Shown here one piece after another: positions 1-64,000 of a stretch of 64,000 nucleotides of DNA. How positions within the stretch are numbered: position 1 is the first letter of the stretch; every line of letters starts with the position of its first letter. Below the pieces are notes generated by a model. The model worked only from the letters and a program-made list of their open reading frames with translations. It ran no database searches and had not been told where the DNA came from. A program made the translations under genes and the position numbers. Source of the stretch: an uncultured Gammaproteobacteria bacterium (GTDB lineage Bacteria; Patescibacteriota; Microgenomatia; UBA8517); NCBI GenBank assembly GCA_964427735.1, contig CAYRUS010000001.1, positions 537,373 through 601,372 on the forward strand. Reading direction: 5' to 3'.

Positions 1-338
1 CATCTACTTTGGAGCGTGTACCAAAATATTCTTCAAAAGTTACTGGAGCTAGTTGAGTATGTCTATCTCCTAACGATGAGTAAACTGTTTCGCAGTCTTC
101 CATGCCCAAAATACTACTTAATCTTTCTGCAAGATCTCCTCTTAATGTTCCATCAATAGAGTGAAGTAAAGTACCAGAATGAAGAACATATCTACCTTCA
201 CGGGCTAGTTGTCTGTTTAAATTTAAACTCCAATGAAGCTTGCTTACAATATCTAGAGATTGATTCTCTAATAAAAGATCAAATCCGGATTCATATAAAT
301 TAGCATCTTTACTACTTGGCTTGTTTTGTTCAACCATT
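1..338 (-). CDS. hypothetical protein, 5' part only (gene runs off window start); lies immediately downstream of the disrupted HTH gene on the same strand
   Basis: Manual translation of the minus strand from the ATG near 336-338 gives MVEQNKPSSKDANLYESGFDLLLENQSL...HSGTLLHSIDGTLRG..., open to position 1. No recognisable catalytic motif. Confidence 0.4.
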
Positions 339-436
339 GGGGGATTTTACCACCAAGATATTATAGGGTCAAACTTGTATGGAGCTGTATTGAACAATAA
401 GAGGTGGGGCGTTAGTCCATACGATTTGTGTTGGTA

Positions 437-949
437 CTATTTAAAATGAATATAAAGTTTTGCATCTAGAGCCTTAGCTAATTTTTCGAGAAACATTATT
501 GAGGGGTTAGCACGTCCAGACTCGATTCTTGCTATTGCAGATTATTTTGTTCCTGCTTTTTCTGCTTCCATTTTTAAGAGTTTTTCTCTTATCTTATTAG
601 CTTCTTCTATTAGTCGCTCATATTCTTCCCTTTTAGTCTGTGGCAAGCTAGGATTAGGATGTCCACCTAATGTTCTTAATGAATTAATTTCGTTGCGTGT
701 CAGCATGTGGCCTGTTCTTTCTTTTATTAGTTTTATTGTATGATGTAATCTTTGCTGGTAATTTCTTCTGCTGTCCCTTATATAAGGGACACCCCAACTG
801 TTTAATTTGTCAAGGTCAGGGTGTTCCATGTTTTGAATAGCACTATAATCGCCTCTTACGATACTCAATAAAGCTTCCAAGGGCCAATTAGAAAATTCTC
901 TTAAATAGTCCTGGTAATCCTGTTCTCTGAATGCAGAGTTCTCACTCAT
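437..949 (-). pseudogene. XRE-family helix-turn-helix domain protein (C-terminal HTH) interrupted by an in-frame TAA at 542-544
   Basis: ORF-track ORF 542..949 ends at a TAA. The same frame continues to a TAG at 437-439. Codons 539..440 encode SAIARIESGRANPSIMFLEKLAKALDAKLYIHFK. Together with the upstream ...AEKAGTK this reconstitutes helix 2/3 of an XRE HTH (cf. LAEKAGVSQSTISRIERG..NPSLETLLKLAKAL). The stop sits where Gln is usual, so CAA->TAA is the likely change. Confidence 0.5.
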
Positions 950-1152
950 GCCTTATTTTAACTTGAATAAATATAATTTTCCATTAAGTAGTAGTTTTTT
1001 AATATTTGAAGACACTCTTGATAAGACAACTCAAGGGAAAGCAATTTAGGGTTTTGAAAAGTTAGAGGTGTGAAGCTGATTTACCCGACGGATGTGTAAA
1101 TATCTTATACAGACATACAACTTTGGAAAATCAATGGTAGAATACATTAAAT

Positions 1153-1929
1153 ATGTCAGACGAAAAGCCTTCGAAAAACAAATCTACTTTTTCGTGGGAA
1201 GTACAAAGACTAAGATTTACAGCTTTCCCCTTGTCCAATGAAATATCTACCAATGGAGACTTACTGTGGAAAAATATTAAGGAATTCGAACTTGAAAGGA
1301 GAGAAGATAATCCCAAATTGGGAGAGAAAGTGTGGATAGGATCAAAAAAAGAGCAAAAATTAATCCTCAAGGTACATTTAGTAAAAATAGATTTGATCCT
1401 AGAACCAAAAGAACCTATATTAATCTCCCCGCCAGAGCTAAATATGTTGGGGGATCTGGAACCATCTGTTGACACATTTAAAAAAATTATTGATCAATTC
1501 TTAAACAAAAGTGAGTCATTGCCTAACTTAACAAGAATTGCTTTTGGTGCATCATTGTTTAAATCTGTATCTGACCGCGAGGAGGGTTATCAAATTCTTT
1601 CTAAATTATTACCATTTACAATTGATAGTAAAAATACCTATGATTTTAATTTACAGATTAATAAGCCTACAAAGTCGAGTACATTAAATGGGCTTCTTAT
1701 AAACAGACTCACAAAATGGGGAGTTTTGAATGCAAAAGCAGAATTAGTCTCGAGTGCCAACCCAGATAATATTGTCCACTTTTCAGAAAAATGGTTAAAT
1801 CATTTAGAGTTAGATATTAATACAGACAAAGATCATACTGATTCTTTTGATCCAAAAAAAATAAATGATCTATTTCGAGAACTTGTGAATAAGGGTCTCG
1901 ATATTGCAAAAACAGGCTTGCCAAAATAA
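1153..1929 (+). CDS. hypothetical protein, gene 1 of a tightly coupled 3-gene cassette
   Basis: 258-aa ORF. The stop is 2 nt before the next start. No recognisable motif. Divergent from the HTH pseudogene. Confidence 0.55.
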   Translation: MSDEKPSKNKSTFSWEVQRLRFTAFPLSNEISTNGDLLWKNIKEFELERREDNPKLGEKVWIGSKKEQKLILKVHLVKIDLILEPKEPILISPPELNMLGDLEPSVDTFKKIIDQFLNKSESLPNLTRIAFGASLFKSVSDREEGYQILSKLLPFTIDSKNTYDFNLQINKPTKSSTLNGLLINRLTKWGVLNAKAELVSSANPDNIVHFSEKWLNHLELDINTDKDHTDSFDPKKINDLFRELVNKGLDIAKTGLPK

Positions 1930-1931
1930 CA

Positions 1932-2498
1932 ATGGATGGATTACAAACTGCAGCAACTTCAGAAAATTTTGATTTTTCAGATATAATCATAAATTCCCGT
2001 CTTGTTTATGGGCTTTACGAATTCAAAAGTGTGGGGACCGCAACAGATACTCCATTACCTCAAGATCCAAGATTAGATAAAAACTCTACAGAATTAGAGT
2101 TTCAGGGAACTTTAATTCTCTCTAATTTAACATCTGCAGATACATTTGGTGTAAAAGCAGCAGACTTTCTACAGGAATTTATATCAGAGAATGGTAAATT
2201 AGATGATTACAAAGAAGTATTAAGTTTTATTCGCAATAATGAACATTTAATTATTGAAATAAAATATGCTATAAATCAAGTTAAGGCTGAATTATCGAGA
2301 TATGATATAGAATATCAACTTAAGTTAGCAGTCCACACTGACACAGAACAGAGTAGCTTGAAGACGATATTTTTATTAATAGTAGGCGATTTCACGCCAA
2401 AAAAAGCTTTCGCCCTGTTGCAGTCATTGGATGAAAGCCTATCATTAAAGATAAGTGATATTTCTAAATTCAACTTAAACGTAGAGTTTACAGACTGA
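1932..2498 (+). CDS. hypothetical protein, gene 2 of the cassette
   Basis: 188-aa ORF. The stop is 1 nt before the next start, suggesting translational coupling. Confidence 0.55.
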   Translation: MDGLQTAATSENFDFSDIIINSRLVYGLYEFKSVGTATDTPLPQDPRLDKNSTELEFQGTLILSNLTSADTFGVKAADFLQEFISENGKLDDYKEVLSFIRNNEHLIIEIKYAINQVKAELSRYDIEYQLKLAVHTDTEQSSLKTIFLLIVGDFTPKKAFALLQSLDESLSLKISDISKFNLNVEFTD

Positions 2499-2499
2499 C

Positions 2500-2847
2500 A
2501 TGTTTGAATGGAAAGACTATTTAAAATTAGCGAAAGTATTGGCAAGCAGTAAGAAAGAATCTCGATTACGCTCTTCTGTCAGTCGTGCTTACTATGCTGC
2601 TTTTTGCAGTGCTAGAAATCATGCAGGTTCTAACGGATATCAAATTAAAAATACTGCAGCAGATCATTATGGAGTAGAAAAGTTCTACTCAAATCGAGTT
2701 ATATCATATCCCCAAGTGGGAACTAATTTAAGTAGACTTAGAGTTGCCAGAAATATGTGCGATTACGACGAAACTGTTAAAGGACTGTCGTCTAAAACAA
2801 GACTTTCTATAATGCAAGCCGAATCTATATTATCTATAACCACATAA
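2500..2847 (+). CDS. small all-alpha protein, tentatively HEPN-like (gene 3 of the cassette)
   Basis: 115-aa ORF. The segment RSSVSRAYYAAFCSARNHAGSNGY resembles the R...YYA.F / Rx(n)H helical signature of small HEPN families. The assignment is tentative. Confidence 0.4.
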   Translation: MFEWKDYLKLAKVLASSKKESRLRSSVSRAYYAAFCSARNHAGSNGYQIKNTAADHYGVEKFYSNRVISYPQVGTNLSRLRVARNMCDYDETVKGLSSKTRLSIMQAESILSITT

Positions 2848-3020
2848 GCTCACATATCTACTCAATTTTCCCAAATTTTAATTTCTCTAATATCAATTTT
2901 ATACCCCAGCTTTAGTTCGATTATCTTGTTCATACAACATTTGGTAATCTTCTGTTATAGTTTCTCGTGCCTTGTTCCAAAGGGAGACATTTTCTGCTTT
3001 AATCAGTTCGACTTCTATTT

Positions 3021-3746
3021 TCATATTATTTCTTTACCGGATGCCCACCAGTCTTCAAACTTTTTTATTACCCCTTCAGTTTTATCCTCCAATCGGTGAA
3101 CCATAAAATCTCTTTTCCCTATGGTGTTGATTGATGCTCCAAGGCTATAAACACTTCTCTTGTCAATAATTATATATCGGTCATGCGATGATTTATCTTC
3201 TTTTGCTTCTACAAGATTATTCTTCTCTCTGAGTGCCAAATAAAGTCTTTTAAAAATTGGTTTCTCGCCATTCGTGATGAGTTTTACTGAAACACTGGTA
3301 GGTATTACATCGAGGAAGTCAAAGACTACTTCATCTAGATAGCCGTCAACAATATAGACACTCTCTATTGCTGCTTTTAGTATGCTAGTTAATAATCGAT
3401 AAGCATCATATTTTTGTGTGGCTGTAAAAGAATACTCGTTCGCAACTATGGAAACGCTGTGGTGTTTACCGCTTATATCTTCAAGTTTTAATACCAATTC
3501 TTGGAGTTTTTGCTTTTCCTTCACACCTGCATAACTTTGAGACGGATATTTAGCATGCCACTGATACCCTCGCTCGTGTTCCCAACGATCTAACAAGCGC
3601 CATTCGTCTGTGTCTTTTTGATATATCTCCTTAGCTTCTCTAATTGAATCAGCAAAAAAATCTTCGGCCTCTTGTCCTTTTATAACACCCTTCTCAATCC
3701 GCGTTACTTGTTCATTAATCTTAGTTATTAGATCTTCAATTCCCAT
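3021..3746 (-). CDS. PLD-family (Nuc/BfiI-like) nuclease, candidate restriction endonuclease
   Basis: 241 aa. HDRYIIIDKRSVYSLGASINT matches the HxK(R)xxxxD x6-7 G(S)xN PLD motif (cf. Nuc HAKVMVIDGETVYTGSANFT). It lies immediately downstream of and overlapping the methyltransferase gene (3746/3748). Confidence 0.5.
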   Translation of the reverse strand: MGIEDLITKINEQVTRIEKGVIKGQEAEDFFADSIREAKEIYQKDTDEWRLLDRWEHERGYQWHAKYPSQSYAGVKEKQKLQELVLKLEDISGKHHSVSIVANEYSFTATQKYDAYRLLTSILKAAIESVYIVDGYLDEVVFDFLDVIPTSVSVKLITNGEKPIFKRLYLALREKNNLVEAKEDKSSHDRYIIIDKRSVYSLGASINTIGKRDFMVHRLEDKTEGVIKKFEDWWASGKEII

Positions 3747-3747
3747 T

Positions 3748-4860
3748 TTACTTTTTGATTTTTTTGTGTCTAATCAATATTCTGCTATATAGTCTTTTGC
3801 CATTTAAATAAGCTCTATCGATTTTCCCCTTCCAATCAGAATTAACAAGTTCTGGAAAAAAGCCTTGTTTTATATCATAATCGCTCCCAATGATTTCGAA
3901 CTGGTTTGGATTGTATTTATTTAGAAATGTTATCGGAACACCCATGACATCATCATAGTCCATTGGGATGTCTGCATATTTTGGAACTTCAATTGCATGG
4001 TAATTGTCGTATTCTGGAAACTCATCAGGTGAATACTTTTTATATAGCGTGAGTTCTTCGTGGCGTTTTGTTGTATCGAGATTGGTATACCACAATATTC
4101 TTCCCATGCTGAAGTATTTGACACCGTCCAGGATTTTTTTCCTAGATTCAGTCGGGATATCGTAATCCATTGGAACCTGAAACCATTTTGTTCCACCATT
4201 GTCGTAACCGAACCATAATTTGTTTCCTTTGATAAACTTAAATATTTCTTTGTAAGTAATGGCGTTTTGGTCACCGAGTATCAGAAATTTTTTGTCATAT
4301 TCGATTAATTGGGCGACGTATTCGCGGAATAAACTAAACGGTGGGTTGGTGACTACAATATCGGCTTGTTTAAGGAGTTCAATGCTTTCCTTACTTCTGA
4401 AGTCTCCATCACCAACTAGTGGAGTCCACTCATTATTTTTGTTTTGCTTAAGCTGCTCTGCAATATCTTTTAAGTCAAAAGCACCATCACCATTAATGTC
4501 TGTTACCTCATTTAAGATAAATTTGTTTGCAGTTGCCTTTGGACGTCCCTTTTGCTTTATAGCTTTTCCATTCCCAAAAAGTTCAAGCTGAGTATTTGCA
4601 ACAGGAGATGGTTTGTAGCTTGTTGTAATTAATTGTTTTAAACCTAATTTGTTGAAATTTAAAGTAAAATACTGAAAAAAGTTACTCTCATATGGATCAT
4701 CACAATTGCAGTAAACTACTTTGCCTTTGAATTGGTCTTTGTAGTGTTTTAGCTCCTTTTCTATGTCTGTAAGTTGAGTATAGAATTCATCCTTTTTTGC
4801 CTTGTTGGCTTTGTGGAGGTTTGAATTAAGAGGCTTTTTACTCATTTTACTGTAAACCAA
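3748..4860 (-). CDS. N6-adenine-specific DNA methyltransferase (EcoRI-methylase family)
   Basis: 370 aa. It carries the N-terminal DEFYTQ motif and the catalytic VVTNPPFS (NPPF) motif typical of EcoRI-like gamma/beta-class adenine MTases. Confidence 0.8.
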   Translation of the reverse strand: MVYSKMSKKPLNSNLHKANKAKKDEFYTQLTDIEKELKHYKDQFKGKVVYCNCDDPYESNFFQYFTLNFNKLGLKQLITTSYKPSPVANTQLELFGNGKAIKQKGRPKATANKFILNEVTDINGDGAFDLKDIAEQLKQNKNNEWTPLVGDGDFRSKESIELLKQADIVVTNPPFSLFREYVAQLIEYDKKFLILGDQNAITYKEIFKFIKGNKLWFGYDNGGTKWFQVPMDYDIPTESRKKILDGVKYFSMGRILWYTNLDTTKRHEELTLYKKYSPDEFPEYDNYHAIEVPKYADIPMDYDDVMGVPITFLNKYNPNQFEIIGSDYDIKQGFFPELVNSDWKGKIDRAYLNGKRLYSRILIRHKKIKK

Positions 4861-4964
4861 AATGCTTAACTTGTTTTGCCTATTTTACAACCTATTGCCT
4901 CAGTTTGCCACAGTTATGGGCTTTGAAAATGGGTAATAAACCTCTTCTCTTCACACTTATAAAT

Positions 4965-5849
4965 TCATCCGATCAAGCTATTCTGGAATCTTTTAAGAAC
5001 AATTGAAGAAAAATCACTAGAATTAAAAAATGCCTGCTTTAAACTAACCTTTTTATTTTTCATATTCCTCAAAAATGCATATTGAATATGATAAGAAATT
5101 TTATTAAATGCTTTAAAAAATGAATTTACTAGTTCAGAGCTATAGCCTTTTTTAGGTTCCTTCTCAACAAAAACCCTTTCTGCTAAAGCATTTGGAAAAA
5201 ACTTTTGATACCACTTATTTTTTGAAATAAGCTTCTCATAAGAATGGTTTTTATCAACAAGCGGTGTGATTTGAACAAACTCATGAGCGGCAATTAAGTC
5301 TTTCCTCTTCCAAGTTAAGTTGTCTTCTTCTAACCATACTTTTACGGACAATTGTTGAGATGAATCAGAATTTCTTCTTTTTGTAAAGAAATTAAATAAC
5401 TCTAGAATAATTAGAGAAAACGCTCTAGTTGTCCAAAGCGAGCCTTTTTTTGTAGTAACAATTAAATCAACTTTGTCTGCATCAATTATCCCTACAGAAT
5501 TTAAGACTGCAACCATCTCAACTGATGGCACAAATGACAATAAATGTGCAGCCTTTTTGGCTTTCTTTAAGCCCTTTTTTATAGATTTTTGTCTTAATTT
5601 TCTAATTACATGAAGTTTTTTACCTTTATTAAGGTATATATATCCCTTGTCTGTAAACACTTCCACTACACTAAACTCTTTGCCTTTTAGTAAAGTCTCT
5701 ACATAATCCTCTGAAATACGCCATTTAAAAAGTTCCTGCAAAGTAAGCGGGTGGTCAAACATATCATGATAAACAAGAGTTGCGTATTCACCCAAACTCA
5801 TTGAGAGACGCATCTCTTGTGAAGAATCTTCTAGATACAATAGTGGCAT
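4965..5849 (-). CDS. hypothetical protein
   Basis: 294-aa ORF with a Lys-rich central segment and no recognised motif. Confidence 0.45.
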   Translation of the reverse strand: MPLLYLEDSSQEMRLSMSLGEYATLVYHDMFDHPLTLQELFKWRISEDYVETLLKGKEFSVVEVFTDKGYIYLNKGKKLHVIRKLRQKSIKKGLKKAKKAAHLLSFVPSVEMVAVLNSVGIIDADKVDLIVTTKKGSLWTTRAFSLIILELFNFFTKRRNSDSSQQLSVKVWLEEDNLTWKRKDLIAAHEFVQITPLVDKNHSYEKLISKNKWYQKFFPNALAERVFVEKEPKKGYSSELVNSFFKAFNKISYHIQYAFLRNMKNKKVSLKQAFFNSSDFSSIVLKRFQNSLIG

Positions 5850-5919
5850 ATTAGCTAAACTCTACACTCTCTAGATGTATTTTATCAAATAGATTTGTGT
5901 AAACATTGTGCAATAAGTT

Positions 5920-7449
5920 CTAATTAGTCACTCCATATTGAGATAAAACCTCTTTAATGCCTTGGTCTAAAGTTATCAGAACTTCCTCTTCTACTGATTT
6001 ATCAGTTATAGAATTTATGGCATCTTGATATAAAGTGCTAACTTGCGAGTTAATACCGGTTTCTCCATCATTTGTAAAACTTGCAAGATACCAGCTTTTT
6101 GCACTTGGTGCTTGAGAAATTAGAGGACCCAAATATGGATCATTAATAAGTTTTTCTCGCATATCAACTCTTGAATATGGTTTACCAATCATTTGTTGAC
6201 TAGCAAGTGTTTTATTCATTGTTTCTAATGCTTCAGCTGAGATAAGATATTTCATGAATTCCCAAGCTGCCTCTTTGTTTTTACTTTCATTCCAGACTCC
6301 ATGTGCCCAATAAGTAGCATAATTCACATCTGGATCACTTGGACTTTCTTTGGGTAGTTGTGGTACAGGAATAGTTCTAAACCTTAAGGAAGGATTCATT
6401 TCTTTTATGTCAGCTATTCTCCATGAAGGACCAAAATACATTGCTACTTTGCCGTTTGCAAACGCAGAAGTTGAGGGCGGCATGGTTTCATCCCAAACTT
6501 TATCTTCATTACTAAAAAGACTATAAAAAAGTAAAGCATCTTTTGCAAGAACTCCCTCTGCAGGAGCAGCAGGATTTGCATTATTTTGAACCATCATCAT
6601 AGCTACAATCTCCTCCCAATGATCGACATTAGAAGTTTCCCCTAAAGCAACACCAGATTGTATTATTGCTTCTTGCTCATCAATTTGAGTCAAAAGCCTA
6701 GCTGCTTCTCTTAGTTCGTCCCATGTGGTTGGTGCTGAAACTGCTGCATTTGCAAAAATATCCTCGTTTATAAACAAAACTATTCCGTCATATTCGAGAG
6801 GTAATCCAACTATATTTCCTCTAAGTGTTAAATCTCTTACAGCAACAGGATAAAATGTCTCTGCAAATTCAGCTGTCGAAATTACAGTATCTGGAACGGG
6901 ATTAAGATACGACTTAAACATAGATACCCAAGAATTGTGGAAAGGGAAAATATCTGGTCCTTCGCCTTTGGCTAGAGCATTAGTCAGTCTTTCCCTATAA
7001 TCAGTTGGTGATTGATTTACATATTTAATTTTTATATTTGGATGTTCATTTTCAAAAGCTGAGATAACAGGCTCAACCAATGATAAATCTTTATTTAGAC
7101 CCCACCAAGTAATCTCAACTTGTTCATTTGTTTGATTTGACCCTGACTTTATAATTTTCAATGCAGCGAAAAGTCCACCACCAATTAATGCAATTATCAA
7201 AATTATCAATAAAAACTTTTTAAAACCATTACCCTTTCCTTGATTTTGTGGAATATAATCCTGATTTGTTTGATAATTTGCTGGGTTTTGCTGAACAGAA
7301 TATACATCCTGCCCTTGCACTGTTTGAGGAGTATTTTCCGAGGTAGAAGAATAAATAGTTTGACCACTAGCATCATTCACATCTGACTGTGCAGAGGTGG
7401 ATGGGTTTTCAAGATCATTTGAGTTTGAGTTGTTATCTTCAGGCAGCAT
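5920..7449 (-). CDS. extracellular solute-binding protein (ABC-type, family 1-like), membrane-anchored with a low-complexity N-terminus
   Basis: 509 aa. It has an N-terminal S/N/Q-rich region plus a TM segment (LLIILIIALIGGGLFAALKII), then a periplasmic-binding-protein-like domain. No adjacent permease or ATPase is present. Confidence 0.55.
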   Translation of the reverse strand: MLPEDNNSNSNDLENPSTSAQSDVNDASGQTIYSSTSENTPQTVQGQDVYSVQQNPANYQTNQDYIPQNQGKGNGFKKFLLIILIIALIGGGLFAALKIIKSGSNQTNEQVEITWWGLNKDLSLVEPVISAFENEHPNIKIKYVNQSPTDYRERLTNALAKGEGPDIFPFHNSWVSMFKSYLNPVPDTVISTAEFAETFYPVAVRDLTLRGNIVGLPLEYDGIVLFINEDIFANAAVSAPTTWDELREAARLLTQIDEQEAIIQSGVALGETSNVDHWEEIVAMMMVQNNANPAAPAEGVLAKDALLFYSLFSNEDKVWDETMPPSTSAFANGKVAMYFGPSWRIADIKEMNPSLRFRTIPVPQLPKESPSDPDVNYATYWAHGVWNESKNKEAAWEFMKYLISAEALETMNKTLASQQMIGKPYSRVDMREKLINDPYLGPLISQAPSAKSWYLASFTNDGETGINSQVSTLYQDAINSITDKSVEEEVLITLDQGIKEVLSQYGVTN

Positions 7450-7500
7450 GTTTGTATCAAAAATACTTTGCTATCATGTTATCATATCTCTTAAGGACAG

Positions 7501-9273
7501 GTGAATATGAAATTCCCAAAGAGTATTAAAAAATTATTGACAAAAAATGTATATCTAAGAGTATTTATAATAATAGCTGCTTCAACAGCGTTAACCGCTA
7601 TTACTGCATTTATTTTATACTTAAACTTTTTTTCATCAAAGATATATCCAAATGTTTTTGTCGCCGGATATGATTTATCCTCTTTAAAACAAGATGAAGC
7701 AGTTGATTTGTTGAATAGCAATATAACCGCTCCTACTGAAATATCGACTAATGAAGTTAACTTTAAAATAAACTTAAGTAATGTTAATTTGGCTTATAAC
7801 ATTGAAAAATCTGTACAAAATGCTTATTTGATTGGTCGAGATGGAAATATATTGAAAAACTTTATTGTTGCTATAAAATCTTTTTATCAAAAAAACAATC
7901 TACCACTAGAATATTCTCTAGACAGTAGTGAACTCGAAGAAAATATTTTAGTTTTATCCGAACAAATATCTGTAGAACCCACTTATCCTTCTGTTAATTT
8001 AGAAAACAACACTATTAGTATAGACCCTGGACAGGCGGGAAAAATCTTGGACATTGAAAAGCTAAAAGAGGAAGTATATTCAAATATTTCCTTAAATAAA
8101 AACGACCCTGTTAATCTTACGCTTACGAATATTGACCCAAGCTGGACAGAGGAAGACCAAGCAAATATTAAAGTGCGTGCTGAGTTTTTGTTAGAAAAAG
8201 AAATGCAACTTGCATCAGACGATATTGATATTTCTTTAAAAGGAACAGACATTATTAAAACACTGGATAAAAATAACAGTTATAGCGACATAAGAATAGT
8301 TGAAATAATAGATGATATTCGCCCTCAAATTGAACAGGAAGCACAAAATCCTGTTTTTGTATTTGAAGACGGAATAGTCAATGAGTTTGCTCCTGCAAAA
8401 CAAGGTAGAAAAATAATAGAAGAGGAATTTATCTCAGAATTTAAACTTGCTTTAAGCCAACTTGAAAAAGATCAAAATATAGTTAACTTTGAAATTCCTT
8501 TAGCAACAACTGAGCCTGAATATACCTCTGATGAAGCCAATAGGCTTGGAATAAAAGAATTACTTGGAAAAGGAACCTCAAAATTTAGTGGATCAGCAAC
8601 TTCAAGAATACACAACATTGGTGTAGCTACCGCAAAATTTCATGGTTTGTTACTCGAACCCGGAGAAACAATGTCATTTAATGAAATATTAGGTGATGTA
8701 TCAACTTATTCCGGATACCAACAGGCTTATGTAATTAGAAATGGGCGTACTGTACTTGGTGATGGAGGCGGTGTTTGCCAAGTTTCAACTACCCTATTTC
8801 GTGCTTCACTTGAGGCTGGTTTGCCAATAGTTGAAAGACAAGCACATTCATATAGGGTAAGTTATTATGAACAAGACTCCCCACCTGGTCTTGATGCAAC
8901 TGTTTATGATCCTGCCCCTGATCTTAAGATTAAGAATGACACTCCTGGGCATATTTTAATCCAAGCTTACTTTAATCCTTCTGCTGCAACTTTGGCATTT
9001 GAAATTTATGGAACAGACGATGGGAGAGTCGCGACCTACACAACTCCTCAAATTTTATCTACTTCCCCACCTCCAGAAGATTTGTATGTTGATGATCCGA
9101 CATTACCAACAGGTCAAATTAAGCAAGTTGACTGGAAGGCTTCAGGAGCAAAAGTGCATTTTAAATACACAGTTACACGGAATGCTGAAACTATCTTTGA
9201 AAAAGATTTTTATTCTACATATAGACCGTGGCAATCAGTCTTTTTAAGAGGAACCGGACCTGCCCAAATATAA
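7501..9273 (+). CDS. VanW-family protein
   Basis: 590 aa with an N-terminal TM segment. The C-terminal YVIRNGRTVLGDGGGVCQVSTTLFRASLEAGLPIVERQAHS... is the VanW domain signature. Confidence 0.8.
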   Translation: MNMKFPKSIKKLLTKNVYLRVFIIIAASTALTAITAFILYLNFFSSKIYPNVFVAGYDLSSLKQDEAVDLLNSNITAPTEISTNEVNFKINLSNVNLAYNIEKSVQNAYLIGRDGNILKNFIVAIKSFYQKNNLPLEYSLDSSELEENILVLSEQISVEPTYPSVNLENNTISIDPGQAGKILDIEKLKEEVYSNISLNKNDPVNLTLTNIDPSWTEEDQANIKVRAEFLLEKEMQLASDDIDISLKGTDIIKTLDKNNSYSDIRIVEIIDDIRPQIEQEAQNPVFVFEDGIVNEFAPAKQGRKIIEEEFISEFKLALSQLEKDQNIVNFEIPLATTEPEYTSDEANRLGIKELLGKGTSKFSGSATSRIHNIGVATAKFHGLLLEPGETMSFNEILGDVSTYSGYQQAYVIRNGRTVLGDGGGVCQVSTTLFRASLEAGLPIVERQAHSYRVSYYEQDSPPGLDATVYDPAPDLKIKNDTPGHILIQAYFNPSAATLAFEIYGTDDGRVATYTTPQILSTSPPPEDLYVDDPTLPTGQIKQVDWKASGAKVHFKYTVTRNAETIFEKDFYSTYRPWQSVFLRGTGPAQI

Positions 9274-9318
9274 ATCTCTAATATCGCTTTTTAGAGATCT
9301 CTCGTTTAAACTATAAAA

Positions 9319-9909
9319 ATGGATCTACTATATATAATAGAGATACTTGAGCATCTGTTTGCAAGTTATAGTTTTGGGATTCCATTTGTCTCTAGTTTTA
9401 TTGAGATGTCACCTCTTGGGTGGCTTATGCCTGGAGGAACTCTTTTAGCATTTGCCGGGTTTTTTGCTTATGGAGAACAAATCCCACTATATATAGTATT
9501 AATGGGTGGTTGGACGGGAGGTCTTTCTGCCTTTATTTTTTCATATTTTCTAGGAAAAAAATCTGGACATAGATTAATCAAAATCTTTGGCCAAGAAAAA
9601 AATGCAGAAAAAGCAGATAAGTTACTAAAACAGCACGGACCAACAATAATGACAACATCGATGCTTTCTGCTTTAACTCGGTTTTGGGTTGCTTATCTTG
9701 CAGGTGCAAAAAGTTATCCTTTTTTAAAGTTTGTTTTTTATTCTACAATAGCTTCGCTTACATGGTCTTCGCTGATGGTTGTTGCGGGATTTCTTGCAGG
9801 AAGCGAAAGAGAACGCTTGGAAGAACTAATCGCACACACAGGAGTTATTTCTTGGCTAATTTTAATTGCACTTGTAATATTAGTTGTTAAGTCTCTTCGT
9901 AAGTCATAA
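9319..9909 (+). CDS. DedA/SNARE-associated family membrane protein
   Basis: 196 aa, multi-TM, with DedA-like glycine-rich segments (GGTLLAFAGFFAYGEQIP...). Confidence 0.65.
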   Translation: MDLLYIIEILEHLFASYSFGIPFVSSFIEMSPLGWLMPGGTLLAFAGFFAYGEQIPLYIVLMGGWTGGLSAFIFSYFLGKKSGHRLIKIFGQEKNAEKADKLLKQHGPTIMTTSMLSALTRFWVAYLAGAKSYPFLKFVFYSTIASLTWSSLMVVAGFLAGSERERLEELIAHTGVISWLILIALVILVVKSLRKS

Positions 9910-9971
9910 CTCTCTTTGATATAAACATACAAAATTAACTATATAAGCTCGAGTAGTGATACAATTTAACT

Positions 9972-11072
9972 ATGAAAATTTTAGGCATTGAAACTTCTTG
10001 TGACGAAACCGCAGCCGCTGTCGTCGAAAATGGAGAAAAAGTATTATCCAGTATACTTGCAACCTCATCAGAACTACACGCAAAAACAGGCGGAGTAATA
10101 CCAGAACAGGCTGCGAGAAAACAACTAAGCTCTATTATTCCTGTTATTAAATCATCACTTATAGAGACTGCAGAAAAGGAAAATTATACTGACTATGTCC
10201 AATATCTAAAAAGAGAAATAGATGCTATAGCAGTTACTTATGGACCTGGATTAATTGGCTCTTTACTTGTTGGAGTAGAAACTGCAAAAACTCTAAGCCT
10301 TGCTTTTGATAAGCCATTAATTCCGGTAAATCACTTGGTTGCACATATTTATGCAAACTGGCTAGACAACGATAAAAAGCCTGAATTTCCACTTATTGCA
10401 CTGATGGTAAGTGGAGGACATACTGATTTAATTTATATGAAAGACCATGCCCAAATAGAATGGATAGGAGGGACAAGAGATGACGCTGCAGGAGAGGCAT
10501 TTGATAAAACAGCAAGACTTCTTGGAATTGAATATCCCGGCGGTCCCCGCCTTGCAGAAATTGCAGATAATTATATAAAAGAAAATCTGAACAAAAACTT
10601 AGACATGTTCCCTAGACCAATGTTGGACAAAGACAATTATGAATGGAGCTTTTCTGGGTTAAAAACTTCAGTCTTAAATAAAGTTCAGGAAATTTATTCT
10701 CAGAATAAGGAAATTAAGCTTTCTGATTATGAAAAAATATCTGAAAACCTTGAGGTAAAGAAACAAATACCGAGTCTGGCTGCAGAAATACAAGAAGCTA
10801 TTGTTGATAGCCTTACTGCAAAAACAGTAAATGCAGCAAAAGAATATAAACCAAAAACAGTGATTGTTGGCGGGGGAGTGTCAGCCAATCTTAGACTAAG
10901 GCACAAGATGAAAAAAGAAATTGATAATCTAAATATTGAATTTCAAGCACCACAAAGTAAATACTCTACAGATAACGGTGCAATTATTGCATCATGTGCT
11001 TATTTTAATTATACTCCAATTTCATACAAAAAATTAAACGCCGACCCACAACTTACAATTATTGGCGAATAA
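9972..11072 (+). CDS. tsaD: tRNA N6-adenosine threonylcarbamoyltransferase TsaD/Kae1
   Basis: MKILGIETSCDETAAAVV... N-terminus plus the ASKHA fold and the HxxAH-type metal site (NHLVAHIY). Confidence 0.9.
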   Translation: MKILGIETSCDETAAAVVENGEKVLSSILATSSELHAKTGGVIPEQAARKQLSSIIPVIKSSLIETAEKENYTDYVQYLKREIDAIAVTYGPGLIGSLLVGVETAKTLSLAFDKPLIPVNHLVAHIYANWLDNDKKPEFPLIALMVSGGHTDLIYMKDHAQIEWIGGTRDDAAGEAFDKTARLLGIEYPGGPRLAEIADNYIKENLNKNLDMFPRPMLDKDNYEWSFSGLKTSVLNKVQEIYSQNKEIKLSDYEKISENLEVKKQIPSLAAEIQEAIVDSLTAKTVNAAKEYKPKTVIVGGGVSANLRLRHKMKKEIDNLNIEFQAPQSKYSTDNGAIIASCAYFNYTPISYKKLNADPQLTIIGE

Positions 11073-11075
11073 TTA

Positions 11076-11726
11076 ATGAAAACAATAAAAATTAGCCTAA
11101 TTGAACCTGAAAAAGACAAGCTCAACCAAGCTGCAGAAGTCTTAAAAAATGGCGGAGTAATTGTTTACCCTACCGACACTGCTTATGGTATTGGAGTAGA
11201 TATCACAAACACAAAAGCATTAAAAAAATTATATAAAATAAAGGAGAGAGACAAAGGAAAACCAACTCATATTGTTGTTCGGGATTGGGAGATGATTGAA
11301 GAATACACATATACAAATAATAGAGCAAGAATTTTGTACGATAAATTAATCCCCGGTCCACTCACTATTGTCTTGCCAAAAAAGGCTAACGCTTCAGATA
11401 TTCTGACAGGAGGTCTAACCACATTGGGAGTTAGAATTCCAAACAATACTTTTACTACAGCATTAAGTGAGATTTTCCCATACCCATATACAACTCCTTC
11501 TGCAAATAGAAGTGGAGCAAGTACACCATATTCTATAGACGAAGTAAAAGAGCAATTAAGCGTTGAAAAAGTAGATCTTCTTATTGATTCAGGAAAACTA
11601 ATACCAACTCCGCCTTCGACAATAATTGATCTTTCTAGTAAAACTCCAAAAATTTTAAGATCTGGACCAATTACTAAAACAGAAATTGAAAATATCTTAG
11701 AAGAAGAAATTGATGAAGAGACATAA
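11076..11726 (+). CDS. tsaC: L-threonylcarbamoyladenylate synthase (YrdC/Sua5 domain)
   Basis: 216 aa. VIVYPTDTAYGIGVD matches the YrdC signature. The start is 4 nt after the tsaD stop. Confidence 0.85.
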   Translation: MKTIKISLIEPEKDKLNQAAEVLKNGGVIVYPTDTAYGIGVDITNTKALKKLYKIKERDKGKPTHIVVRDWEMIEEYTYTNNRARILYDKLIPGPLTIVLPKKANASDILTGGLTTLGVRIPNNTFTTALSEIFPYPYTTPSANRSGASTPYSIDEVKEQLSVEKVDLLIDSGKLIPTPPSTIIDLSSKTPKILRSGPITKTEIENILEEEIDEET

Positions 11727-11739
11727 ATTCTCCAAAAAG

Positions 11740-11768
11740 TTGACTACAAACAATTGTTTTTGAGATAA
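11740..11768 (+). promoter_or_regulatory. sigma-70-like promoter upstream of the valS leader (TTGACT-17 nt-AGATAAT)
   Basis: Direct sequence read: ttgact acaaacaattgtttttg agataat. Confidence 0.4.
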
Positions 11769-11774
11769 TACATC

Positions 11775-11967
11775 CAAAGCGTTATTAGTTTGGATTAACG
11801 TCACCAAACAAAACTTTAATTGTTACGCTTCCGGAAGAAAAGGGAATTACCTAAGTAAAACCGGACGAAAACTTTTCGTTAATAGACAAATGAAGTATAA
11901 GTTGAGGTGGTACCTATTTGATTAATTATCAAATCCGCAACACGCTAATTTAGCGTGTTTTTTTTAT
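11775..11967 (+). promoter_or_regulatory. putative T-box leader (tRNA-sensing riboswitch) of valS, with intrinsic terminator
   Basis: A ~270-nt leader sits upstream of an aaRS gene. GAGGUGGUACC (11904-11914) resembles the T-box core AGGGUGGNACC, and the UGGU would pair with the tRNA ACCA end. A candidate specifier is GUC-A (Val) in ...aacGUCAcc.... A clean hairpin plus T-run terminator follows (aacacgcta att tagcgtgtt tttttttt). The antiterminator alternative is not convincingly drawn. Confidence 0.35.
11936..11967 (+). terminator. rho-independent terminator (9-bp GC-containing stem + T8)
   Basis: gcAACACGCTAatttAGCGTGTTtttttttt lies directly upstream of the valS start region. Confidence 0.6.
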
Positions 11968-12006
11968 GGAGATAAACTGATTTAATAATAATTAAATAAA
12001 AAATAT

Positions 12007-14259
12007 ATGGACAAAAAATTTGATCACATACAATACGAAGAAAAAATTTATAAGCTTTGGGAAGAAAACAATTCCTTTAAGCCAACTGATACAAGCAAAA
12101 AGTACACAATTCTTATGCCTCCTCCAAATGCAAATGCATCTCTTCACGCAGGACATGCAATGTATACAGTTGATGATATATTAATTCGCTTTAAGCGAAT
12201 GCAAGGGTACTCAACTTTATGGCAACCTGGAATGGACCATGCAGGATTTGAGACTCAATTTGTTTTTGAAAAACATCTAAAAAAAGAAGGTAAAAGTAGA
12301 ATGGATTTTGATAGAGAAACTCTTTATCAAAAAGTTTACGATTTTGTACAAGAAAACTCAGGTCTAATTTATAAACAGATGAAGAAACTCGGTTTTAGTG
12401 CTGATTGGGAAAGAAGTATATTTACATTAGATGAAAACGTAATTGAGTATGTTTATGAAACCTTTGCAATGATGATTAAAGACAAATTAGTTTACCGTGA
12501 TGACTATTTGGTAAATTACTGTGTTTATTGCGGAACTTCTTTGGCAGAATTGGAAATTAAACGCCTTGAAAGGGTAGATCCTCTCTTCTACATAAAATAT
12601 CCACTTGTAAACAAAGATGATTATATTATTGTTGCGACAGTCAGACCAGAAACTCTTTTTGGAGATACAGCAGTTGCTGTAAATCCCAAAGATAAAAGAT
12701 ATAAAAACAAAGTAGGTGAGTATGTTTACCTACCATTAACAAAAAGAGAGATTCCAATAATTGATGATCCAATGGTAGACATGGAGTTTGGGACAGGTGC
12801 AGTAAAAATAACACCAGCTCATGATCCAAATGACTTTGAAACTGCAAGAAGGCATGATCTAGAAAAGATCTCTGTTATTGACCTAAACGGAAGAATAAAG
12901 TTGCCAAAAGATTCTGACTTTAAAAACATTGAGGGTCTAAAAGTTAAACAAGCTAGAGAAGAGGTAATAGGGGAGTTAGAGAAAAAAGGCTTTATTGAAA
13001 AAGTTGACAAAGATTATGAACACGCAGTTACTGTTTGCTACAAGTGTGGACGTGATTTAGAGCCAACAACTATCCCAAATTGGTTTATAAAAGTTGAGAA
13101 TCTCAAAAAACCAGTAATCGAATCTGTTAAAAAAGATAGAGTAAATTTTGTACCCAATAGATACAAAAAACAAATACTGCAGTGGCTCGAGATCATGCAT
13201 GATTGGCCAATTTCAAGGCAGATTGTATGGGGAATAAGAATTCCTGTTTGGTATAAAGTTGAAAAGTCCAAAAACAATATTTGGGTCTGGTGGATTGATA
13301 AAGATAAAAAATTACATCAAGGACAAATATCAAAGTTCCTTAATGATGGTGTATCTCTAGAGGAAATTAAAGATGGCTTACAAAAGATAAGTGCAGATAC
13401 AGGTAGTAATCAACCTGAATTTGTGGTTTCAGCAGAAGAACCTAAGGATGGGGATTATTTACCTGAAACGGACACTTTCGATACTTGGTTTTCTTCTGGT
13501 CAGTGGCCACTAGTTACTCTGTCAGACAAAGAAAAAGAAGACCGTCTTCCGACCAACATGTTAGGAACTTTGGCAGATATCCTAAAATTTTGGGTTTCTC
13601 GAATGATCATGTTTTCTTTATATCGGGAAAATAAAATTCCATTTAATGATGTCTATCTTTGGAGTATGGTTGCCGATAGCAAAGGAGTAAAAATGAGTAA
13701 ATCAAAAGGTAATGTGGTTAATCCAATAGAGTTAGTAGAAAAATACGGAGCAGATGCTTTAAGAATGTCATTGATGTACGGCATACCCGCAGGTAGCAAG
13801 GTAATCTTATCTGACGACAAAGTTAGGGGAATGAGAAATTTTGCTAATAAAGTATGGAATATCGCAAGGTTTGTATTTATGGAAAATTCAAAAAAGAATA
13901 AGTTCAATTCTAATTTATTATCCTCTCTATCTAATAAAGATGATAAATGGATAATCAGTGAATTAAACAAAACAATTGAAACAGTTACCAATTCTCTCGA
14001 GAAATACAAACTAAATGAAGCATCAGAATCTATCTATGACTTTATCTGGCATACATTTGCGGATCAATATATTGAAAAGGCTAAAGATAGAAGAGAGGAG
14101 ACTCAACCTATCCTTGAATACGTTCTGATGACATCTCTTAAGCTACTGCATCCATTCATGCCGTTTGTAACTGAAACAATTTGGCAAGAGGGGAAAGATA
14201 GATTTGATAATAAACTACTGATAACTTCCAGTTGGCCGAAAAGTTTAAATAAACAATAA
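12007..14259 (+). CDS. valS: valyl-tRNA synthetase (shortened, 750 aa)
   Basis: Class I aaRS with HIGH (PPPNANASLHAGHA) and KMSKS motifs. WPISRQIVWGIRIPVWY matches the ValS-type DWCISRQ..WGH.IP motif. Confidence 0.85.
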   Translation: MDKKFDHIQYEEKIYKLWEENNSFKPTDTSKKYTILMPPPNANASLHAGHAMYTVDDILIRFKRMQGYSTLWQPGMDHAGFETQFVFEKHLKKEGKSRMDFDRETLYQKVYDFVQENSGLIYKQMKKLGFSADWERSIFTLDENVIEYVYETFAMMIKDKLVYRDDYLVNYCVYCGTSLAELEIKRLERVDPLFYIKYPLVNKDDYIIVATVRPETLFGDTAVAVNPKDKRYKNKVGEYVYLPLTKREIPIIDDPMVDMEFGTGAVKITPAHDPNDFETARRHDLEKISVIDLNGRIKLPKDSDFKNIEGLKVKQAREEVIGELEKKGFIEKVDKDYEHAVTVCYKCGRDLEPTTIPNWFIKVENLKKPVIESVKKDRVNFVPNRYKKQILQWLEIMHDWPISRQIVWGIRIPVWYKVEKSKNNIWVWWIDKDKKLHQGQISKFLNDGVSLEEIKDGLQKISADTGSNQPEFVVSAEEPKDGDYLPETDTFDTWFSSGQWPLVTLSDKEKEDRLPTNMLGTLADILKFWVSRMIMFSLYRENKIPFNDVYLWSMVADSKGVKMSKSKGNVVNPIELVEKYGADALRMSLMYGIPAGSKVILSDDKVRGMRNFANKVWNIARFVFMENSKKNKFNSNLLSSLSNKDDKWIISELNKTIETVTNSLEKYKLNEASESIYDFIWHTFADQYIEKAKDRREETQPILEYVLMTSLKLLHPFMPFVTETIWQEGKDRFDNKLLITSSWPKSLNKQ

Positions 14260-14266
14260 ACAGAAT

Positions 14267-14605
14267 ATGGAACACAGAGTAAGTCTAACTGACAAAGAAG
14301 CATTCGACTTGTTTTCTAAACTGGTGATCCTTGAAGTATATCGGGTTACAGACGAATATACAGGAGAAGAAAGAATAAGAACAGACGAACGTGGTACTCA
14401 AAAAAGAGACTACAAAACACCCGTAAAGGGAGTTGTTCATAGATTTACTTCATTGTCCAGACTAGGAGAAATTGAAAATATATGGTTCGAATTCAAATGG
14501 ACTAAAAACAAAAAACGCTTTGCGGTAGAGTTTGAAGGTGATGTTCCAGATGAATATAAAAAAAGACCTAACATTCCCGGTTGGGATATACTAAAAAATG
14601 CTTAA
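14267..14605 (+). CDS. hypothetical protein
   Basis: 112-aa ORF 8 nt after valS. It overlaps the next ORF by 8 nt. Confidence 0.45.
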   Translation: MEHRVSLTDKEAFDLFSKLVILEVYRVTDEYTGEERIRTDERGTQKRDYKTPVKGVVHRFTSLSRLGEIENIWFEFKWTKNKKRFAVEFEGDVPDEYKKRPNIPGWDILKNA

Positions 14606-15116
14606 AATTAATTTTTACCCTGAATATGACAATCAAGAAGTCGCAATTGGAGCTAGAGAATACCAAGGAATCTGGAACAATGACGGTCAGCAAATAGTAA
14701 CTTCATTTAAAAACATCACAGGTTTGAGATTTTTTGAAAGGGAAATAAATGCAATTGTTTTTGACAAAGGGATCCCTCGTTCCCACCCAATGTGCCTTCG
14801 GGCAAACGAGAAGTCTTGGGTTAAAAAATCAGTATTAATACACGAACTAGCTCACAGATTGGTTGTGGGGAACAATATAACAATTTCAAATAAAATTAGA
14901 AGTGAGACAAAATCAGAGGATGTTCATAGGTTTTTATATCTGTTTTTATATGATGTATGGACAGATGTGTATGGAGGTGAATTAGCTGACAAATCAGTCG
15001 AGCGCGAGAAAAGCTTAAGTGATGTTTATAAAAACGCTTGGGAGTGGGCATTAAAATTTAGTAGAGAAGAACGTAATCAAAAATTTAAAGAAAGAATAAG
15101 AAAATCGAATTATTAA
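14598..15116 (+). CDS. putative small zinc metallopeptidase (HExxH; ImmA/IrrE- or SprT-like)
   Basis: 172 aa with VLIHELAHRLV (HExxH). Translationally coupled to the preceding ORF. Confidence 0.4.
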   Translation: MLKINFYPEYDNQEVAIGAREYQGIWNNDGQQIVTSFKNITGLRFFEREINAIVFDKGIPRSHPMCLRANEKSWVKKSVLIHELAHRLVVGNNITISNKIRSETKSEDVHRFLYLFLYDVWTDVYGGELADKSVEREKSLSDVYKNAWEWALKFSREERNQKFKERIRKSNY

Positions 15117-15239
15117 TTTTCCTTAAATAATTTTTGCTCTCTTTTAAATATAGCATCAAAAACCGGCAGTATTGAATTACCTGGTAAAGGGAGTTTGCCT
15201 TCTTTGCTTTTTTCTGCTAAAAATAAACAATCCTGCTAA

Positions 15240-15659
15240 ATGAAAAACTTTAGAAAAAAACTTAAACAAATTAAGTCCGAATTAAACAAAGAAGTTAAAA
15301 AGTATAAAAAGTTTTTTAATAAAAAATCAAACAAAAAAATTTACAATTCTTCTAACTTTGCATTATTTGCCTTTACCCTTTTTGTTTTTGCTATCTGTTC
15401 TTTTAATCTAAAAACTTATTTAACACCAAAAGAAACTCCTACAGTATTGGCTGCAACTTCAACTTACCAAGAAGAATTAAGATTTTTGACTGATCTTGTT
15501 TTTGAACATCCCGATTATATTGATGGCTGGATAGAACTTGCTCGATTAGACCATAAACATCAAAATCCAGAAAGAGTACAAGTATGGATTGCAAAAGCAG
15601 AAAGCATAAATCCAAACTCTCCAAAGTTAATTGAACTTAAAAAGGAATTAGGAATATAG
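15240..15659 (+). CDS. hypothetical bitopic membrane protein
   Basis: 139 aa with a Lys-rich N-terminus, one TM (FALFAFTLFVFAICSF) and a short helical C-terminus. Confidence 0.4.
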   Translation: MKNFRKKLKQIKSELNKEVKKYKKFFNKKSNKKIYNSSNFALFAFTLFVFAICSFNLKTYLTPKETPTVLAATSTYQEELRFLTDLVFEHPDYIDGWIELARLDHKHQNPERVQVWIAKAESINPNSPKLIELKKELGI

Positions 15660-15713
15660 TTATCGCTACTGAATTTTACAAGTATGAAGTTTAAAAAAAT
15701 AATCCCTGGATAA

Positions 15714-16403
15714 TTATTGTTTATCCGACTCGCCTTCCCCTTCTTCTGTTGGAGATTCCTCTGTTTCAGTCTCCCCTTCTTTAGTTTCTTTTTCCTCGCC
15801 AATTATTTCAGTTTCAACAGGCTCTACCTCTTCTTCCTCTTCTTGAGGCTCAGCAACCCTTACAACAATCTCTTCCCCATCAATTTTAATTTCAACCTTA
15901 TCTCTATCAACCTTTATATCTTTAACATGGATTGCCTGATCTACCTCTTCTAATACAGAAATATCAAGAACAAAACTATCTGGTAAATCAGTTGGAAGTG
16001 CTTCAACTTCTATTTCGTTAATAAGTTGAACAACGGTACCATCGCTCTTTTTCTCTGCAGGGCTTTCTCCTTCTAATTCAACAGGAACATTTGCTGTGAC
16101 TTTTTCTTTAAGGTCGATTTGGTATAAGTCAGCGTGAACTGGTCTTGCACTAATAGGGTCTGTCTGGACATTAGAAATTAGCACAGGTCTTGCTTTTGTT
16201 TCTCCTTCAACAGTAACATTAACTATTCCAGTCTCCCCTGCTTCTTCATAAACTTTAACAAAAGTTAATAGATCTGTTTGAACAGACAGAGAATCTACAT
16301 CTTTACCAAAAATGTTTGCAGGAAGAACACCTTCGCGGCGCAAACGTTTTACTTTACTTCCTTTTAATTCTCTTTTTTGAACTGCTAGTTTTGAATCTGT
16401 CAT
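15714..16403 (-). CDS. rplY: 50S ribosomal protein L25/general stress protein Ctc, with an acidic C-terminal tail
   Basis: MTDSKLAVQKRELKGSKVKRLRREGVLPANIFG... matches L25/Ctc. The C-terminal E-rich extension is unusual but tolerated. Confidence 0.85.
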   Translation of the reverse strand: MTDSKLAVQKRELKGSKVKRLRREGVLPANIFGKDVDSLSVQTDLLTFVKVYEEAGETGIVNVTVEGETKARPVLISNVQTDPISARPVHADLYQIDLKEKVTANVPVELEGESPAEKKSDGTVVQLINEIEVEALPTDLPDSFVLDISVLEEVDQAIHVKDIKVDRDKVEIKIDGEEIVVRVAEPQEEEEEVEPVETEIIGEEKETKEGETETEESPTEEGEGESDKQ

Positions 16404-16408
16404 TTCAT

Positions 16409-19213
16409 TTACCAGTCTACTTCGACTGTCTTATCATACATCAGGTTTGTATTATATAGAAAACTGCTAGCTTTGGTCAAGGAAGCATCTGTTTTGTAAG
16501 TTGTTTGTGCCTCACTAGGGAATACAAAGCTTGCTGATATTTCATCATTTTTAGTTCCTGGTTCTTTTCTAATTAAGAGGTGGTAAGAACCTTTATTCAT
16601 AAAATCGAGATTTGTATCTCTTGTCCAAGAAAAAACTATTTCTTGAGTTTGCCCTACAGGAACTTCAACTTCTAAACCGGCAGAAACAAACCTTGTTTCA
16701 TTTTCTATGTTCAAATTTTTAATCATGCTTCCCCCACTTCCTCTAACTTCTGCATCTGAAAATATTGAGTTTGGATCTACTAGCAACCGAACATAAGATT
16801 TATAACTGCTGTCTCCATTATTTGTTAATGTAAAAATAAGATTTCTTTTTATATTTTCATTATTTACTTCAACATACAAGCTTTGCTCCCTTACTACATT
16901 ACTACCCCATCCCTCAATGCCTGACTCAACTATTCCAACAAAATCTCGTTCACAGTTTGCGTTACAAAAATCACCCCCCACTACCCCATCCCACTCATTT
17001 ACTGCTATGTACTTTTGTAAGCTGCTATTAAGCCGAACCATGATGTCTTTTTTATCGAGTCCTTGGAAAATTTTAGTAATTAGCAAAACCTTTTGCTTTT
17101 TTGTGATTTTTTGATTGCCTGATAAAAATTCATTTACAAACATTTCCATACCTCCAGAAGAATTGTTTATTGTCGGATCTTTTGAAATTTGACTATCTTC
17201 AAAATTCCCTTTTAATATATCTTCTATCTGCTTTTGTAATTGATTGTTTACCACAAAAACTCCATCTATATTTTCGTCTAATGCAGTATTTAAAAACCAA
17301 CTAATCTGACTAGCTGTTTTAATAAAATCAGGATTCCAATTAGCATCACTAAATTCCCATGAGTTTTTGTTTAATGCCGTTCTTAATGATTCCGGTGCTT
17401 CTACCTGTCCTTGAATTTTGCTTTGAATTGCCTGAGCATTTGTAACTGAAATATCAGTAATTCTACCTCTTTCTATGGAAACTAAAACAAGGTCAGAAAT
17501 AATTCCTCCTGTTGGTCTAAGAATATTTTGATCTTGTAAAACAAATGCATAACGCTTTTGTTTATCATAACCAAGCCAGTCTTCTGCATTCATAAAAATA
17601 TCACGACCGGCTAGAAAGTATTTTCTGTATCTATTTAGTTTCTCACTATCAAGAAAAGATTTAAGATTGATTTTCTCTTTATCACTTAACAAATTATAAT
17701 CTGCTTGAAGAAAGGACAAATCTCTATATGCTTTATCCATATTAACAGCTAGTTTTTGAGCATCTTCTAGAGTCAATGCTTTACTACTCTTAAAACTATC
17801 AATAACTAAAAAAGAATCCTCTGTTACATCTAAAACATTCTTAAATACTTTTGAAGACTTACTCATAAAAAGCGTTCTTTGTCTAAGACTATTAGTTGCG
17901 CTTCCTAACAAGGGTAGTTCTGAATAAACCACAAAACTCTTCTGGGCATTTTCTGATAAAAACATACTAATAGAAAAAAAAGAATTTGCAGATTTGAGAT
18001 TAGCATTCTGAAGTGAGTGTATACTAAGTGAAGTAGTCAAAAGGGAAGCTAAATACATAAAAAATGGCAGCAATAAAATAAAAATAGTAATGAAAATAGA
18101 TAGAATAAAAACACTCTTTGGAAGCTTTCTATTGCTTTTTGTTTTTTTACTAAAAAGAGATGCTATTTTAAGTTTTAACTTTTTAAAGTAATTTGTTTTT
18201 GGATATTTTTTTTGGACATTAGAAACAGGATTTTCTTTTTTAACTTTAGTTTTGGCAACATTGACTTCATTTTTTTGGGGAAGTATTGGTTGTGGTGGAA
18301 TGTCTACATTTTCCTGACCAATTATAAGTGGGGGGGAAATTTTGTTTTGAACTATTTTACTTATAGAGCGGACTTCCTTTTTTTTGTCTTCTTTCTTATT
18401 GATGATATTTTTTAGTGAGTCCTTGAAGTCTGTTTCAACAGTTGATCTTGAATGATAATCAATTTTTTTTATATTCCATTCATTTTTATCGAATGCAAAC
18501 GAGAGATCTTTGTCTAGTTTATGAAGAATGGAAAGTGTTTTTGTTACGGAATATCTAGGTCCTGCAATAAGAAGTTTTTCCATTGTAAACGGACCAAAAG
18601 AAAACAAATTTCTAACGATTAATCTTGCTGCAACTTTTGCTGAAAGAGGGAAAAGATCAATCTCCTTTTTTGGTGCATAAACCACTTCATTTTTTGCATC
18701 ATTAATAATTTTATTAATCAAAAGATCTTCTCTTTTTTCATCTGTAATCACATCACCTAACAAAACCACTCCAATATTTTCTGTGCTTTTAAATAACTCA
18801 AAAAGTTCTAAGGAATAATTTTTGTAGACATCAAGTGACTGATAGGGGTATACAAGAAGAGTCCTATTGTTTTTAGCTAAAGAATTCTTGAGTACAAATT
18901 TATAAAATAATTCCTCGGACTTTAAAACCTCAGTTTTAGACTTGTATTTGTTATGTACAAGAAAGTTACTTACTACAATAAAGAAGTCAAAATCGCCATT
19001 ACTATATTGAGTAAATTTTGTTATCGATACAGACCCTTTAATACCAGAGCGGGCTAAAGTCTTTTTCCATCGATTTTCCTTTGGTGCCACAATACTTACT
19101 TGACAACCAGCATTAGTTAATTCCTTAACCACCGCGACTGATAAGTCGCCTGGCTGTGCTAACAAAAGCACTCGAGATGAATTGGTTCCATGTGTTAAAG
19201 ATGAGCTTTCCAT
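16409..19213 (-). CDS. large membrane protein with an N-terminal Rossmann-like domain, a TM segment and a C-terminal DUF4012-like extracytoplasmic domain
   Basis: 934 aa. A TM segment lies around VFILSIFITIFILLLPFFMYLASLL. LQDQNILRPTGGIISDLVLV resembles the DUF4012 motif (QNNAE-LRPTGG-). Confidence 0.6.
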   Translation of the reverse strand: MESSSLTHGTNSSRVLLLAQPGDLSVAVVKELTNAGCQVSIVAPKENRWKKTLARSGIKGSVSITKFTQYSNGDFDFFIVVSNFLVHNKYKSKTEVLKSEELFYKFVLKNSLAKNNRTLLVYPYQSLDVYKNYSLELFELFKSTENIGVVLLGDVITDEKREDLLINKIINDAKNEVVYAPKKEIDLFPLSAKVAARLIVRNLFSFGPFTMEKLLIAGPRYSVTKTLSILHKLDKDLSFAFDKNEWNIKKIDYHSRSTVETDFKDSLKNIINKKEDKKKEVRSISKIVQNKISPPLIIGQENVDIPPQPILPQKNEVNVAKTKVKKENPVSNVQKKYPKTNYFKKLKLKIASLFSKKTKSNRKLPKSVFILSIFITIFILLLPFFMYLASLLTTSLSIHSLQNANLKSANSFFSISMFLSENAQKSFVVYSELPLLGSATNSLRQRTLFMSKSSKVFKNVLDVTEDSFLVIDSFKSSKALTLEDAQKLAVNMDKAYRDLSFLQADYNLLSDKEKINLKSFLDSEKLNRYRKYFLAGRDIFMNAEDWLGYDKQKRYAFVLQDQNILRPTGGIISDLVLVSIERGRITDISVTNAQAIQSKIQGQVEAPESLRTALNKNSWEFSDANWNPDFIKTASQISWFLNTALDENIDGVFVVNNQLQKQIEDILKGNFEDSQISKDPTINNSSGGMEMFVNEFLSGNQKITKKQKVLLITKIFQGLDKKDIMVRLNSSLQKYIAVNEWDGVVGGDFCNANCERDFVGIVESGIEGWGSNVVREQSLYVEVNNENIKRNLIFTLTNNGDSSYKSYVRLLVDPNSIFSDAEVRGSGGSMIKNLNIENETRFVSAGLEVEVPVGQTQEIVFSWTRDTNLDFMNKGSYHLLIRKEPGTKNDEISASFVFPSEAQTTYKTDASLTKASSFLYNTNLMYDKTVEVDW

Positions 19214-19433
19214 GGCAGTCTCATGGGAAAAATTTTTTCATCATATTGATTCTAATTTTCCCAATATTTTCAAGGAATCGATACCTTGACTTAAATTAAT
19301 GCTACGCCATGAAATACTCTGATGCAATTATAAATACTAGTTGTGTAAAGAAAATAGAAATTGCCTATTTTACGGGGATTGTCATCTAGTGAAAATCAGT
19401 GTCCTGAGCTTAGCACATGAAAGAGTATAAAAT

Positions 19434-19871
19434 TTACTCAATTTTATTTTGAACCTGATCTAATTTGTCATTTAGAAGCTTGTCTGCTCTTTTATTTTTA
19501 TCTCTCAGGACACTAGTGTACACTAGACGACAACTAAGAGATTTTTCTTTATTTTTTATTGCTAAAAAAAGCTCTATGAGATTTTTGCTTTTGACTTTGT
19601 AATTTCCAGAAAGCTGATTTACGACCAGTTGAGAATCTAAAATAAAAGTAACTTGTTTTACTTTATTTTCTTTACAGTAATCCGCTAGCCAATCCATAGC
19701 AAAGTCCACTCCTTTGTATTCTGCGTAGTTATTAGTCCGCTCTCCTAAATAAAATGCCTGTTCATGAATTATTGAGTCCCCTTCTTTGACAACAAATGCA
19801 GAGGCCGCCGGTCCTGGGTTTCCCCTTGCCCCACCGTCTGTATAAATAGTTAGTTCCTTTCCTTTATCCAT
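19434..19871 (-). CDS. rnhA: ribonuclease HI
   Basis: IYTDGGARGNPGPAA...TNNYAEY...DSQLVVNQ... are the RNase H catalytic motifs. Confidence 0.85.
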   Translation of the reverse strand: MDKGKELTIYTDGGARGNPGPAASAFVVKEGDSIIHEQAFYLGERTNNYAEYKGVDFAMDWLADYCKENKVKQVTFILDSQLVVNQLSGNYKVKSKNLIELFLAIKNKEKSLSCRLVYTSVLRDKNKRADKLLNDKLDQVQNKIE

Positions 19872-20384
19872 TACAGAAAGATAATAACATAATTTTTATA
19901 CCTTAATCAGTCCTGTTGAGTATTAATTTTATTCTTAGCTAAGACCATAATGTGACTGGATACCTCACAGACCAAGAATTAGCTACTAAGTTTTATAGAT
20001 TAGTTAATACAGGATTTCATTTACCAAAAATGTAAATGCACATCGAATATTAATTCGACTTTTTCAGGAATATATAGCAAGACGTTTCCAGGAATTTTAG
20101 TTGTTATTTTGTAGTCAGAACTTTTAGTTTTTAAACAATATTTGTAAATAAAAAAAATTAAAACAAAAAGCATTAAGATATTCTGCTGCAAAGTTAACCA
20201 ATAATGATCTGTAAATCCAGTTAAAAAAATTACAGGAGAAAGGTAGTCAGCTCTCACTCCGTTAACAAAAAAACTCCGGCTAGAAGTGATAGGCGAGTTG
20301 TGTGGGATGAAAAAGGATAATAAGCTGAAAAGCCGTGTCAATAATTCGAGAATTGTTAATCAACATAGCCTATTTTAAACAATG

Positions 20385-21475
20385 TTAATTAATTTCTGTG
20401 TAAGTAAATTGTTCATCCATTAACAATTTTATATATGTTAAGTTGTCACTTATACTTCGAATCTGACCATTAAACATATCATGTTCTGGGTTGTCTTTTT
20501 CCACACCTAAACTTGATAAAAATAATGGTCTGTAAAGACAAAGCAGTTTAGCAAATTCATAATTGTATTCTTTGTCATCGTACAGATATTCAATAACAGA
20601 CTTTAGAAAAACTTGCTGTAATTCTCTGTTTTCCCAGGACCTTGCAAAAAAGTTTCCAAGGTCAAGAAGTTGAGCTATTGGCTGAAACGGGGTTAACTCA
20701 GCATGCTCAAAGTCTAGCATCAACAAATTACCATCATTTGCAAATACAAAGTTATTAGGTGCAGCATCACCGTGTGCCAGAAACATTTCGCTACTAGGCG
20801 TTAATCCAAAGATAAGTTTTTCGAACAAATCCTCTGTTTGTGTAATATAATCTTTAATCTCATCTTCATTTTCCGAATCCACAATTCCATGCAAGAGCAT
20901 ATTCTTGTGTTTTATCCAAATCTTTTTAATGCCGTCTGGAGTGAACTCGGTCTTTTTTTTTAAGTTAATTCTTCTGGAGCAACTTCTGCAGCAACATCTA
21001 TATTGTTTAAGTTAAGTATTTCAAGAGCAGTAATCCTGCCATAAGAAGGGTATATAAATTCCGTTCTTGATTTATGAAACAACCCTTCTCTAATTCTTTC
21101 CATTACCAAAATACCCCACTTCTGGTCTTTGGAAATAAAGTAGGGGATCTCCACTTCTGCAACCGGTACATCATTTTCTTGGGCTAAAACAGTTGCCGCA
21201 GACTGTCTTCTCATTAAGCTGTCTGTTTTTGTGTCTGTTGGGGCGACTTTTATAAACTGTTCTGGGGTTTGAAAATAATAATACCTCCTTTCTCTTTCAA
21301 CTTCTTCTTGATTTTCTGCTATATGAGAGTCGACTTGTTTAATTTCAGATGTTTCTAAATGTAATGCTTCTGATAAAGTGTACAAAATTACTGACTGTTG
21401 TTCTTTGGTAAGAAATGGTAATCTGTCTTTGTGTAATACTTCTTTCCGACCTTGTTCCATATAAATAATATACAC
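20385..21475 (-). pseudogene. aminoglycoside/choline-kinase-like phosphotransferase (APH family), split by a frameshift at a poly-T tract
   Basis: ORF 20960..21475 holds the N-terminal half. ORF 20385..20900 holds the C-terminal half with the Brenner/APH motifs (HGDAAPNNFVF...LMLDFEHAELTPF). The two are in different frames (62-nt offset) and separated by a T10 run at ~20952-20961. The downstream frame stays open upstream of its Met (...KKKTEFTPDGIKKIWIKHKNM...). Confidence 0.6.
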
Positions 21476-21840
21476 TAAGACACAAACAAAGTTTTAGGGG
21501 GTAATTCACTTTAAAGACAATTGAAATCAATTATTTCTTCCTCTAAAAATTGAAATGAATTGTTTAAACAGAAGCGTTTTCGAGAACTTTTATTCATTTA
21601 CAATGTTCACACCCAAGAAGTCATCGTGTTTTTCAAGTATTCGTTCTATATGACCAAGCACCAAAGCTGTTTGCTTAGATTCTTTTCAACCTCATCTATT
21701 TGTTCCTCCAATAAATCAAACGAAGGTAATACAACCTTCTTCAATGTTTCAGTCATTAACTTATTCTTTTCTGTTTTTTCTGGTACTGTAAATTTATTCA
21801 TTTTTATTAAATCCTAACTCTGTTTTTTGAAATTGCAAGA

Positions 21841-22332
21841 ATCGCAGAGCATCATCATACCTGAAGTTCTGTTTTTAGAAAACGTCAGAAATTTGGTAAA
21901 CCACGCTAAAGGAAACACCTTCAAAACTATATTAAAAGTATTAGATCAATTGGGAAACCATACTTTTACAATGTAATAAACTCTGGGCATTATGGAATTC
22001 CTCAAAATAGAGAAAGGGTGTTTATTGTATCTTTCAGAAAAGACCTCAGAGTAAATGCTTTTGAATTTCCTCAACCTACTTTTGAAAGAGTATCGGTAAG
22101 TCAAATATTGTTAGATGACGAGCAAAGCGGACATTTGGCTATAGAAAGAGACGACATAAATATCTACCAGGAAAAAGGACTAACAAAAATTCCCCCATTA
22201 AAACCGATAAGAAGTAGAAACTATACTTCTTTAACTAAAACTAAAATAAATCAGAAAATACAAGCTTTTGATTACAAAAAAGATTTAATAATAAAAGAGG
22301 AAATAGGTAATGAAACTTTGATTATCAAATAG
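21841..22332 (+). pseudogene. DNA (cytosine-5)-methyltransferase remnant (C-terminal half only, with internal stops)
   Basis: Manual translation gives PEVLFLENVRNLVNH (motif VI ENV) and GIPQNRERVFIVSFRKDL (motif VIII QxRxR), broken by a TM** double stop. It continues into ORF 22018..22332 (MFIVSFRKDLRVNAFEFPQP...). No motif I/IV (FxGxG/PCQ) is found upstream. Confidence 0.55.
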
Positions 22333-22563
22333 TTTGATAGTAGTTGAAGTAAAAAAAGTTCTTAGTAATAAATTAACTTACCTTTGTAGTCTTATTTTTC
22401 AACGTATGTCATTACATGTTTAAATCCATTTGATTATTCGTTAACCAGATCTTAGCATTTCAATTACCTTTTTAAGTTTTATTTTTTATGAAGAAGTTTT
22501 TACTACTTACACAAATGAAGTTTGGCACTACTTATTTTAGTCTTACTGCCAATAACTTAGAAG

Positions 22564-22893
22564 TTATCTTGCTTGATTATCTAACAACTTACGTAGTTCT
22601 TCATTTAATTCTTCTACTTTATTAACATCACCAGATTGTTCGTATGCAGCTATTTTACCCTTTAGTCTAGCGATCTTGATATCTAATTCCGGAATTTGTG
22701 AGTTAGTAGCTTTCGAGACTTGCTTCGCAATTTGATTTTGAATTGTTATCAGTTCTTTTGAACTAGTTTGTTTGTTTATAAGTCCTTCCCAATATAGGTT
22801 CTCCAACTTCGAAAGTACATCGAGTTTTAATTTTCTTACTTCTGGAATCCATGGTTTCCTTTCCAAATCAATTAAATCATCTATGTCTGACAT
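22564..22893 (-). CDS. hypothetical coiled-coil protein
   Basis: 109-aa ORF predicted mostly helical with no motif. Confidence 0.4.
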   Translation of the reverse strand: MSDIDDLIDLERKPWIPEVRKLKLDVLSKLENLYWEGLINKQTSSKELITIQNQIAKQVSKATNSQIPELDIKIARLKGKIAAYEQSGDVNKVEELNEELRKLLDNQAR

Positions 22894-22937
22894 AAATAAA
22901 TATTTTATTCAATCAATGTTATCAAATATTTTAGAAT

Positions 22938-23408
22938 CTACTTAGGCCTTACCACCAAGTAGCGTTCGTGGCCTTCACCTTGAGATTCTGTTTCTACTTC
23001 TTCATATTCTGAAAGTACTGTATGAACTATTCTTCTTTGATTTGGATTAAGATTATATAGTGTCTGTTCTTCTCCAGTGTCTAATGCCCTCTGGGCTGCT
23101 TGCTTTGCCAAGTCTGTGAGGTAGTCTTCCTGCTTTTCGCGCCAGTCACCAATATTAACTAAGACTCTTACCCAATCTCCGTATTCTTGGCGTACAATTA
23201 ATTGAATAATTGATTGAATCGCAAATAAACTTTCTCCTCTTTTTCCTATCAAAAGTCCTTTTTCGTTTTCAGAAGAGATCTCAACATTAACTGCATCGTT
23301 TTCTTTGTCTTCTATAACTTCTGCAGTTGCTTCTAATCCAATTAATTCCATAAGTTTATCAACTGTTTCCTGTACTAATTCTAGCTTATTTTTTTCGCTT
23401 TCTGCCAT
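22938..23408 (-). CDS. jag: Jag/KhpB-like RNA-binding protein (KH + R3H domains)
   Basis: The C-terminal NPNQRRIVHTVLSEY...HERYLVVRPK matches the R3H signature. The position next to yidC is conserved. Confidence 0.8.
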   Translation of the reverse strand: MAESEKNKLELVQETVDKLMELIGLEATAEVIEDKENDAVNVEISSENEKGLLIGKRGESLFAIQSIIQLIVRQEYGDWVRVLVNIGDWREKQEDYLTDLAKQAAQRALDTGEEQTLYNLNPNQRRIVHTVLSEYEEVETESQGEGHERYLVVRPK

Positions 23409-24228
23409 TTTTGCCTTTCTTGTCGGATTTTACCAGAGAGAACCGATTAAGGAAAGAGGTAAGCTCTCCTGGACCTGATACTCTGTATTGTTGCCATGCC
23501 TGGAATACTGAAATAACTAACCAGTACAATGCAAGAGCAGACGGAAACCTCATTCCTATAAATAAGGTAAACAAAGGAAATGTAAACATCATTGATTTTT
23601 GCATTGATGCCTGAATATCATCCATTTCACCTTTTGTTTTTTCTGCAACCTTTTCTCCTAATTCACTAGCAGGTTGCATTATTAAAGATGACGCAAGTTG
23701 AGCCAAAGCAGATAAAACAAGTAAAACTCCAGGTAAAGGAAATGGTAAACCTGATATATTTATTACATCTGGTTTTGCTAGATCAAGATATAAGAATTTT
23801 GTATTAAGTATCTCTCCGTCAGCAAATTGCAAAGCAGGGTACAAAAGATTATTAAAATTCTCCACAGGATTACCGTCTATAGATAAGGTACGAGTAAAAA
23901 CTTGAAAAAATGCAATTAATATTACTATCTGTAGTAAATAGGGTAAACACCCAGCACCTGGATTAATACCTTTCTCACGATAAAAATCAGCTTGTGCTTG
24001 TGTAAGTTTGATTTTGTCATCTTTATGCTTTTGTTTTAATTTTTCTAAATCCTTTGAATACTTTCTCATTTTCCTCATAGACTCTAAATATGGTTTAGTT
24101 AAAGGGTTTAAAAGTAAACGAAGAACTATTGTAAAAAAGATAACGGCAAGGCCTAGATTTCCTCCAAATATTCTATAAAAAAGAATTAGCCCGTTTGTTA
24201 AAGGTTCAACAAGCAAAGTTGTAAACAT
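23386..24228 (-). CDS. yidC: membrane protein insertase YidC/Oxa1 (short form)
   Basis: 280 aa. GCLPYLLQIVILIAFFQVF and the polytopic pattern are typical of short YidC. Confidence 0.85.
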   Translation of the reverse strand: MFTTLLVEPLTNGLILFYRIFGGNLGLAVIFFTIVLRLLLNPLTKPYLESMRKMRKYSKDLEKLKQKHKDDKIKLTQAQADFYREKGINPGAGCLPYLLQIVILIAFFQVFTRTLSIDGNPVENFNNLLYPALQFADGEILNTKFLYLDLAKPDVINISGLPFPLPGVLLVLSALAQLASSLIMQPASELGEKVAEKTKGEMDDIQASMQKSMMFTFPLFTLFIGMRFPSALALYWLVISVFQAWQQYRVSGPGELTSFLNRFSLVKSDKKGKNGRKRKK

Positions 24229-24324
24229 ATTTTATTATTATAGTGGTAAATTTAGAAAATCAAAAATCAGATTTTAAAACTGAACAAAAGAAAATGCAAA
24301 TAAGCACGTTAAAATATTACATAA

Positions 24325-24546
24325 TTACTTTAATGGATCGTATCCTCCTTTTGTTAATGGACTGCATTTAATTATACGTTTTAAAGATAACTGAACACCT
24401 TTTGTTGCACCATATTTTTGAATAGCTTGTTTTGAATACTCACTACAGGTGGGGGTAAATTTGCAAGCATGTCCAAACAATGTTTTTAAAACAGGAGAAA
24501 ATATTGATTTGTATATACGAATAAGAAATAAAAGAATTTCTTTCAT
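24325..24546 (-). CDS. yidD: membrane protein insertion efficiency factor YidD
   Basis: 73 aa. SPVLKTLFGHACKFTPTCSEYSKQAIQKYG matches YidD. Confidence 0.8.
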   Translation of the reverse strand: MKEILLFLIRIYKSIFSPVLKTLFGHACKFTPTCSEYSKQAIQKYGATKGVQLSLKRIIKCSPLTKGGYDPLK

Positions 24547-24881
24547 TTTATTATTTCAGCCGTTTTAAAAACAGCTAATATATCTTTTTTGATCTCATTT
24601 AAATCAGCATTAATCAAATTTCTGTTTACTAAAAATAAAACATATACATTATTACTGACTTCTGGAAGTATTTGACGTAAAGCTTCTCTTATCAATCTTC
24701 GTGAGCGGTTTCTGTCTGTTGCTTTTTTATAAACTTTTTTGGAGACAATTATTCCAGCTTTGAAAACATCTTTATTATCTAGAACCAGTAAACCGAAATT
24801 TTTACTTCTATGAAGAACTCCTTCTTTTTTAACTAAATCAATCTCTTTATCTTTAGACAGTCTATGTTGTTGAGGAAGCAT
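24543..24881 (-). CDS. rnpA: ribonuclease P protein component
   Basis: 112 aa, basic, with LPQQHRLSKDKEI...FGLLV. It sits between rpmH and yidD as in the canonical operon. Confidence 0.8.
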   Translation of the reverse strand: MLPQQHRLSKDKEIDLVKKEGVLHRSKNFGLLVLDNKDVFKAGIIVSKKVYKKATDRNRSRRLIREALRQILPEVSNNVYVLFLVNRNLINADLNEIKKDILAVFKTAEIIK

Positions 24882-24922
24882 GATGGAAGGTGATAAATAT
24901 AATTATTACGCCAAAGATTTTT

Positions 24923-25060
24923 TTAATTTGCTAGTTTTTTTCTACCTCTTTGTCGTCTTTTCTTAATAACTTCTTTTCCGGCTTTTGTCTTCATACGTGC
25001 TCTAAAACCGAATCTTCTGGCTCTTTTTATTTTGCTAGGTTGATAAGTTCTTTTTGGCAT
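24923..25060 (-). CDS. rpmH: 50S ribosomal protein L34
   Basis: Manual translation gives [45 protein letters not shown]. It is absent from the ORF track because it is under 60 aa. Confidence 0.85.
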
Positions 25061-25130
25061 AGACCATATTATAAAGCAAACCTCCAATATAGTAAAATTC
25101 CAAATTGATATCTAAATAATAATGTCGTGT

Positions 25131-25190
25131 TATCTTTGTGGATAACAAGTTGGTGTTCGTGGTTTTTTGGGGTTGACTATTTGTGGATAA
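25131..25190 (+). promoter_or_regulatory. DnaA boxes upstream of dnaA (two perfect TGTGGATAA, one within a TGTTATC..GATAACA palindrome)
   Basis: Direct read: cgtgTTATCtttgTGGATAAcaag and tttgTGGATAAccc. Confidence 0.6.
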
Positions 25191-25232
25191 CCCAACTATT
25201 ATCAAGTCGCAAGACAAAGAGTTTTTTGGACC

Positions 25233-26618
25233 ATGGATAACCCTGACACTAGAAAAATCTGGAATGAAACCTTAGAAAGTATAAAAATAACAGTATCTGG
25301 AGCAATATTTTCTACTTGGTTTACCCAAACCCATTTATCATCATTGACTAAAAAGGGAGATAGATACAATGCAGAAATTGGTTGTTCCTCATCTTATGTC
25401 AGAGCTACTATAGAAAGTCGTTACTATGGACTAGTTCAAGATTCTCTTGCAAAGTCATTATCAGCTTCCTGCGACATATCTTTTACAGTAAAGGCAGATC
25501 CAAATCAAAAGCCTCCAGAGAAAAAGTCAAAAAGCGAAACTGATTCTCCTCTTTTCAATAATGAAACTGACGAAAATGTTTTAAATGAAAGACTAAAAAA
25601 CGCACATATTAGACCTGGCTTTACTTTTGAAAACTTTGCTGTTTCTGGTTCTAATCAGATGGCTTGGGCTGCAGCCGAAGCAGTGGCAGATAATCCAGGT
25701 CAAGCATATAACCCACTTTTTATTTGGGGTGGAGTTGGAGTAGGGAAAACTCACTTAATGAATGCAATTGGATACCGCTTAAGCGAAAAGACAGCTGATA
25801 CCAAACTCATTTTTTGTACGGGAGAACAATTCACAAATGATATTGTAGAAGGGATAAAAAATAAATCTACTCAAAAATTTCGAAATAAATATAGAAGAGT
25901 AGATGCACTTTTTATTGACGATATCCAGTTTATTGCAGGAAAAGACGCAGTCCAAGAAGAGTTTTTTCACACTTTTAATGCCATAGTCGCCTCAGGAGGA
26001 CAAATAGTACTTAACTCGGATCGCCCTCCCTCAGAAATAGCAAAATTAGAAGAACGTCTTAGAAGCCGCTTTGAAGCAGGATTGATAGTTGATATATCAC
26101 CACCTGACTTTGAGTTAAGATGTGCAATTATTATGATCAAGGCAGAAGAAAAGGGAATTAATCTTAATGAAGATCTAGTTAGACTAACAGCAGGAAACAT
26201 ACAAACAGCAAGACAAATAGAAGGTTTCTTGGTTAGATTAACAAGTGAAGCAAGGCTTAAAGGAGTGAATATTGATGAGGACTTGATTAAATCAATGTTT
26301 GTCAGTAACGGTGAAGTCGAGGTACCAAAAAAAATAAAGACAACACCACAAGAAATTATAAATGCTGTTTCAAAACACTATTCAATAGGCAAAAGAGCAC
26401 TTCTTGGAAAGTCACGAGCAAAACCAGTTTCATTTCCAAGACAAATTTTAATGTACTTACTTAGAATTGATTTAGGATTACCTTTGCAGGAAGTAGGAAG
26501 AATAGTAGGAGGAAGAGATCATACAACTGTGATGCATGCTGTGGATAAAGTAACGGACCTAGCCAAGGACGATGTGGAAATCCGTCAGGATATCCGGGGG
26601 ATAAAAAATATGCTTTGA
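25233..26618 (+). CDS. dnaA: chromosomal replication initiator DnaA
   Basis: Walker A GGVGVGKTHLMNAIG, the AAA+ sensor motifs and the C-terminal DNA-binding HTH (..DHTTVMHA..). Confidence 0.95.
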   Translation: MDNPDTRKIWNETLESIKITVSGAIFSTWFTQTHLSSLTKKGDRYNAEIGCSSSYVRATIESRYYGLVQDSLAKSLSASCDISFTVKADPNQKPPEKKSKSETDSPLFNNETDENVLNERLKNAHIRPGFTFENFAVSGSNQMAWAAAEAVADNPGQAYNPLFIWGGVGVGKTHLMNAIGYRLSEKTADTKLIFCTGEQFTNDIVEGIKNKSTQKFRNKYRRVDALFIDDIQFIAGKDAVQEEFFHTFNAIVASGGQIVLNSDRPPSEIAKLEERLRSRFEAGLIVDISPPDFELRCAIIMIKAEEKGINLNEDLVRLTAGNIQTARQIEGFLVRLTSEARLKGVNIDEDLIKSMFVSNGEVEVPKKIKTTPQEIINAVSKHYSIGKRALLGKSRAKPVSFPRQILMYLLRIDLGLPLQEVGRIVGGRDHTTVMHAVDKVTDLAKDDVEIRQDIRGIKNML

Positions 26619-26948
26619 GGATAAATGAGGATAAAAAAATCTTCTTTTACACATAACCACAATTTTATTTAAATAATCCACAAAGTTATTCACATTTTAT
26701 TCAATATCTTTTAAACATTTATATTTAGGCATGATTACGCATACTTTTCCACTTATCAACAACCCCTACTACTAATACTACTATTTTATATATAAATATA
26801 TAGAGAGAGTAAAATATCAACAATCAAATTTCGTAAACTGCAATTAAAATATATTAATCTTTTAGAAAGATAAAATGCTATTATTAATAATTAAAATTCT
26901 ATTAAGAAAAAGGCTAATGAGTATTTACAGTATGATATACTCCATTAT
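26619..26948 (+). promoter_or_regulatory. putative oriC segment (AT-rich DUE plus degenerate DnaA boxes) between dnaA and dnaN
   Basis: The 8/9-matching boxes taATCCACAaag, TTATtCACA and TTATCaACA occur alongside a ttttatatataaatatatagagagag AT-rich tract. Confidence 0.5.
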
Positions 26949-28049
26949 ATGAAACTTCAGGTACTGCAAAGTAGTATGTCGAAAGTACTGCAAATAGCAG
27001 CAAGATTTGCAAGTACAAGAGCTCAATTACCAGTACTTAATAATATAAAGTTAGCTGCATATGCTAATAAAATAGAAGTATCTGCTACTAACCTTGAAAC
27101 CTCTATTAATATTACTTTAGGAGCAAAAGTTGAAGAAGAAGGAGAAATAACCATACCGGCTAAAACTATTGCCGATGTAGTTTCTAATTTAGGTGATAGA
27201 CAATTAACATTAATAGCAGAAAAGGAACAATTGAATATAAGCACAGATAATTTTTCTTCACGTATTGTTGGGATGAACACCTCAGATTTCCCGGATATTC
27301 CAAAAGAAACAGGAGAAAATCCGTTTAAAATAAATAGAGATGCATTGATAAAAGCATTGGATAAAGTTTTGTTTGCTACCTCTACAGACGAGACGAGGCC
27401 GCTTTTAACTGGAGTTTATTTTAATATTGGAACTAGTTTAACTCTAGTTGCAACTGATGGATTTCGCTTGTCTGAGAAAGTTACCGGAATAGACAATTCT
27501 AAAGAAAAAGAAGATATAATATTACCAAAAAATGTTTTGAGTGAATTAGGCAGATTGTCTTCTGGTGAAGAAACTATATTAATGAAATATGATAAAGATA
27601 ACTCTCAAGTTGTTTTTGGGGTTGGAAATATAGTTCTTGCTTCTAGAATTTTATCAGGAGAGTTTCCAGATTACAAAAAAAGAATTCCCGATAAAAGCAA
27701 AATAAGAGTGAATACAGATAAAATGGAAATAGTTAGAGCGATTAAGCTTGCTAGTGTTTTTGCTCGGGAGGGAGCCAATATTGTGAAACTTGGTGTTAAA
27801 GGGGGTAGTCTAGAGGTTTCTGCAGAGAGCAGTTCTGCAGGTAAGCAAGTCACTCAAATTGATGCTCAAGTGGAAGGGGGAGAACTTGAAATTGCATTTA
27901 ATTATAGATTTGTTGAAGAATTTCTAAATTCTATTGAGGGGGAGGATGTTTTGATTGAGTTAAATGACGCTGCTTCTCCCGGAGTGTTTAAAGACCCATC
28001 AGATAAAGATTATCTTCATTTAATCATGCCTCTGAAGCTTCAGGGTTGA
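26949..28049 (+). CDS. dnaN: DNA polymerase III beta sliding clamp
   Basis: 366 aa with three-domain clamp-like composition, immediately after dnaA. Confidence 0.9.
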   Translation: MKLQVLQSSMSKVLQIAARFASTRAQLPVLNNIKLAAYANKIEVSATNLETSINITLGAKVEEEGEITIPAKTIADVVSNLGDRQLTLIAEKEQLNISTDNFSSRIVGMNTSDFPDIPKETGENPFKINRDALIKALDKVLFATSTDETRPLLTGVYFNIGTSLTLVATDGFRLSEKVTGIDNSKEKEDIILPKNVLSELGRLSSGEETILMKYDKDNSQVVFGVGNIVLASRILSGEFPDYKKRIPDKSKIRVNTDKMEIVRAIKLASVFAREGANIVKLGVKGGSLEVSAESSSAGKQVTQIDAQVEGGELEIAFNYRFVEEFLNSIEGEDVLIELNDAASPGVFKDPSDKDYLHLIMPLKLQG

Positions 28050-29038
28050 GAGTAATCGATAGCAGGTAGATAAAATTCTGCTTGGATATTTTCACCATTG
28101 TTCATAAATGCATCACCTTTAAATAAGTAAATTGGTTGTAAATATCTTTGTTCCGAGCTTATTTCTTGCAAATAAGCAATTTCTATAGAATTCAATGTGA
28201 TTTTTCTGACTGAAGTATCAGTTACCTTTGTAGTATCAATCTTTCCATCATCAAGACTTACGATAGCTATGGTATTGATATTATCTGTTATTTGCTCAGC
28301 GCTTTTTAGTGGTCTATTTGAGCTAATCATAAATTCTGGTACTTCGTCAAAATATACTGAAACGACATCTAGTTCATTATTATATGTAATACTTATTGTT
28401 CCCGTTTCATAAGTTTCAGATATCACTTTATATCCATTAATTGACTTTGAATAAGTCAATACTATGGCTGTAGGAGGACCACTTCTTTCTATTCCCTCAA
28501 ATGGATTAATTCTTAAAGTTCGCATTTTTAGAAGGTCAATGTCATCAAGGTTGTCAATAAACCCATTTTCTACCAAATAATTTTTTGCAATTGAATCCAT
28601 TTCGCTCTGAACAGGAATCACACTCAATTCCGATGTAGGTATAACACCTGATCTATAATCAAAAATATTTTGTTTTGTAAGTACTCGTAGGCTTTTACCA
28701 CTATCGTTATAAAAATATGTAGGACCTAGGACTGGGTCTTCAACAATTTTTGGTTCAGTATTAAAACCTAAACTTAAAGTTATTTTATTTAATATATTTG
28801 ATTTAATTTCATTTTGAGTAATTTCATAAACAGGTAATGTCGAAGGGATTTGCAACCCTTCGAAGTTTATTGATATTTCAGTTTCAAACTCTCCTTGGAC
28901 TGATGTTTGTATTTCTGGCTTTGGTAAAGGCCTTTGAGGGACATTTTGTTGATTATTTCTATGTGTGAATAGAAATAGAAAACTAATCGAAATTACAAAA
29001 ATTATAATTGAAATTATTAACTTCTTTTTTATAGTCAT
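28040..29038 (-). CDS. hypothetical bitopic secreted/membrane-anchored protein (distal gene of the T4SS-like operon)
   Basis: 332 aa with an N-terminal TM (LIISIIIFVISISFLFLF) and an extracytoplasmic remainder. The start is 7 nt after the upstream gene. Confidence 0.5.
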   Translation of the reverse strand: MTIKKKLIISIIIFVISISFLFLFTHRNNQQNVPQRPLPKPEIQTSVQGEFETEISINFEGLQIPSTLPVYEITQNEIKSNILNKITLSLGFNTEPKIVEDPVLGPTYFYNDSGKSLRVLTKQNIFDYRSGVIPTSELSVIPVQSEMDSIAKNYLVENGFIDNLDDIDLLKMRTLRINPFEGIERSGPPTAIVLTYSKSINGYKVISETYETGTISITYNNELDVVSVYFDEVPEFMISSNRPLKSAEQITDNINTIAIVSLDDGKIDTTKVTDTSVRKITLNSIEIAYLQEISSEQRYLQPIYLFKGDAFMNNGENIQAEFYLPAIDYSQP

Positions 29039-29044
29039 GTCTTT

Positions 29045-32041
29045 TTATGGTATTGAAATTCCACAATTTCTAACACACTCTCTTGGTACCGTTACTGGTA
29101 CAAATGGTTGAACCATCTGTACTGGCGGGGGCCAAACTGTAGCTGGACCTCCGTTGTTATGGTCACCTAGTGCTCTAAATTCATAGTGATCATGTATATA
29201 GGTTGCTGTACCTGTATGACCCATTATACCTAAAATTGTACCTCTTGGTACAAAATCTCCCTGTTTTAGAGCAATCGAAAATGAACTAAAATGAACATGC
29301 CAGGTCATATAATCTGATCCACCACATTTTCCTGCAGTGCTAACATACAATCCCCCCCAGTTATCTACTGCTTGGTTTAATACAGTTCCATTATGAGTAG
29401 CGATTATATACGCATTATCTTGAGTTTCAGTAGTAAAAGGATCCCAGTGTACATCAATAGCTTCTCTTCTTTCGTGAGAGATAGTCCCTTCAGGACCTTG
29501 ATTAACAATATATTTTTGTCCTTCATTAGCAAGTACAGGCCATCCTACAGGGCAATCCGACGGAGGTTCTCCAATAATAATAGAAGCATATGATATTGCT
29601 TCTTCACCTTTAACTTCTTCTGTATCTGCAATTACACTAAAATTATCAGTCACAACAGAGTCTTCAAAGTTGTTATCAAAATTCACAGAATAAGAAAAAG
29701 AAAATGATTCACCATGGGTAAGAGTAGATGGTGGTTCTGGAATAGTAGGACTTGGTATTGGAGCTTTTAGTGGATCTTGTGTTATTACATATTCATTACC
29801 AAATTGAATATTCGTTAAACTACCTCTTTTGGCTGTAACTGTAATATTGTATGTGACCTCTATAGGTAGGTCACTGTTTTGTGCAATATTTATACTAGCT
29901 ACTTTTTCAATACCAATATATAAAGATTCTTTTACTATGCCGCTTGACGAACCCGCGTAAGTTAGATTTCTAGGAGAAGGGGGAATAACATAGGCTCCTG
30001 TGGTGATGATGTAGATGATAAAAGATACAACCAGTGTAAGTACGGTCAAGGCAATAAATGCTTGAATTAAAGCTTGAGCAATTTCTTTTCCAATTGCAGC
30101 TAAGCCTATAAAGAAAACCCCTGTAGCAGAGGCAATACTACCTGCTACAAAACCTCCATAAACAGCCAGTTGTCCAAAAGTATAAATAACAGCAATAGGG
30201 AGAAAAACTGTTGGTAGTAATACTACACCTGCTAGTAAACCGGCAGCTGTAGCAGCTTTATTTTTCCTCATCCATTGCAGAATTGAGCTTACTATTGGTA
30301 CTTTCTTTAAAAACTTATTTATTAATTTCACACCTTCATAGACAAGTGCGGCTGCCCAACCTATTCCGCCTGTCAATGCCCCTCCAGCAGCCTCTATTCC
30401 TAATCTTGTTGCTATGCCAGCTGCTGCTTTTTTGAATGCTGGTCCAACAATAGACGTAATCTTGCCTTTTAGAGGATTCAAATATCTGGCGATAAATCTG
30501 CTCGATACTTCACCGAATAATTGCCTTCCTAATCCTGTAAAAAAGTTTCCTCTAAATAAATCAGGATGTAAGGTTGCAGCATCGTTATTTGTTACAAATG
30601 ACCCCTCTGCTTGTGTAATTTTTTGCTCATGGACAAACCTTAAATATCTGCCTCTATATGCTGACTTAAAAATTCTGCTTAGTGCTGAATGTCTTTGCTC
30701 AATCAAACTCAAAATACTTCCGTAAGGAGCTATACTTTTAAGGTACTTATCATCTACTCCGTTTTTTCTTGCTTCAGCAATAAAAGCTGCAAGATTTTGA
30801 GGAGTAACACCTCTGGTCCATAAATGAAACGCAGATGTTTCGACAGGATTTTGTTTTGAGAATGCTAATGAACCGGCGTCAGCCAAAAATTGAAAACCTT
30901 TGGTAAAGGCAAGAGGAGCGGTTTTTCCCAGATTAAACCTAGCTGAATCTATAAATTCAAAACCTATTTGTTTTATAGCTTCCTCTTGTTCTTTTTTTAT
31001 TTTTTCTTCATCATTTTCATCTGGTACAACTTCACCAAGTAATTTACTTGCTGCTTCTTCAGCTGTATGTATTTCCTTTGCTATATTGGTATCTAATAAA
31101 GAAATACTGTCTTTGGTAAAAGTTGACGAAACGTTGAACTTAATATTAGGATCTCCTGCAATAGCTCTTGCTATGCTTGATCCGTCTCTTCCTCCTTTGA
31201 CTGTAATCCAAAATGTTCTTAATATTTTTTCTGCCAAAGTGGCAGAAGTAACTCCTCCAGAAAAAGCGATAGTATTATTTAGGTTTACACTAGCTTGTGA
31301 TAAATAACTTTGCACAAAATCGTCTTGAGAAAGGTTTGATGCATCAGAAATTAACTTGTTAATAACTGGTTCATAATCAGATCTTGGAGGAGGGAAGGGT
31401 ACTGCCATAGCAGGAACAAGATAGATTGGTGCTTCTTGAGGTTTAATTGCAGATTGTCTGCCTTCTGTTTTTTCAATAGATTCTATTAATTTTTCAGCTT
31501 CCTTTACTTGTTCACGAATTTCTTCAACTGGAATTGGTGGTTCTGCAGTAAATACAGGTTCTTTTATTTCATGACTTCTTTGCTCAGAGAGAGTTGCGAT
31601 CAATTTTGAGTTTTCTTTTAATTGGAATCTCCAATGCATAATATCGTCTGCAGAAGATCGTGTATCTTCAATTTTTCTCAGTAGCTCTATTCTTTCTTCT
31701 TCAAGTTTCAAAAGATCAGGAGGAATAGTCATTGCAGGATATTCGTCTGGTGTTTCTCCATTTATTAATTTTTCTAAATTCTCATAATATCTAAGAATTG
31801 TTTCAATCCAGACTTTTGGATCTGTATTTTTTGGAGTTTGTGTTAATACTGTTATTTCTGAAAGAAAATTAGCATAAGTAATTTGTTGCGTTTTTTCCCA
31901 GAGTTCTCTATTTTTAGGATCTTCATAAGACTCAGGTACATCTGTATAAACCCTGGTCACATCCGGGTAATAGTACTTTAGACCTTCTAAGAGTTTAAAT
32001 ATTTTGAAATATAAATTTTTGTAGTTGTTACTGGTTGCCAT
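29045..32041 (-). CDS. giant polytopic protein with an N-terminal coiled-coil region, central multi-TM region and a C-terminal M23 (LytM-type) peptidase domain
   Basis: 998 aa. TM helices lie around residues ~560-690. The C-terminus LGIMGHTGTATYIHDHYEF is the M23 G.TG.STG.HLHFE motif. It overlaps virB4 by 14 nt. Confidence 0.7.
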   Translation of the reverse strand: MATSNNYKNLYFKIFKLLEGLKYYYPDVTRVYTDVPESYEDPKNRELWEKTQQITYANFLSEITVLTQTPKNTDPKVWIETILRYYENLEKLINGETPDEYPAMTIPPDLLKLEEERIELLRKIEDTRSSADDIMHWRFQLKENSKLIATLSEQRSHEIKEPVFTAEPPIPVEEIREQVKEAEKLIESIEKTEGRQSAIKPQEAPIYLVPAMAVPFPPPRSDYEPVINKLISDASNLSQDDFVQSYLSQASVNLNNTIAFSGGVTSATLAEKILRTFWITVKGGRDGSSIARAIAGDPNIKFNVSSTFTKDSISLLDTNIAKEIHTAEEAASKLLGEVVPDENDEEKIKKEQEEAIKQIGFEFIDSARFNLGKTAPLAFTKGFQFLADAGSLAFSKQNPVETSAFHLWTRGVTPQNLAAFIAEARKNGVDDKYLKSIAPYGSILSLIEQRHSALSRIFKSAYRGRYLRFVHEQKITQAEGSFVTNNDAATLHPDLFRGNFFTGLGRQLFGEVSSRFIARYLNPLKGKITSIVGPAFKKAAAGIATRLGIEAAGGALTGGIGWAAALVYEGVKLINKFLKKVPIVSSILQWMRKNKAATAAGLLAGVVLLPTVFLPIAVIYTFGQLAVYGGFVAGSIASATGVFFIGLAAIGKEIAQALIQAFIALTVLTLVVSFIIYIITTGAYVIPPSPRNLTYAGSSSGIVKESLYIGIEKVASINIAQNSDLPIEVTYNITVTAKRGSLTNIQFGNEYVITQDPLKAPIPSPTIPEPPSTLTHGESFSFSYSVNFDNNFEDSVVTDNFSVIADTEEVKGEEAISYASIIIGEPPSDCPVGWPVLANEGQKYIVNQGPEGTISHERREAIDVHWDPFTTETQDNAYIIATHNGTVLNQAVDNWGGLYVSTAGKCGGSDYMTWHVHFSSFSIALKQGDFVPRGTILGIMGHTGTATYIHDHYEFRALGDHNNGGPATVWPPPVQMVQPFVPVTVPRECVRNCGISIP

Positions 32042-34457
32042 TTTGGTCGGTATTTAATAAAGCATTAATTTGATTTTGTAAGTCAGTTTCTTTTTGTTCT
32101 GGTGTTTTGTTTGGATTATTAGCTTGTCCAGGCAGAATCACCTCGTTTGTGCCTTGTTTTGGAGGCTGATTAAAAGCAGTTGCCTGCACAATACTCTCTT
32201 TGTTTATTGTATCTTGTATTGGGCTTTCTTTACCTTGATGTTTTTCCGGAGGTTCATTAGTGTTTGTTTGACTAACTGCAACAGTCTCTTGACCTCTGAC
32301 TCCTGTTTCCTCACCGTTGTCATTTGATTGGGTAGTTTGGCTATTTGGGGTTGGCGATTGATCGCTTTCTATTTCCATAAAAGCAGGTTTGATAAGTTCT
32401 TCGTTTTGTTGAGGTTGGTTTGTTTTATTATTGTCACCTATGTAACTAGGTTTTTCATTTCTTTTAGACATTTCACTCGGATTAGTTGTAATAAGTTCGT
32501 GCTCTACATCGCTTGCTACAATCCTAATAGGAGCATGGTGTGGACCTGCGAAAAATATTCCCTCTCCAACGTTTGCTGCAAGAAGCAATTGCTTTTCTCC
32601 TTGTGACAGATAAAAGATTTCGGCAATCCGATCAATTGCAGCAGGAGACTGCTTGAGCAAGAGTTTAAGAGAGGAATTAGTAACAATGGCTTTACCTATG
32701 TCCTGAGACAGAAAATCCTCCACATCCTGTGTAATAGTGGTCAATCCCAGCCAATACTTTCTAGCTCTTTTGACAACAGACCACAGAAATTGAGCAGAAT
32801 CTTCATATCGCATCATATGCCAAGCTTCATCAACAATTAACATTCGTTTTTTAAGGTCCCTTTGGACTCTTGTCCAGATAAAGTCAAGAATAACAAACAT
32901 GGCGATAGGTCTTAGTGCTTCTTGCATATCTTTTACACTAAAAACTGTAAACGGGTTAGAAAGGTCTATATTTGTATGTTTGTCAAATATTCCTACAAAA
33001 GATCCTTTGACAAACTTTTCAATTCTGGCTGCTAAATCTTGTGCTTCAGCAGTTTCCATACCAATCAAGGTTTTGTATAAATCTTCCATCAAAGGTGGTT
33101 CCTTTTTTTGAGTTTCAGGGTCTTGAGTAATTCCTTTTGACTTGTATGTAGCGATTAGCGCTCTATCGAGTAAAGCTTCTTGGGTTGGTGATAGTTGTCC
33201 CATGATAACTTTAAATAATGAGTGGAGAGATAAAATCTTTAAACCTAATTGATTTTCTCCTTCAACATAAACTTGAGATAAATCAAAAGGATTAATTTTT
33301 GATTCAGATGAAAATGAGAAAGAAATATATTCTCCACCTACTGAGTCTGAAAGGTCTTTATACTCAGCTTCGGGGTCAATAATTATAACTTCAGTTCCAA
33401 GCATCAGAGATCTTACTGATTCTAGTTTTACAAAATAGCTTTTACCTCCTCCGGATGTACCAAACACACTCATGTTCGAGTTTTCCATGCTATATCTGTC
33501 AAAAATTATAAAAGAGTCGTTTTGTGGATTTATTCCATAAAGTACACCTTTGTCATTTGACAATTCTGCTGTTGTAAATGGGAAAGTTGTAGCAAGTGAT
33601 GTTGTGTCCATATTTCTATTAACATAGAGTTTGTCTTGCCCCCAAGGGACTGTTGTAATAAATCCTCTTTCCTGATCAAGGGTTATGCTTTCTGCATCAA
33701 CAAGCAAGGATTGCAAAGTCGATTGCACTTGTTTTGTAATATGATTTAGCTCTTCGGGAGAATGGGCAGGAATAGTTATGTAAAGACCCATTTCAAAAAA
33801 ACCCTCTATTCCTTTTACAAGTTGCTCTTGAAGAGCTAATGCGTCTTCTAATTTTGCTTTGGTGGTTGGATTAACTATTTTACCTCTATCAATATCTGTT
33901 GATAATTCGGCTTCCATTTCTGTTATTTTTCTTCTCAAATCATCCAAAACTGTTTTGCCTTCAACAGGATAAATATAAAAAGATGTATTTAAAGAATGGT
34001 TAAAATTTATTAATGGCTCTAACCAGCCTGGATTAACAAAGCGTCTTCGAATATTTGTATAGAGTGTTCGATAGTATTTTTCATTTAATTTTACGTGATC
34101 AAAATCAGTCTCAAATTTTTGAGGAGCAATTACATCCAGAAGATGCATACCTTCTTTAATAGAAAGGATTGGTTTTATTACTTTAGGCTTTTCGTATTCT
34201 TTTATAGTTACTTTTTCCTCACTGTCTTGGGTAAATGCGTGCCTTACAGGTTCTGGAATTATTTTAGATAGAAGTCCTTTTTTTTCTAATTCCAAGTTTT
34301 GGGTGTTTTGTGTTGGTTGAAATTGACCCACCGGTTTGTTTACAGTTTGTCCTTGAAGTTGCGGTATATTTTCTGTTGTCTGTGGAATATTTGGCAGTAT
34401 AACTCCTTGGTTTGAACTCTGAATATTTTTATTTTTTTTGAATAGTGGTAAATCCAT
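32028..34457 (-). CDS. virB4: VirB4/TraE/PrgJ-family type IV secretion ATPase (central + ATPase domains) with an N-terminal Q/N/P-rich linker and a ~150-aa disordered Q/N-rich C-terminal extension
   Basis: Walker A VFGTSGGGKSYF and Walker B MLIVDEAWHMM. The central-domain pattern KYYRTLYT..PGWLEPLINF.. is VirB4-like. Confidence 0.85.
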   Translation of the reverse strand: MDLPLFKKNKNIQSSNQGVILPNIPQTTENIPQLQGQTVNKPVGQFQPTQNTQNLELEKKGLLSKIIPEPVRHAFTQDSEEKVTIKEYEKPKVIKPILSIKEGMHLLDVIAPQKFETDFDHVKLNEKYYRTLYTNIRRRFVNPGWLEPLINFNHSLNTSFYIYPVEGKTVLDDLRRKITEMEAELSTDIDRGKIVNPTTKAKLEDALALQEQLVKGIEGFFEMGLYITIPAHSPEELNHITKQVQSTLQSLLVDAESITLDQERGFITTVPWGQDKLYVNRNMDTTSLATTFPFTTAELSNDKGVLYGINPQNDSFIIFDRYSMENSNMSVFGTSGGGKSYFVKLESVRSLMLGTEVIIIDPEAEYKDLSDSVGGEYISFSFSSESKINPFDLSQVYVEGENQLGLKILSLHSLFKVIMGQLSPTQEALLDRALIATYKSKGITQDPETQKKEPPLMEDLYKTLIGMETAEAQDLAARIEKFVKGSFVGIFDKHTNIDLSNPFTVFSVKDMQEALRPIAMFVILDFIWTRVQRDLKKRMLIVDEAWHMMRYEDSAQFLWSVVKRARKYWLGLTTITQDVEDFLSQDIGKAIVTNSSLKLLLKQSPAAIDRIAEIFYLSQGEKQLLLAANVGEGIFFAGPHHAPIRIVASDVEHELITTNPSEMSKRNEKPSYIGDNNKTNQPQQNEELIKPAFMEIESDQSPTPNSQTTQSNDNGEETGVRGQETVAVSQTNTNEPPEKHQGKESPIQDTINKESIVQATAFNQPPKQGTNEVILPGQANNPNKTPEQKETDLQNQINALLNTDQNGNQ

Positions 34458-34458
34458 G

Positions 34459-35127
34459 TTAGTTTTCTATTTCTAAATCTGGTTCAGGGTCTTTTAAATC
34501 TTTTTGATTGTAAATTGTATGATATATTTCAATAAGCTCGTTGGTAGTAAGTTGTCTTAACTTAATACCTAATCTTCCGACTTGTCTTGACAAGTGATCT
34601 CTCCTAGGGTAGAGAACAAGCTCTGCTTTTTTAAGAATATATGATTTGCTAAACGGTAATGGTCCTTTTTTAGTTTTAAAGGTTACGAGAGATTTAGAAA
34701 TACCAAGTTCAAGAGGTGAAAAAGGAATTACAATATAAAAGCGCTTTTCAAGGACATTCTTTTTCTTTATTGTTTCTGAAATAAATTTTTTGTATCCCTC
34801 CATCATTTTGGATAGTTTTGGATTTTCTATTTTTTGATGAGCTTCATCCAGAAATTGCATGTAGTTTGCAATATTTTTTTGTTTTGATCTAACTGTAATT
34901 TGAATTGAGAAAGATAAAGAATTCAAAAGAGCAGAGTAGGCAGCAATCACTGCTTCTTGTTCTTTTTCGCTCAAAAGACCAAAGTTTAAAGCAGTTGATT
35001 CTAGCACAATTGCGGCTCCACCATTTTTAAACAAAACTATGTCTTTAGTAATATCTGCTATGGGCAAGTGATCTTGTGTACTTGCCATCAGTGGTTTATC
35101 TGGGAGGGTTATAAATGGTATTTTCAT
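34459..35127 (-). CDS. VirB4 N-terminal domain-like protein (separate ORF immediately upstream of virB4)
   Basis: 222 aa. DITKDIVLFKNGGAAIVLESTALNFGLLSEKEQEAVIAAYSALLNSLSFSIQITVRSK...KRFYIVIPFSP follows the N-terminal pattern of Gram-positive VirB4 homologues (..ILEV.PINF.L.S..EQ......F...L......IQ......). Its stop is 1 nt before the virB4 ATG in a different frame. Confidence 0.5.
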   Translation of the reverse strand: MKIPFITLPDKPLMASTQDHLPIADITKDIVLFKNGGAAIVLESTALNFGLLSEKEQEAVIAAYSALLNSLSFSIQITVRSKQKNIANYMQFLDEAHQKIENPKLSKMMEGYKKFISETIKKKNVLEKRFYIVIPFSPLELGISKSLVTFKTKKGPLPFSKSYILKKAELVLYPRRDHLSRQVGRLGIKLRQLTTNELIEIYHTIYNQKDLKDPEPDLEIEN

Positions 35128-35131
35128 AATA

Positions 35132-36109
35132 TTAATTTTTAGCTACCTCTTTTGCTCTTATTGCTATTGGTTGAATAATTGACCCGTCTGCTTCAAAGTT
35201 AATGTCATCAAAAACAAATCCAATCTTTTCTGTTGAAATTGTGTACTTGCCGTTATTAAGTGAAGTTACAATTATAAAATGACCAAGTTGATTGCTTTTA
35301 AGTGCTCTAACTGGTCTTCCTTGTTCATCTTTGATTTCTAGAATTGCTCCTTCAATAATCCCACCGTCTGGCTTCATTACTTGCCCAACAATAGTATTCG
35401 GTCTTTCAGGGGGAACAGGAGGTGCAGCCTCTGGTGAAAATTCAGCTTTTTGAACATCCTTCTTTCCCTCACTTTTGATTGTAGGTTCTATAGGGACGCT
35501 AGGAATTTCTGTTTTAACAGTCTTTTCGATAACAATTGGTGGTGTTTGATTTAATATTCTTGGTTTAATCTCTTGTGGCGTTTTAAGAACTGGTTCATTT
35601 TCAGGAATATTAATTATTTTATTTTTTTCTGCTTCAGGTTGAGTTGCTGAAATTGGTTGAGTGCCGTGCAAAAGCTGTGATATTTGTGATAAAAATGCTT
35701 GTTCGCCTGATTCCAAATTTGAGAGAAAAGAAGGACTGTGAGGTTTTGCAGGTTGAGAATCTTGTTTTTGTTCTTTTTGGGCTGTGGTTACATCATCCTG
35801 TACAAAAAAGACAGGGGCTTTTTCGTATTTTGTCCAGACAAATTCAGTGGGAGAATAAATAGTTCTAAAAAAAGCTACTATCCACGCAGAAAGAGGTCTT
35901 TCTTTAAACGGTAAAAACGCCAGAGCTATGCCAAGGAGGGCAAAAAAGATAATAAATGGCCATTTAATAAAAGCAGGTAAACCGCTTGCATAAAAAAGCA
36001 AAGCAACGAGAAATCCTCCGGCCAGCTGGAAAAACTGCTTTAAGGTCATGTCTCCTACAAGCCTGAACTGGTAAGAGCTTATTTGTTGTGGTACTGGATG
36101 TTGATTCAT
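35132..36109 (-). CDS. VirB3/PrgI-like two-TM membrane protein fused to a Pro-rich linker and a C-terminal carboxypeptidase-regulatory-like beta-sandwich domain
   Basis: 325 aa. The N-terminal TM hairpin (LAGGFLVALLFYASGLPAFIKWPFIIFFALLGIALAFLPF) sits directly upstream of virB4, as PrgI/VirB3 genes do. The C-terminus GQVMKPDGGIIEGAILEIKDEQGRPVRALKSNQLGHFII..NGKYTI fits a prealbumin-like fold. Confidence 0.45.
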   Translation of the reverse strand: MNQHPVPQQISSYQFRLVGDMTLKQFFQLAGGFLVALLFYASGLPAFIKWPFIIFFALLGIALAFLPFKERPLSAWIVAFFRTIYSPTEFVWTKYEKAPVFFVQDDVTTAQKEQKQDSQPAKPHSPSFLSNLESGEQAFLSQISQLLHGTQPISATQPEAEKNKIINIPENEPVLKTPQEIKPRILNQTPPIVIEKTVKTEIPSVPIEPTIKSEGKKDVQKAEFSPEAAPPVPPERPNTIVGQVMKPDGGIIEGAILEIKDEQGRPVRALKSNQLGHFIIVTSLNNGKYTISTEKIGFVFDDINFEADGSIIQPIAIRAKEVAKN

Positions 36110-36169
36110 AAATTTAATTCATAAGGCACAATGCACAATACATATTGATACAGTTTATAATGCATACAT

Positions 36170-36544
36170 CTACTTTTCTTCTAAACTTTTTACCATTGTT
36201 GTTAAGAGTTTTTTGCACTCATTATTTCTTTGGACAAAATCGTTTAGTATATCATCTTTTGTTAGTTCAAGCATAATTTCTAGCCAATATTCAACTTCGA
36301 AACTTGAACCTCTCGATATACTCAAAAACTGACGATAACTCTTGGAATAATACCTGCCGTAACCTTCTACTATGTTTGCTCCAACGGAACAACTGGATCT
36401 TATTAGCTGATCGACTATAAAATTGTATGTATAGGGATACTTTTTTTCTGAGAAGTATTTTATAAGATCAATAGACAGGCTATTTGCCTTTTTATATACA
36501 GTTATATTTTTATAACTTGAATGACTTTTTTGGACAGGATTCAT
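36170..36544 (-). CDS. four-helix-bundle protein (23S rRNA intervening-sequence protein family)
   Basis: 124 aa. SVGANIVEGYGRYYSKSYRQFLSISRGSSFEVEYWLEI matches the family signature (aNIaEG.gR.s...f..fl.ia.GS..E). Confidence 0.7.
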   Translation of the reverse strand: MNPVQKSHSSYKNITVYKKANSLSIDLIKYFSEKKYPYTYNFIVDQLIRSSCSVGANIVEGYGRYYSKSYRQFLSISRGSSFEVEYWLEIMLELTKDDILNDFVQRNNECKKLLTTMVKSLEEK

Positions 36545-36809
36545 CTTTATATGTTTTATGCGATATGCATTATGGCATAGTCTATCTTTAGGCTACAGCG
36601 TGAAGCCGTTTTTTCAAGTTTTATCTTTTTCACAAATTAATAAATGATGCTTGTTTCTTAGATTCTTAATAATTTAAACTAGGATAGTATGGTTAGCTCA
36701 AAAAAACACCCCATAGCTGATAAGTTTTGCTTAATTTGATATAATACAACCAATGCCCGACGAAGCTAGAGAAATTTCAAGTCAATCCTTACGTGGCGGA
36801 GGAAGCAAT

Positions 36810-39134
36810 ATGAGAAAAGAAGTTACAAACAAAATTTTCATTAGTAACAGACGAAGAACAAAGGAACATGTAGTTACACCTCTTGATTCTACAATTCCTA
36901 AATTTAAAGATTTGAGAATAGAAGCGGAGAGACTTGCTGCTGATCCTGATCTGGATGCCGGTAAAGAATTCGAATTCAAAACAAGAAAAGCAAGGCTTAT
37001 GAGAGAGGTAAACGATGCAGGTTTTCTTAGACCGTTCCAAGAAACCATTCGAATGAAAATAAGTAACTCGACTACATATAGGGAAGCTCAGGAAACAATT
37101 AGAAAACTTAACACACAAGAGATTGAAAAGAGTATTGCTGGTGATCCAAATTCTCACTGGAAAGCAAACTTTGAAGGAATCTTTGCTGCATACAAAGAAC
37201 ATGTACTTGAAAGAATGGAAACTGAGTATCAAAAAGCAAATGGAACAGTTAATGAAGATATAGCTGAAAAAGTTGAAAAGGAAGGTGATTTAATGGGCTG
37301 GAGTGTTCCTCTTCTAGAAATCAAAGACATAATAGAAAAAGAGAAACTTAGTAACACAAGAAGTTTTAATGATGTTCAAAAAGAACTCCGTACATTAGCA
37401 CAAAACCCAGACAGACAAAAAGAGAGAGACCTAAGGGCAGAAAGAGATACACTAATCGCATGGGCAAAAAAAGTCGGATTATTTGACCAACTTAAAGACG
37501 TGATGTATAGGACTCAACTAGAAAACCAAGACTATAACCAGGCTTATAAAGAAATTGCAAAAATAGATATAGACAGATTAGAAAATAGTCTATTTAATAC
37601 ACTTGATGGTTTAGATGAAAAAGTGCCGGATGAACATCCTTTAAGAGGCATATTAGATGAATATAGGGACGTTGCCCTTTTAAACATGAAGGCTGCTTGG
37701 CTTGAAGGATTGATTACAGAAAACGTTGGAGATATTGCAGATCACAGGCGTAGGTTAATAAATCTTAGAAGACAGATAGATTTACGTGGCTGGGGAATTC
37801 CACCTACAAATCTCGAAGGTAAAGCTATTGGAACTATAAGGGATAAAATAGAGAAAAGAAGACAACAAAGACAACATCAGTCACGACCAAACCAGCCACA
37901 GGCAAATCTTCCAAGGCCTGAAGACTATGGTAAAGCGGTCGCTGATGCATTGGGAGCACCTACACCTGAGAAACAAAGAAGAAACTTTTTAGAGATAGAA
38001 AGAAACGGACGTGGAGAAGTTCAAATTCCTTCTCTGGATCACAATACATGGGAAGGATTGAGTAGGCAAGAACGAGACTTTTGGTTGGAACGTTTGAGAT
38101 TATCTAATGCTAGAGCTAAGAAACAAAATACTTATAAAGCTGTAGAATTTTTCCCAAATCCTTATATGCAGGAATTTACCAAAGAAGGTCTCAACACTGT
38201 AACTAATCATAAAGGAGTACCGGAAGCAACAGCGTCTTACCTAGCACTTTTTACTGATAAAAATTTTTACAATAGGTATAAAGAAAGAATGGGAATGACC
38301 GCTATGCACCCATCGGAAGAAGGTGCTGACCAGAGGTCATTGGAGTTATTTCGAAGACAATTTGAAGTATATTTAAGAACAAGGTTAGGTTTAAACCAAA
38401 AAGAAGCCTTAGATGCCGAACAAGTAGCTTACAACTTCGTATATATGACAAACGAACTAGAAGCTAAAAAAGTAAAAAGTGGTCTTAAGAATTTTGTTGA
38501 TTTTAAAACATCAGAGCTAATGCACATGAAGGCTAAAGTAATCGAAAGTGTTGTAAAGTCAGATGACAAAAAGGCTAAGGCATGGCCTTCGGGAACACTT
38601 TTTGGAGAATGGGCATACAGACGCAGAAAGGATATAAAAAGAAATCCAGATATTGTTCCATTGCCTGATCAGTTATTTCCTAGTCTTTTACAAGAAGGAG
38701 TTTTAGAAAACAATCCACTTGTAGGTTTAGATCAAAAAGGAAGAGATTTTATTAGTGGAAAAATTAATAGAGTACCTAGATTAGACTGGAATAGAGTTGA
38801 GGAGTATCCGTTTAATGGACCATATTATCTAAACAGGATCAATCAAGCCCAAATTGTTTATGCTGTTTTCTCATTTGGTCAATTACCAGATAATGTTACT
38901 CCATCAAATTTTGCCGATGTTTATTCTAGTTTAATAAGTACTGGTGCTAGTAAAAAGATAGCAAAGGAAACGATAGAGTCAATGATCGGCTTAATTCACA
39001 ACAAGGAACAAAATTGGATACACGCAAACAATTATAGATTTAAACCGTTATTAGATCCGTTTTCTAAAATTGGTTATATAAACTGGATGAGGAAAAACTA
39101 TCCTTCTATTTATTCAATAATCTTCTATAACTAA
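36810..39134 (+). CDS. large soluble hypothetical protein (no TM, no signal peptide) inside the T4SS-like locus
   Basis: The track ORF starts at 36753. The ATG at 36810 is preferred because GGAGGA lies 7 nt upstream. The product is ~774 aa, charged/helical, with no catalytic motif recognised. Confidence 0.5.
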   Translation: MRKEVTNKIFISNRRRTKEHVVTPLDSTIPKFKDLRIEAERLAADPDLDAGKEFEFKTRKARLMREVNDAGFLRPFQETIRMKISNSTTYREAQETIRKLNTQEIEKSIAGDPNSHWKANFEGIFAAYKEHVLERMETEYQKANGTVNEDIAEKVEKEGDLMGWSVPLLEIKDIIEKEKLSNTRSFNDVQKELRTLAQNPDRQKERDLRAERDTLIAWAKKVGLFDQLKDVMYRTQLENQDYNQAYKEIAKIDIDRLENSLFNTLDGLDEKVPDEHPLRGILDEYRDVALLNMKAAWLEGLITENVGDIADHRRRLINLRRQIDLRGWGIPPTNLEGKAIGTIRDKIEKRRQQRQHQSRPNQPQANLPRPEDYGKAVADALGAPTPEKQRRNFLEIERNGRGEVQIPSLDHNTWEGLSRQERDFWLERLRLSNARAKKQNTYKAVEFFPNPYMQEFTKEGLNTVTNHKGVPEATASYLALFTDKNFYNRYKERMGMTAMHPSEEGADQRSLELFRRQFEVYLRTRLGLNQKEALDAEQVAYNFVYMTNELEAKKVKSGLKNFVDFKTSELMHMKAKVIESVVKSDDKKAKAWPSGTLFGEWAYRRRKDIKRNPDIVPLPDQLFPSLLQEGVLENNPLVGLDQKGRDFISGKINRVPRLDWNRVEEYPFNGPYYLNRINQAQIVYAVFSFGQLPDNVTPSNFADVYSSLISTGASKKIAKETIESMIGLIHNKEQNWIHANNYRFKPLLDPFSKIGYINWMRKNYPSIYSIIFYN

Positions 39135-39141
39135 GAGTAAA

Positions 39142-40809
39142 CTATCTTATATATCTAATAGTTCTTAACAGATTTCCTAACCAGTGAGGACCAAATCTCT
39201 CCATTCTGCTTACTCCAAGTGAAGTTGCTCCTCTGGTTAAAGTATCAGCAGGACCTACTGCTTGTCCTATGGCAGCCCCATAATTGAAAGACTGACCGCT
39301 TATGATAGCTTTAACTAATTCATTCGACCTATGAATTATTAAAAATATTACAAGTGATACAATAAAGAATAGCAAGGCAATACCAGTTTCTCCTTCGGAG
39401 TATAAGAGAGGAGGCCACCCCGGAACAAAGTCTTGTCCTGTAAAAACATTGGTTAATGGTACTCCAAAAATAAAAGCTCCAATAGGATCTACTCCCGCCG
39501 AGCCAATTGCTAATTTTGCATACTGTGCAGACATTCCAAGAAAAATGAAGGATAATACAAAAAGGAATCCTGTTACCACAAACACAGCTAAATTAGAAGA
39601 ATACTGTTTTACCCAGTTACCAAAACCAAGACTAGGAATTACAACACCAAGGGTAATCAAAAAAGGAGCAAAAATTGTCAACAATACAATGGTTGCATAT
39701 GCTTTAGCTAGACCCCATACAATCTTTACTAAATAAATTACTATTACAGCCATTATAATAAGTAAGAAAACAAGACCAATAATGAGTGCTATTGCTGTTG
39801 TTGGTGCAGCACTGGCAGCAGCTATAACTAAAAGAGTAGCGACAGCTGTAGCCAATGCTGCTCCTATTGCTCCAAAAAAAACTATTACCAACAGTAGTCC
39901 TACAAAAGTTGCTAATACTAGGAATATTATTATTAGACCAAAAATGCCAGAATGAAATGTGGGATTGCTTGAACTACCAAAACCAGGGCCTTGTGTCATC
40001 ACTTCAAACAAATATGCTGGATTGGATTGGTTACCTGAAAAAGATCTTACAAAGCTACTTAATAGTAAGCTCAGTAGACCTATAACTACATACATGAGAT
40101 CTATCAAAAGACCTGCTATAGCATAGGAAAAGGTGACGAGTATCAGTGCAATAAATATTTTAGGAAGTGCGGACTGAATACTTACCACAGTTTGAGGAGA
40201 AATTTTAATTCTAAACATAATCATAAAGGCAAAGATAATTATAATAATAACGAATAGGACATAAGAAAGATCGCGAGAAGCTTTCCATAAAGTCTGTATA
40301 GGGTCTAGTGCTGTTTTGTATCCAAAACCTTCCTGTGCATTAGCCTCTGGTATTATTGAAAATTTATTTATAGTTTTATCCAGATATGATAATGCTGATA
40401 AGCTTCTGTTAGTGTTAAAAACACTTGCAACTAAAGATTTATCCGATTGCAAATTTGTGAAAGGTTCTTGAGATGGAGCTTGTGCCAGCTTTAAACAATT
40501 TCCTACATCACTAGAGGAAATACATCTCATAACATCAGCTCCCAAGACTTGGGCAAAAGGCCAGCCAATAACGCTCCAGATTATCCAATTTACTTGAGCA
40601 TATGTATACCTCTCCCCAAAAATTTCACCTGAAGGATCGTCAAAAACTTTAGAATAAAATTGATCGGGATGTTGGTTATACCAAGGCTGAAGAGCATATG
40701 AAGATTTTGGTACGTAAACTGCAAGGGAGGTAAAAAGATAGAGTGCAATAAGTACGGATAGTGCTAGTTTTTTCAGGACAGTCATTTTAATCAGTTTAGT
40801 TAATTTCAT
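39142..40809 (-). CDS. VirB6/TrbL-like polytopic membrane protein
   Basis: 555 aa. It has a signal/TM segment, a ~150-aa extracytoplasmic N-domain, then at least 8 hydrophobic helices rich in small residues (AAASAAPTTAIALIIGLVFLLIIMAVIVIYL...). This architecture is typical of VirB6/TcpH. Confidence 0.55.
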   Translation of the reverse strand: MKLTKLIKMTVLKKLALSVLIALYLFTSLAVYVPKSSYALQPWYNQHPDQFYSKVFDDPSGEIFGERYTYAQVNWIIWSVIGWPFAQVLGADVMRCISSSDVGNCLKLAQAPSQEPFTNLQSDKSLVASVFNTNRSLSALSYLDKTINKFSIIPEANAQEGFGYKTALDPIQTLWKASRDLSYVLFVIIIIIFAFMIMFRIKISPQTVVSIQSALPKIFIALILVTFSYAIAGLLIDLMYVVIGLLSLLLSSFVRSFSGNQSNPAYLFEVMTQGPGFGSSSNPTFHSGIFGLIIIFLVLATFVGLLLVIVFFGAIGAALATAVATLLVIAAASAAPTTAIALIIGLVFLLIIMAVIVIYLVKIVWGLAKAYATIVLLTIFAPFLITLGVVIPSLGFGNWVKQYSSNLAVFVVTGFLFVLSFIFLGMSAQYAKLAIGSAGVDPIGAFIFGVPLTNVFTGQDFVPGWPPLLYSEGETGIALLFFIVSLVIFLIIHRSNELVKAIISGQSFNYGAAIGQAVGPADTLTRGATSLGVSRMERFGPHWLGNLLRTIRYIR

Positions 40810-40871
40810 ATGTAATTACAAGCAGGTTTAACAAGCAAATCTTATAAGCTTATAACACAAACTGTTATTTA

Positions 40872-41393
40872 TCAATTGTTACTTTCATTCAGGTTATTGT
40901 TGCAAAAACTCAAACCATGTTTTTTTCCAGCTTCTTCAGGATTTGCGAAGACTGCTGTTTTTATATCAACATTTAATTGGCAGGCTTCACTAGGAGAAAT
41001 ATTTAGTTCTCGTAAAAAGGCTTCCTCAGCTATCTTTCTGGTTTCTTCAAAAGGTGAGCCATATATAAAGATCGTAAATTTTCTTACGTCATAAAAGTAA
41101 GCGAACTCGTATTTATCATTAGTCTTAAAAACTGTATCTCCGTCTTTTGTAATTGTTTCTGGATTTTTATAGAAGTTATCGACTTCCACGCCAGAAATTT
41201 TTAGTTTTTCTGTTGTTTTAGGGATATCATCTACATTTATCTTCGATTCAGGTAGGTCGAATACTACTTCGTGGGCTTCGTTATTTTTAACTGCTTTCGA
41301 AACTTCGTTTTTTTTGTTTAGCACAAATAGTAAGGAACCAAATAATACTAAGCCAGTAAGAACTATTGTTAATCTCTTTTTAGTTTTCAACAT
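40872..41393 (-). CDS. hypothetical bitopic protein (possible VirB8-like component)
   Basis: 173 aa with an N-terminal TM (LTIVLTGLVLFGSLLFVL) and a periplasmic-type domain. It lies between the lytic transglycosylase and VirB6-like genes. Confidence 0.4.
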   Translation of the reverse strand: MLKTKKRLTIVLTGLVLFGSLLFVLNKKNEVSKAVKNNEAHEVVFDLPESKINVDDIPKTTEKLKISGVEVDNFYKNPETITKDGDTVFKTNDKYEFAYFYDVRKFTIFIYGSPFEETRKIAEEAFLRELNISPSEACQLNVDIKTAVFANPEEAGKKHGLSFCNNNLNESNN

Positions 41394-41405
41394 TTTTATA
41401 TAACT

Positions 41406-43850
41406 TTAATGGATACCACATGCCTTTGCTCCGGCCCAAGGACCGAAGCCACTTTCATTATATATTTTTTTAGCATATTGTAGGTTGTTATTAGGATCTC
41501 TAAACCAATCTAAACATATTTGTCTTAGTTGATCATATCCATCATTTATTGCGCAAGAACTCCCTGAGTAAGTGAAAGCATCTGGGCATGTTATATTGTC
41601 CGGATAGCCAGCAGCTGTTATTTGCGCACGGAGACTATCTGGAACATCACTAGATCGAGACGGGTGAGCTAGTAAATTTATTTGAAACAACCCTACGCTG
41701 TAATCAAGAGTTTTCCCCCTTAGACAATTGTCATTCAAGGCGAATTGGTACCCAGAGCTTTCTTTATTACATACTTGAGAAAATGCTGTGGCAAGATTCA
41801 TATCGTCATTAAAATGAGGTAAGAGATTGTTTATACTACAAGGCTCACTATCGTCTGTTATAGCTTGGCAAGTACCGCTAGGAACAACTCCAGAAGGATA
41901 TCCCGGTGCGTAAGAAACTTTTAATTCTTGTGGACGTAGGGCGTCTTGGATTCCTCTTTGAAAATATTCTTGAATTCCACCTAAGTGGGGAATAAAGATA
42001 TCTGCCCTTTCACCAGTTCTCTTACTTTCCGGGTCACCTGCTTGAATACTAATATTTCCACTCCCACCTTCATCTTCGTATATAGCCGTAGTTACACCGG
42101 GTAGGTCTTTGATTTCTATGTTTAGTCCATTTGGACCGAACTTTGGCATAAATCGTTTAAAAACAGATGAAGCTCCAGAAACCAGCCTTTGCCAATTTTC
42201 CTGAGCTTTTGGAGTACGAGTGTAGACACCAACTGCTGTATAGGCTTCTTTTTCGCATGTTCCAGGGTCAGTAGTGCAAGCTGCTCTACAAACGCCTGGT
42301 GTGCCTGCTGGTCCAGTACCAGGATTCATACAATCGTCGTAACAGGCTTCATCAAGACCTGCTGGACCAAAGTCACAGCTAAATTCTGTTGTAAAAGTCA
42401 CATCAGCTGTGATTGGGTCGTTGCCATATTCTCCAAATAAATCGTCTCCGCTGTTCCAGCGTACATCCAGCAAATCACAATGGTCGTTTCTGCTGTAAAG
42501 ATCAAAATTACCATGATTACCATCAAAGGTTACTGCCTCATCAGCTGCATAGGTTTGCTGAAGTAGGGAGGCAAGCTCAGCACTTTCTTCCATATGAGAA
42601 AAATAAAGATTATCGACATCTTTATCAACATCTATGCTTATATTGCTAACATTGACTTCACTATTAGGTTGTAAGGTGTGTGACAAATCAGAATCAATAA
42701 CAACTTGACCAATTCTATCTTCTGTGGAACCCTTATTCCCCGACGGTCCAGCAAGGGGAATATATGGGTAAAGATTTGCCCAAAAATCAGGTTTTAATGG
42801 ATTATTAGCACAGAACAAAAACGTTTTTCCTCCTACAACAGGAACAAAATTAGGAACATTAACAGATTCACAAGAATCACCTCGCCATTCACGATATTTT
42901 TCCCAATATTCTTCAAAGCTTTTACCGTCATCTGCAAACTCACTTTCAAAGGGAGGTATATGATTTTCCCATTCTTTTAACCTTTTTTCTTGAACGAGAT
43001 AATCTGTAAGAGCATTTCTTTCATCGTAGCACGGTACAGGTATCCCACCTATTTCACCAAGTAAAGGTACATCAATCCCTAGGGTACAGCCTACAATCTG
43101 ATTGTGCCTATCTTGACCTGCACTTTTAATGGTCTCAGCCCTAGCTCGAAACTGGATTTCCTGAGGTAGTAATTTGTTGAGTGGACCACTATAATTTACA
43201 AGTCTATCTTCTGATTCTTTTGTTAGTATATTTTTAATATCAACTGGGATTTTTATTGGGGGACCAGGAGGAATTTGTAGAATGTTAGGAATTTCAATAA
43301 ATTCTATTTTTTTCTCATAATCCAGATATTCTCCCTCAGCCTTAAAGACATCTCCTTGCAAATACCAGCTTACATATTCGTTCATTCTTTGTGCGGAAGT
43401 AAGGTTTTCTGGTGTAGGGTTGCCTTTGTTTTGAGAATTTTCAACTAGTTGGGTATTTCCCATAATGGGAAGTTCAGCATGCAAAAGGTTGATAGCAAAG
43501 CTAGCTTCTTCCTCAAATCTGTAAGTACAGTGTTGTGAACCGTCTGCTTTTATAGTGCATGTTCCTCCTTCTGGAGTTACGTTGTAATTTTTTTTGATAA
43601 TCAGGTCATTACCACAGTAAATTTCTGCTTCTTGGATTTCTTCATCACAAGGACTTGCTTGGTAAGGTCTTAGTGAATTAAATTCTTCATCTCTAATATC
43701 ATTACAGGGGACATAAGGGTTGGGAACCTGTGCAAAGACATTGGTTGCATAGCCAAGGTAAACTAGCGTAAGAACCAGGAAGAAATCTATAATTAATAAA
43801 AACTTACCAAGATTTATATTCATTTTAGCGTTTAGTAGTTGTGGCAGCAT
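41406..43850 (-). CDS. secreted Cys-rich protein with a C-terminal lytic transglycosylase (SLT/lysozyme-like) domain; VirB1-like
   Basis: 814 aa with an N-terminal signal/TM. The C-terminus ..NKESSGYQFALNDN....DYSVGLFQINLLAH.. matches the SLT ES...GLMQ core. Many Cys pairs suggest disulfides. Confidence 0.6.
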   Translation of the reverse strand: MLPQLLNAKMNINLGKFLLIIDFFLVLTLVYLGYATNVFAQVPNPYVPCNDIRDEEFNSLRPYQASPCDEEIQEAEIYCGNDLIIKKNYNVTPEGGTCTIKADGSQHCTYRFEEEASFAINLLHAELPIMGNTQLVENSQNKGNPTPENLTSAQRMNEYVSWYLQGDVFKAEGEYLDYEKKIEFIEIPNILQIPPGPPIKIPVDIKNILTKESEDRLVNYSGPLNKLLPQEIQFRARAETIKSAGQDRHNQIVGCTLGIDVPLLGEIGGIPVPCYDERNALTDYLVQEKRLKEWENHIPPFESEFADDGKSFEEYWEKYREWRGDSCESVNVPNFVPVVGGKTFLFCANNPLKPDFWANLYPYIPLAGPSGNKGSTEDRIGQVVIDSDLSHTLQPNSEVNVSNISIDVDKDVDNLYFSHMEESAELASLLQQTYAADEAVTFDGNHGNFDLYSRNDHCDLLDVRWNSGDDLFGEYGNDPITADVTFTTEFSCDFGPAGLDEACYDDCMNPGTGPAGTPGVCRAACTTDPGTCEKEAYTAVGVYTRTPKAQENWQRLVSGASSVFKRFMPKFGPNGLNIEIKDLPGVTTAIYEDEGGSGNISIQAGDPESKRTGERADIFIPHLGGIQEYFQRGIQDALRPQELKVSYAPGYPSGVVPSGTCQAITDDSEPCSINNLLPHFNDDMNLATAFSQVCNKESSGYQFALNDNCLRGKTLDYSVGLFQINLLAHPSRSSDVPDSLRAQITAAGYPDNITCPDAFTYSGSSCAINDGYDQLRQICLDWFRDPNNNLQYAKKIYNESGFGPWAGAKACGIH

Positions 43851-43968
43851 AATTATTTAGACAAATCCTAGTAGTATATCAAATTTAACATATTGAGGAA
43901 GAAAAAGGAGTTATAACTAAGGAAATTGAATGTAAAGACTTGATTTTAGAAATAAAAATAAATATTTA

Positions 43969-44268
43969 TTATGGTAGTGTTATCTTGAACTCAGTTACAG
44001 GTGCTCCTGTCAAAGTTTCTATTAGCTGCATTATCAAAAAAGACATGATTACCAAAAATAGCCCACCAAGTGAATAGGTAATTGTTTTTTTAGCTGCTTC
44101 TGCTTGCTGAGGGTTTGTTCCTGAGGTCAAAAATTTTAATCCGCCGACAAGGAGCATTATGAAGGCTGCTATTGCACCAAAACCTAGTAAAACAGAAATG
44201 ATATTCCCAAAGATAATTTCAAGATCTTCTATTTTTGCCGGTTGGGCATTAGGAATCTTTGGATTCAT
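43969..44268 (-). CDS. VirB2/TrbC-like pilin candidate (paralogue 8)
   Basis: 99 aa. It has TM1 and a ..LTSGTNPQQAEAAKKTITYSLGGL.. loop, then TM2. It shares the S-x-G-D/N-P/K...A...I...L.G motif with the 45952-48482 array. Confidence 0.45.
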   Translation of the reverse strand: MNPKIPNAQPAKIEDLEIIFGNIISVLLGFGAIAAFIMLLVGGLKFLTSGTNPQQAEAAKKTITYSLGGLFLVIMSFLIMQLIETLTGAPVTEFKITLP

Positions 44269-44363
44269 AGTTTTATTTTATAATAGGAGAGAAAAAAGGA
44301 CAAACATTTGTCGTGATTGTATTTCATTCTTTATACAGTTTAAACTTGATTTATAATATATAA

Positions 44364-45875
44364 ATGAAATCAAGTGATTTTTTAAGTAAATTGTCCCTGT
44401 TTAAATATAGTTTTACATTCGTTTTTTTCTTAATTGTAATTTTTTCAGTTTTTTTTATAAAAATTTATAACACAACAGACCCGGATTTTGGATGGCATTT
44501 AAGAACAGGGGAAATAATAATAAAAGAAGGTATACCAAAAACAGATCCGTTTTCATATACAATGCCAAATTTCCCTTATGTTGATCACGCTTGGCTTACA
44601 GATGTTTTTATCGTAGTCATTTATTCTTCGTTTGGAAAGTTAGGTTTAACAATCGTTTTTTCGTTATTAATGTTTGTTATATTGATTTTGGCTGTGACGC
44701 TATTTGGAAATTCAGGTTTGTACAATGCTGTTAGAAGCAGTGACAATATTAAACTCTTATCATACTTAATCTCTTTACTTTTGGGTTCGGCTGTTTTAGT
44801 TTACTATGCATCTGTTCGTACGCATCTCTTTAGTTGGTTGTTTTTTTTAATTGTAGCTAAGATCTTACTGAATAAAAGGATTTGGAATAAATACAAGTAT
44901 TTTATTCCAGTTGTTTTTTTATTGTGGGCAAACTTACATGGAGGATTTTTAGCTGGATTTCTTCTTGTAGGAATTTGTTTAGTTGTTAATTTTATTTATG
45001 ATAGGAATGCTTTTAAAGAGTTATTAATATTGTTTGTTGCTTCAATATTGTTTACTTTATTAAATCCTTATTTTATTGATTTATGGCGCGAGGTGCTAAC
45101 TACTGTAGCAGATAATGATTTAAAGAAATATATAGCAGAATGGAAATCTTTAGTTTTTACACCAATTCTTAGTTTTGGTGCCCTTTTCGGTCTGACTGTC
45201 GGTTTTTTAAGCAAATATAGTAAACAAATAGAAGTGTCTCCAATTATTTTATTTTTGGTTTTTACGATATTGGCTATTTCATCTGTAAAAAATTTACCGT
45301 TTTGGGTTGTAATTACTATGCCTATTTTAGTAACTTGCCTAAACTATTTAGTGCTTGAGATTGAACAAGTCAAATATGCAAAAAAAAGATTGTTATACTT
45401 TTTAAACATTCTGCTTGTGATATCTTTGGTTGTGTTTTTACTTGAAACCAAAATTGCTTTAAATCGAATAAAACAGATAAGCATTACCAAACATACTCAG
45501 GAGGTTGGTTTTATTGATTTTTTAAAAACTAGGAACAGTCAGGGAAATATATTTAATGAATATGGTCTTGGGGGCTATCTTATTTGGAAGTACCCAGAAA
45601 AAAGAGTGTTTATTGATGGAAGAATGGCCATTTGGGAAATGCAAGATTCAACACATAATTATGAAAGCGATGCTTTTGATAAATATATTAATATTATAAA
45701 AGGGAAAGTAGACTACAAAGAAGCTTTTGAAAAATATGATATTGATACTGTTGTTTGGATAAACAAGAAGTATACTTCATCGGATCCGAAGCAATTGTTT
45801 ATTGAGAAATTAATAAAAGATGGATGGTTATTAGTATACGAAGATAATTATGTGATTATTTACTCAAAGCAATGA
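44364..45875 (+). CDS. polytopic membrane protein, GT-C-like (possible glycosyl/oligosaccharyl transferase)
   Basis: 503 aa with at least 10 TM helices. The first extracytoplasmic loop is DPDFGWHLRTGEIIIKEGIPKTDPFSY (Asp/Glu-rich, as in GT-C first loops). It is flanked on both sides by pilin-like genes. Confidence 0.35.
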   Translation: MKSSDFLSKLSLFKYSFTFVFFLIVIFSVFFIKIYNTTDPDFGWHLRTGEIIIKEGIPKTDPFSYTMPNFPYVDHAWLTDVFIVVIYSSFGKLGLTIVFSLLMFVILILAVTLFGNSGLYNAVRSSDNIKLLSYLISLLLGSAVLVYYASVRTHLFSWLFFLIVAKILLNKRIWNKYKYFIPVVFLLWANLHGGFLAGFLLVGICLVVNFIYDRNAFKELLILFVASILFTLLNPYFIDLWREVLTTVADNDLKKYIAEWKSLVFTPILSFGALFGLTVGFLSKYSKQIEVSPIILFLVFTILAISSVKNLPFWVVITMPILVTCLNYLVLEIEQVKYAKKRLLYFLNILLVISLVVFLLETKIALNRIKQISITKHTQEVGFIDFLKTRNSQGNIFNEYGLGGYLIWKYPEKRVFIDGRMAIWEMQDSTHNYESDAFDKYINIIKGKVDYKEAFEKYDIDTVVWINKKYTSSDPKQLFIEKLIKDGWLLVYEDNYVIIYSKQ

Positions 45876-45951
45876 TTAGTATCGTGTTACTGCACTTAAG
45901 ACACAATATTAACATTCAACAGAACTTATCTTAAATTAGAGGTGTAAGAAG

Positions 45952-46338
45952 TTATATAGAAGGGAGATTTAGATCTAATATATTTATATGGAAGAATGTG
46001 TTTATTAAACTTACAATTGCATAAGCAGAGAAAACTATAACAAGTCCAATGAGTGCTGATGTTATCTGACTTCTAGCACCTTCCATTTTACCTTTGTCTC
46101 CAGCTGAAAGAATCCATCTGATACCTCCAACAACAAGCATAACGAAGAAAATAACTGCTGCTAAAATAAATAGTATAGTAACAATAGTACTTACTATACC
46201 AGTTGCTTCAAAACCTACAAGATTGGTGAAAGTGCTATCATCGTCAGGTCTAAGAGTTACATCTGATTGAGCTTTTGCAACAGGAACCAAAAAGAAAGCA
46301 TTTGTAATTGCTACATTAATTTTGTCTGTTAATTTCAT
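45952..46338 (-). CDS. VirB2/TrbC-like pilin candidate (paralogue 1 of tandem array)
   Basis: 128 aa, two hydrophobic segments separated by the ..LSAGDKGKMEGARSQITSALIGL.. loop. Confidence 0.45.
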   Translation of the reverse strand: MKLTDKINVAITNAFFLVPVAKAQSDVTLRPDDDSTFTNLVGFEATGIVSTIVTILFILAAVIFFVMLVVGGIRWILSAGDKGKMEGARSQITSALIGLVIVFSAYAIVSLINTFFHINILDLNLPSI

Positions 46339-46350
46339 ATTAATAATTTA

Positions 46351-46683
46351 TTATTGAATTCTTAAGGCACCTATGTCAAGTACTAAAATATCAATGCCAA
46401 AAAGTGTTTCGACTAAGGATATTATAGCATAAACTGAAAAAAGAGCAATAACCCCTATAATTGCATGTGTAATTGTTTTTTGGGCTGATTCTAGTTTCAT
46501 TTTATCTCCACTTGAAGATATCCATCCAATAGCTCCTTTTACAAACATAAAAAAGAAAACTATAGACCCTGCTATAAATGCTAAAGTTATAAATGTGGAT
46601 ATCATTCTATCAATATACTTAACACCGGGTTCAAATCTAACACTAGGGTCAAGCAAAGGATTTTGTAAAACAAACATTGTCAT
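46351..46683 (-). CDS. VirB2/TrbC-like pilin candidate (paralogue 2)
   Basis: 110 aa with the ..SSSGDKMKLESAQKTITHAIIGV.. loop. Confidence 0.45.
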   Translation of the reverse strand: MTMFVLQNPLLDPSVRFEPGVKYIDRMISTFITLAFIAGSIVFFFMFVKGAIGWISSSGDKMKLESAQKTITHAIIGVIALFSVYAIISLVETLFGIDILVLDIGALRIQ

Positions 46684-46692
46684 ATATTTATA

Positions 46693-47061
46693 TTATCTTA
46701 GATTTCTAATTGCTGGTGCAAGATCAAGAATGTACGGTATACCAATTAGCTCACCTACGAGATCAAGAATAAATGTTGCCAGTATAACTACTAATAAGCC
46801 AATTAAAGCTGTGGATATATTTTTCCATGCGTTTGCTACTTGTTGTTTGTCTCCACTAGAAGAAATTAAAGCGTATGCTCCGGTGATTAATTTGAAAACA
46901 AACCATATAATGGCAACAATTGTAAGTACGCCAATAGCTAAAGTTAATGTCTGCTCAAAAATAGTAGGTGCTTGTGGAAATAGTTTTCCTTCTAAACCTA
47001 GCGGGCCCTCTCCTCGAAACCCTCCGGGTGGGTGAATGTTTATTTGTGCAAGTTTGTTCAT
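46693..47061 (-). CDS. VirB2/TrbC-like pilin candidate (paralogue 3)
   Basis: 122 aa with an MNKLAQIN leader and the ..SSSGDKQQVANAWKNISTALIGL.. loop. Confidence 0.45.
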   Translation of the reverse strand: MNKLAQINIHPPGGFRGEGPLGLEGKLFPQAPTIFEQTLTLAIGVLTIVAIIWFVFKLITGAYALISSSGDKQQVANAWKNISTALIGLLVVILATFILDLVGELIGIPYILDLAPAIRNLR

Positions 47062-47062
47062 A

Positions 47063-47395
47063 TTAGATAGTTGGGATTACCGGTGTTAACAAAGCATCGT
47101 AATCTCCAAAAATAAGTCTTCCAAAAAGTGCTGCAAGTACAAATGATCCTGCGACTACAGTTAGTCCTAGTGCAGTCTGCCAGATTTTTGCCCAGGCCCC
47201 TGCTACTTTTTTAGGATCATCTCCAGCTGATAAAAAGGCATATCCTGCAAAAATGAAATTAAATAAAGCATAAATACTGGCAACAACTATTAAAGTCTGT
47301 ACCATAATATTTAATAATATTCCAATTGCACCACCTTGGATTGAACCAAATCGGGCTAGAGGAGTAGGTACAGGTATATTTCCAAAAACATTCAT
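47063..47395 (-). CDS. VirB2/TrbC-like pilin candidate (paralogue 4)
   Basis: 110 aa with the ..LSAGDDPKKVAGAWAKIWQTALGL.. loop. Confidence 0.45.
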   Translation of the reverse strand: MNVFGNIPVPTPLARFGSIQGGAIGILLNIMVQTLIVVASIYALFNFIFAGYAFLSAGDDPKKVAGAWAKIWQTALGLTVVAGSFVLAALFGRLIFGDYDALLTPVIPTI

Positions 47396-47396
47396 A

Positions 47397-47750
47397 TTAA
47401 ATTCCTGGTGCAGTTATAAAATTAACACCTATTATTATTTCTATTATGCGGATAATCCAAAAAGCTGTAAATACCAGAAAAAATCCGATTACGGCATAAG
47501 TCATAGTTGCCTTGCCTTTGGCTGCTCGTTGCGGATCTTGGTTTCCAGCACCCATAATTATACTTAACCCACCAAAAATAAACAAGAAAAAGACTATAAC
47601 TCCTGATATTACTAAGGCAGATTGAACTATAATTCCTACAATTTCTCCAATTCCATAAGTAAGACCAGGTCCTCTGGCAATACCTCTTGGTCCTGCACCG
47701 ACTCTAAAAAATTTATCACCAATATCAAAAGCAACAGCAATCTTGTTCAT
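47397..47750 (-). CDS. VirB2/TrbC-like pilin candidate (paralogue 5)
   Basis: 117 aa with an MNKIA leader and the ..MGAGNQDPQRAAKGKATMTYAVIGF.. loop. Confidence 0.45.
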   Translation of the reverse strand: MNKIAVAFDIGDKFFRVGAGPRGIARGPGLTYGIGEIVGIIVQSALVISGVIVFFLFIFGGLSIIMGAGNQDPQRAAKGKATMTYAVIGFFLVFTAFWIIRIIEIIIGVNFITAPGI

Positions 47751-47752
47751 TT

Positions 47753-48088
47753 TTAAAAGATACTTATAATCGAATCTATCTTAAATACTATTCCTATAAT
47801 CTGAATTATCCAATATGCCGCAAAAACCACTAAAAATCCCAAACCCGCGTTTTTTATTTTGGTTTGAGCCATTTGTACTTTTTTTGGATCACCTGCTGAT
47901 GTCATTAATTGAAAACCTGCAGAGAGAAGAAACAGAAGAAGGATAATCCCCGCTGTAGCAAAGATATATGGAAGAAGTGCAGCAATGATTCCAGCAATAT
48001 TGAGAGAGTTGTCAATTGTAATCTTTCCACCGCCAACGTGGTCAGTTCTATAAATCAGGTCAAAGTTAATCTGTGCTAGCTTGTTCAT
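47753..48088 (-). CDS. VirB2/TrbC-like pilin candidate (paralogue 6)
   Basis: 111 aa with an MNKLAQIN leader and the ..TSAGDPKKVQMAQTKIKNAGLGF.. loop. Confidence 0.45.
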   Translation of the reverse strand: MNKLAQINFDLIYRTDHVGGGKITIDNSLNIAGIIAALLPYIFATAGIILLLFLLSAGFQLMTSAGDPKKVQMAQTKIKNAGLGFLVVFAAYWIIQIIGIVFKIDSIISIF

Positions 48089-48092
48089 ATTA

Positions 48093-48482
48093 TTATCCCA
48101 ATGGTATTCCTAGGATATTTACACCTAGGTATTGTAAAACAAAAACACTAAAAATAAGAAGTAAAAGTCCTGAAATTGCAGAAAACAAAAGTTCTTGTCC
48201 TGCTCTAAGCCTATCTGGAACACCTTGGGATGTAGTAATCATAATTCCTGCATAGACTATTAATATAAAAGCTATTCCACCAGCAATACCGACAGCCCAA
48301 CGAAAGACCCAAACAATAAATGTATCTGTTCCTGCTAGTACAGGTATACAACCTATTGCTGTATCAATGCCAGTATCGCCACCACCAGGGGTAATCGGGG
48401 GATTACATAATTGTGCAAAAACAGGCAAGGGAAAGCTTAAAAAACTTAATATAATAGCAAGTACAAAAAAAGTTTTTCTCAT
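48093..48482 (-). CDS. VirB2/TrbC-like pilin candidate (paralogue 7, most divergent; signal peptide + Cys-containing N-region)
   Basis: 129 aa with an N-terminal signal (FVLAIILSFLSFPLPVFA) and the ..TTSQGVPDRLRAGQELLFSAISGL.. loop. Confidence 0.4.
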   Translation of the reverse strand: MRKTFFVLAIILSFLSFPLPVFAQLCNPPITPGGGDTGIDTAIGCIPVLAGTDTFIVWVFRWAVGIAGGIAFILIVYAGIMITTSQGVPDRLRAGQELLFSAISGLLLLIFSVFVLQYLGVNILGIPLG

Positions 48483-48536
48483 AAAATAAGTTTATCACAG
48501 AGCAAACAGAGTAGTATAGCAAACTGAGCTACAAAT

Positions 48537-50309
48537 ATGAAATTAACTTGGTATAATGTGTTTGCCTTTACTTGGATAAATAAACTGCCAATGGGTTTAA
48601 TAGCCAAAATTCAAAAAAGTACAACCAATAAGTCTAAATTATTATTTATCTTAATATTTTTGACAATTGGTGCTTGGGTATTACAGACGCGAGTGATTGC
48701 AAGTCATTGTTCCTCAACAGATTATGATTGTCAGATTTCTGAAATTCAGAAAGAAATTGATGCATTAACACCTGCTCATGAACAAAATAAAAAAGAATTA
48801 GATAGCACCAACAAGCAAGTCACATCAATAAATGCACGAATATCAGGAATAGATAATGATCTCAAGCTCTTAGAAGAAGATATAAAAAGGAGGGAAAAAG
48901 AGCTAGGTTATGCTACAGAAGTATTTAACTCCAAGGCAGACAGCCACTATCGTTTGTTAAGACTATACGATCCTTTGATTCCATTCTTGTCTTCCAATGA
49001 TGCGAGTGAGGCTTTTATTCAAATTAATATTCGCTCAAGAACAATTGATGATAACCGTAAAACGATGGAGAAGTATGTAGATGAAATTCTTTCGTTAAAT
49101 AAAGATAAAGAATCATTAAAATCAAACCAAGAAAATTTAGCATCTTTAAAATCAAAAATGGCAGGCAGAGCTGAATTTTTGGAGGGAGAAGTAGAAAAAG
49201 TTGAAAGTTACTTAACAACTTTATCATCTAAACAACAAGAGTTAGCTGCACTAAAGGCCGCTGGGTTTCAAACGTCAATTGGTGATACTCCACCTACACT
49301 TGAACCATGTTCAGGACCTCCAGGGTCAAGTAATTTTTGTGATCCAGGCTTTAGACCAGCATTTGCAGCATTTTCTTTTGGTGCTCCTCATAGAACAGGA
49401 ATGAGTCAGTATGGAGCATATGGGCGGTCAAAATCAGGACAATCAGCAGAACAGATTTTAGCAGCTTATTACCAAGGAGGAGAATTAAACAAAGGCTATC
49501 CAGTCCCTGCTACTATAAACGTGAGCGGGTATGGTGCAATTTCCTTTGAAGAAAATTATCTAATGGGAATTCACGAAGTTCCAGAGAGTTGGGGCAATAA
49601 TGGAGGTTTTGAAGCTTTAAAGGCGCAAGCAGTAGCAGCTAGGAGCTATGCTTTAGCGGTCACAAATAATGGAGCAGGTACAATTTGCCCTACGGAAAGT
49701 TGTCAGGTATACAAACCAACTCTAAAAAGTGGTAAATGGGCAGAAGCTGTTCGAGCAACAAGAGGTTGGGTAATAACAAAAGGTGGAAAACCTGCTTCAA
49801 CATATTATGCATCTACTTCAGGTGGATATACAGTTTCTCAGTGGGGTTGGAGTGGAATAAAAGACGCAGCAGGAGATTGGCCAGGAACAGCCTATGAAAA
49901 AATATCAGGTTCCCCATGGTTTTATAAAGGTTGGTACAAAAGCAGAGGTGGAGCCACATGCGGTAAAAGCCATCCTTGGCTTACTTCAAAAGAAATGGCT
50001 GATATATTGAATGCGAGACATGTATTGGATGGTAAAGGTGGAGATGCAGGAAGAATTTCACCTGTTGATACAGGATGTTGGGGAGGAAATCCTTACTCTA
50101 TGGATGAACTTGCCTCAATTGGAGGTTACACTTCAGTATCTTCTGTGTCTGTTGTTTATGGTAATGACGGTTCTACTCAATCGGTTACCTTCTCAACAAA
50201 CAAAGGCAGTGTTAACATTTCTGGAGGTGCACTAAAAGAAGCCTTTAATCTACGAGCACCAGGGTATATAGGTATAAAAAGTTCTCTTTTCAATATTGAA
50301 AAAATTTAA
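48537..50309 (+). CDS. SpoIID/LytB-domain protein (lytic transglycosylase/amidase enhancer) with an N-terminal TM and coiled-coil
   Basis: 590 aa. GMSQYGAYGRSKSGQSAEQILAAYYQG is the SpoIID signature. An N-terminal TM plus ~200-aa coiled coil precede it. Confidence 0.7.
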   Translation: MKLTWYNVFAFTWINKLPMGLIAKIQKSTTNKSKLLFILIFLTIGAWVLQTRVIASHCSSTDYDCQISEIQKEIDALTPAHEQNKKELDSTNKQVTSINARISGIDNDLKLLEEDIKRREKELGYATEVFNSKADSHYRLLRLYDPLIPFLSSNDASEAFIQINIRSRTIDDNRKTMEKYVDEILSLNKDKESLKSNQENLASLKSKMAGRAEFLEGEVEKVESYLTTLSSKQQELAALKAAGFQTSIGDTPPTLEPCSGPPGSSNFCDPGFRPAFAAFSFGAPHRTGMSQYGAYGRSKSGQSAEQILAAYYQGGELNKGYPVPATINVSGYGAISFEENYLMGIHEVPESWGNNGGFEALKAQAVAARSYALAVTNNGAGTICPTESCQVYKPTLKSGKWAEAVRATRGWVITKGGKPASTYYASTSGGYTVSQWGWSGIKDAAGDWPGTAYEKISGSPWFYKGWYKSRGGATCGKSHPWLTSKEMADILNARHVLDGKGGDAGRISPVDTGCWGGNPYSMDELASIGGYTSVSSVSVVYGNDGSTQSVTFSTNKGSVNISGGALKEAFNLRAPGYIGIKSSLFNIEKI

Positions 50310-50485
50310 GTTTGAAAAAGTAAAAACAAGAAGTTTGATATATCTTTGTTACACAAATAATTTATTTTAGTAATTCTAATTTTTTGAAATCCATCTGATT
50401 TTGGCTTTATAAATTTGTATCTTTCTCTGTCTAAGCTTGTGATATAATTATGGGAAGGTAGCAAGCTACTATAAATTATAGAAAC

Positions 50486-51187
50486 ATGCCTGACATTTAC
50501 ATTTCAGACAAAACTAAGAAAGAGGATAATATAAAAAAAGATATTGAACCGAAAATAAGTAAAGAAGACGATATAGAAAAATCTTCTGAAGAAACCCAAG
50601 AAGAGATTTTACTAGAAAAAGGAGAGGGAAACGGACTATTGTCTTCATTTTTGTACTATCCAGAAAATGCACATTTTCGAACACAGGATCCAGAAGAGAA
50701 AATTGTTCTTTTATTAAGACGCCACTTTATAACAAATATTCCTTGGATATTAATTTCTTTATTTATGTTTTTGGTTCCTTCTATTCTGTCCGAGCTAAAT
50801 GTAATCAATGTTGTTCCTCAAAGATTTCAAACTGTTATTCTTTTAATTTGGTATTTGTTTTCTATGGCTTACTTTTATGAGAAATTTTTAAGTTGGTATT
50901 TTCAGGTTGCTATTGTTACTGATGAAAGAGTGGTGGATGTAGATTTTGTTAGTTTAACGTATAGAGAAATGACAGCTGCAAAAATTGATATGATTCAGGA
51001 TATAACTGTGCAAATGGGAGGGCTATTTCAATCAACGTTTAATTATGGAAGTGTAAACATTCAAACAGCTTCAGAAAGGCCAATGATTGAATTCCATAAT
51101 GTACCAAAACCAGATGCAGTGGCTAGGATTTTAAGGCGATTGGTAGTGGAAGAGGAGCAGGAAAAAATAGAAGGGAGAGTAAGATAA
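50486..51187 (+). CDS. membrane protein with a bacterial PH-like (YdbS/YdbT-type) domain
   Basis: 233 aa with two TM helices followed by a ~100-aa domain. The architecture matches the bPH_2 family. This is a tentative assignment. Confidence 0.4.
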   Translation: MPDIYISDKTKKEDNIKKDIEPKISKEDDIEKSSEETQEEILLEKGEGNGLLSSFLYYPENAHFRTQDPEEKIVLLLRRHFITNIPWILISLFMFLVPSILSELNVINVVPQRFQTVILLIWYLFSMAYFYEKFLSWYFQVAIVTDERVVDVDFVSLTYREMTAAKIDMIQDITVQMGGLFQSTFNYGSVNIQTASERPMIEFHNVPKPDAVARILRRLVVEEEQEKIEGRVR

Positions 51188-51424
51188 ATGCAAAGAATAC
51201 AACAAGATTACTTTGATCTTTACCCAATCCTTTGGACAGTTGTAAAGGGATTTTTGCTGGTTTCCGTTTTTATTTACATAATATTTGCCTTTATGGTTAT
51301 TAGACAAGTTAAATTAATGACAGATACTCTGGAAGTTGGTTATGAAACTCCACTTAAGATTTTTTCCTATGTTCATTTTATTTTTGCAGTCGGGATTTTT
51401 GTGTATGCGTTTATGACTTTGTAA
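51188..51424 (+). CDS. small two-TM membrane protein
   Basis: 78 aa. It starts 1 nt after the previous stop. Confidence 0.35.
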   Translation: MQRIQQDYFDLYPILWTVVKGFLLVSVFIYIIFAFMVIRQVKLMTDTLEVGYETPLKIFSYVHFIFAVGIFVYAFMTL

Positions 51425-51480
51425 ATGAAATATACTACTATTACTGCCTGAAAATGTTACACTTGGAACAGTCGGTTTAA

Positions 51481-53364
51481 ATGTTAAAAATAAACACCTT
51501 TAAGTTCACGGCTAGTCCGGATGAAGGTGGCTGGAGCCAGGTGCACGATTTCACTCCGGATGACTCGTTAACTCAACAAAAACGCGGAAGACTTATTGCT
51601 GTAATTTCTATGCGTCCAAACGATGAGAATGTTTCTCTTGGTGTGGATGCAGTTGCACTTGGAAGAGAAATAATAACAAGGTTTCAGGAAGAATATTTTA
51701 AAGAATCATCTTTAACCACATACAATGCACTTAAAAATTCAGTTGAGAAAATATCAAATGAATTTAGCAAAGACGGTGAGGTGCAAATTGCTGCAGGGGT
51801 AGTTAAGAACAATGTGTTGTATACCGCTGCGGCTGGAGGAGGAAGAGTATCTATTGTTCGTAAGAATTTACTTGCTTCTATACTAAATAGTACAAAAGAG
51901 CAGTCTATAGCAGCATCCGGTTACCCTAAAAATTCTGATAGAGTTATTTTTGCTACTGGTACTTTTTTTGAAATTTTTGCAGAAGGAACTCTTAATGCTG
52001 CTTTCCAAAAAGATAGTGTTGAGGAAGCTCTGGAAAGTCTTGCTCCTACAATGCACAATATTAGTAAAAAGGGTAGTGCAGGAGCTGTTGTATTAGAATT
52101 TTTTGAGGTACAAGAACAAATAGAAAGTATTGAGAATACTAAAGTTGAAGAGTTTATTGCCACACAAGAGAAGGTATCGTTTTTACCTAAGGAAGGAGCT
52201 CTAAATAGATTAAAAAGCAAAATTACTTCATCTTTTCCTAGTAGAAGTTTATATGTAAAAAGAGAAACCCCAGAGGAAGTAGGGAAACGCAAAAAAGTAA
52301 CATTAGTAATTGGTGTTGCTCTTTTATTGTTGTTGATTGCGAGTATTTTCTTAGGTCTTAGACAAAAGAAGACTCAAGAAAAAGAAAATTTGTTTAGTGA
52401 ACGACTAAATCAGGCACAACATCAACTAGATGAAGCAGAAAAGATTGCTCCACTAAACCCTACTAGAGCTCGTGAGTTATTTACACAAAGCAGGGAGACT
52501 GTTTTAGGTTTAAGCAGTGAAGGAATAGAAACAGAAAGGCTTACCGCCATGCTTGATACCATTGAACAAAAAGAACTAGAAATTTTAGGAGAGAGAAGTA
52601 TACAGTCTGATTTGTTTGTAGATTTATCATTACTGACGGAAGGCTTTGATGGAAACAACTTAGTTTACAGTCAAGGAATTATTTATGTTTTAGATGAAAA
52701 AAGTAAAAAAATAATTGAAGTAGTTACTGATTCAAAGCGTTCAAGAGTAGTTGCAGGTCCAAATGATTTAGAGGGAGTACGAAGTATTGCTTCGTATGTT
52801 GATATCCTTTATGTAGAAAAAAATGATGGAATTTATAATGTTAGCAGCAATGACCGTTTGATTGATAATAAATGGTCTTCAGGTAGTTTATTACATGCTT
52901 ATAGCGGTAATTTATATATTCTAGATCAACAAAATTCCGATATTCTTCGTTATACTCGGGCTGAAAATGGTTTTGGAACTGGAAACTCTTGGTTCCCTAC
53001 AGGTATTAATAGAGATTTGAGTTCAGCCATTGATTGGAGTATTGATGGTGCTATATGGGTCTTAACAGACAAGGGAGAGGTGCAAAAGTTTACAAACGGA
53101 ATTCCTCAAAATTTTAGTTTAGCGTCTGTTTATCCAGACCCTGAAAAACTATCCCAAATATATACTGATGAAGATACAAATAATCTATATTTATTAGACT
53201 CACAACTGGGTAGGATATTTGTGTTTGATAAAGAAGGTGCCTACATAGCACAATATGTTGATGAAAAAATAAAAGACGCAAAAGGACTGTCAGTCTCAGA
53301 AAAGCAAGGAAAAATAATATTTCTTACAGGAAAAACTCTTCAATCAATAGATATAAAGCATTAA
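51481..53364 (+). CDS. hypothetical bitopic protein (cytoplasmic N-domain, central TM, extracytoplasmic beta-rich C-domain)
   Basis: 627 aa. The TM is VTLVIGVALLLLLIASIFLGL. The C-terminal half has repeated hydrophobic/Gly-Asp patterns suggestive of a beta-propeller. Confidence 0.45.
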   Translation: MLKINTFKFTASPDEGGWSQVHDFTPDDSLTQQKRGRLIAVISMRPNDENVSLGVDAVALGREIITRFQEEYFKESSLTTYNALKNSVEKISNEFSKDGEVQIAAGVVKNNVLYTAAAGGGRVSIVRKNLLASILNSTKEQSIAASGYPKNSDRVIFATGTFFEIFAEGTLNAAFQKDSVEEALESLAPTMHNISKKGSAGAVVLEFFEVQEQIESIENTKVEEFIATQEKVSFLPKEGALNRLKSKITSSFPSRSLYVKRETPEEVGKRKKVTLVIGVALLLLLIASIFLGLRQKKTQEKENLFSERLNQAQHQLDEAEKIAPLNPTRARELFTQSRETVLGLSSEGIETERLTAMLDTIEQKELEILGERSIQSDLFVDLSLLTEGFDGNNLVYSQGIIYVLDEKSKKIIEVVTDSKRSRVVAGPNDLEGVRSIASYVDILYVEKNDGIYNVSSNDRLIDNKWSSGSLLHAYSGNLYILDQQNSDILRYTRAENGFGTGNSWFPTGINRDLSSAIDWSIDGAIWVLTDKGEVQKFTNGIPQNFSLASVYPDPEKLSQIYTDEDTNNLYLLDSQLGRIFVFDKEGAYIAQYVDEKIKDAKGLSVSEKQGKIIFLTGKTLQSIDIKH

Positions 53365-53412
53365 GCATACAGACTATTTGGGGATTTAAAATTATTACTC
53401 TACAATATAAGC

Positions 53413-53841
53413 ATGAAAATTATAAATAAAAAAGCAAAATTTCTATATTCTCTTGAAGAAGAGTATGAAGCAGGTTTGGTTCTGACAGGGGCTGAAGTCA
53501 GAGCTGTAAAAAACGGTAGAGCAAACATTTCTCAAGCTGTAGCTAGAATTATGGATACAGAAGCATATCTTATTAATGCAGATATTGTTGTTGATAATAT
53601 CCCAGGATACCAATCAAAACGAATAAGAAAGCTTCTTCTTCATAAAGATCAGATAATATCAATAAAGTCCAAAATTAAGGCAAAAAAATTGACTTTAGTG
53701 CCTCTTTCATTGTATACTAAGGGCCGTTTGGTAAAGGTTAAATTAGCCTTAGGTAAGGAAAAAAGACGTTATCAAAAAAGAGAAGCAATACGACAACGAG
53801 ACATAGAGCGCGAGATGAAAAGAGAACTTAAAAATAGATAA
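53413..53841 (+). CDS. smpB: SsrA-binding protein SmpB
   Basis: 142 aa. ...GLVLTGAEVRAVKNGRANISQA... and the basic C-terminal tail match SmpB. It sits directly upstream of the tmRNA. Confidence 0.9.
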   Translation: MKIINKKAKFLYSLEEEYEAGLVLTGAEVRAVKNGRANISQAVARIMDTEAYLINADIVVDNIPGYQSKRIRKLLLHKDQIISIKSKIKAKKLTLVPLSLYTKGRLVKVKLALGKEKRRYQKREAIRQRDIEREMKRELKNR

Positions 53842-53902
53842 GTAAGTCTAAACTACTAAGCTCTAAAAATTATTTAGATTTTGGTAATTTAGAGTTTAAG
53901 CT

Positions 53903-54274
53903 GGGGACGCATTAGGTTTCGACGAGATGGCTCTTTTAAAGATTGCAAGCAGACGGATGTCAGTATACGTCTTTAATCACACTGGCAAACACAAAAAGCG
54001 TCACTAAAAATAGCGCTCCTAAATACGCTGTAGCTTACGCGTAAAAAGGTGTCTTGTTGATTACGTTTTCCGACCGAATCATCAGGGCATAAACCTAGTC
54101 GGAACGCACACAAGTCTTGGTGAGCTTTGCAAGCTTGTGCTAAGAATTTTAAAGCTTGTCTTTTCTCGTCCTTCCGATGGGTAAGAGTAAAGCACTACAA
54201 AATATCGGATAAGCTTGTAGAAATCTTTATTGAGAAAATTTCGGACGAGGGTTCGACTCCCTCCGTCTCCACCA
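53903..54274 (+). ncRNA. ssrA: tmRNA (ssrA), standard one-piece
   Basis: It starts GGGGACGCATTAGGTTTCGACG and ends ...GGACGAGGGTTCGACTCCCTCCGTCTCCACCA (tRNA-Ala-like acceptor/T-arm with encoded CCA). The candidate tag reading frame is GCA AAC ACA AAA AGC GTC ACT AAA AAT AGC GCT CCT AAA TAC GCT GTA GCT TAC GCG TAA, giving (A)NTKSVTKNSAPKYAVAYA*. Boundaries are +/- 2 nt. Confidence 0.85.
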
Positions 54275-54324
54275 ATAATAAAAGCCCTTTTAAAAGGGCT
54301 TTTTTAGTTTGATAAACTGAATTA

Positions 54325-55005
54325 ATGTCAGTGATTGATCTTTTTTACCCCAAGAATTGTTTGGAATGCAAGAAACCTGGCAGCTATATTTGCTTAGAAT
54401 GTGTAAGTAAAGTTAATAATCCAAAATTAATATGTATGGAATGCAAAAAAGCTTCTATAGATGGGATGACGCACACCAAATGCAAGCGTCCCTGGGGAGG
54501 TGACAGATTAATATCGATTTGGGAGTATAACGGTATCATCAGGCAATCCCTACTTAAATTAAAATATAATTTCGCCTTTGATATCGCTAAAGAATTATCT
54601 GAAAAAGCAATTTTAGAAATTGAGAAACAAAAAATTATATTTCCAGAAAAAGCAATACTGATACCAATACCTTTGCACAAAAGGCGTCAAAACTGGCGTG
54701 GATTCAATCAAACTGAGGAGATAGGAAAACTACTAGCAAGTAAGTTTAAATGGAGGTTTAGCAGTAAACTTATAACTAGAAAAGAATACCGCACTCCACA
54801 AACTGAGCTCAAAAAAAGTGAGAGAAAGGAAAACATTAAAGGTGTATTTCATTTTAATCTAGGCAGCGGTAATAATGCGATAAAAAATGCGGAAATTATT
54901 ATTTTTGATGATGTTTATACTACAGGCTCGACAACGAAGGAGGTCATTACCGTGCTGAAGAGGAATGGATTTAGGAAAGTTATTGGCTTAACGATAGCCA
55001 GGTAA
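54325..55005 (+). CDS. comFC: ComF-family protein (double zinc ribbon + phosphoribosyltransferase domain)
   Basis: An N-terminal CxxC...CxxC is followed by the C-terminal PRTase motif IIIFDDVYTTGSTTKE. Confidence 0.75.
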   Translation: MSVIDLFYPKNCLECKKPGSYICLECVSKVNNPKLICMECKKASIDGMTHTKCKRPWGGDRLISIWEYNGIIRQSLLKLKYNFAFDIAKELSEKAILEIEKQKIIFPEKAILIPIPLHKRRQNWRGFNQTEEIGKLLASKFKWRFSSKLITRKEYRTPQTELKKSERKENIKGVFHFNLGSGNNAIKNAEIIIFDDVYTTGSTTKEVITVLKRNGFRKVIGLTIAR

Positions 55006-55010
55006 AAATG

Positions 55011-55098
55011 CGGTGAGGGTGGGATTCGAACCCACGGTAGCCTAAAAGACTACATTGGTTTTCAAGACCAACCCGATCGTCCGCTCTGGCACCTCACC
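55011..55098 (-). tRNA. tRNA-Ser (anticodon UGA), type II with long variable arm
   Basis: Reverse complement GGTGAGGTGCCAGAGCGGACGATCGGGTTGGTCTTGAAAACCAATGTAGTCTTTTAGGCTACCGTGGGTTCGAATCCCACCCTCACCG. The anticodon loop is CTTGAAA. Boundaries are +/- 2 nt. Confidence 0.8.
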
Positions 55099-55154
55099 TA
55101 AAAACACAATTTTGAATATATATAAAAGTACAGTTGTATATCGCCTGAAAATAA

Positions 55155-55241
55155 TGGCGGAGGGTGCGGGAGTCGAACCCACCTGACGCGCAAACGCCAT
55201 GGTTTAGCAAACCATTCCCTGAGCCGTTCGGGATACCCTCC
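55155..55241 (-). tRNA. tRNA-Ser (anticodon GCU), type II, CCA encoded
   Basis: Reverse complement GGAGGGTATCCCGAACGGCTCAGGGAATGGTTTGCTAAACCATGGCGTTTGCGCGTCAGGTGGGTTCGACTCCCGCACCCTCCGCCA. The anticodon loop is TTGCTAA. Confidence 0.8.
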
Positions 55242-55315
55242 AAAACTGGATCTATTATACCAAATTAGCTTGATTATCGAAATCTCAATATCTTTGACTA
55301 ATTTACCTGATTATT

Positions 55316-55915
55316 ATGTATAATAAAAATATGGCTAAATCAAATAATCCACCAAAAAATGAAAATGTACAATCTTCAGAGGTTATTGCTAATCAAGATA
55401 ATCAGCAAGATTTTGATATAAAGCCACAACCAAGAAATACACCCGAGAAAGTGCTGTTTTCTTGGAAAGCTCCAGCAAGACCTTTTAAAAGACGAGATAG
55501 GGAATTTTGGGTTACTGCTGTTGCAATCGCTTTTATTGTTGGTTTGATTTTGCTTATTGTGGAAGGCTTTATGCCGGTGTTGCTTGTGATATCACTTGTT
55601 TTTCTTTTTTATGTGATGAACACCGTAGAGCCAGATATAATTGACTATGAAATTACAAACAAAGGAGTTAAGGTTGCAGGTAAAACTACAAGTTGGGACT
55701 TATTTACCAGGTTTTGGTTTAGCCGTAGGTTCCATTCAGATCTTATTATCTTTGAAATGATTGTTTTACCCGGACGTATGGAGTTAGTTTCTGAAGGCAT
55801 AGACAAAAAAGCACTCGAAGAGATTATTAGTGAGTATATTCCTCATGAAGAAGTACCTCCATCAAATCTTGATAAACTTGCCAACAGGCTCTCTAAAAAT
55901 CTTCCTGGGAACTAA
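55316..55915 (+). CDS. hypothetical two-TM membrane protein
   Basis: 199 aa with an N-terminal polar region, a TM hairpin (VTAVAIAFIVGLILLIVEGFMPVLLVISLVFLFYV) and a C-terminal soluble domain. Confidence 0.45.
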   Translation: MYNKNMAKSNNPPKNENVQSSEVIANQDNQQDFDIKPQPRNTPEKVLFSWKAPARPFKRRDREFWVTAVAIAFIVGLILLIVEGFMPVLLVISLVFLFYVMNTVEPDIIDYEITNKGVKVAGKTTSWDLFTRFWFSRRFHSDLIIFEMIVLPGRMELVSEGIDKKALEEIISEYIPHEEVPPSNLDKLANRLSKNLPGN

Positions 55916-55971
55916 ATAGCCTCGATATTTAAACACAGAAAAGGTATAATTAGCCAAGATTTTGATGTAAT

Positions 55972-56044
55972 GCTCTCGTAGCTCAATGGATAGAGCGTTG
56001 GATTGCGGATCCAAAGGCTAGAGGTTCGACTCCTCTCGGGAGCA
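55972..56044 (+). tRNA. tRNA-Arg (anticodon read as GCG; could equally be annotated ACG-type family)
   Basis: GCTCTCGTAGCTCAATGGATAGAGCGTTGGATTGCGGATCCAAAGGCTAGAGGTTCGACTCCTCTCGGGAGCA. The anticodon stem is TTGGA/TCCAA and the loop is TTGCGGA. It is preceded by a TATAAT box. Confidence 0.65.
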
Positions 56045-56131
56045 CAAAAATTACTAATTCATAATGCATATTTCACAAAGCATATAAATTAGGTTTTATG
56101 CATTATATTGTGTATTTTTTATCTTGGTACA

Positions 56132-56216
56132 GGAGGGTTGGCAGAGTGGACAAATGCACGGGCCTCGAAATCCCGAGGGATTTATCCCTACACAGGTTCG
56201 AATCCTGTACCCTCCG
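56132..56216 (+). tRNA. tRNA-Ser (anticodon CGA), type II
   Basis: GGAGGGTTGGCAGAGTGGACAAATGCACGGGCCTCGAAATCCCGAGGGATTTATCCCTACACAGGTTCGAATCCTGTACCCTCCG. It has a 3-bp D-stem with a long D-loop, an anticodon loop CTCGAAA and a long variable stem AGGGAT/ATCCCT. Confidence 0.7.
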
Positions 56217-56364
56217 CAAAAAAGTTTAAATACTTCACTTGATTAGGATCAAAAAGCTCATATAACCGGATCCAATAACCTTAAGCAGGTTAAAAAGATT
56301 TAGCCTTTATTTACCCTTACTTTAGCCTGTTTTAATAATCTCACACTTTTGGTATAATAGTCCT

Positions 56365-56835
56365 ATGGCTACAGACATAATTGATAAGAATCTTGTGTTA
56401 ATCTCAGCTCCAATTGTATTCAGAAAAGAAAAAGGTATCGAAGGTAAATGGCTTATAGTCAAGTTAAATGAAGATGACGGCTGGGAATTTCCAAAAGTTG
56501 TTGTTAGGAAAGGTGAATCTTCTGTAAGAGCAGCAATTCGAGTGATGGGAGAAAAGGCAAATTTGGACGGCCGCGTGATTGAAGAAGCAGGAAGAGTTGG
56601 TGGTGCAACTACTATTAATGGTAAAACTTCTCCTAAACGTACGCTTTATTATGTAATGCTAGAAAAATCGTCAGGAGAGATTATTGGTTTTTCTGAGTAC
56701 GAATGGTTGACTTATGCAAGTGCTGTAAGAAAGCTTTCTTCAAAAACAGAAAGAAAGATGTTAAAAGTAGCTAGAGAAGAAATGGAGAAATTCTTAAAGG
56801 AGAGAAAAAGGAGAAAAGAACAGGAAGAAGAGTAA
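56365..56835 (+). CDS. hypothetical protein, weak Nudix-like box
   Basis: 156 aa. GWEFPKVVVRKGESSVRAAIRVMGEKANL loosely follows Gx5Ex7REUxEExGU, but the REU/EE positions are degenerate. Confidence 0.3.
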   Translation: MATDIIDKNLVLISAPIVFRKEKGIEGKWLIVKLNEDDGWEFPKVVVRKGESSVRAAIRVMGEKANLDGRVIEEAGRVGGATTINGKTSPKRTLYYVMLEKSSGEIIGFSEYEWLTYASAVRKLSSKTERKMLKVAREEMEKFLKERKRRKEQEEE

Positions 56836-56892
56836 TTTAATTGCTCCACTAAATTCTGGTTAATTGACAATTGTTACCCTATAATATATAAT

Positions 56893-57354
56893 ATGTTTAT
56901 GGAAGAGTTACCATTCTCTGAGGAAGCTTGCATTAGAATTCCTAATAATCCCGCCGAAACTGCTATTTCACCAGAAACTGAGAAAATCAAGTTGGCCCAT
57001 TTGTTTGTAGCAGTGGCCGAATTACTAACTTTTGAAAATACAGATCTTTATGCAAAATGGATAAAATACGGTGCTTATGCAGCACGTCTTTATCAAGATG
57101 CATTGAGGGAAGGTAATGATTATTTGGTTGGTAGGTTAAAAACGGAGTTTTTAGAAATTAAAGACCATGTAAAAAGATCAAATCCTACAGATCCAAATAC
57201 CGAAGTGCCAAGCGAATTTGAAATCAGCTCCAATATTACAGAGAATAGGCCCCTGTACTGTTGTTTACTAGTCTTTGCTGCTGGTATACATGCTGAAAGG
57301 GAAGAAGTTCATTTTCTTAATAAGATTGAACAGCTATGTGATATTTTCTCCTAA
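56893..57354 (+). CDS. hypothetical protein (paralogue A of a tandem pair)
   Basis: 153 aa. The C-terminus ...YCCLLVFAAGIHAEREEVHFLNKIEQLCDIF is shared with the next ORF. Confidence 0.45.
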   Translation: MFMEELPFSEEACIRIPNNPAETAISPETEKIKLAHLFVAVAELLTFENTDLYAKWIKYGAYAARLYQDALREGNDYLVGRLKTEFLEIKDHVKRSNPTDPNTEVPSEFEISSNITENRPLYCCLLVFAAGIHAEREEVHFLNKIEQLCDIFS

Positions 57355-57401
57355 GAACAATTTTTCCTAATTTACATATACTTCAAAGATTTATATTAAG
57401 A

Positions 57402-57905
57402 TTGACACGTGAACTTCTATTACGTAAAATTCTGAACATGACTGAAACTCCTTATTACGCAGAAGCACACAGAAGAATAGGCAACTTTTTGAAAGAAGAT
57501 ATAGAAAGCTTTGAGACTGCTCGCAACAATATGTATTATATGTTCGAGGTTGTGGGAATTTTTTTAATTGATGAATTAAAAAGGATAGGTCCTTTGCGGG
57601 CTAAAAAATATGCACAGGAGATTAAAAGAGGAGTTGTGCTAGGTATTAATTATAGAAATGCTGATAATCGCGAGAAACAACAAATTATCGATGAAATTCA
57701 AGAACTTGAAAAGTTTATAGAAGAAAATAATAATGTTGACTACCCATATCGAAATATTTTTATGGGTAAACTGTTGCCTGGTGTAAATGGACACTTAAAA
57801 TGTGGAATTTTTGCATTTGCTGCGACTATCCATGCTGAAAATCATGAGACTTCCGTTTTTCCACTAATTTTAAACTTATGTGAGGGCTTCATCAAAGAAA
57901 AGTAA
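57402..57905 (+). CDS. hypothetical protein (paralogue B of a tandem pair)
   Basis: 167 aa. The C-terminus ...LKCGIFAFAATIHAENHETSVFPLILNLCEGF follows the same C-x4-FAA-x-IHAE-x(n)-LC motif. Confidence 0.45.
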   Translation: MTRELLLRKILNMTETPYYAEAHRRIGNFLKEDIESFETARNNMYYMFEVVGIFLIDELKRIGPLRAKKYAQEIKRGVVLGINYRNADNREKQQIIDEIQELEKFIEENNNVDYPYRNIFMGKLLPGVNGHLKCGIFAFAATIHAENHETSVFPLILNLCEGFIKEK

Positions 57906-57957
57906 GTTCTTCAAACGCTGAATGAGTTCTAGATAATTTGTTATAATAGGCTTTTAA

Positions 57958-58041
57958 GGTAGGGTGGCCGAGTGGTTTAAGGCGCACGCTTGGAAAGCGT
58001 GTGGGTTCACGCCCTCGCAGGTTCGAATCCTGTCCCTACCG
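57958..58041 (+). tRNA. tRNA-Ser (anticodon GGA), type II
   Basis: GGTAGGGTGGCCGAGTGGTTTAAGGCGCACGCTTGGAAAGCGTGTGGGTTCACGCCCTCGCAGGTTCGAATCCTGTCCCTACCG. The anticodon stem is CACGC/GCGTG and the loop is TTGGAAA. Confidence 0.75.
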
Positions 58042-58060
58042 CACTGCACGAATAGCTATC

Positions 58061-58591
58061 ATGGAAGTTAAAAATACGACAAAAAACGAACTAGACACAA
58101 CTGCACAAATTGTTTACCAAAGAGGATTTGGATTGATTAGAGAGGGCAAAATAGGGACACTCGGACTCGGACCGTGTATTGCATGGGTAGGGTATGCTCA
58201 AGAGGGAAATTTGTTATTGCTAGCTCACATAGATTCAATGACAGAACTACCAAGTTCAATAGCAACAATTGTCTCCTGGATTAATCATGCAGGAATAAAG
58301 GTAGATAATATTGGTACTACAATTATGGGTGGAGACCCAAGCACACTCCAACTACGGAACAGATTTAAGAACTTGCTAGAAGACTACGGTTTTGAGAATA
58401 TTAAAGATTTAAACCCCGAGTCTTTGCCGAATGTAGGTCCTAGAACATTTATAGTAGATGCATCAGATGGTGTGATTAAGTCAAATGTGATACCGGCAAA
58501 ACCTGAGACTCCTGAAGAGCGAAACTCAAAACTACTCCGGACACAAATACCAACAAGATCAGGTCTCCAGCCGGAAATTATTAAGATTTAA
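58061..58591 (+). CDS. hypothetical protein
   Basis: The track ORF starts at 58001 but overlaps the tRNA. The internal Met at 58061 (MEVKNTTKNEL...) is more plausible. The product is ~176 aa. Confidence 0.45.
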   Translation: MEVKNTTKNELDTTAQIVYQRGFGLIREGKIGTLGLGPCIAWVGYAQEGNLLLLAHIDSMTELPSSIATIVSWINHAGIKVDNIGTTIMGGDPSTLQLRNRFKNLLEDYGFENIKDLNPESLPNVGPRTFIVDASDGVIKSNVIPAKPETPEERNSKLLRTQIPTRSGLQPEIIKI

Positions 58592-58595
58592 AATA

Positions 58596-59129
58596 ATGAA
58601 AATAACTTACTTTGTTCATGGCACAACGACAGATAATGAGGCACATGTCTCTTCTGGTTGGAAGGATGTGGAGCTTTCTGAGTTAGGAGTTCAGCAATCA
58701 AAGGAGCTGCCGGATCAAGTTAGTGACAAAAGTTTTGAAGTTGTCTTTTGTTCAGACTTGAAAAGAGCTGTTGATTCTGCAAGATTGTCGTTTGGGGATA
58801 CTCATGAAATTTCAATAGACAAACGCTTAAGAGAATGTAATTACGGGGACTTTAATGGCATGTCTTCTTCGATTGTGGAACCTCTTCAAGAAAAATCGAT
58901 TAATACTCCAATGCCAAATGGAGAGTGTTATGAGGATGTAAAAGTGCGCATACAGGAGTTTTTAGATGAGGTCAAAGAAAATTATAGCCACATTGCAATT
59001 GTTGCACACAAGGCTCCGCAGCTTGCGTTGGAAGTTATAGCTAATGGCAAGACTTGGGAGGAAGCATTTGCCTCAGATTGGAGAAAAACTGGTTCCTGGC
59101 AGCCTGGGTGGATTTATCAAATCGATTGA
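58596..59129 (+). CDS. histidine phosphatase (phosphoglycerate-mutase-like) family protein
   Basis: 177 aa. The N-terminus is the His-phosphatase type (MKITYFVHGTTTDNEAHVSSGWKDVELSELGVQQ), with VHG in place of the RHG motif. Confidence 0.55.
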   Translation: MKITYFVHGTTTDNEAHVSSGWKDVELSELGVQQSKELPDQVSDKSFEVVFCSDLKRAVDSARLSFGDTHEISIDKRLRECNYGDFNGMSSSIVEPLQEKSINTPMPNGECYEDVKVRIQEFLDEVKENYSHIAIVAHKAPQLALEVIANGKTWEEAFASDWRKTGSWQPGWIYQID

Positions 59130-59160
59130 ATTTCTGGTTTTGAATTCCTATAATACCTAC

Positions 59161-59502
59161 ATGCTTCCTGAACAGGAAAAATATTCTACTATGGTTCTAG
59201 AACTCAGTGGAGATGAGCACCTGCAGACTATATGCAAAAGTTTATCAGAAAATGTAGAAATATACGAAAAAGCCATGGCACTTATTGCTGACCCCTCAGA
59301 AGCAAAACCTAAAATCGTATTTGATTATTTTGTTAATAAATGGAGGTTATGGACTTTAGATCGTATGCAGTCTAAGCATTATTTGATAGCACTTGACTGT
59401 CTTGAGTTGTGGTATATGGTGCAAGGTGTTGAATGTCCTTTTCCAAAGCGACTTGCCGAGCAAAGAGAGTATTTTGAAAAGGAAATAAAAAATGAATCTT
59501 AA
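59161..59502 (+). CDS. hypothetical protein
   Basis: The track ORF starts at 59044 and overlaps the previous gene. The Met at 59161 (MLPEQEKYST...) gives a non-overlapping 113-aa product. Confidence 0.4.
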   Translation: MLPEQEKYSTMVLELSGDEHLQTICKSLSENVEIYEKAMALIADPSEAKPKIVFDYFVNKWRLWTLDRMQSKHYLIALDCLELWYMVQGVECPFPKRLAEQREYFEKEIKNES

Positions 59503-59528
59503 AGATCTTCTAACGTAAGTTGGGGAAA

Positions 59529-59578
59529 TTAACCGCAGAATGGGTAACTAGCACAGGTACGAATTAGCCTGCGGTTAA
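59529..59578 (+). repeat. perfect 10-bp inverted repeat (TTAACCGCAG ... CTGCGGTTAA) with a 30-nt loop; a third CTGCGG copy follows
   Basis: Direct read between the 59161..59502 gene and the HAD hydrolase promoter. No T-run follows it. Confidence 0.4.
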
Positions 59579-59675
59579 AATTATTCAATTCTGCGGAAAT
59601 AAGCGTCTGCCGTTTAGATTTATGATAAAAATTTTTATTGACTTTCATTAACATAAGCATTACTCTTCCTTTTTA

Positions 59676-60467
59676 ATGAAAGAGACAGAAAGTATTGTAG
59701 ATTTGGGGGATATAGAAGCCTTTAATGTGTGGTTTGACCAGAGAAGAATTAAGTATATTCTTTATGATTTAGATGGCACACTTATAGATACTGACACCCA
59801 ATTCACTGGAAGAAGAAAAGAAGTATTAAATTTTATCCTTCATACACACACAGGTTTGGATGCTGAAAAATTTACTGAAACATACAATTGGGCAAACTCA
59901 TATGCATATTATCGAAGATCTGTAAGTATCGATAGATGGGAACTTGTACTTACAACTTTAAAAAACTTCTTTCCAGATCTAAAAGATACTGTTCTTGATG
60001 AAAGTCTGGTTATGTTTAGAGATTTATATAAAGAGGCAGCTCCATTACACCCTGGAGCACTTAAACTTCTAAAAACTACAAGAAGTAGTAAAGCTCAACA
60101 AGGTCTTAAAACGCATGCAAATTTGGAATGGACCAACAAAAAACTAGAGTTACTAGATATCAGGAGCTATTTTGAAAGAATTTTTGTAGTAGATGAGACC
60201 TCGTTTAAAGACACTCAATCATGGGCAGGTGCAATACATTCAGTCGGTGTTTTACCAAGTCAAGTGTTGGTGATTGAAGATAATGTCCAAGGAGGCATTT
60301 GGGCAGCATACAAGGCAGGGGTCACTAATCTTGTATGGATAGATCTCCATAATGGATGGTCTATGTACAAAAATGGAAGCAATAACTTGCCGCCAGGTAC
60401 TATGACTGTGAAAAATGCAGTTGACCTTATTGATGTAGTTAAAGAAGAAGTAAATAGTTATAAATAG
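59676..60467 (+). CDS. HAD-superfamily hydrolase
   Basis: 263 aa. ILYDLDGTLIDTD is motif I (DxDGT) of HAD phosphatases. Confidence 0.7.
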   Translation: MKETESIVDLGDIEAFNVWFDQRRIKYILYDLDGTLIDTDTQFTGRRKEVLNFILHTHTGLDAEKFTETYNWANSYAYYRRSVSIDRWELVLTTLKNFFPDLKDTVLDESLVMFRDLYKEAAPLHPGALKLLKTTRSSKAQQGLKTHANLEWTNKKLELLDIRSYFERIFVVDETSFKDTQSWAGAIHSVGVLPSQVLVIEDNVQGGIWAAYKAGVTNLVWIDLHNGWSMYKNGSNNLPPGTMTVKNAVDLIDVVKEEVNSYK

Positions 60468-60489
60468 TTTGTGCTAAACTTGAGCCAAT

Positions 60490-62253
60490 ATGAGCGATCA
60501 GGTTGAGGAGATAAAGAGTAAGGTTGATATTGTTTCTGTAATAGGAGAACACGTAAAATTAACAAAAGCCGGAAGCAACTACAAAGGCTTGTGCCCATTC
60601 CACAGTGAAAAAACACCTTCTTTTATGGTCACTCCAGAGCTACAGATATTTAAATGTTTTGGCTGCCAAGAGGGCGGAGATGTAATTTCTTTTGTCCAGA
60701 AATATGAAGGGATTGAATTTTATGATGCCTTAAAAATTCTAGCAGAAAGAGCAGGTGTTGAATTAAAAAAGCAAAGTGCCAAATTTTCCCAAAAAGACAA
60801 AATATATGAAATAAACGCCTTGGCTAAGCGTTTCTATCAGTATATTCTTCATAAACACCAAGCAGGCAAAATACCTTTGGAGTACTTAATTAAAGATCGT
60901 AAGTTGAAGTCATTAACAATTAAGGAATTTGAATTGGGTTATTCACCAATGCAAGGAAGTGCTGTATTAAATTTTTTAAGGAAAAAAGGTTATTCTTTAA
61001 AAGATTTGGAATTGGCAGGAATAGCTTTTGTAAGAGGCAATCGTGGATTTGATCGATTTAACGGTAGAATAATTTTTCCTCTTCATGATCACAGAGGAAA
61101 TACAATTGGTTTTGCAGGAAGGATGATGCCAGAAGATAAAAGAGATTTAGGGAAATATATAAACACATCAGAAACTGAAGTCTACAAAAAGTCCCAAACT
61201 CTTTATGGATATGACAAAACAAGAATGGAAATTAAAAAGCAGGGATTTGCTGTAGTTGTAGAAGGAGAACTGGATATGATATCTACTTGGCAGGCTGATA
61301 TTAAAAATACTGTAGCTATAAAAGGTTCTGCTCTTACTCCAGATCAAGTGAAACTAATAAAAAGAATAACAGATAGAATAGTTCTTGCTCTGGATAGTGA
61401 TTTTGCAGGAGATGAAGCCGCCAGACGTGGAATTGATATAGCTCAGGAAGCAGGATTAGATGTTCGTGTTGCTAGATTAGGTAAATTTAAGGATCCAGAT
61501 GATATGGCTAAGGAAGACCCTGAGGGTCTAAAAAAGGCAATAGAAGAGGCAGTAGATGTGTGGGATTTTATTATTGAGGACATCTTGGAAAGAAATAACA
61601 GATCAGGATCTGGAACATCAAAAGTGAGTAGAGAGCTTGTTCCAATTTTGGCTAGTATAACTGACAAAATTGTACAGGCTTATTATGTTGGTCTGGTTGC
61701 ACAAAGATTAAATGTTAATGAGGAAGCAGTAGCTCAGGAGGTAATGAATTTGCTTAAAAATGGGGGAGTTAGAAAAAAGGAATATTTAGTAAAAAGAGAG
61801 TCTCCAAAGCAAAAGACAAGGCAACAGATGCTTGAAGAAAGATTACTTTCACTTGCTTTTCAATTAGATACTAACGTTCTTGAAGAGACTTTGTATGATA
61901 TTTTTAAATCTCCGGTACCAAAAAAATTATTTCAACATTTTCTTTCTTTTACTAAAATAAATGAAAATTACAGTATTAAGACATTTTCAGATTACCTCCC
62001 TCCAGAGCTAAAAGAAGCTTACGCAGCTTTAATTCTTGAAGATAACCAAAACTTTGTAGATGATCCTAATAGTGTTGAAAGAGAACTTAACTTACTTATA
62101 AAAGAATTAAAAATATTGGATTTAAAAGTGCGTTTACAAAAGATTACTATTGATATTGCCAAATATGAAAAAGAAAACAATGAAAACAAACTAAAAATGG
62201 TAGAAGAGAAATTTAACAAACTAAGCAGAGAACTATCCAAACTTACGGGATAA
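60490..62253 (+). CDS. dnaG: DNA primase
   Basis: CHC2 zinc finger (CPFHSEKTPSFMV...CFGCQEGGDVISF) and a TOPRIM domain (VVVEGELDMIS...DSDFAGDEAA). Confidence 0.9.
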   Translation: MSDQVEEIKSKVDIVSVIGEHVKLTKAGSNYKGLCPFHSEKTPSFMVTPELQIFKCFGCQEGGDVISFVQKYEGIEFYDALKILAERAGVELKKQSAKFSQKDKIYEINALAKRFYQYILHKHQAGKIPLEYLIKDRKLKSLTIKEFELGYSPMQGSAVLNFLRKKGYSLKDLELAGIAFVRGNRGFDRFNGRIIFPLHDHRGNTIGFAGRMMPEDKRDLGKYINTSETEVYKKSQTLYGYDKTRMEIKKQGFAVVVEGELDMISTWQADIKNTVAIKGSALTPDQVKLIKRITDRIVLALDSDFAGDEAARRGIDIAQEAGLDVRVARLGKFKDPDDMAKEDPEGLKKAIEEAVDVWDFIIEDILERNNRSGSGTSKVSRELVPILASITDKIVQAYYVGLVAQRLNVNEEAVAQEVMNLLKNGGVRKKEYLVKRESPKQKTRQQMLEERLLSLAFQLDTNVLEETLYDIFKSPVPKKLFQHFLSFTKINENYSIKTFSDYLPPELKEAYAALILEDNQNFVDDPNSVERELNLLIKELKILDLKVRLQKITIDIAKYEKENNENKLKMVEEKFNKLSRELSKLTG

Positions 62254-62285
62254 TTACACTTGCATTAAAATTTATATAAGTTATA

Positions 62286-63401
62286 ATGAAGTCTGCAGCA
62301 CGCTCGTGTTGCTTTTTTGCTATGGTTAGAAAAATTGTCAAAGACCTCATACAACAAGGAAAAAACCAGGGATTTCTCACCCAAGAAGATATACTAGAGG
62401 CTTTTCCTGACGCAGAAGATAGAGTTGAAGAGCTTGATGAATTGTATGCACGGCTTATTGAAGAAAACGTTGATGTCTTTGAATCTCTTACTCCAGATGA
62501 ACAAGAAGCAGAAGAAGCTGCCAAAGAAAAACTAGAAAGAGAAATCCAGGCACTTGCTCAACTCGAAGGCACTGCAAGCACAGATCCTGTACGCCAATAT
62601 TTAAGGGAAATAGGAAGAGTTCCTCTTCTTACTGCTGAAGAAGAAATAGAATTAGCTAAGCGTTTTGAAAAAGGAGATAAAGCAGCAAAAGCAAAACTAA
62701 CAGAAAGCAATCTTCGTTTAGTAGTGTCTATTGCCAAAAAATACATCGGTCGTGGACTTTCTTTGCTTGATTTGATTCAAGAAGGGAACCAAGGGCTTAT
62801 TCGTGCTGTTGAAAAATATGACTGGAGAAAGGGATTCAAGTTTTCTACTTATGCCACATGGTGGATAAGGCAGGCAATAACTCGTGCAATTGCCGATCAG
62901 GCTAGAACCATCAGAATCCCTGTCCATATGGTAGAAACGATAAACAAGCTTTATCGTACCAGCCGTAGGTTGATGCAGGAAATGGGTCGAGAGGCAACTC
63001 CCGAGGAAATCGGTGAAGAGCTTGATATGGATCCTGAGAAGGTAAGAGAGATATTCAAGATTTCCCAAGATACTACCTCATTAGAAGCTCCTGTTGGGGA
63101 TGATGGTGAAAGTTTCCTTGGTGATTTTATTCCGGACGATAGTCAATTATCACCTGTTGAGTCAGCCAGTAAACAGCTTTTGAAAGATCATTTGGATGAA
63201 GTATTAAGTTCTCTTTCAGATAGGGAAGCAAAAGTTTTAAGATTAAGGTTTGGACTTGATGGAAGTAAGCAAATGACATTAGAGGAAGTTGGTAAAGTTT
63301 TTGGAGTTACTAGAGAGCGAATCAGACAAATTGAAGCAAAGGCGCTTCGAAAATTAAAACATCCAAGTAGACGAAAGAAACTACAAGATTATCTGGAGTA
63401 A
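62286..63401 (+). CDS. rpoD: RNA polymerase sigma-70 factor
   Basis: Region 2 ([28 protein letters not shown]) and region 4 ([27 protein letters not shown]) are present. The true start may be the Met at ~62332 (MVRKIV...). It follows dnaG as in the macromolecular synthesis operon. Confidence 0.9.
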
Positions 63402-63436
63402 ATTCCATTTTACTGCAGACATGCTTCAAATTATAC

Positions 63437-63847
63437 TTAGTTAATTTGTGTGAATACGAGGTTTTCCAAGTTGCTGAACATCAAGTCTATATAATGACTT
63501 AGCATTTCTGGAGAATAATACTCTTCAAGTATCTCAAACCCGTAATCTATTACAAATGTGTTTTGGTTTTGATCAACATCATTTGAAAGAAAAAGTTTCC
63601 CTGTAATAATGAGGTCGTTTAGTTTCATATAACTGGCTATGTTTTCTTGATCAATATCTTTGAGTAAATTTATTGTGCTAATATAAATTACACCATCTTC
63701 TATTCTAGCGAGGGCATAGACATCTATCTGCCCTTCATTAAGACTTATTCCAAAAATATAATAATCCTCTTCGTCATGCGTTTCTCTTTCTCCTTTAAAT
63801 CCTTGCACTTCTAGGTCATTTATTAAATCATCTAAAGTCATAGGCAA
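63437..63847 (-). CDS. hypothetical acidic protein (possibly YbjN/secretion-chaperone-like fold)
   Basis: 136-aa acidic ORF, convergent with rpoD. The fold guess is weak. Confidence 0.4.
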   Translation of the reverse strand: MPMTLDDLINDLEVQGFKGERETHDEEDYYIFGISLNEGQIDVYALARIEDGVIYISTINLLKDIDQENIASYMKLNDLIITGKLFLSNDVDQNQNTFVIDYGFEILEEYYSPEMLSHYIDLMFSNLENLVFTQIN

Positions 63848-64000
63848 ATAGTAATGGTTAGGTTTGTATTATGTCAATGCTTTGGGTAAAGTAGAGTGCA
63901 AAATGTAATAAGAGTCTGGAAGTTGACTTTATTGAATGATATAATCACTGAGTACAACAAAGAGTTTGTGTAAGCACATTATAAATTTAATCCCCGGTAG

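Follow-up and report, generated by a model that had tools for sequence, protein, structure and literature searches.

Eight small membrane-protein genes at the head of a chromosomal type IV secretion system (T4SS) locus appear, from sequence comparison, to be ancient, fixed, ordered, and non-interchangeable orthologous classes across Microgenomatia. The best explanation, to which we assign a probability of roughly 0.7, is that they form the PF18895 VirB2-like subunit set of a Patescibacteria-type chromosomal T4SS, most likely as non-redundant parts of one heteromer, because the classes are individually conserved, fixed in order, and marked by private motifs. The multi-pilin array phenomenon itself is already published, and the array described here is one instance of it. 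Quinonero-Coronel et al. (2025) report 441 arrays of 2 to 11 VirB2-like genes in 383 Patescibacteria assemblies, with enrichment in Microgenomatia (PMC12102498), and Wang (2023) describes a six-pilin array in Southlakia epibionticum, SEML1_0014-0019 (PMC10633639). Patescibacteria T4SS arrays are also covered in a review, which states that a pilus is still to be demonstrated in this group (PMC12857230).

Organization of the array and the T4SS locus

The window, the whole 64,000-nucleotide stretch analyzed here, comes from an ultrasmall Patescibacteria/Microgenomatia bacterium with a 34% GC chromosome. It carries eight open reading frames (ORFs) of 99 to 129 amino acids (aa), all on the minus strand. 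An earlier note on this DNA had described eight paralogous two-helix genes, and all of them are ORFs on that strand at the positions listed here with their neighbors.

48093..48482, minus strand: pil8 (class 8), 129 aa, the array's first gene; Sec-type signal peptide ..PVFA↓Q
47753..48088, minus strand: pil7 (class 7), 111 aa; polar N-terminal tail MNKLAQIN; loop GDPKK
47397..47750, minus strand: pil6 (class 6), 117 aa; polar N-terminal tail MNKIA
47063..47395, minus strand: pil5 (class 5), 110 aa; motif AGYAF.SAGDDPKK..GAWAKIWQT
46693..47061, minus strand: pil4 (class 4), 122 aa; N-terminal tail MNKLAQIN; class-specific p.GGF.G.GPLG; loop GGDK
46351..46683, minus strand: pil3 (class 3), 110 aa; loop GGDK
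45952..46338, minus strand: pil2 (class 2), 128 aa; signal-peptide-like N-terminus ..VAKA↓Q
44364..45875, plus strand: 503-aa polytopic membrane protein, ~10 transmembrane (TM) segments; splits the array
43969..44268, minus strand: pil1 (class 1), 99 aa, the ancestral array's last pilin; C-terminal motif TGxPVTEF
41406..43850, minus strand: secreted protein of 814 aa, rich in Cys (24 residues), with a lysozyme-like domain at its C-terminus; immediately downstream of pil1
39142..40809, minus strand: 555-aa protein, ~8 TM segments, no family match; kept in place in 60/80 loci
35132..36109, minus strand: PrgI/VirB3-like membrane protein; PF12666 PrgI 23.8 bits (cut-off 27); syntenic in 28 loci
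32028..34457, minus strand: VirB4-like T4SS ATPase; TraG P-loop PF19044 107.9 bits; AAA_10 47.2 bits; Walker A GTSGGGKS
29045..32041, minus strand: membrane protein of 998 aa, M23 peptidase at its C-terminus; PF01551 38.2 bits; 3 TM-like segments

The array heads a T4SS cluster of co-directional genes that continues with the SLT-like hydrolase, the 8-TM protein, PrgI/VirB3, VirB4, and the M23 protein, the last large gene before dnaN; the cluster adjoins dnaN/dnaA. The VirB4-like and PrgI-like genes lie 8 to 14 kb downstream of the array on the same strand, and this synteny is kept in related loci, where the order SpoIID, pil8..pil1, SLT, h555, PrgI, h222, VirB4 is conserved (28 to 60 loci of 80). 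The 814-aa protein matches SLT_3 (PF18896) below threshold at 22.6 bits and is syntenic in 42 loci, which makes it a candidate VirB1-like cell-wall hydrolase. The 555-aa protein is a candidate divergent VirB6/PrgH-like channel subunit, a role suggested rather than observed.

Seven of the array genes are tightly packed, with intergenic gaps of 12, 9, 1, 1, 2, and 4 nt; the close packing described earlier thus holds, but not the range of 2 to 12 nt given for it. Searching the six-frame ORFs of the window with a hidden Markov model (HMM) built from the eight proteins yielded no ninth copy (next best E = 0.018). The 503-aa gene that separates pil1 from the other seven lies in a region of 29.6% GC and has no match among Pfam and NCBIfam families. 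A near-identical Logan contig shows the same arrangement, with this gene splitting the array. The "seven plus one" layout is a derived state, because pil1 directly follows pil2 in nearly all related loci and a homolog of the 503-aa gene was found in none of the 80 searched. The gene is thus an insertion specific to the lineage of the window genome and not part of the T4SS.

Family membership and protein architecture

Five of the eight proteins pass the gathering cut-off of PF18895 (T4SS_pilin; 26.6 bits): pil1 (36.2 bits), pil2 (42.1), pil4 (30.7), pil6 (32.4), and pil7 (33.0). The remaining three, pil3 (26.0 bits), pil8 (21.7), and pil5 (12.3; E = 0.19), each match the HMM of the full set of eight, to which they themselves contributed, at E ≤ 1e-32, and three of the five long class-8 orthologs scanned pass PF18895 at 29.5 to 38.1 bits. 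We therefore regard pil3, pil5, and pil8 as divergent, below-threshold members of the family. Among the copies, pil5 is the most divergent from the PF18895 model, and it belongs to one of the most conserved classes. A profile search returned 961 homologs from Woesebacteria and Shapirobacteria, many with PF18895 and one named "pilin" by NCBI. The set of eight is far beyond chance: five pass PF18895, and each copy has orthologs in dozens of other genomes.

Homology to canonical TrbC/VirB2 appears weak. The best direct match to PF04956 (TrbC) is that of pil2 (E = 0.076, 13.7 bits versus a cut-off of 27.9), and a family profile of 121 sequences, compared by hhalign with eight genes annotated as VirB2/TrbC, gave a weak match (probability 17%, P = 0.0015, 61 co-linear columns). 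A sequence search against solved pilin chains gave no match. Seven of the eight match NCBIfam NF045849 at E 6e-8 to 1e-3, the best being pil1 at 32.2 bits; the equivalog cut-off is 40, so the array proteins are related to this family but not members of it. The VirB2/TrbC-like pilin label originally given to the genes is therefore sound as regards PF18895, the T4SS context, and the literature (PMC12102498, PMC10633639, PMC12857230), and tenuous as regards canonical TrbC/VirB2.

All eight proteins have two hydrophobic helices with a short, polar, Lys-rich loop between them. Their pairwise identity is 20 to 47% (mean, 31%), and the loop motif reported previously is held loosely, as S-[SAG]-G-[DN]-[PK]; the only residue invariant in an alignment of the eight is one Gly in helix 2. 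In an AF2 model of pil2, residues 48-80 and 82-116 form the two helices of a hairpin (core pLDDT ~80). The predicted fold is a generic helical hairpin. An N-terminal leader had been attributed to each protein, but a classical hydrophobic Sec signal peptide is present only in pil8 and pil2, and the other six have polar N-terminal tails. The MNKLAQIN/MNKIA start of three of them was correctly read and belongs to pil4, pil7, and pil6. Among orthologs, a heuristic hydropathy test (not SignalP) scored a signal-peptide-like N-terminus in 33 of 46 class-8 proteins and in 0 to 6 of 46 for classes 1 to 7. The class III prepilin leader (G↓[FM]..E) is absent from all eight, and none matches a type IV pilus Pfam family.

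Orthologous classes and gene order in related genomes

We compared the array with 80 species-level loci anchored on class 5, a subset of Microgenomatia genomes. The order 8-7-6-5-4-3-2-1 is exact in 40 of them, and those that deviate are mostly truncations or class 8 or class 2 duplications. With classes assigned by position only, 354 of 368 copies (96%) have a member of their own class as the nearest neighbor from another locus: 45/46 for class 7, 43/46 each for classes 6 and 3, and 46/46 each for classes 2 and 1. Database matches likewise sorted by similarity into one-to-one ortholog groups. Identity is 47 to 62% within a class (62% in class 2) and ~32% between paralogs of one locus. Class-specific conserved motifs reach into the N-terminal tails, and class 5 has 37 invariant columns across 14 orthologs, the close ones being 66 to 73% identical. 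These results strongly confirm that the divergent paralogs are not a recent duplication, as the earlier note had stated.

The classes are 43 to 57% identical to the window, compared to 50% in SmpB and 33% in the SLT protein; they thus diverge at a housekeeping-like rate, no faster than SmpB. Copy number changes at deep distances, with an extra class 8 or class 2 gene or fewer detectable copies in Gottesmanbacteria.

The only hypervariable module is the Cys-rich ectodomain found in class 8. The pil8 protein consists of a short 2-Cys ectodomain, a TAIGCIP junction, and a two-helix anchor. Across species, mean identity in class 8 is 65% for the anchor and 20% for the ectodomain, which ranges from 10 to 303 aa in length. 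With its signal peptide and a Cys-rich ectodomain that is hypervariable while the anchor is conserved, class 8 is the best candidate for a surface- or tip-exposed module that would recognize the host.

Relationship to known systems

Published Patescibacteria arrays share with the window PF18895, tandem divergent paralogs of ~25 to 30% identity, and a place within or near a chromosomal MPF-FATA-related T4SS cluster not far from dnaA; they are Microgenomatia-enriched and sometimes broken by a non-pilin gene, as in the window. The Southlakia array has six members, compared to eight in the window lineage. Class 5 would count as a non-pilin in the 2025 census, since its E value of 0.19 falls below the census HMM criteria.

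Canonical VirB2/TrbC/TraA pilins (A. tumefaciens VirB2, RP4 TrbC, F TraA) are small two-helix hairpins with a short basic loop, as the array proteins are predicted to be. They also resemble the array proteins in their gene position, upstream of or next to a VirB1-like hydrolase and VirB3/VirB4 genes, and in the weak profile match, which runs co-linearly from helix 1 through the loop into helix 2. However, those systems have one pilin gene versus eight in the window, and their pilins carry a long cleaved signal peptide, whereas six of the eight window proteins lack a recognizable one. The window loop is also ~7 residues longer than that of canonical VirB2, and the host is a monoderm without an outer membrane. 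Bartonella Trw trwL and Anaplasma/Ehrlichia virB2 similarly comprise tandem VirB2-like genes of a non-conjugation T4SS (as cited in PMC12102498), but these copies are regarded as lineage-specific amplifications associated with antigenic variation or host-cell specificity, in contrast to the ancient, one-to-one, order-fixed copies of the window. The Mycoplasma ICE Mbov_0395 family (NF045849), a pilin-like protein from a monoderm MPF-FATA-type conjugation system, has an 80-residue two-helix profile that matches seven of the eight nearly end to end. Type IV pili and type II secretion system (T2SS) pseudopili follow an analogous logic of several conserved, non-redundant, tandem small subunits, one with a larger exposed domain. 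Their fold and biogenesis are unrelated, with one TM helix versus two, and the window lacks a PilD, PilB, or PilC context.

Alternative explanations

The paralogs could instead be interchangeable major pilins, expressed alternately or together, that vary the filament surface or widen host range. Quinonero-Coronel et al., taking Bartonella and Anaplasma as analogs, proposed such adaptive versatility or antigenic variation (PMC12102498), and the high divergence of the paralogs (mean identity 31%), the copy-number changes in class 8, class 2, and Gottesmanbacteria, and the hypervariable class-8 ectodomain are consistent with it. We consider this distinctly unlikely given one-to-one orthology with an unchanged gene order in 40 species-level loci, divergence at a housekeeping rate (43 to 57% versus 50% for SmpB), private invariant motifs in each class, and the absence of recent duplicates, pseudogenes, and cassette copies from the window. 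In addition, Tn-seq classed each Southlakia array member as either essential or growth-defect (PMC10633639 Table S1), so the members are seemingly not redundant, although polar operon effects may be an alternative cause of these scores. The antigenic diversification initially suggested, like diversification at strain level, is thus disfavored by order kept in 40/80 loci and divergence no faster than SmpB, while host-range diversification survives narrowly, in the class-8 ectodomain only. The array proteins could also be small membrane proteins of another kind, e.g., holins or phage membrane proteins, whose likeness to pilins lies in hydrophobic composition alone. A generic hairpin fold and weak similarity to canonical VirB2 would fit, but several members pass the PF18895 threshold, their Southlakia homologs match both PF18895 and PF04956 (PMC10633639 Table S2), and synteny is strict with VirB4, PrgI, and SLT genes, not phage genes. 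PHROGs returned no holin or annotated match, only one function-unknown family for pil5 (E = 0.0036), and the neighbors are T4SS and housekeeping genes. The holin and phage check put forward in the earlier note therefore leaves this reading highly improbable.

A further possibility, unlikely in our view, is that the hairpins, embedded in the membrane or spanning the wall, serve as channel and stalk parts of a monoderm-type T4SS that builds no extracellular filament, much like MPF-FATA small membrane proteins and the pilin-like protein of Mycoplasma ICEs. Signal peptides are missing from most classes. The T4SS descends from the MPF-FATA type, and the T4SSs of Gram-positive bacteria as a rule have no pili (PMC12102498, PMC10633639). 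The NF045849 matches point the same way, but all fall under the curated 40-bit cut-off. A filament or tube of these proteins has not been observed in any Patescibacterium. A width of ~9 nm falls in the conjugative-pilus range. A tube of this width, 60 to 70 nm long and with a tip density, has been seen by cryo-electron tomography (cryo-ET) in a Saccharimonadia parasite, its composition being unknown (PMC11880426). Like that tube, the eight distinct conserved classes, one with a secreted Cys-rich ectodomain, speak against the filament-free reading and suggest an exposed structure.

A probable heteromeric subunit set

In the favored subunit-set explanation, pil8 to pil1 would make up the promoter-proximal part of a single long run of co-directional genes. 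Each protein would insert as a membrane helical hairpin, with the Lys-rich loop cytoplasmic and both termini outside, as predicted by the positive-inside rule. A VirB4-powered machine may then extract the subunits and polymerize them to form a tube, either extracellular or spanning the envelope, that would touch the host cell. The product would be heteromeric, e.g., one or a few tube-forming subunits with base, adaptor, and tip subunits. The fixed, ordered classes favor this non-redundant form of the heteropolymeric fiber first proposed for the array, which is as yet unproven; operon constraints alone, without co-assembly, could also account for the conserved gene order. Text searches of the 2025 paper (PMC12102498) turned up nothing on gene order or on classes of orthologs. 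What the comparison of 80 loci adds to the published arrays is that the eight genes fall into ancient, fixed classes kept in a conserved order.

Eight small proteins share one hairpin plan

The eight minus-strand ORFs claimed by the earlier note were all found at exactly the coordinates it gave, and an HMM built from them detected no ninth copy among the six-frame ORFs of the window.

The eight pilin-like genes of the window
43969-44268, minus strand: pil1, 99 aa
45952-46338, minus strand: pil2, 128 aa
46351-46683, minus strand: pil3, 110 aa
46693-47061, minus strand: pil4, 122 aa
47063-47395, minus strand: pil5, 110 aa
47397-47750, minus strand: pil6, 117 aa
47753-48088, minus strand: pil7, 111 aa
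48093-48482, minus strand: pil8, 129 aa

The seven tandem genes (pil2 to pil8) are closely packed as described, with gaps of 12, 9, 1, 1, 2, and 4 nt, so that the range of 2 to 12 nt in the earlier note was slightly off. Its claim of a single architecture was borne out by a MAFFT alignment and a hydropathy scan: all eight proteins consist of a variable N-terminal tail, a first helix, a short polar loop, a second helix, and a short C-terminal tail. The loop reads S-x-G-D/N-P/K with Lys-rich residues after this motif. Pairwise identity averages 31% (range, 20 to 47%), and a classical hydrophobic signal peptide is found only in pil8 (..PVFA/Q) and pil2 (..VAKA/Q).

The family belongs with T4SS pilins and matches VirB2 weakly

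The Pfam T4SS_pilin family (PF18895) is the best Pfam match for seven of the eight proteins, five of which pass its gathering cutoff of 26.6 bits; pil3 (26.0 bits) and pil8 (21.7 bits) fall below it, and in pil5 the family ranks second (12.3 bits; E = 0.19) after a chance-level match to MgtC. A profile search of a large protein collection returned 961 homologs, many of them with PF18895, from Woesebacteria, Shapirobacteria, and other Microgenomatia, including one that NCBI names “pilin.” A type IV pilin identity was rejected, as the proteins lack the type IV prepilin motif.

The relation to VirB2 is more distant. In Pfam, TrbC and CagC are matched only below threshold (E = 0.076 and 0.17, respectively), the family profile gave only chance matches among PDB sequences (E ≥ 0.035) and no solved pilin, and Foldseek returned no PDB match below an E value of 4. 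Profile-profile alignment used a VirB2/TrbC reference of eight annotated plasmid genes, gathered by tblastn of plasmids with VirB2. In hhalign, the 121-sequence family profile aligns co-linearly with this reference over 61 columns that span helix 1, the loop, and helix 2 (P = 0.0015), at a probability of only 17%. Two members of the six-gene array of Southlakia published by Wang et al. match PF18895 and the TrbC/VirB2 family PF04956 alike (PMC10633639 Table S2) and thus form a bridge between the two families.

Seven of the eight proteins (pil1 to pil7; 43969-48088, minus strand) also match NF045849, the Mycoplasma ICE “Mbov_0395 family pilin-like conjugal transfer protein,” with E values of 6e-8 to 1e-3, all under its 40-bit cutoff. 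These matches hint that PF18895-type hairpins may exist also in a monoderm MPF-FATA-type system, which would make the Mycoplasma protein a possible monoderm relative. The link bears on the published idea of pilin co-option from diderm T4SSs versus arrival with MPF-FATA machinery.

Eight orthologous classes occur in a fixed order

Species-representative genomes were searched with the conserved pil5 class as the anchor, which yielded 80 loci from Woesebacteria, Microgenomates, Shapirobacteria, Gottesmanbacteria, and Amesbacteria. Pilin ORFs in these loci were called by the family HMM and labeled by their best-matching window paralog. The order 8-7-6-5-4-3-2-1 on a single strand is present in 40 of the 80 loci; the others mostly show that order cut at contig ends or with additional class-8 or class-2 copies, and a few distant lineages have merely three to six detectable copies. 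When classes were assigned by position alone, in the window and the 45 loci with exactly eight copies, the nearest neighbor from another locus shared the positional class of the query in 354 of 368 cases (96%). Members of a class are 47 to 62% identical, versus 32% for paralogs of one locus.

Every class has private conserved motifs, N-terminal tails included, such as AGYAF.SAGDDPKK..GAWAKIWQT in class 5, GGIRWI.SGGDKAQTE.ARNQITAALVGLVIVFAAWAI in class 2, and GGF.G.GPLG in class 4. Relative to the window, the pilin classes of SmpB-bearing loci are 43 to 57% identical, compared with 50% for SmpB and 51% for SpoIID, indicating that the pilins evolve at a housekeeping-like rate; the corresponding values are 33% for the Cys-rich protein with a lysozyme-like C terminus (SLT-like) and 35% for the 8-TM protein h555. 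Synteny extends beyond the array, as SmpB, h627, bPH, and SpoIID (all four on the opposite strand), pil8 to pil1, SLT, h555, PrgI, h222, and VirB4 recur in 28 to 60 loci, and about 40 related genomes keep the SmpB-h627-bPH-SpoIID block in synteny with the array. The record titles of many related loci (L001, L003 to L005, and others) read “uncultured Gammaproteobacteria bacterium,” and a few name Alphaproteobacteria, Clostridia, or Nevskiaceae; these loci carry the Microgenomatia-type array and synteny, so the titles look like mislabeled taxonomy.

Class 8 carries a variable module and class 5 falls below the Pfam cutoff

Class 8 proteins comprise a Sec-type signal peptide (33 of 46 cases by a heuristic), a Cys-rich ectodomain, and two conserved parts, the T-A-I-G-C-I-P junction and the hairpin anchor. 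The ectodomain is called Cys-rich on the basis of a median of 8 Cys in each protein, or 7.9 in every 100 aa. Mean global identity is 65% in the anchor and 20% in the ectodomain, which ranges from 10 to 303 aa in length and is minimal in the window (about 25 residues with 2 Cys). Diversification is thus concentrated in one module and not spread over eight paralogs. A Pfam scan of the long ectodomains found no domain except one below-threshold BACON match. Further variants lie at L035:8127-9650, L062:2478-6224, L069:5833-8758, and L030:6704-9043. Some genomes have two or three class-8 copies with ectodomains of 300 to 450 aa, and in one genome a 400-aa Cys-rich domain precedes a class-7-type hairpin. 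A 1,248-aa protein of L062 ends in a class-8 hairpin; its reading as a fusion of an SLT-like protein to this hairpin was dropped, as the resemblance to the 814-aa SLT-like protein of the window is a single 48-residue patch (E = 1.5e-4) and too weak.

Class 5 (47063-47395, minus strand) is among the most conserved pilin classes, with 37 invariant columns in 14 orthologs, and matches PF18895 at just 12 bits (E = 0.19). HMM-based censuses that miss it would see a nonpilin gene inside the array and undercount its members, and published array sizes are thus probably underestimates.

The array heads a chromosomal T4SS cluster near the replication origin

The window is a chromosome segment with a GC content of 32 to 38% that also contains rnpA and yidC.

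Features around the array
25233-26618: dnaA
26949-28049: dnaN
36170-36544, minus strand: 23S rRNA intervening-sequence protein gene (PF05635, 77 bits), inside the T4SS cluster
36753-39134, plus strand: 793-aa ORF of no known family, opposite in strand, inside the T4SS cluster
39142-40809, minus strand: 555-aa protein (h555) with about 8 TM segments, 3' of the SLT-like gene, no family match
41406-43850, minus strand: 814-aa secreted Cys-rich protein (SLT-like), following pil1, with a signal anchor and 24 Cys
44364-45875, plus strand: 503-aa membrane gene with about 10 TM segments, between pil2 and pil1, no Pfam or NCBIfam family

Starting from dnaN, the array strand carries the gene of a 998-aa membrane protein that contains an M23 peptidase domain, and then that of a VirB4-like ATPase (TraG P-loop, 107.9 bits). 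Genes for a 222-aa and a PrgI/VirB3-like protein come next, followed by those for h555, a 173-aa protein, and the 814-aa SLT-like protein. A 54-nt spacer separates pil8 from a divergently oriented SpoIID-domain gene. The array thus forms the promoter-proximal part of a chromosomal T4SS cluster adjoining the replication origin. The 814-aa protein has a below-threshold lysozyme-like (SLT_3) match at its C terminus; its large N-terminal region, only about 33% conserved among relatives, contains no known domain. The protein h555 is kept in an unchanged position in 60 of the 80 loci and is a candidate divergent VirB6/PrgH, which a published census found to be scarce in Microgenomatia. In the cluster genes that were scanned, Pfam and NCBIfam detected neither a coupling protein nor a relaxase domain, and they gave no informative match for the 503-, 555-, 173-, 222-, 332-, and 793-aa neighbors.

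A terminator scan found sites no more commonly than in shuffled sequences, none of them intergenic. The region's top sigma-70-like match (TTGACA-18-AATAAT, 11/12; 46379-46350, minus strand) falls within the pil3-pil2 junction, where its end is 12 nt upstream of pil2, and the 54-nt spacer in front of pil8 holds a TG-extended -10 candidate (48541-48513, minus strand). Compared with shuffles of this AT-rich DNA, sites of this kind show only a slight enrichment, and we thus drew no operon boundaries from them. Elsewhere, at 53413-54274 (plus strand), SmpB is directly followed by a full-length tmRNA (133 bits), and four tRNA genes lie at 55011-58041, all ordinary housekeeping content.

No homolog of the 503-aa gene was found in the 80 related loci, and pil2 leads directly to pil1 in other loci. 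The “seven plus one” layout of the window therefore looks like a lineage-specific insertion of this gene into an ancestral eight-gene tandem array, with which the local GC content is consistent (29.6% versus 34 to 38% around it). The layout recurs in a near-identical Logan contig (SRR7082976). The PF05635 gene and the 793-aa ORF each occur in only 4 of the 80 loci and are thus probably also insertions.

What the array may build

Divergent pilin arrays have already been published, as in the survey of 3,035 Patescibacteria genomes with PF18895 and PF04956 by Quinonero-Coronel et al. (2025) (PMC12102498), so the finding of the earlier note is an instance of a described phenomenon. The eight-class architecture, the class-8 variability, and the class-5 detection gap are refinements of it. 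We consider it likely, at a probability of roughly 0.7, that each of the eight proteins is a non-redundant subunit of an envelope-spanning or extracellular hairpin-protein structure of the T4SS, in which class 8 presents a variable ectodomain in an exposed position. The fixed orthology and order, the housekeeping-like constraint, and the class-specific motifs argue for this reading, as does the localization of variability to class 8. So does the loss in Southlakia Tn-seq at each of SEML1_0014 to SEML1_0019, from 11 to 15 input insertions to about zero (PMC10633639 Table S1), a result for which polar effects within the operon are possible. We infer the membrane topology of the pilins, their extraction by VirB4, their polymerization, and their stoichiometry throughout.

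By analogy with Bartonella and Anaplasma, Quinonero-Coronel et al. proposed that versatility may aid adaptation to different hosts (PMC12102498). Antigenic or host range variation by the paralog set as a whole is disfavored and rather improbable here. The interpretation of the earlier note is partly supported: its pilin label agrees with the Pfam family and the T4SS context, its heteropolymeric fiber is favored, and antigenic variation is disfavored. In the cited literature on Patescibacteria T4SSs a pilus is only a possibility. A purely membrane-embedded, non-pilus role of the hairpins seems unlikely to us. An unrelated holin-like identity is very unlikely and was rejected, as PHROGs shows no holin or phage relation.

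A more specific form of the non-redundant-subunit reading is possible, if doubtful: the eight classes may co-assemble into one heteromeric VirB2-type tube with a defined layout of tube, base/adaptor, and class-8 tip subunits, which would underlie the “lance” or conduit imaged in one parasitic member of the Patescibacteria. Cryo-electron tomography of Mycosynbacter amalyticus (Saccharimonadia) has revealed such a lance, a tube 8.98 nm wide that extends about 70 nm from the inner membrane and has a barb density at its tip, as well as a conduit of 8.6 nm by 61 nm that joins parasite and host (PMC11880426). Speculatively, this lance would be compatible with a heteromeric tube of hairpin proteins tipped by a class-8-type subunit, and the tip would present a hypervariable Cys-rich host-binding domain. 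Conjugative pili are similar in width to the lance and conduit.

Patescibacteria account for much of bacterial diversity and live in attachment to other microbes. In the one system tested so far, epibiotic growth requires the T4SS, its pilin array included. If true, the heteromeric tube would be the first multisubunit conduit of VirB2-like type and, in a monoderm, the first T4SS structure resembling a pilus, and most of the host specificity would lie in a single swappable ectodomain. Eight classes in fixed order, with variability in a single ectodomain, turn a vague “versatility” into a testable structural model of which subunit forms the tube, which form the base and tip, and whether the class-8 ectodomain sets host range.
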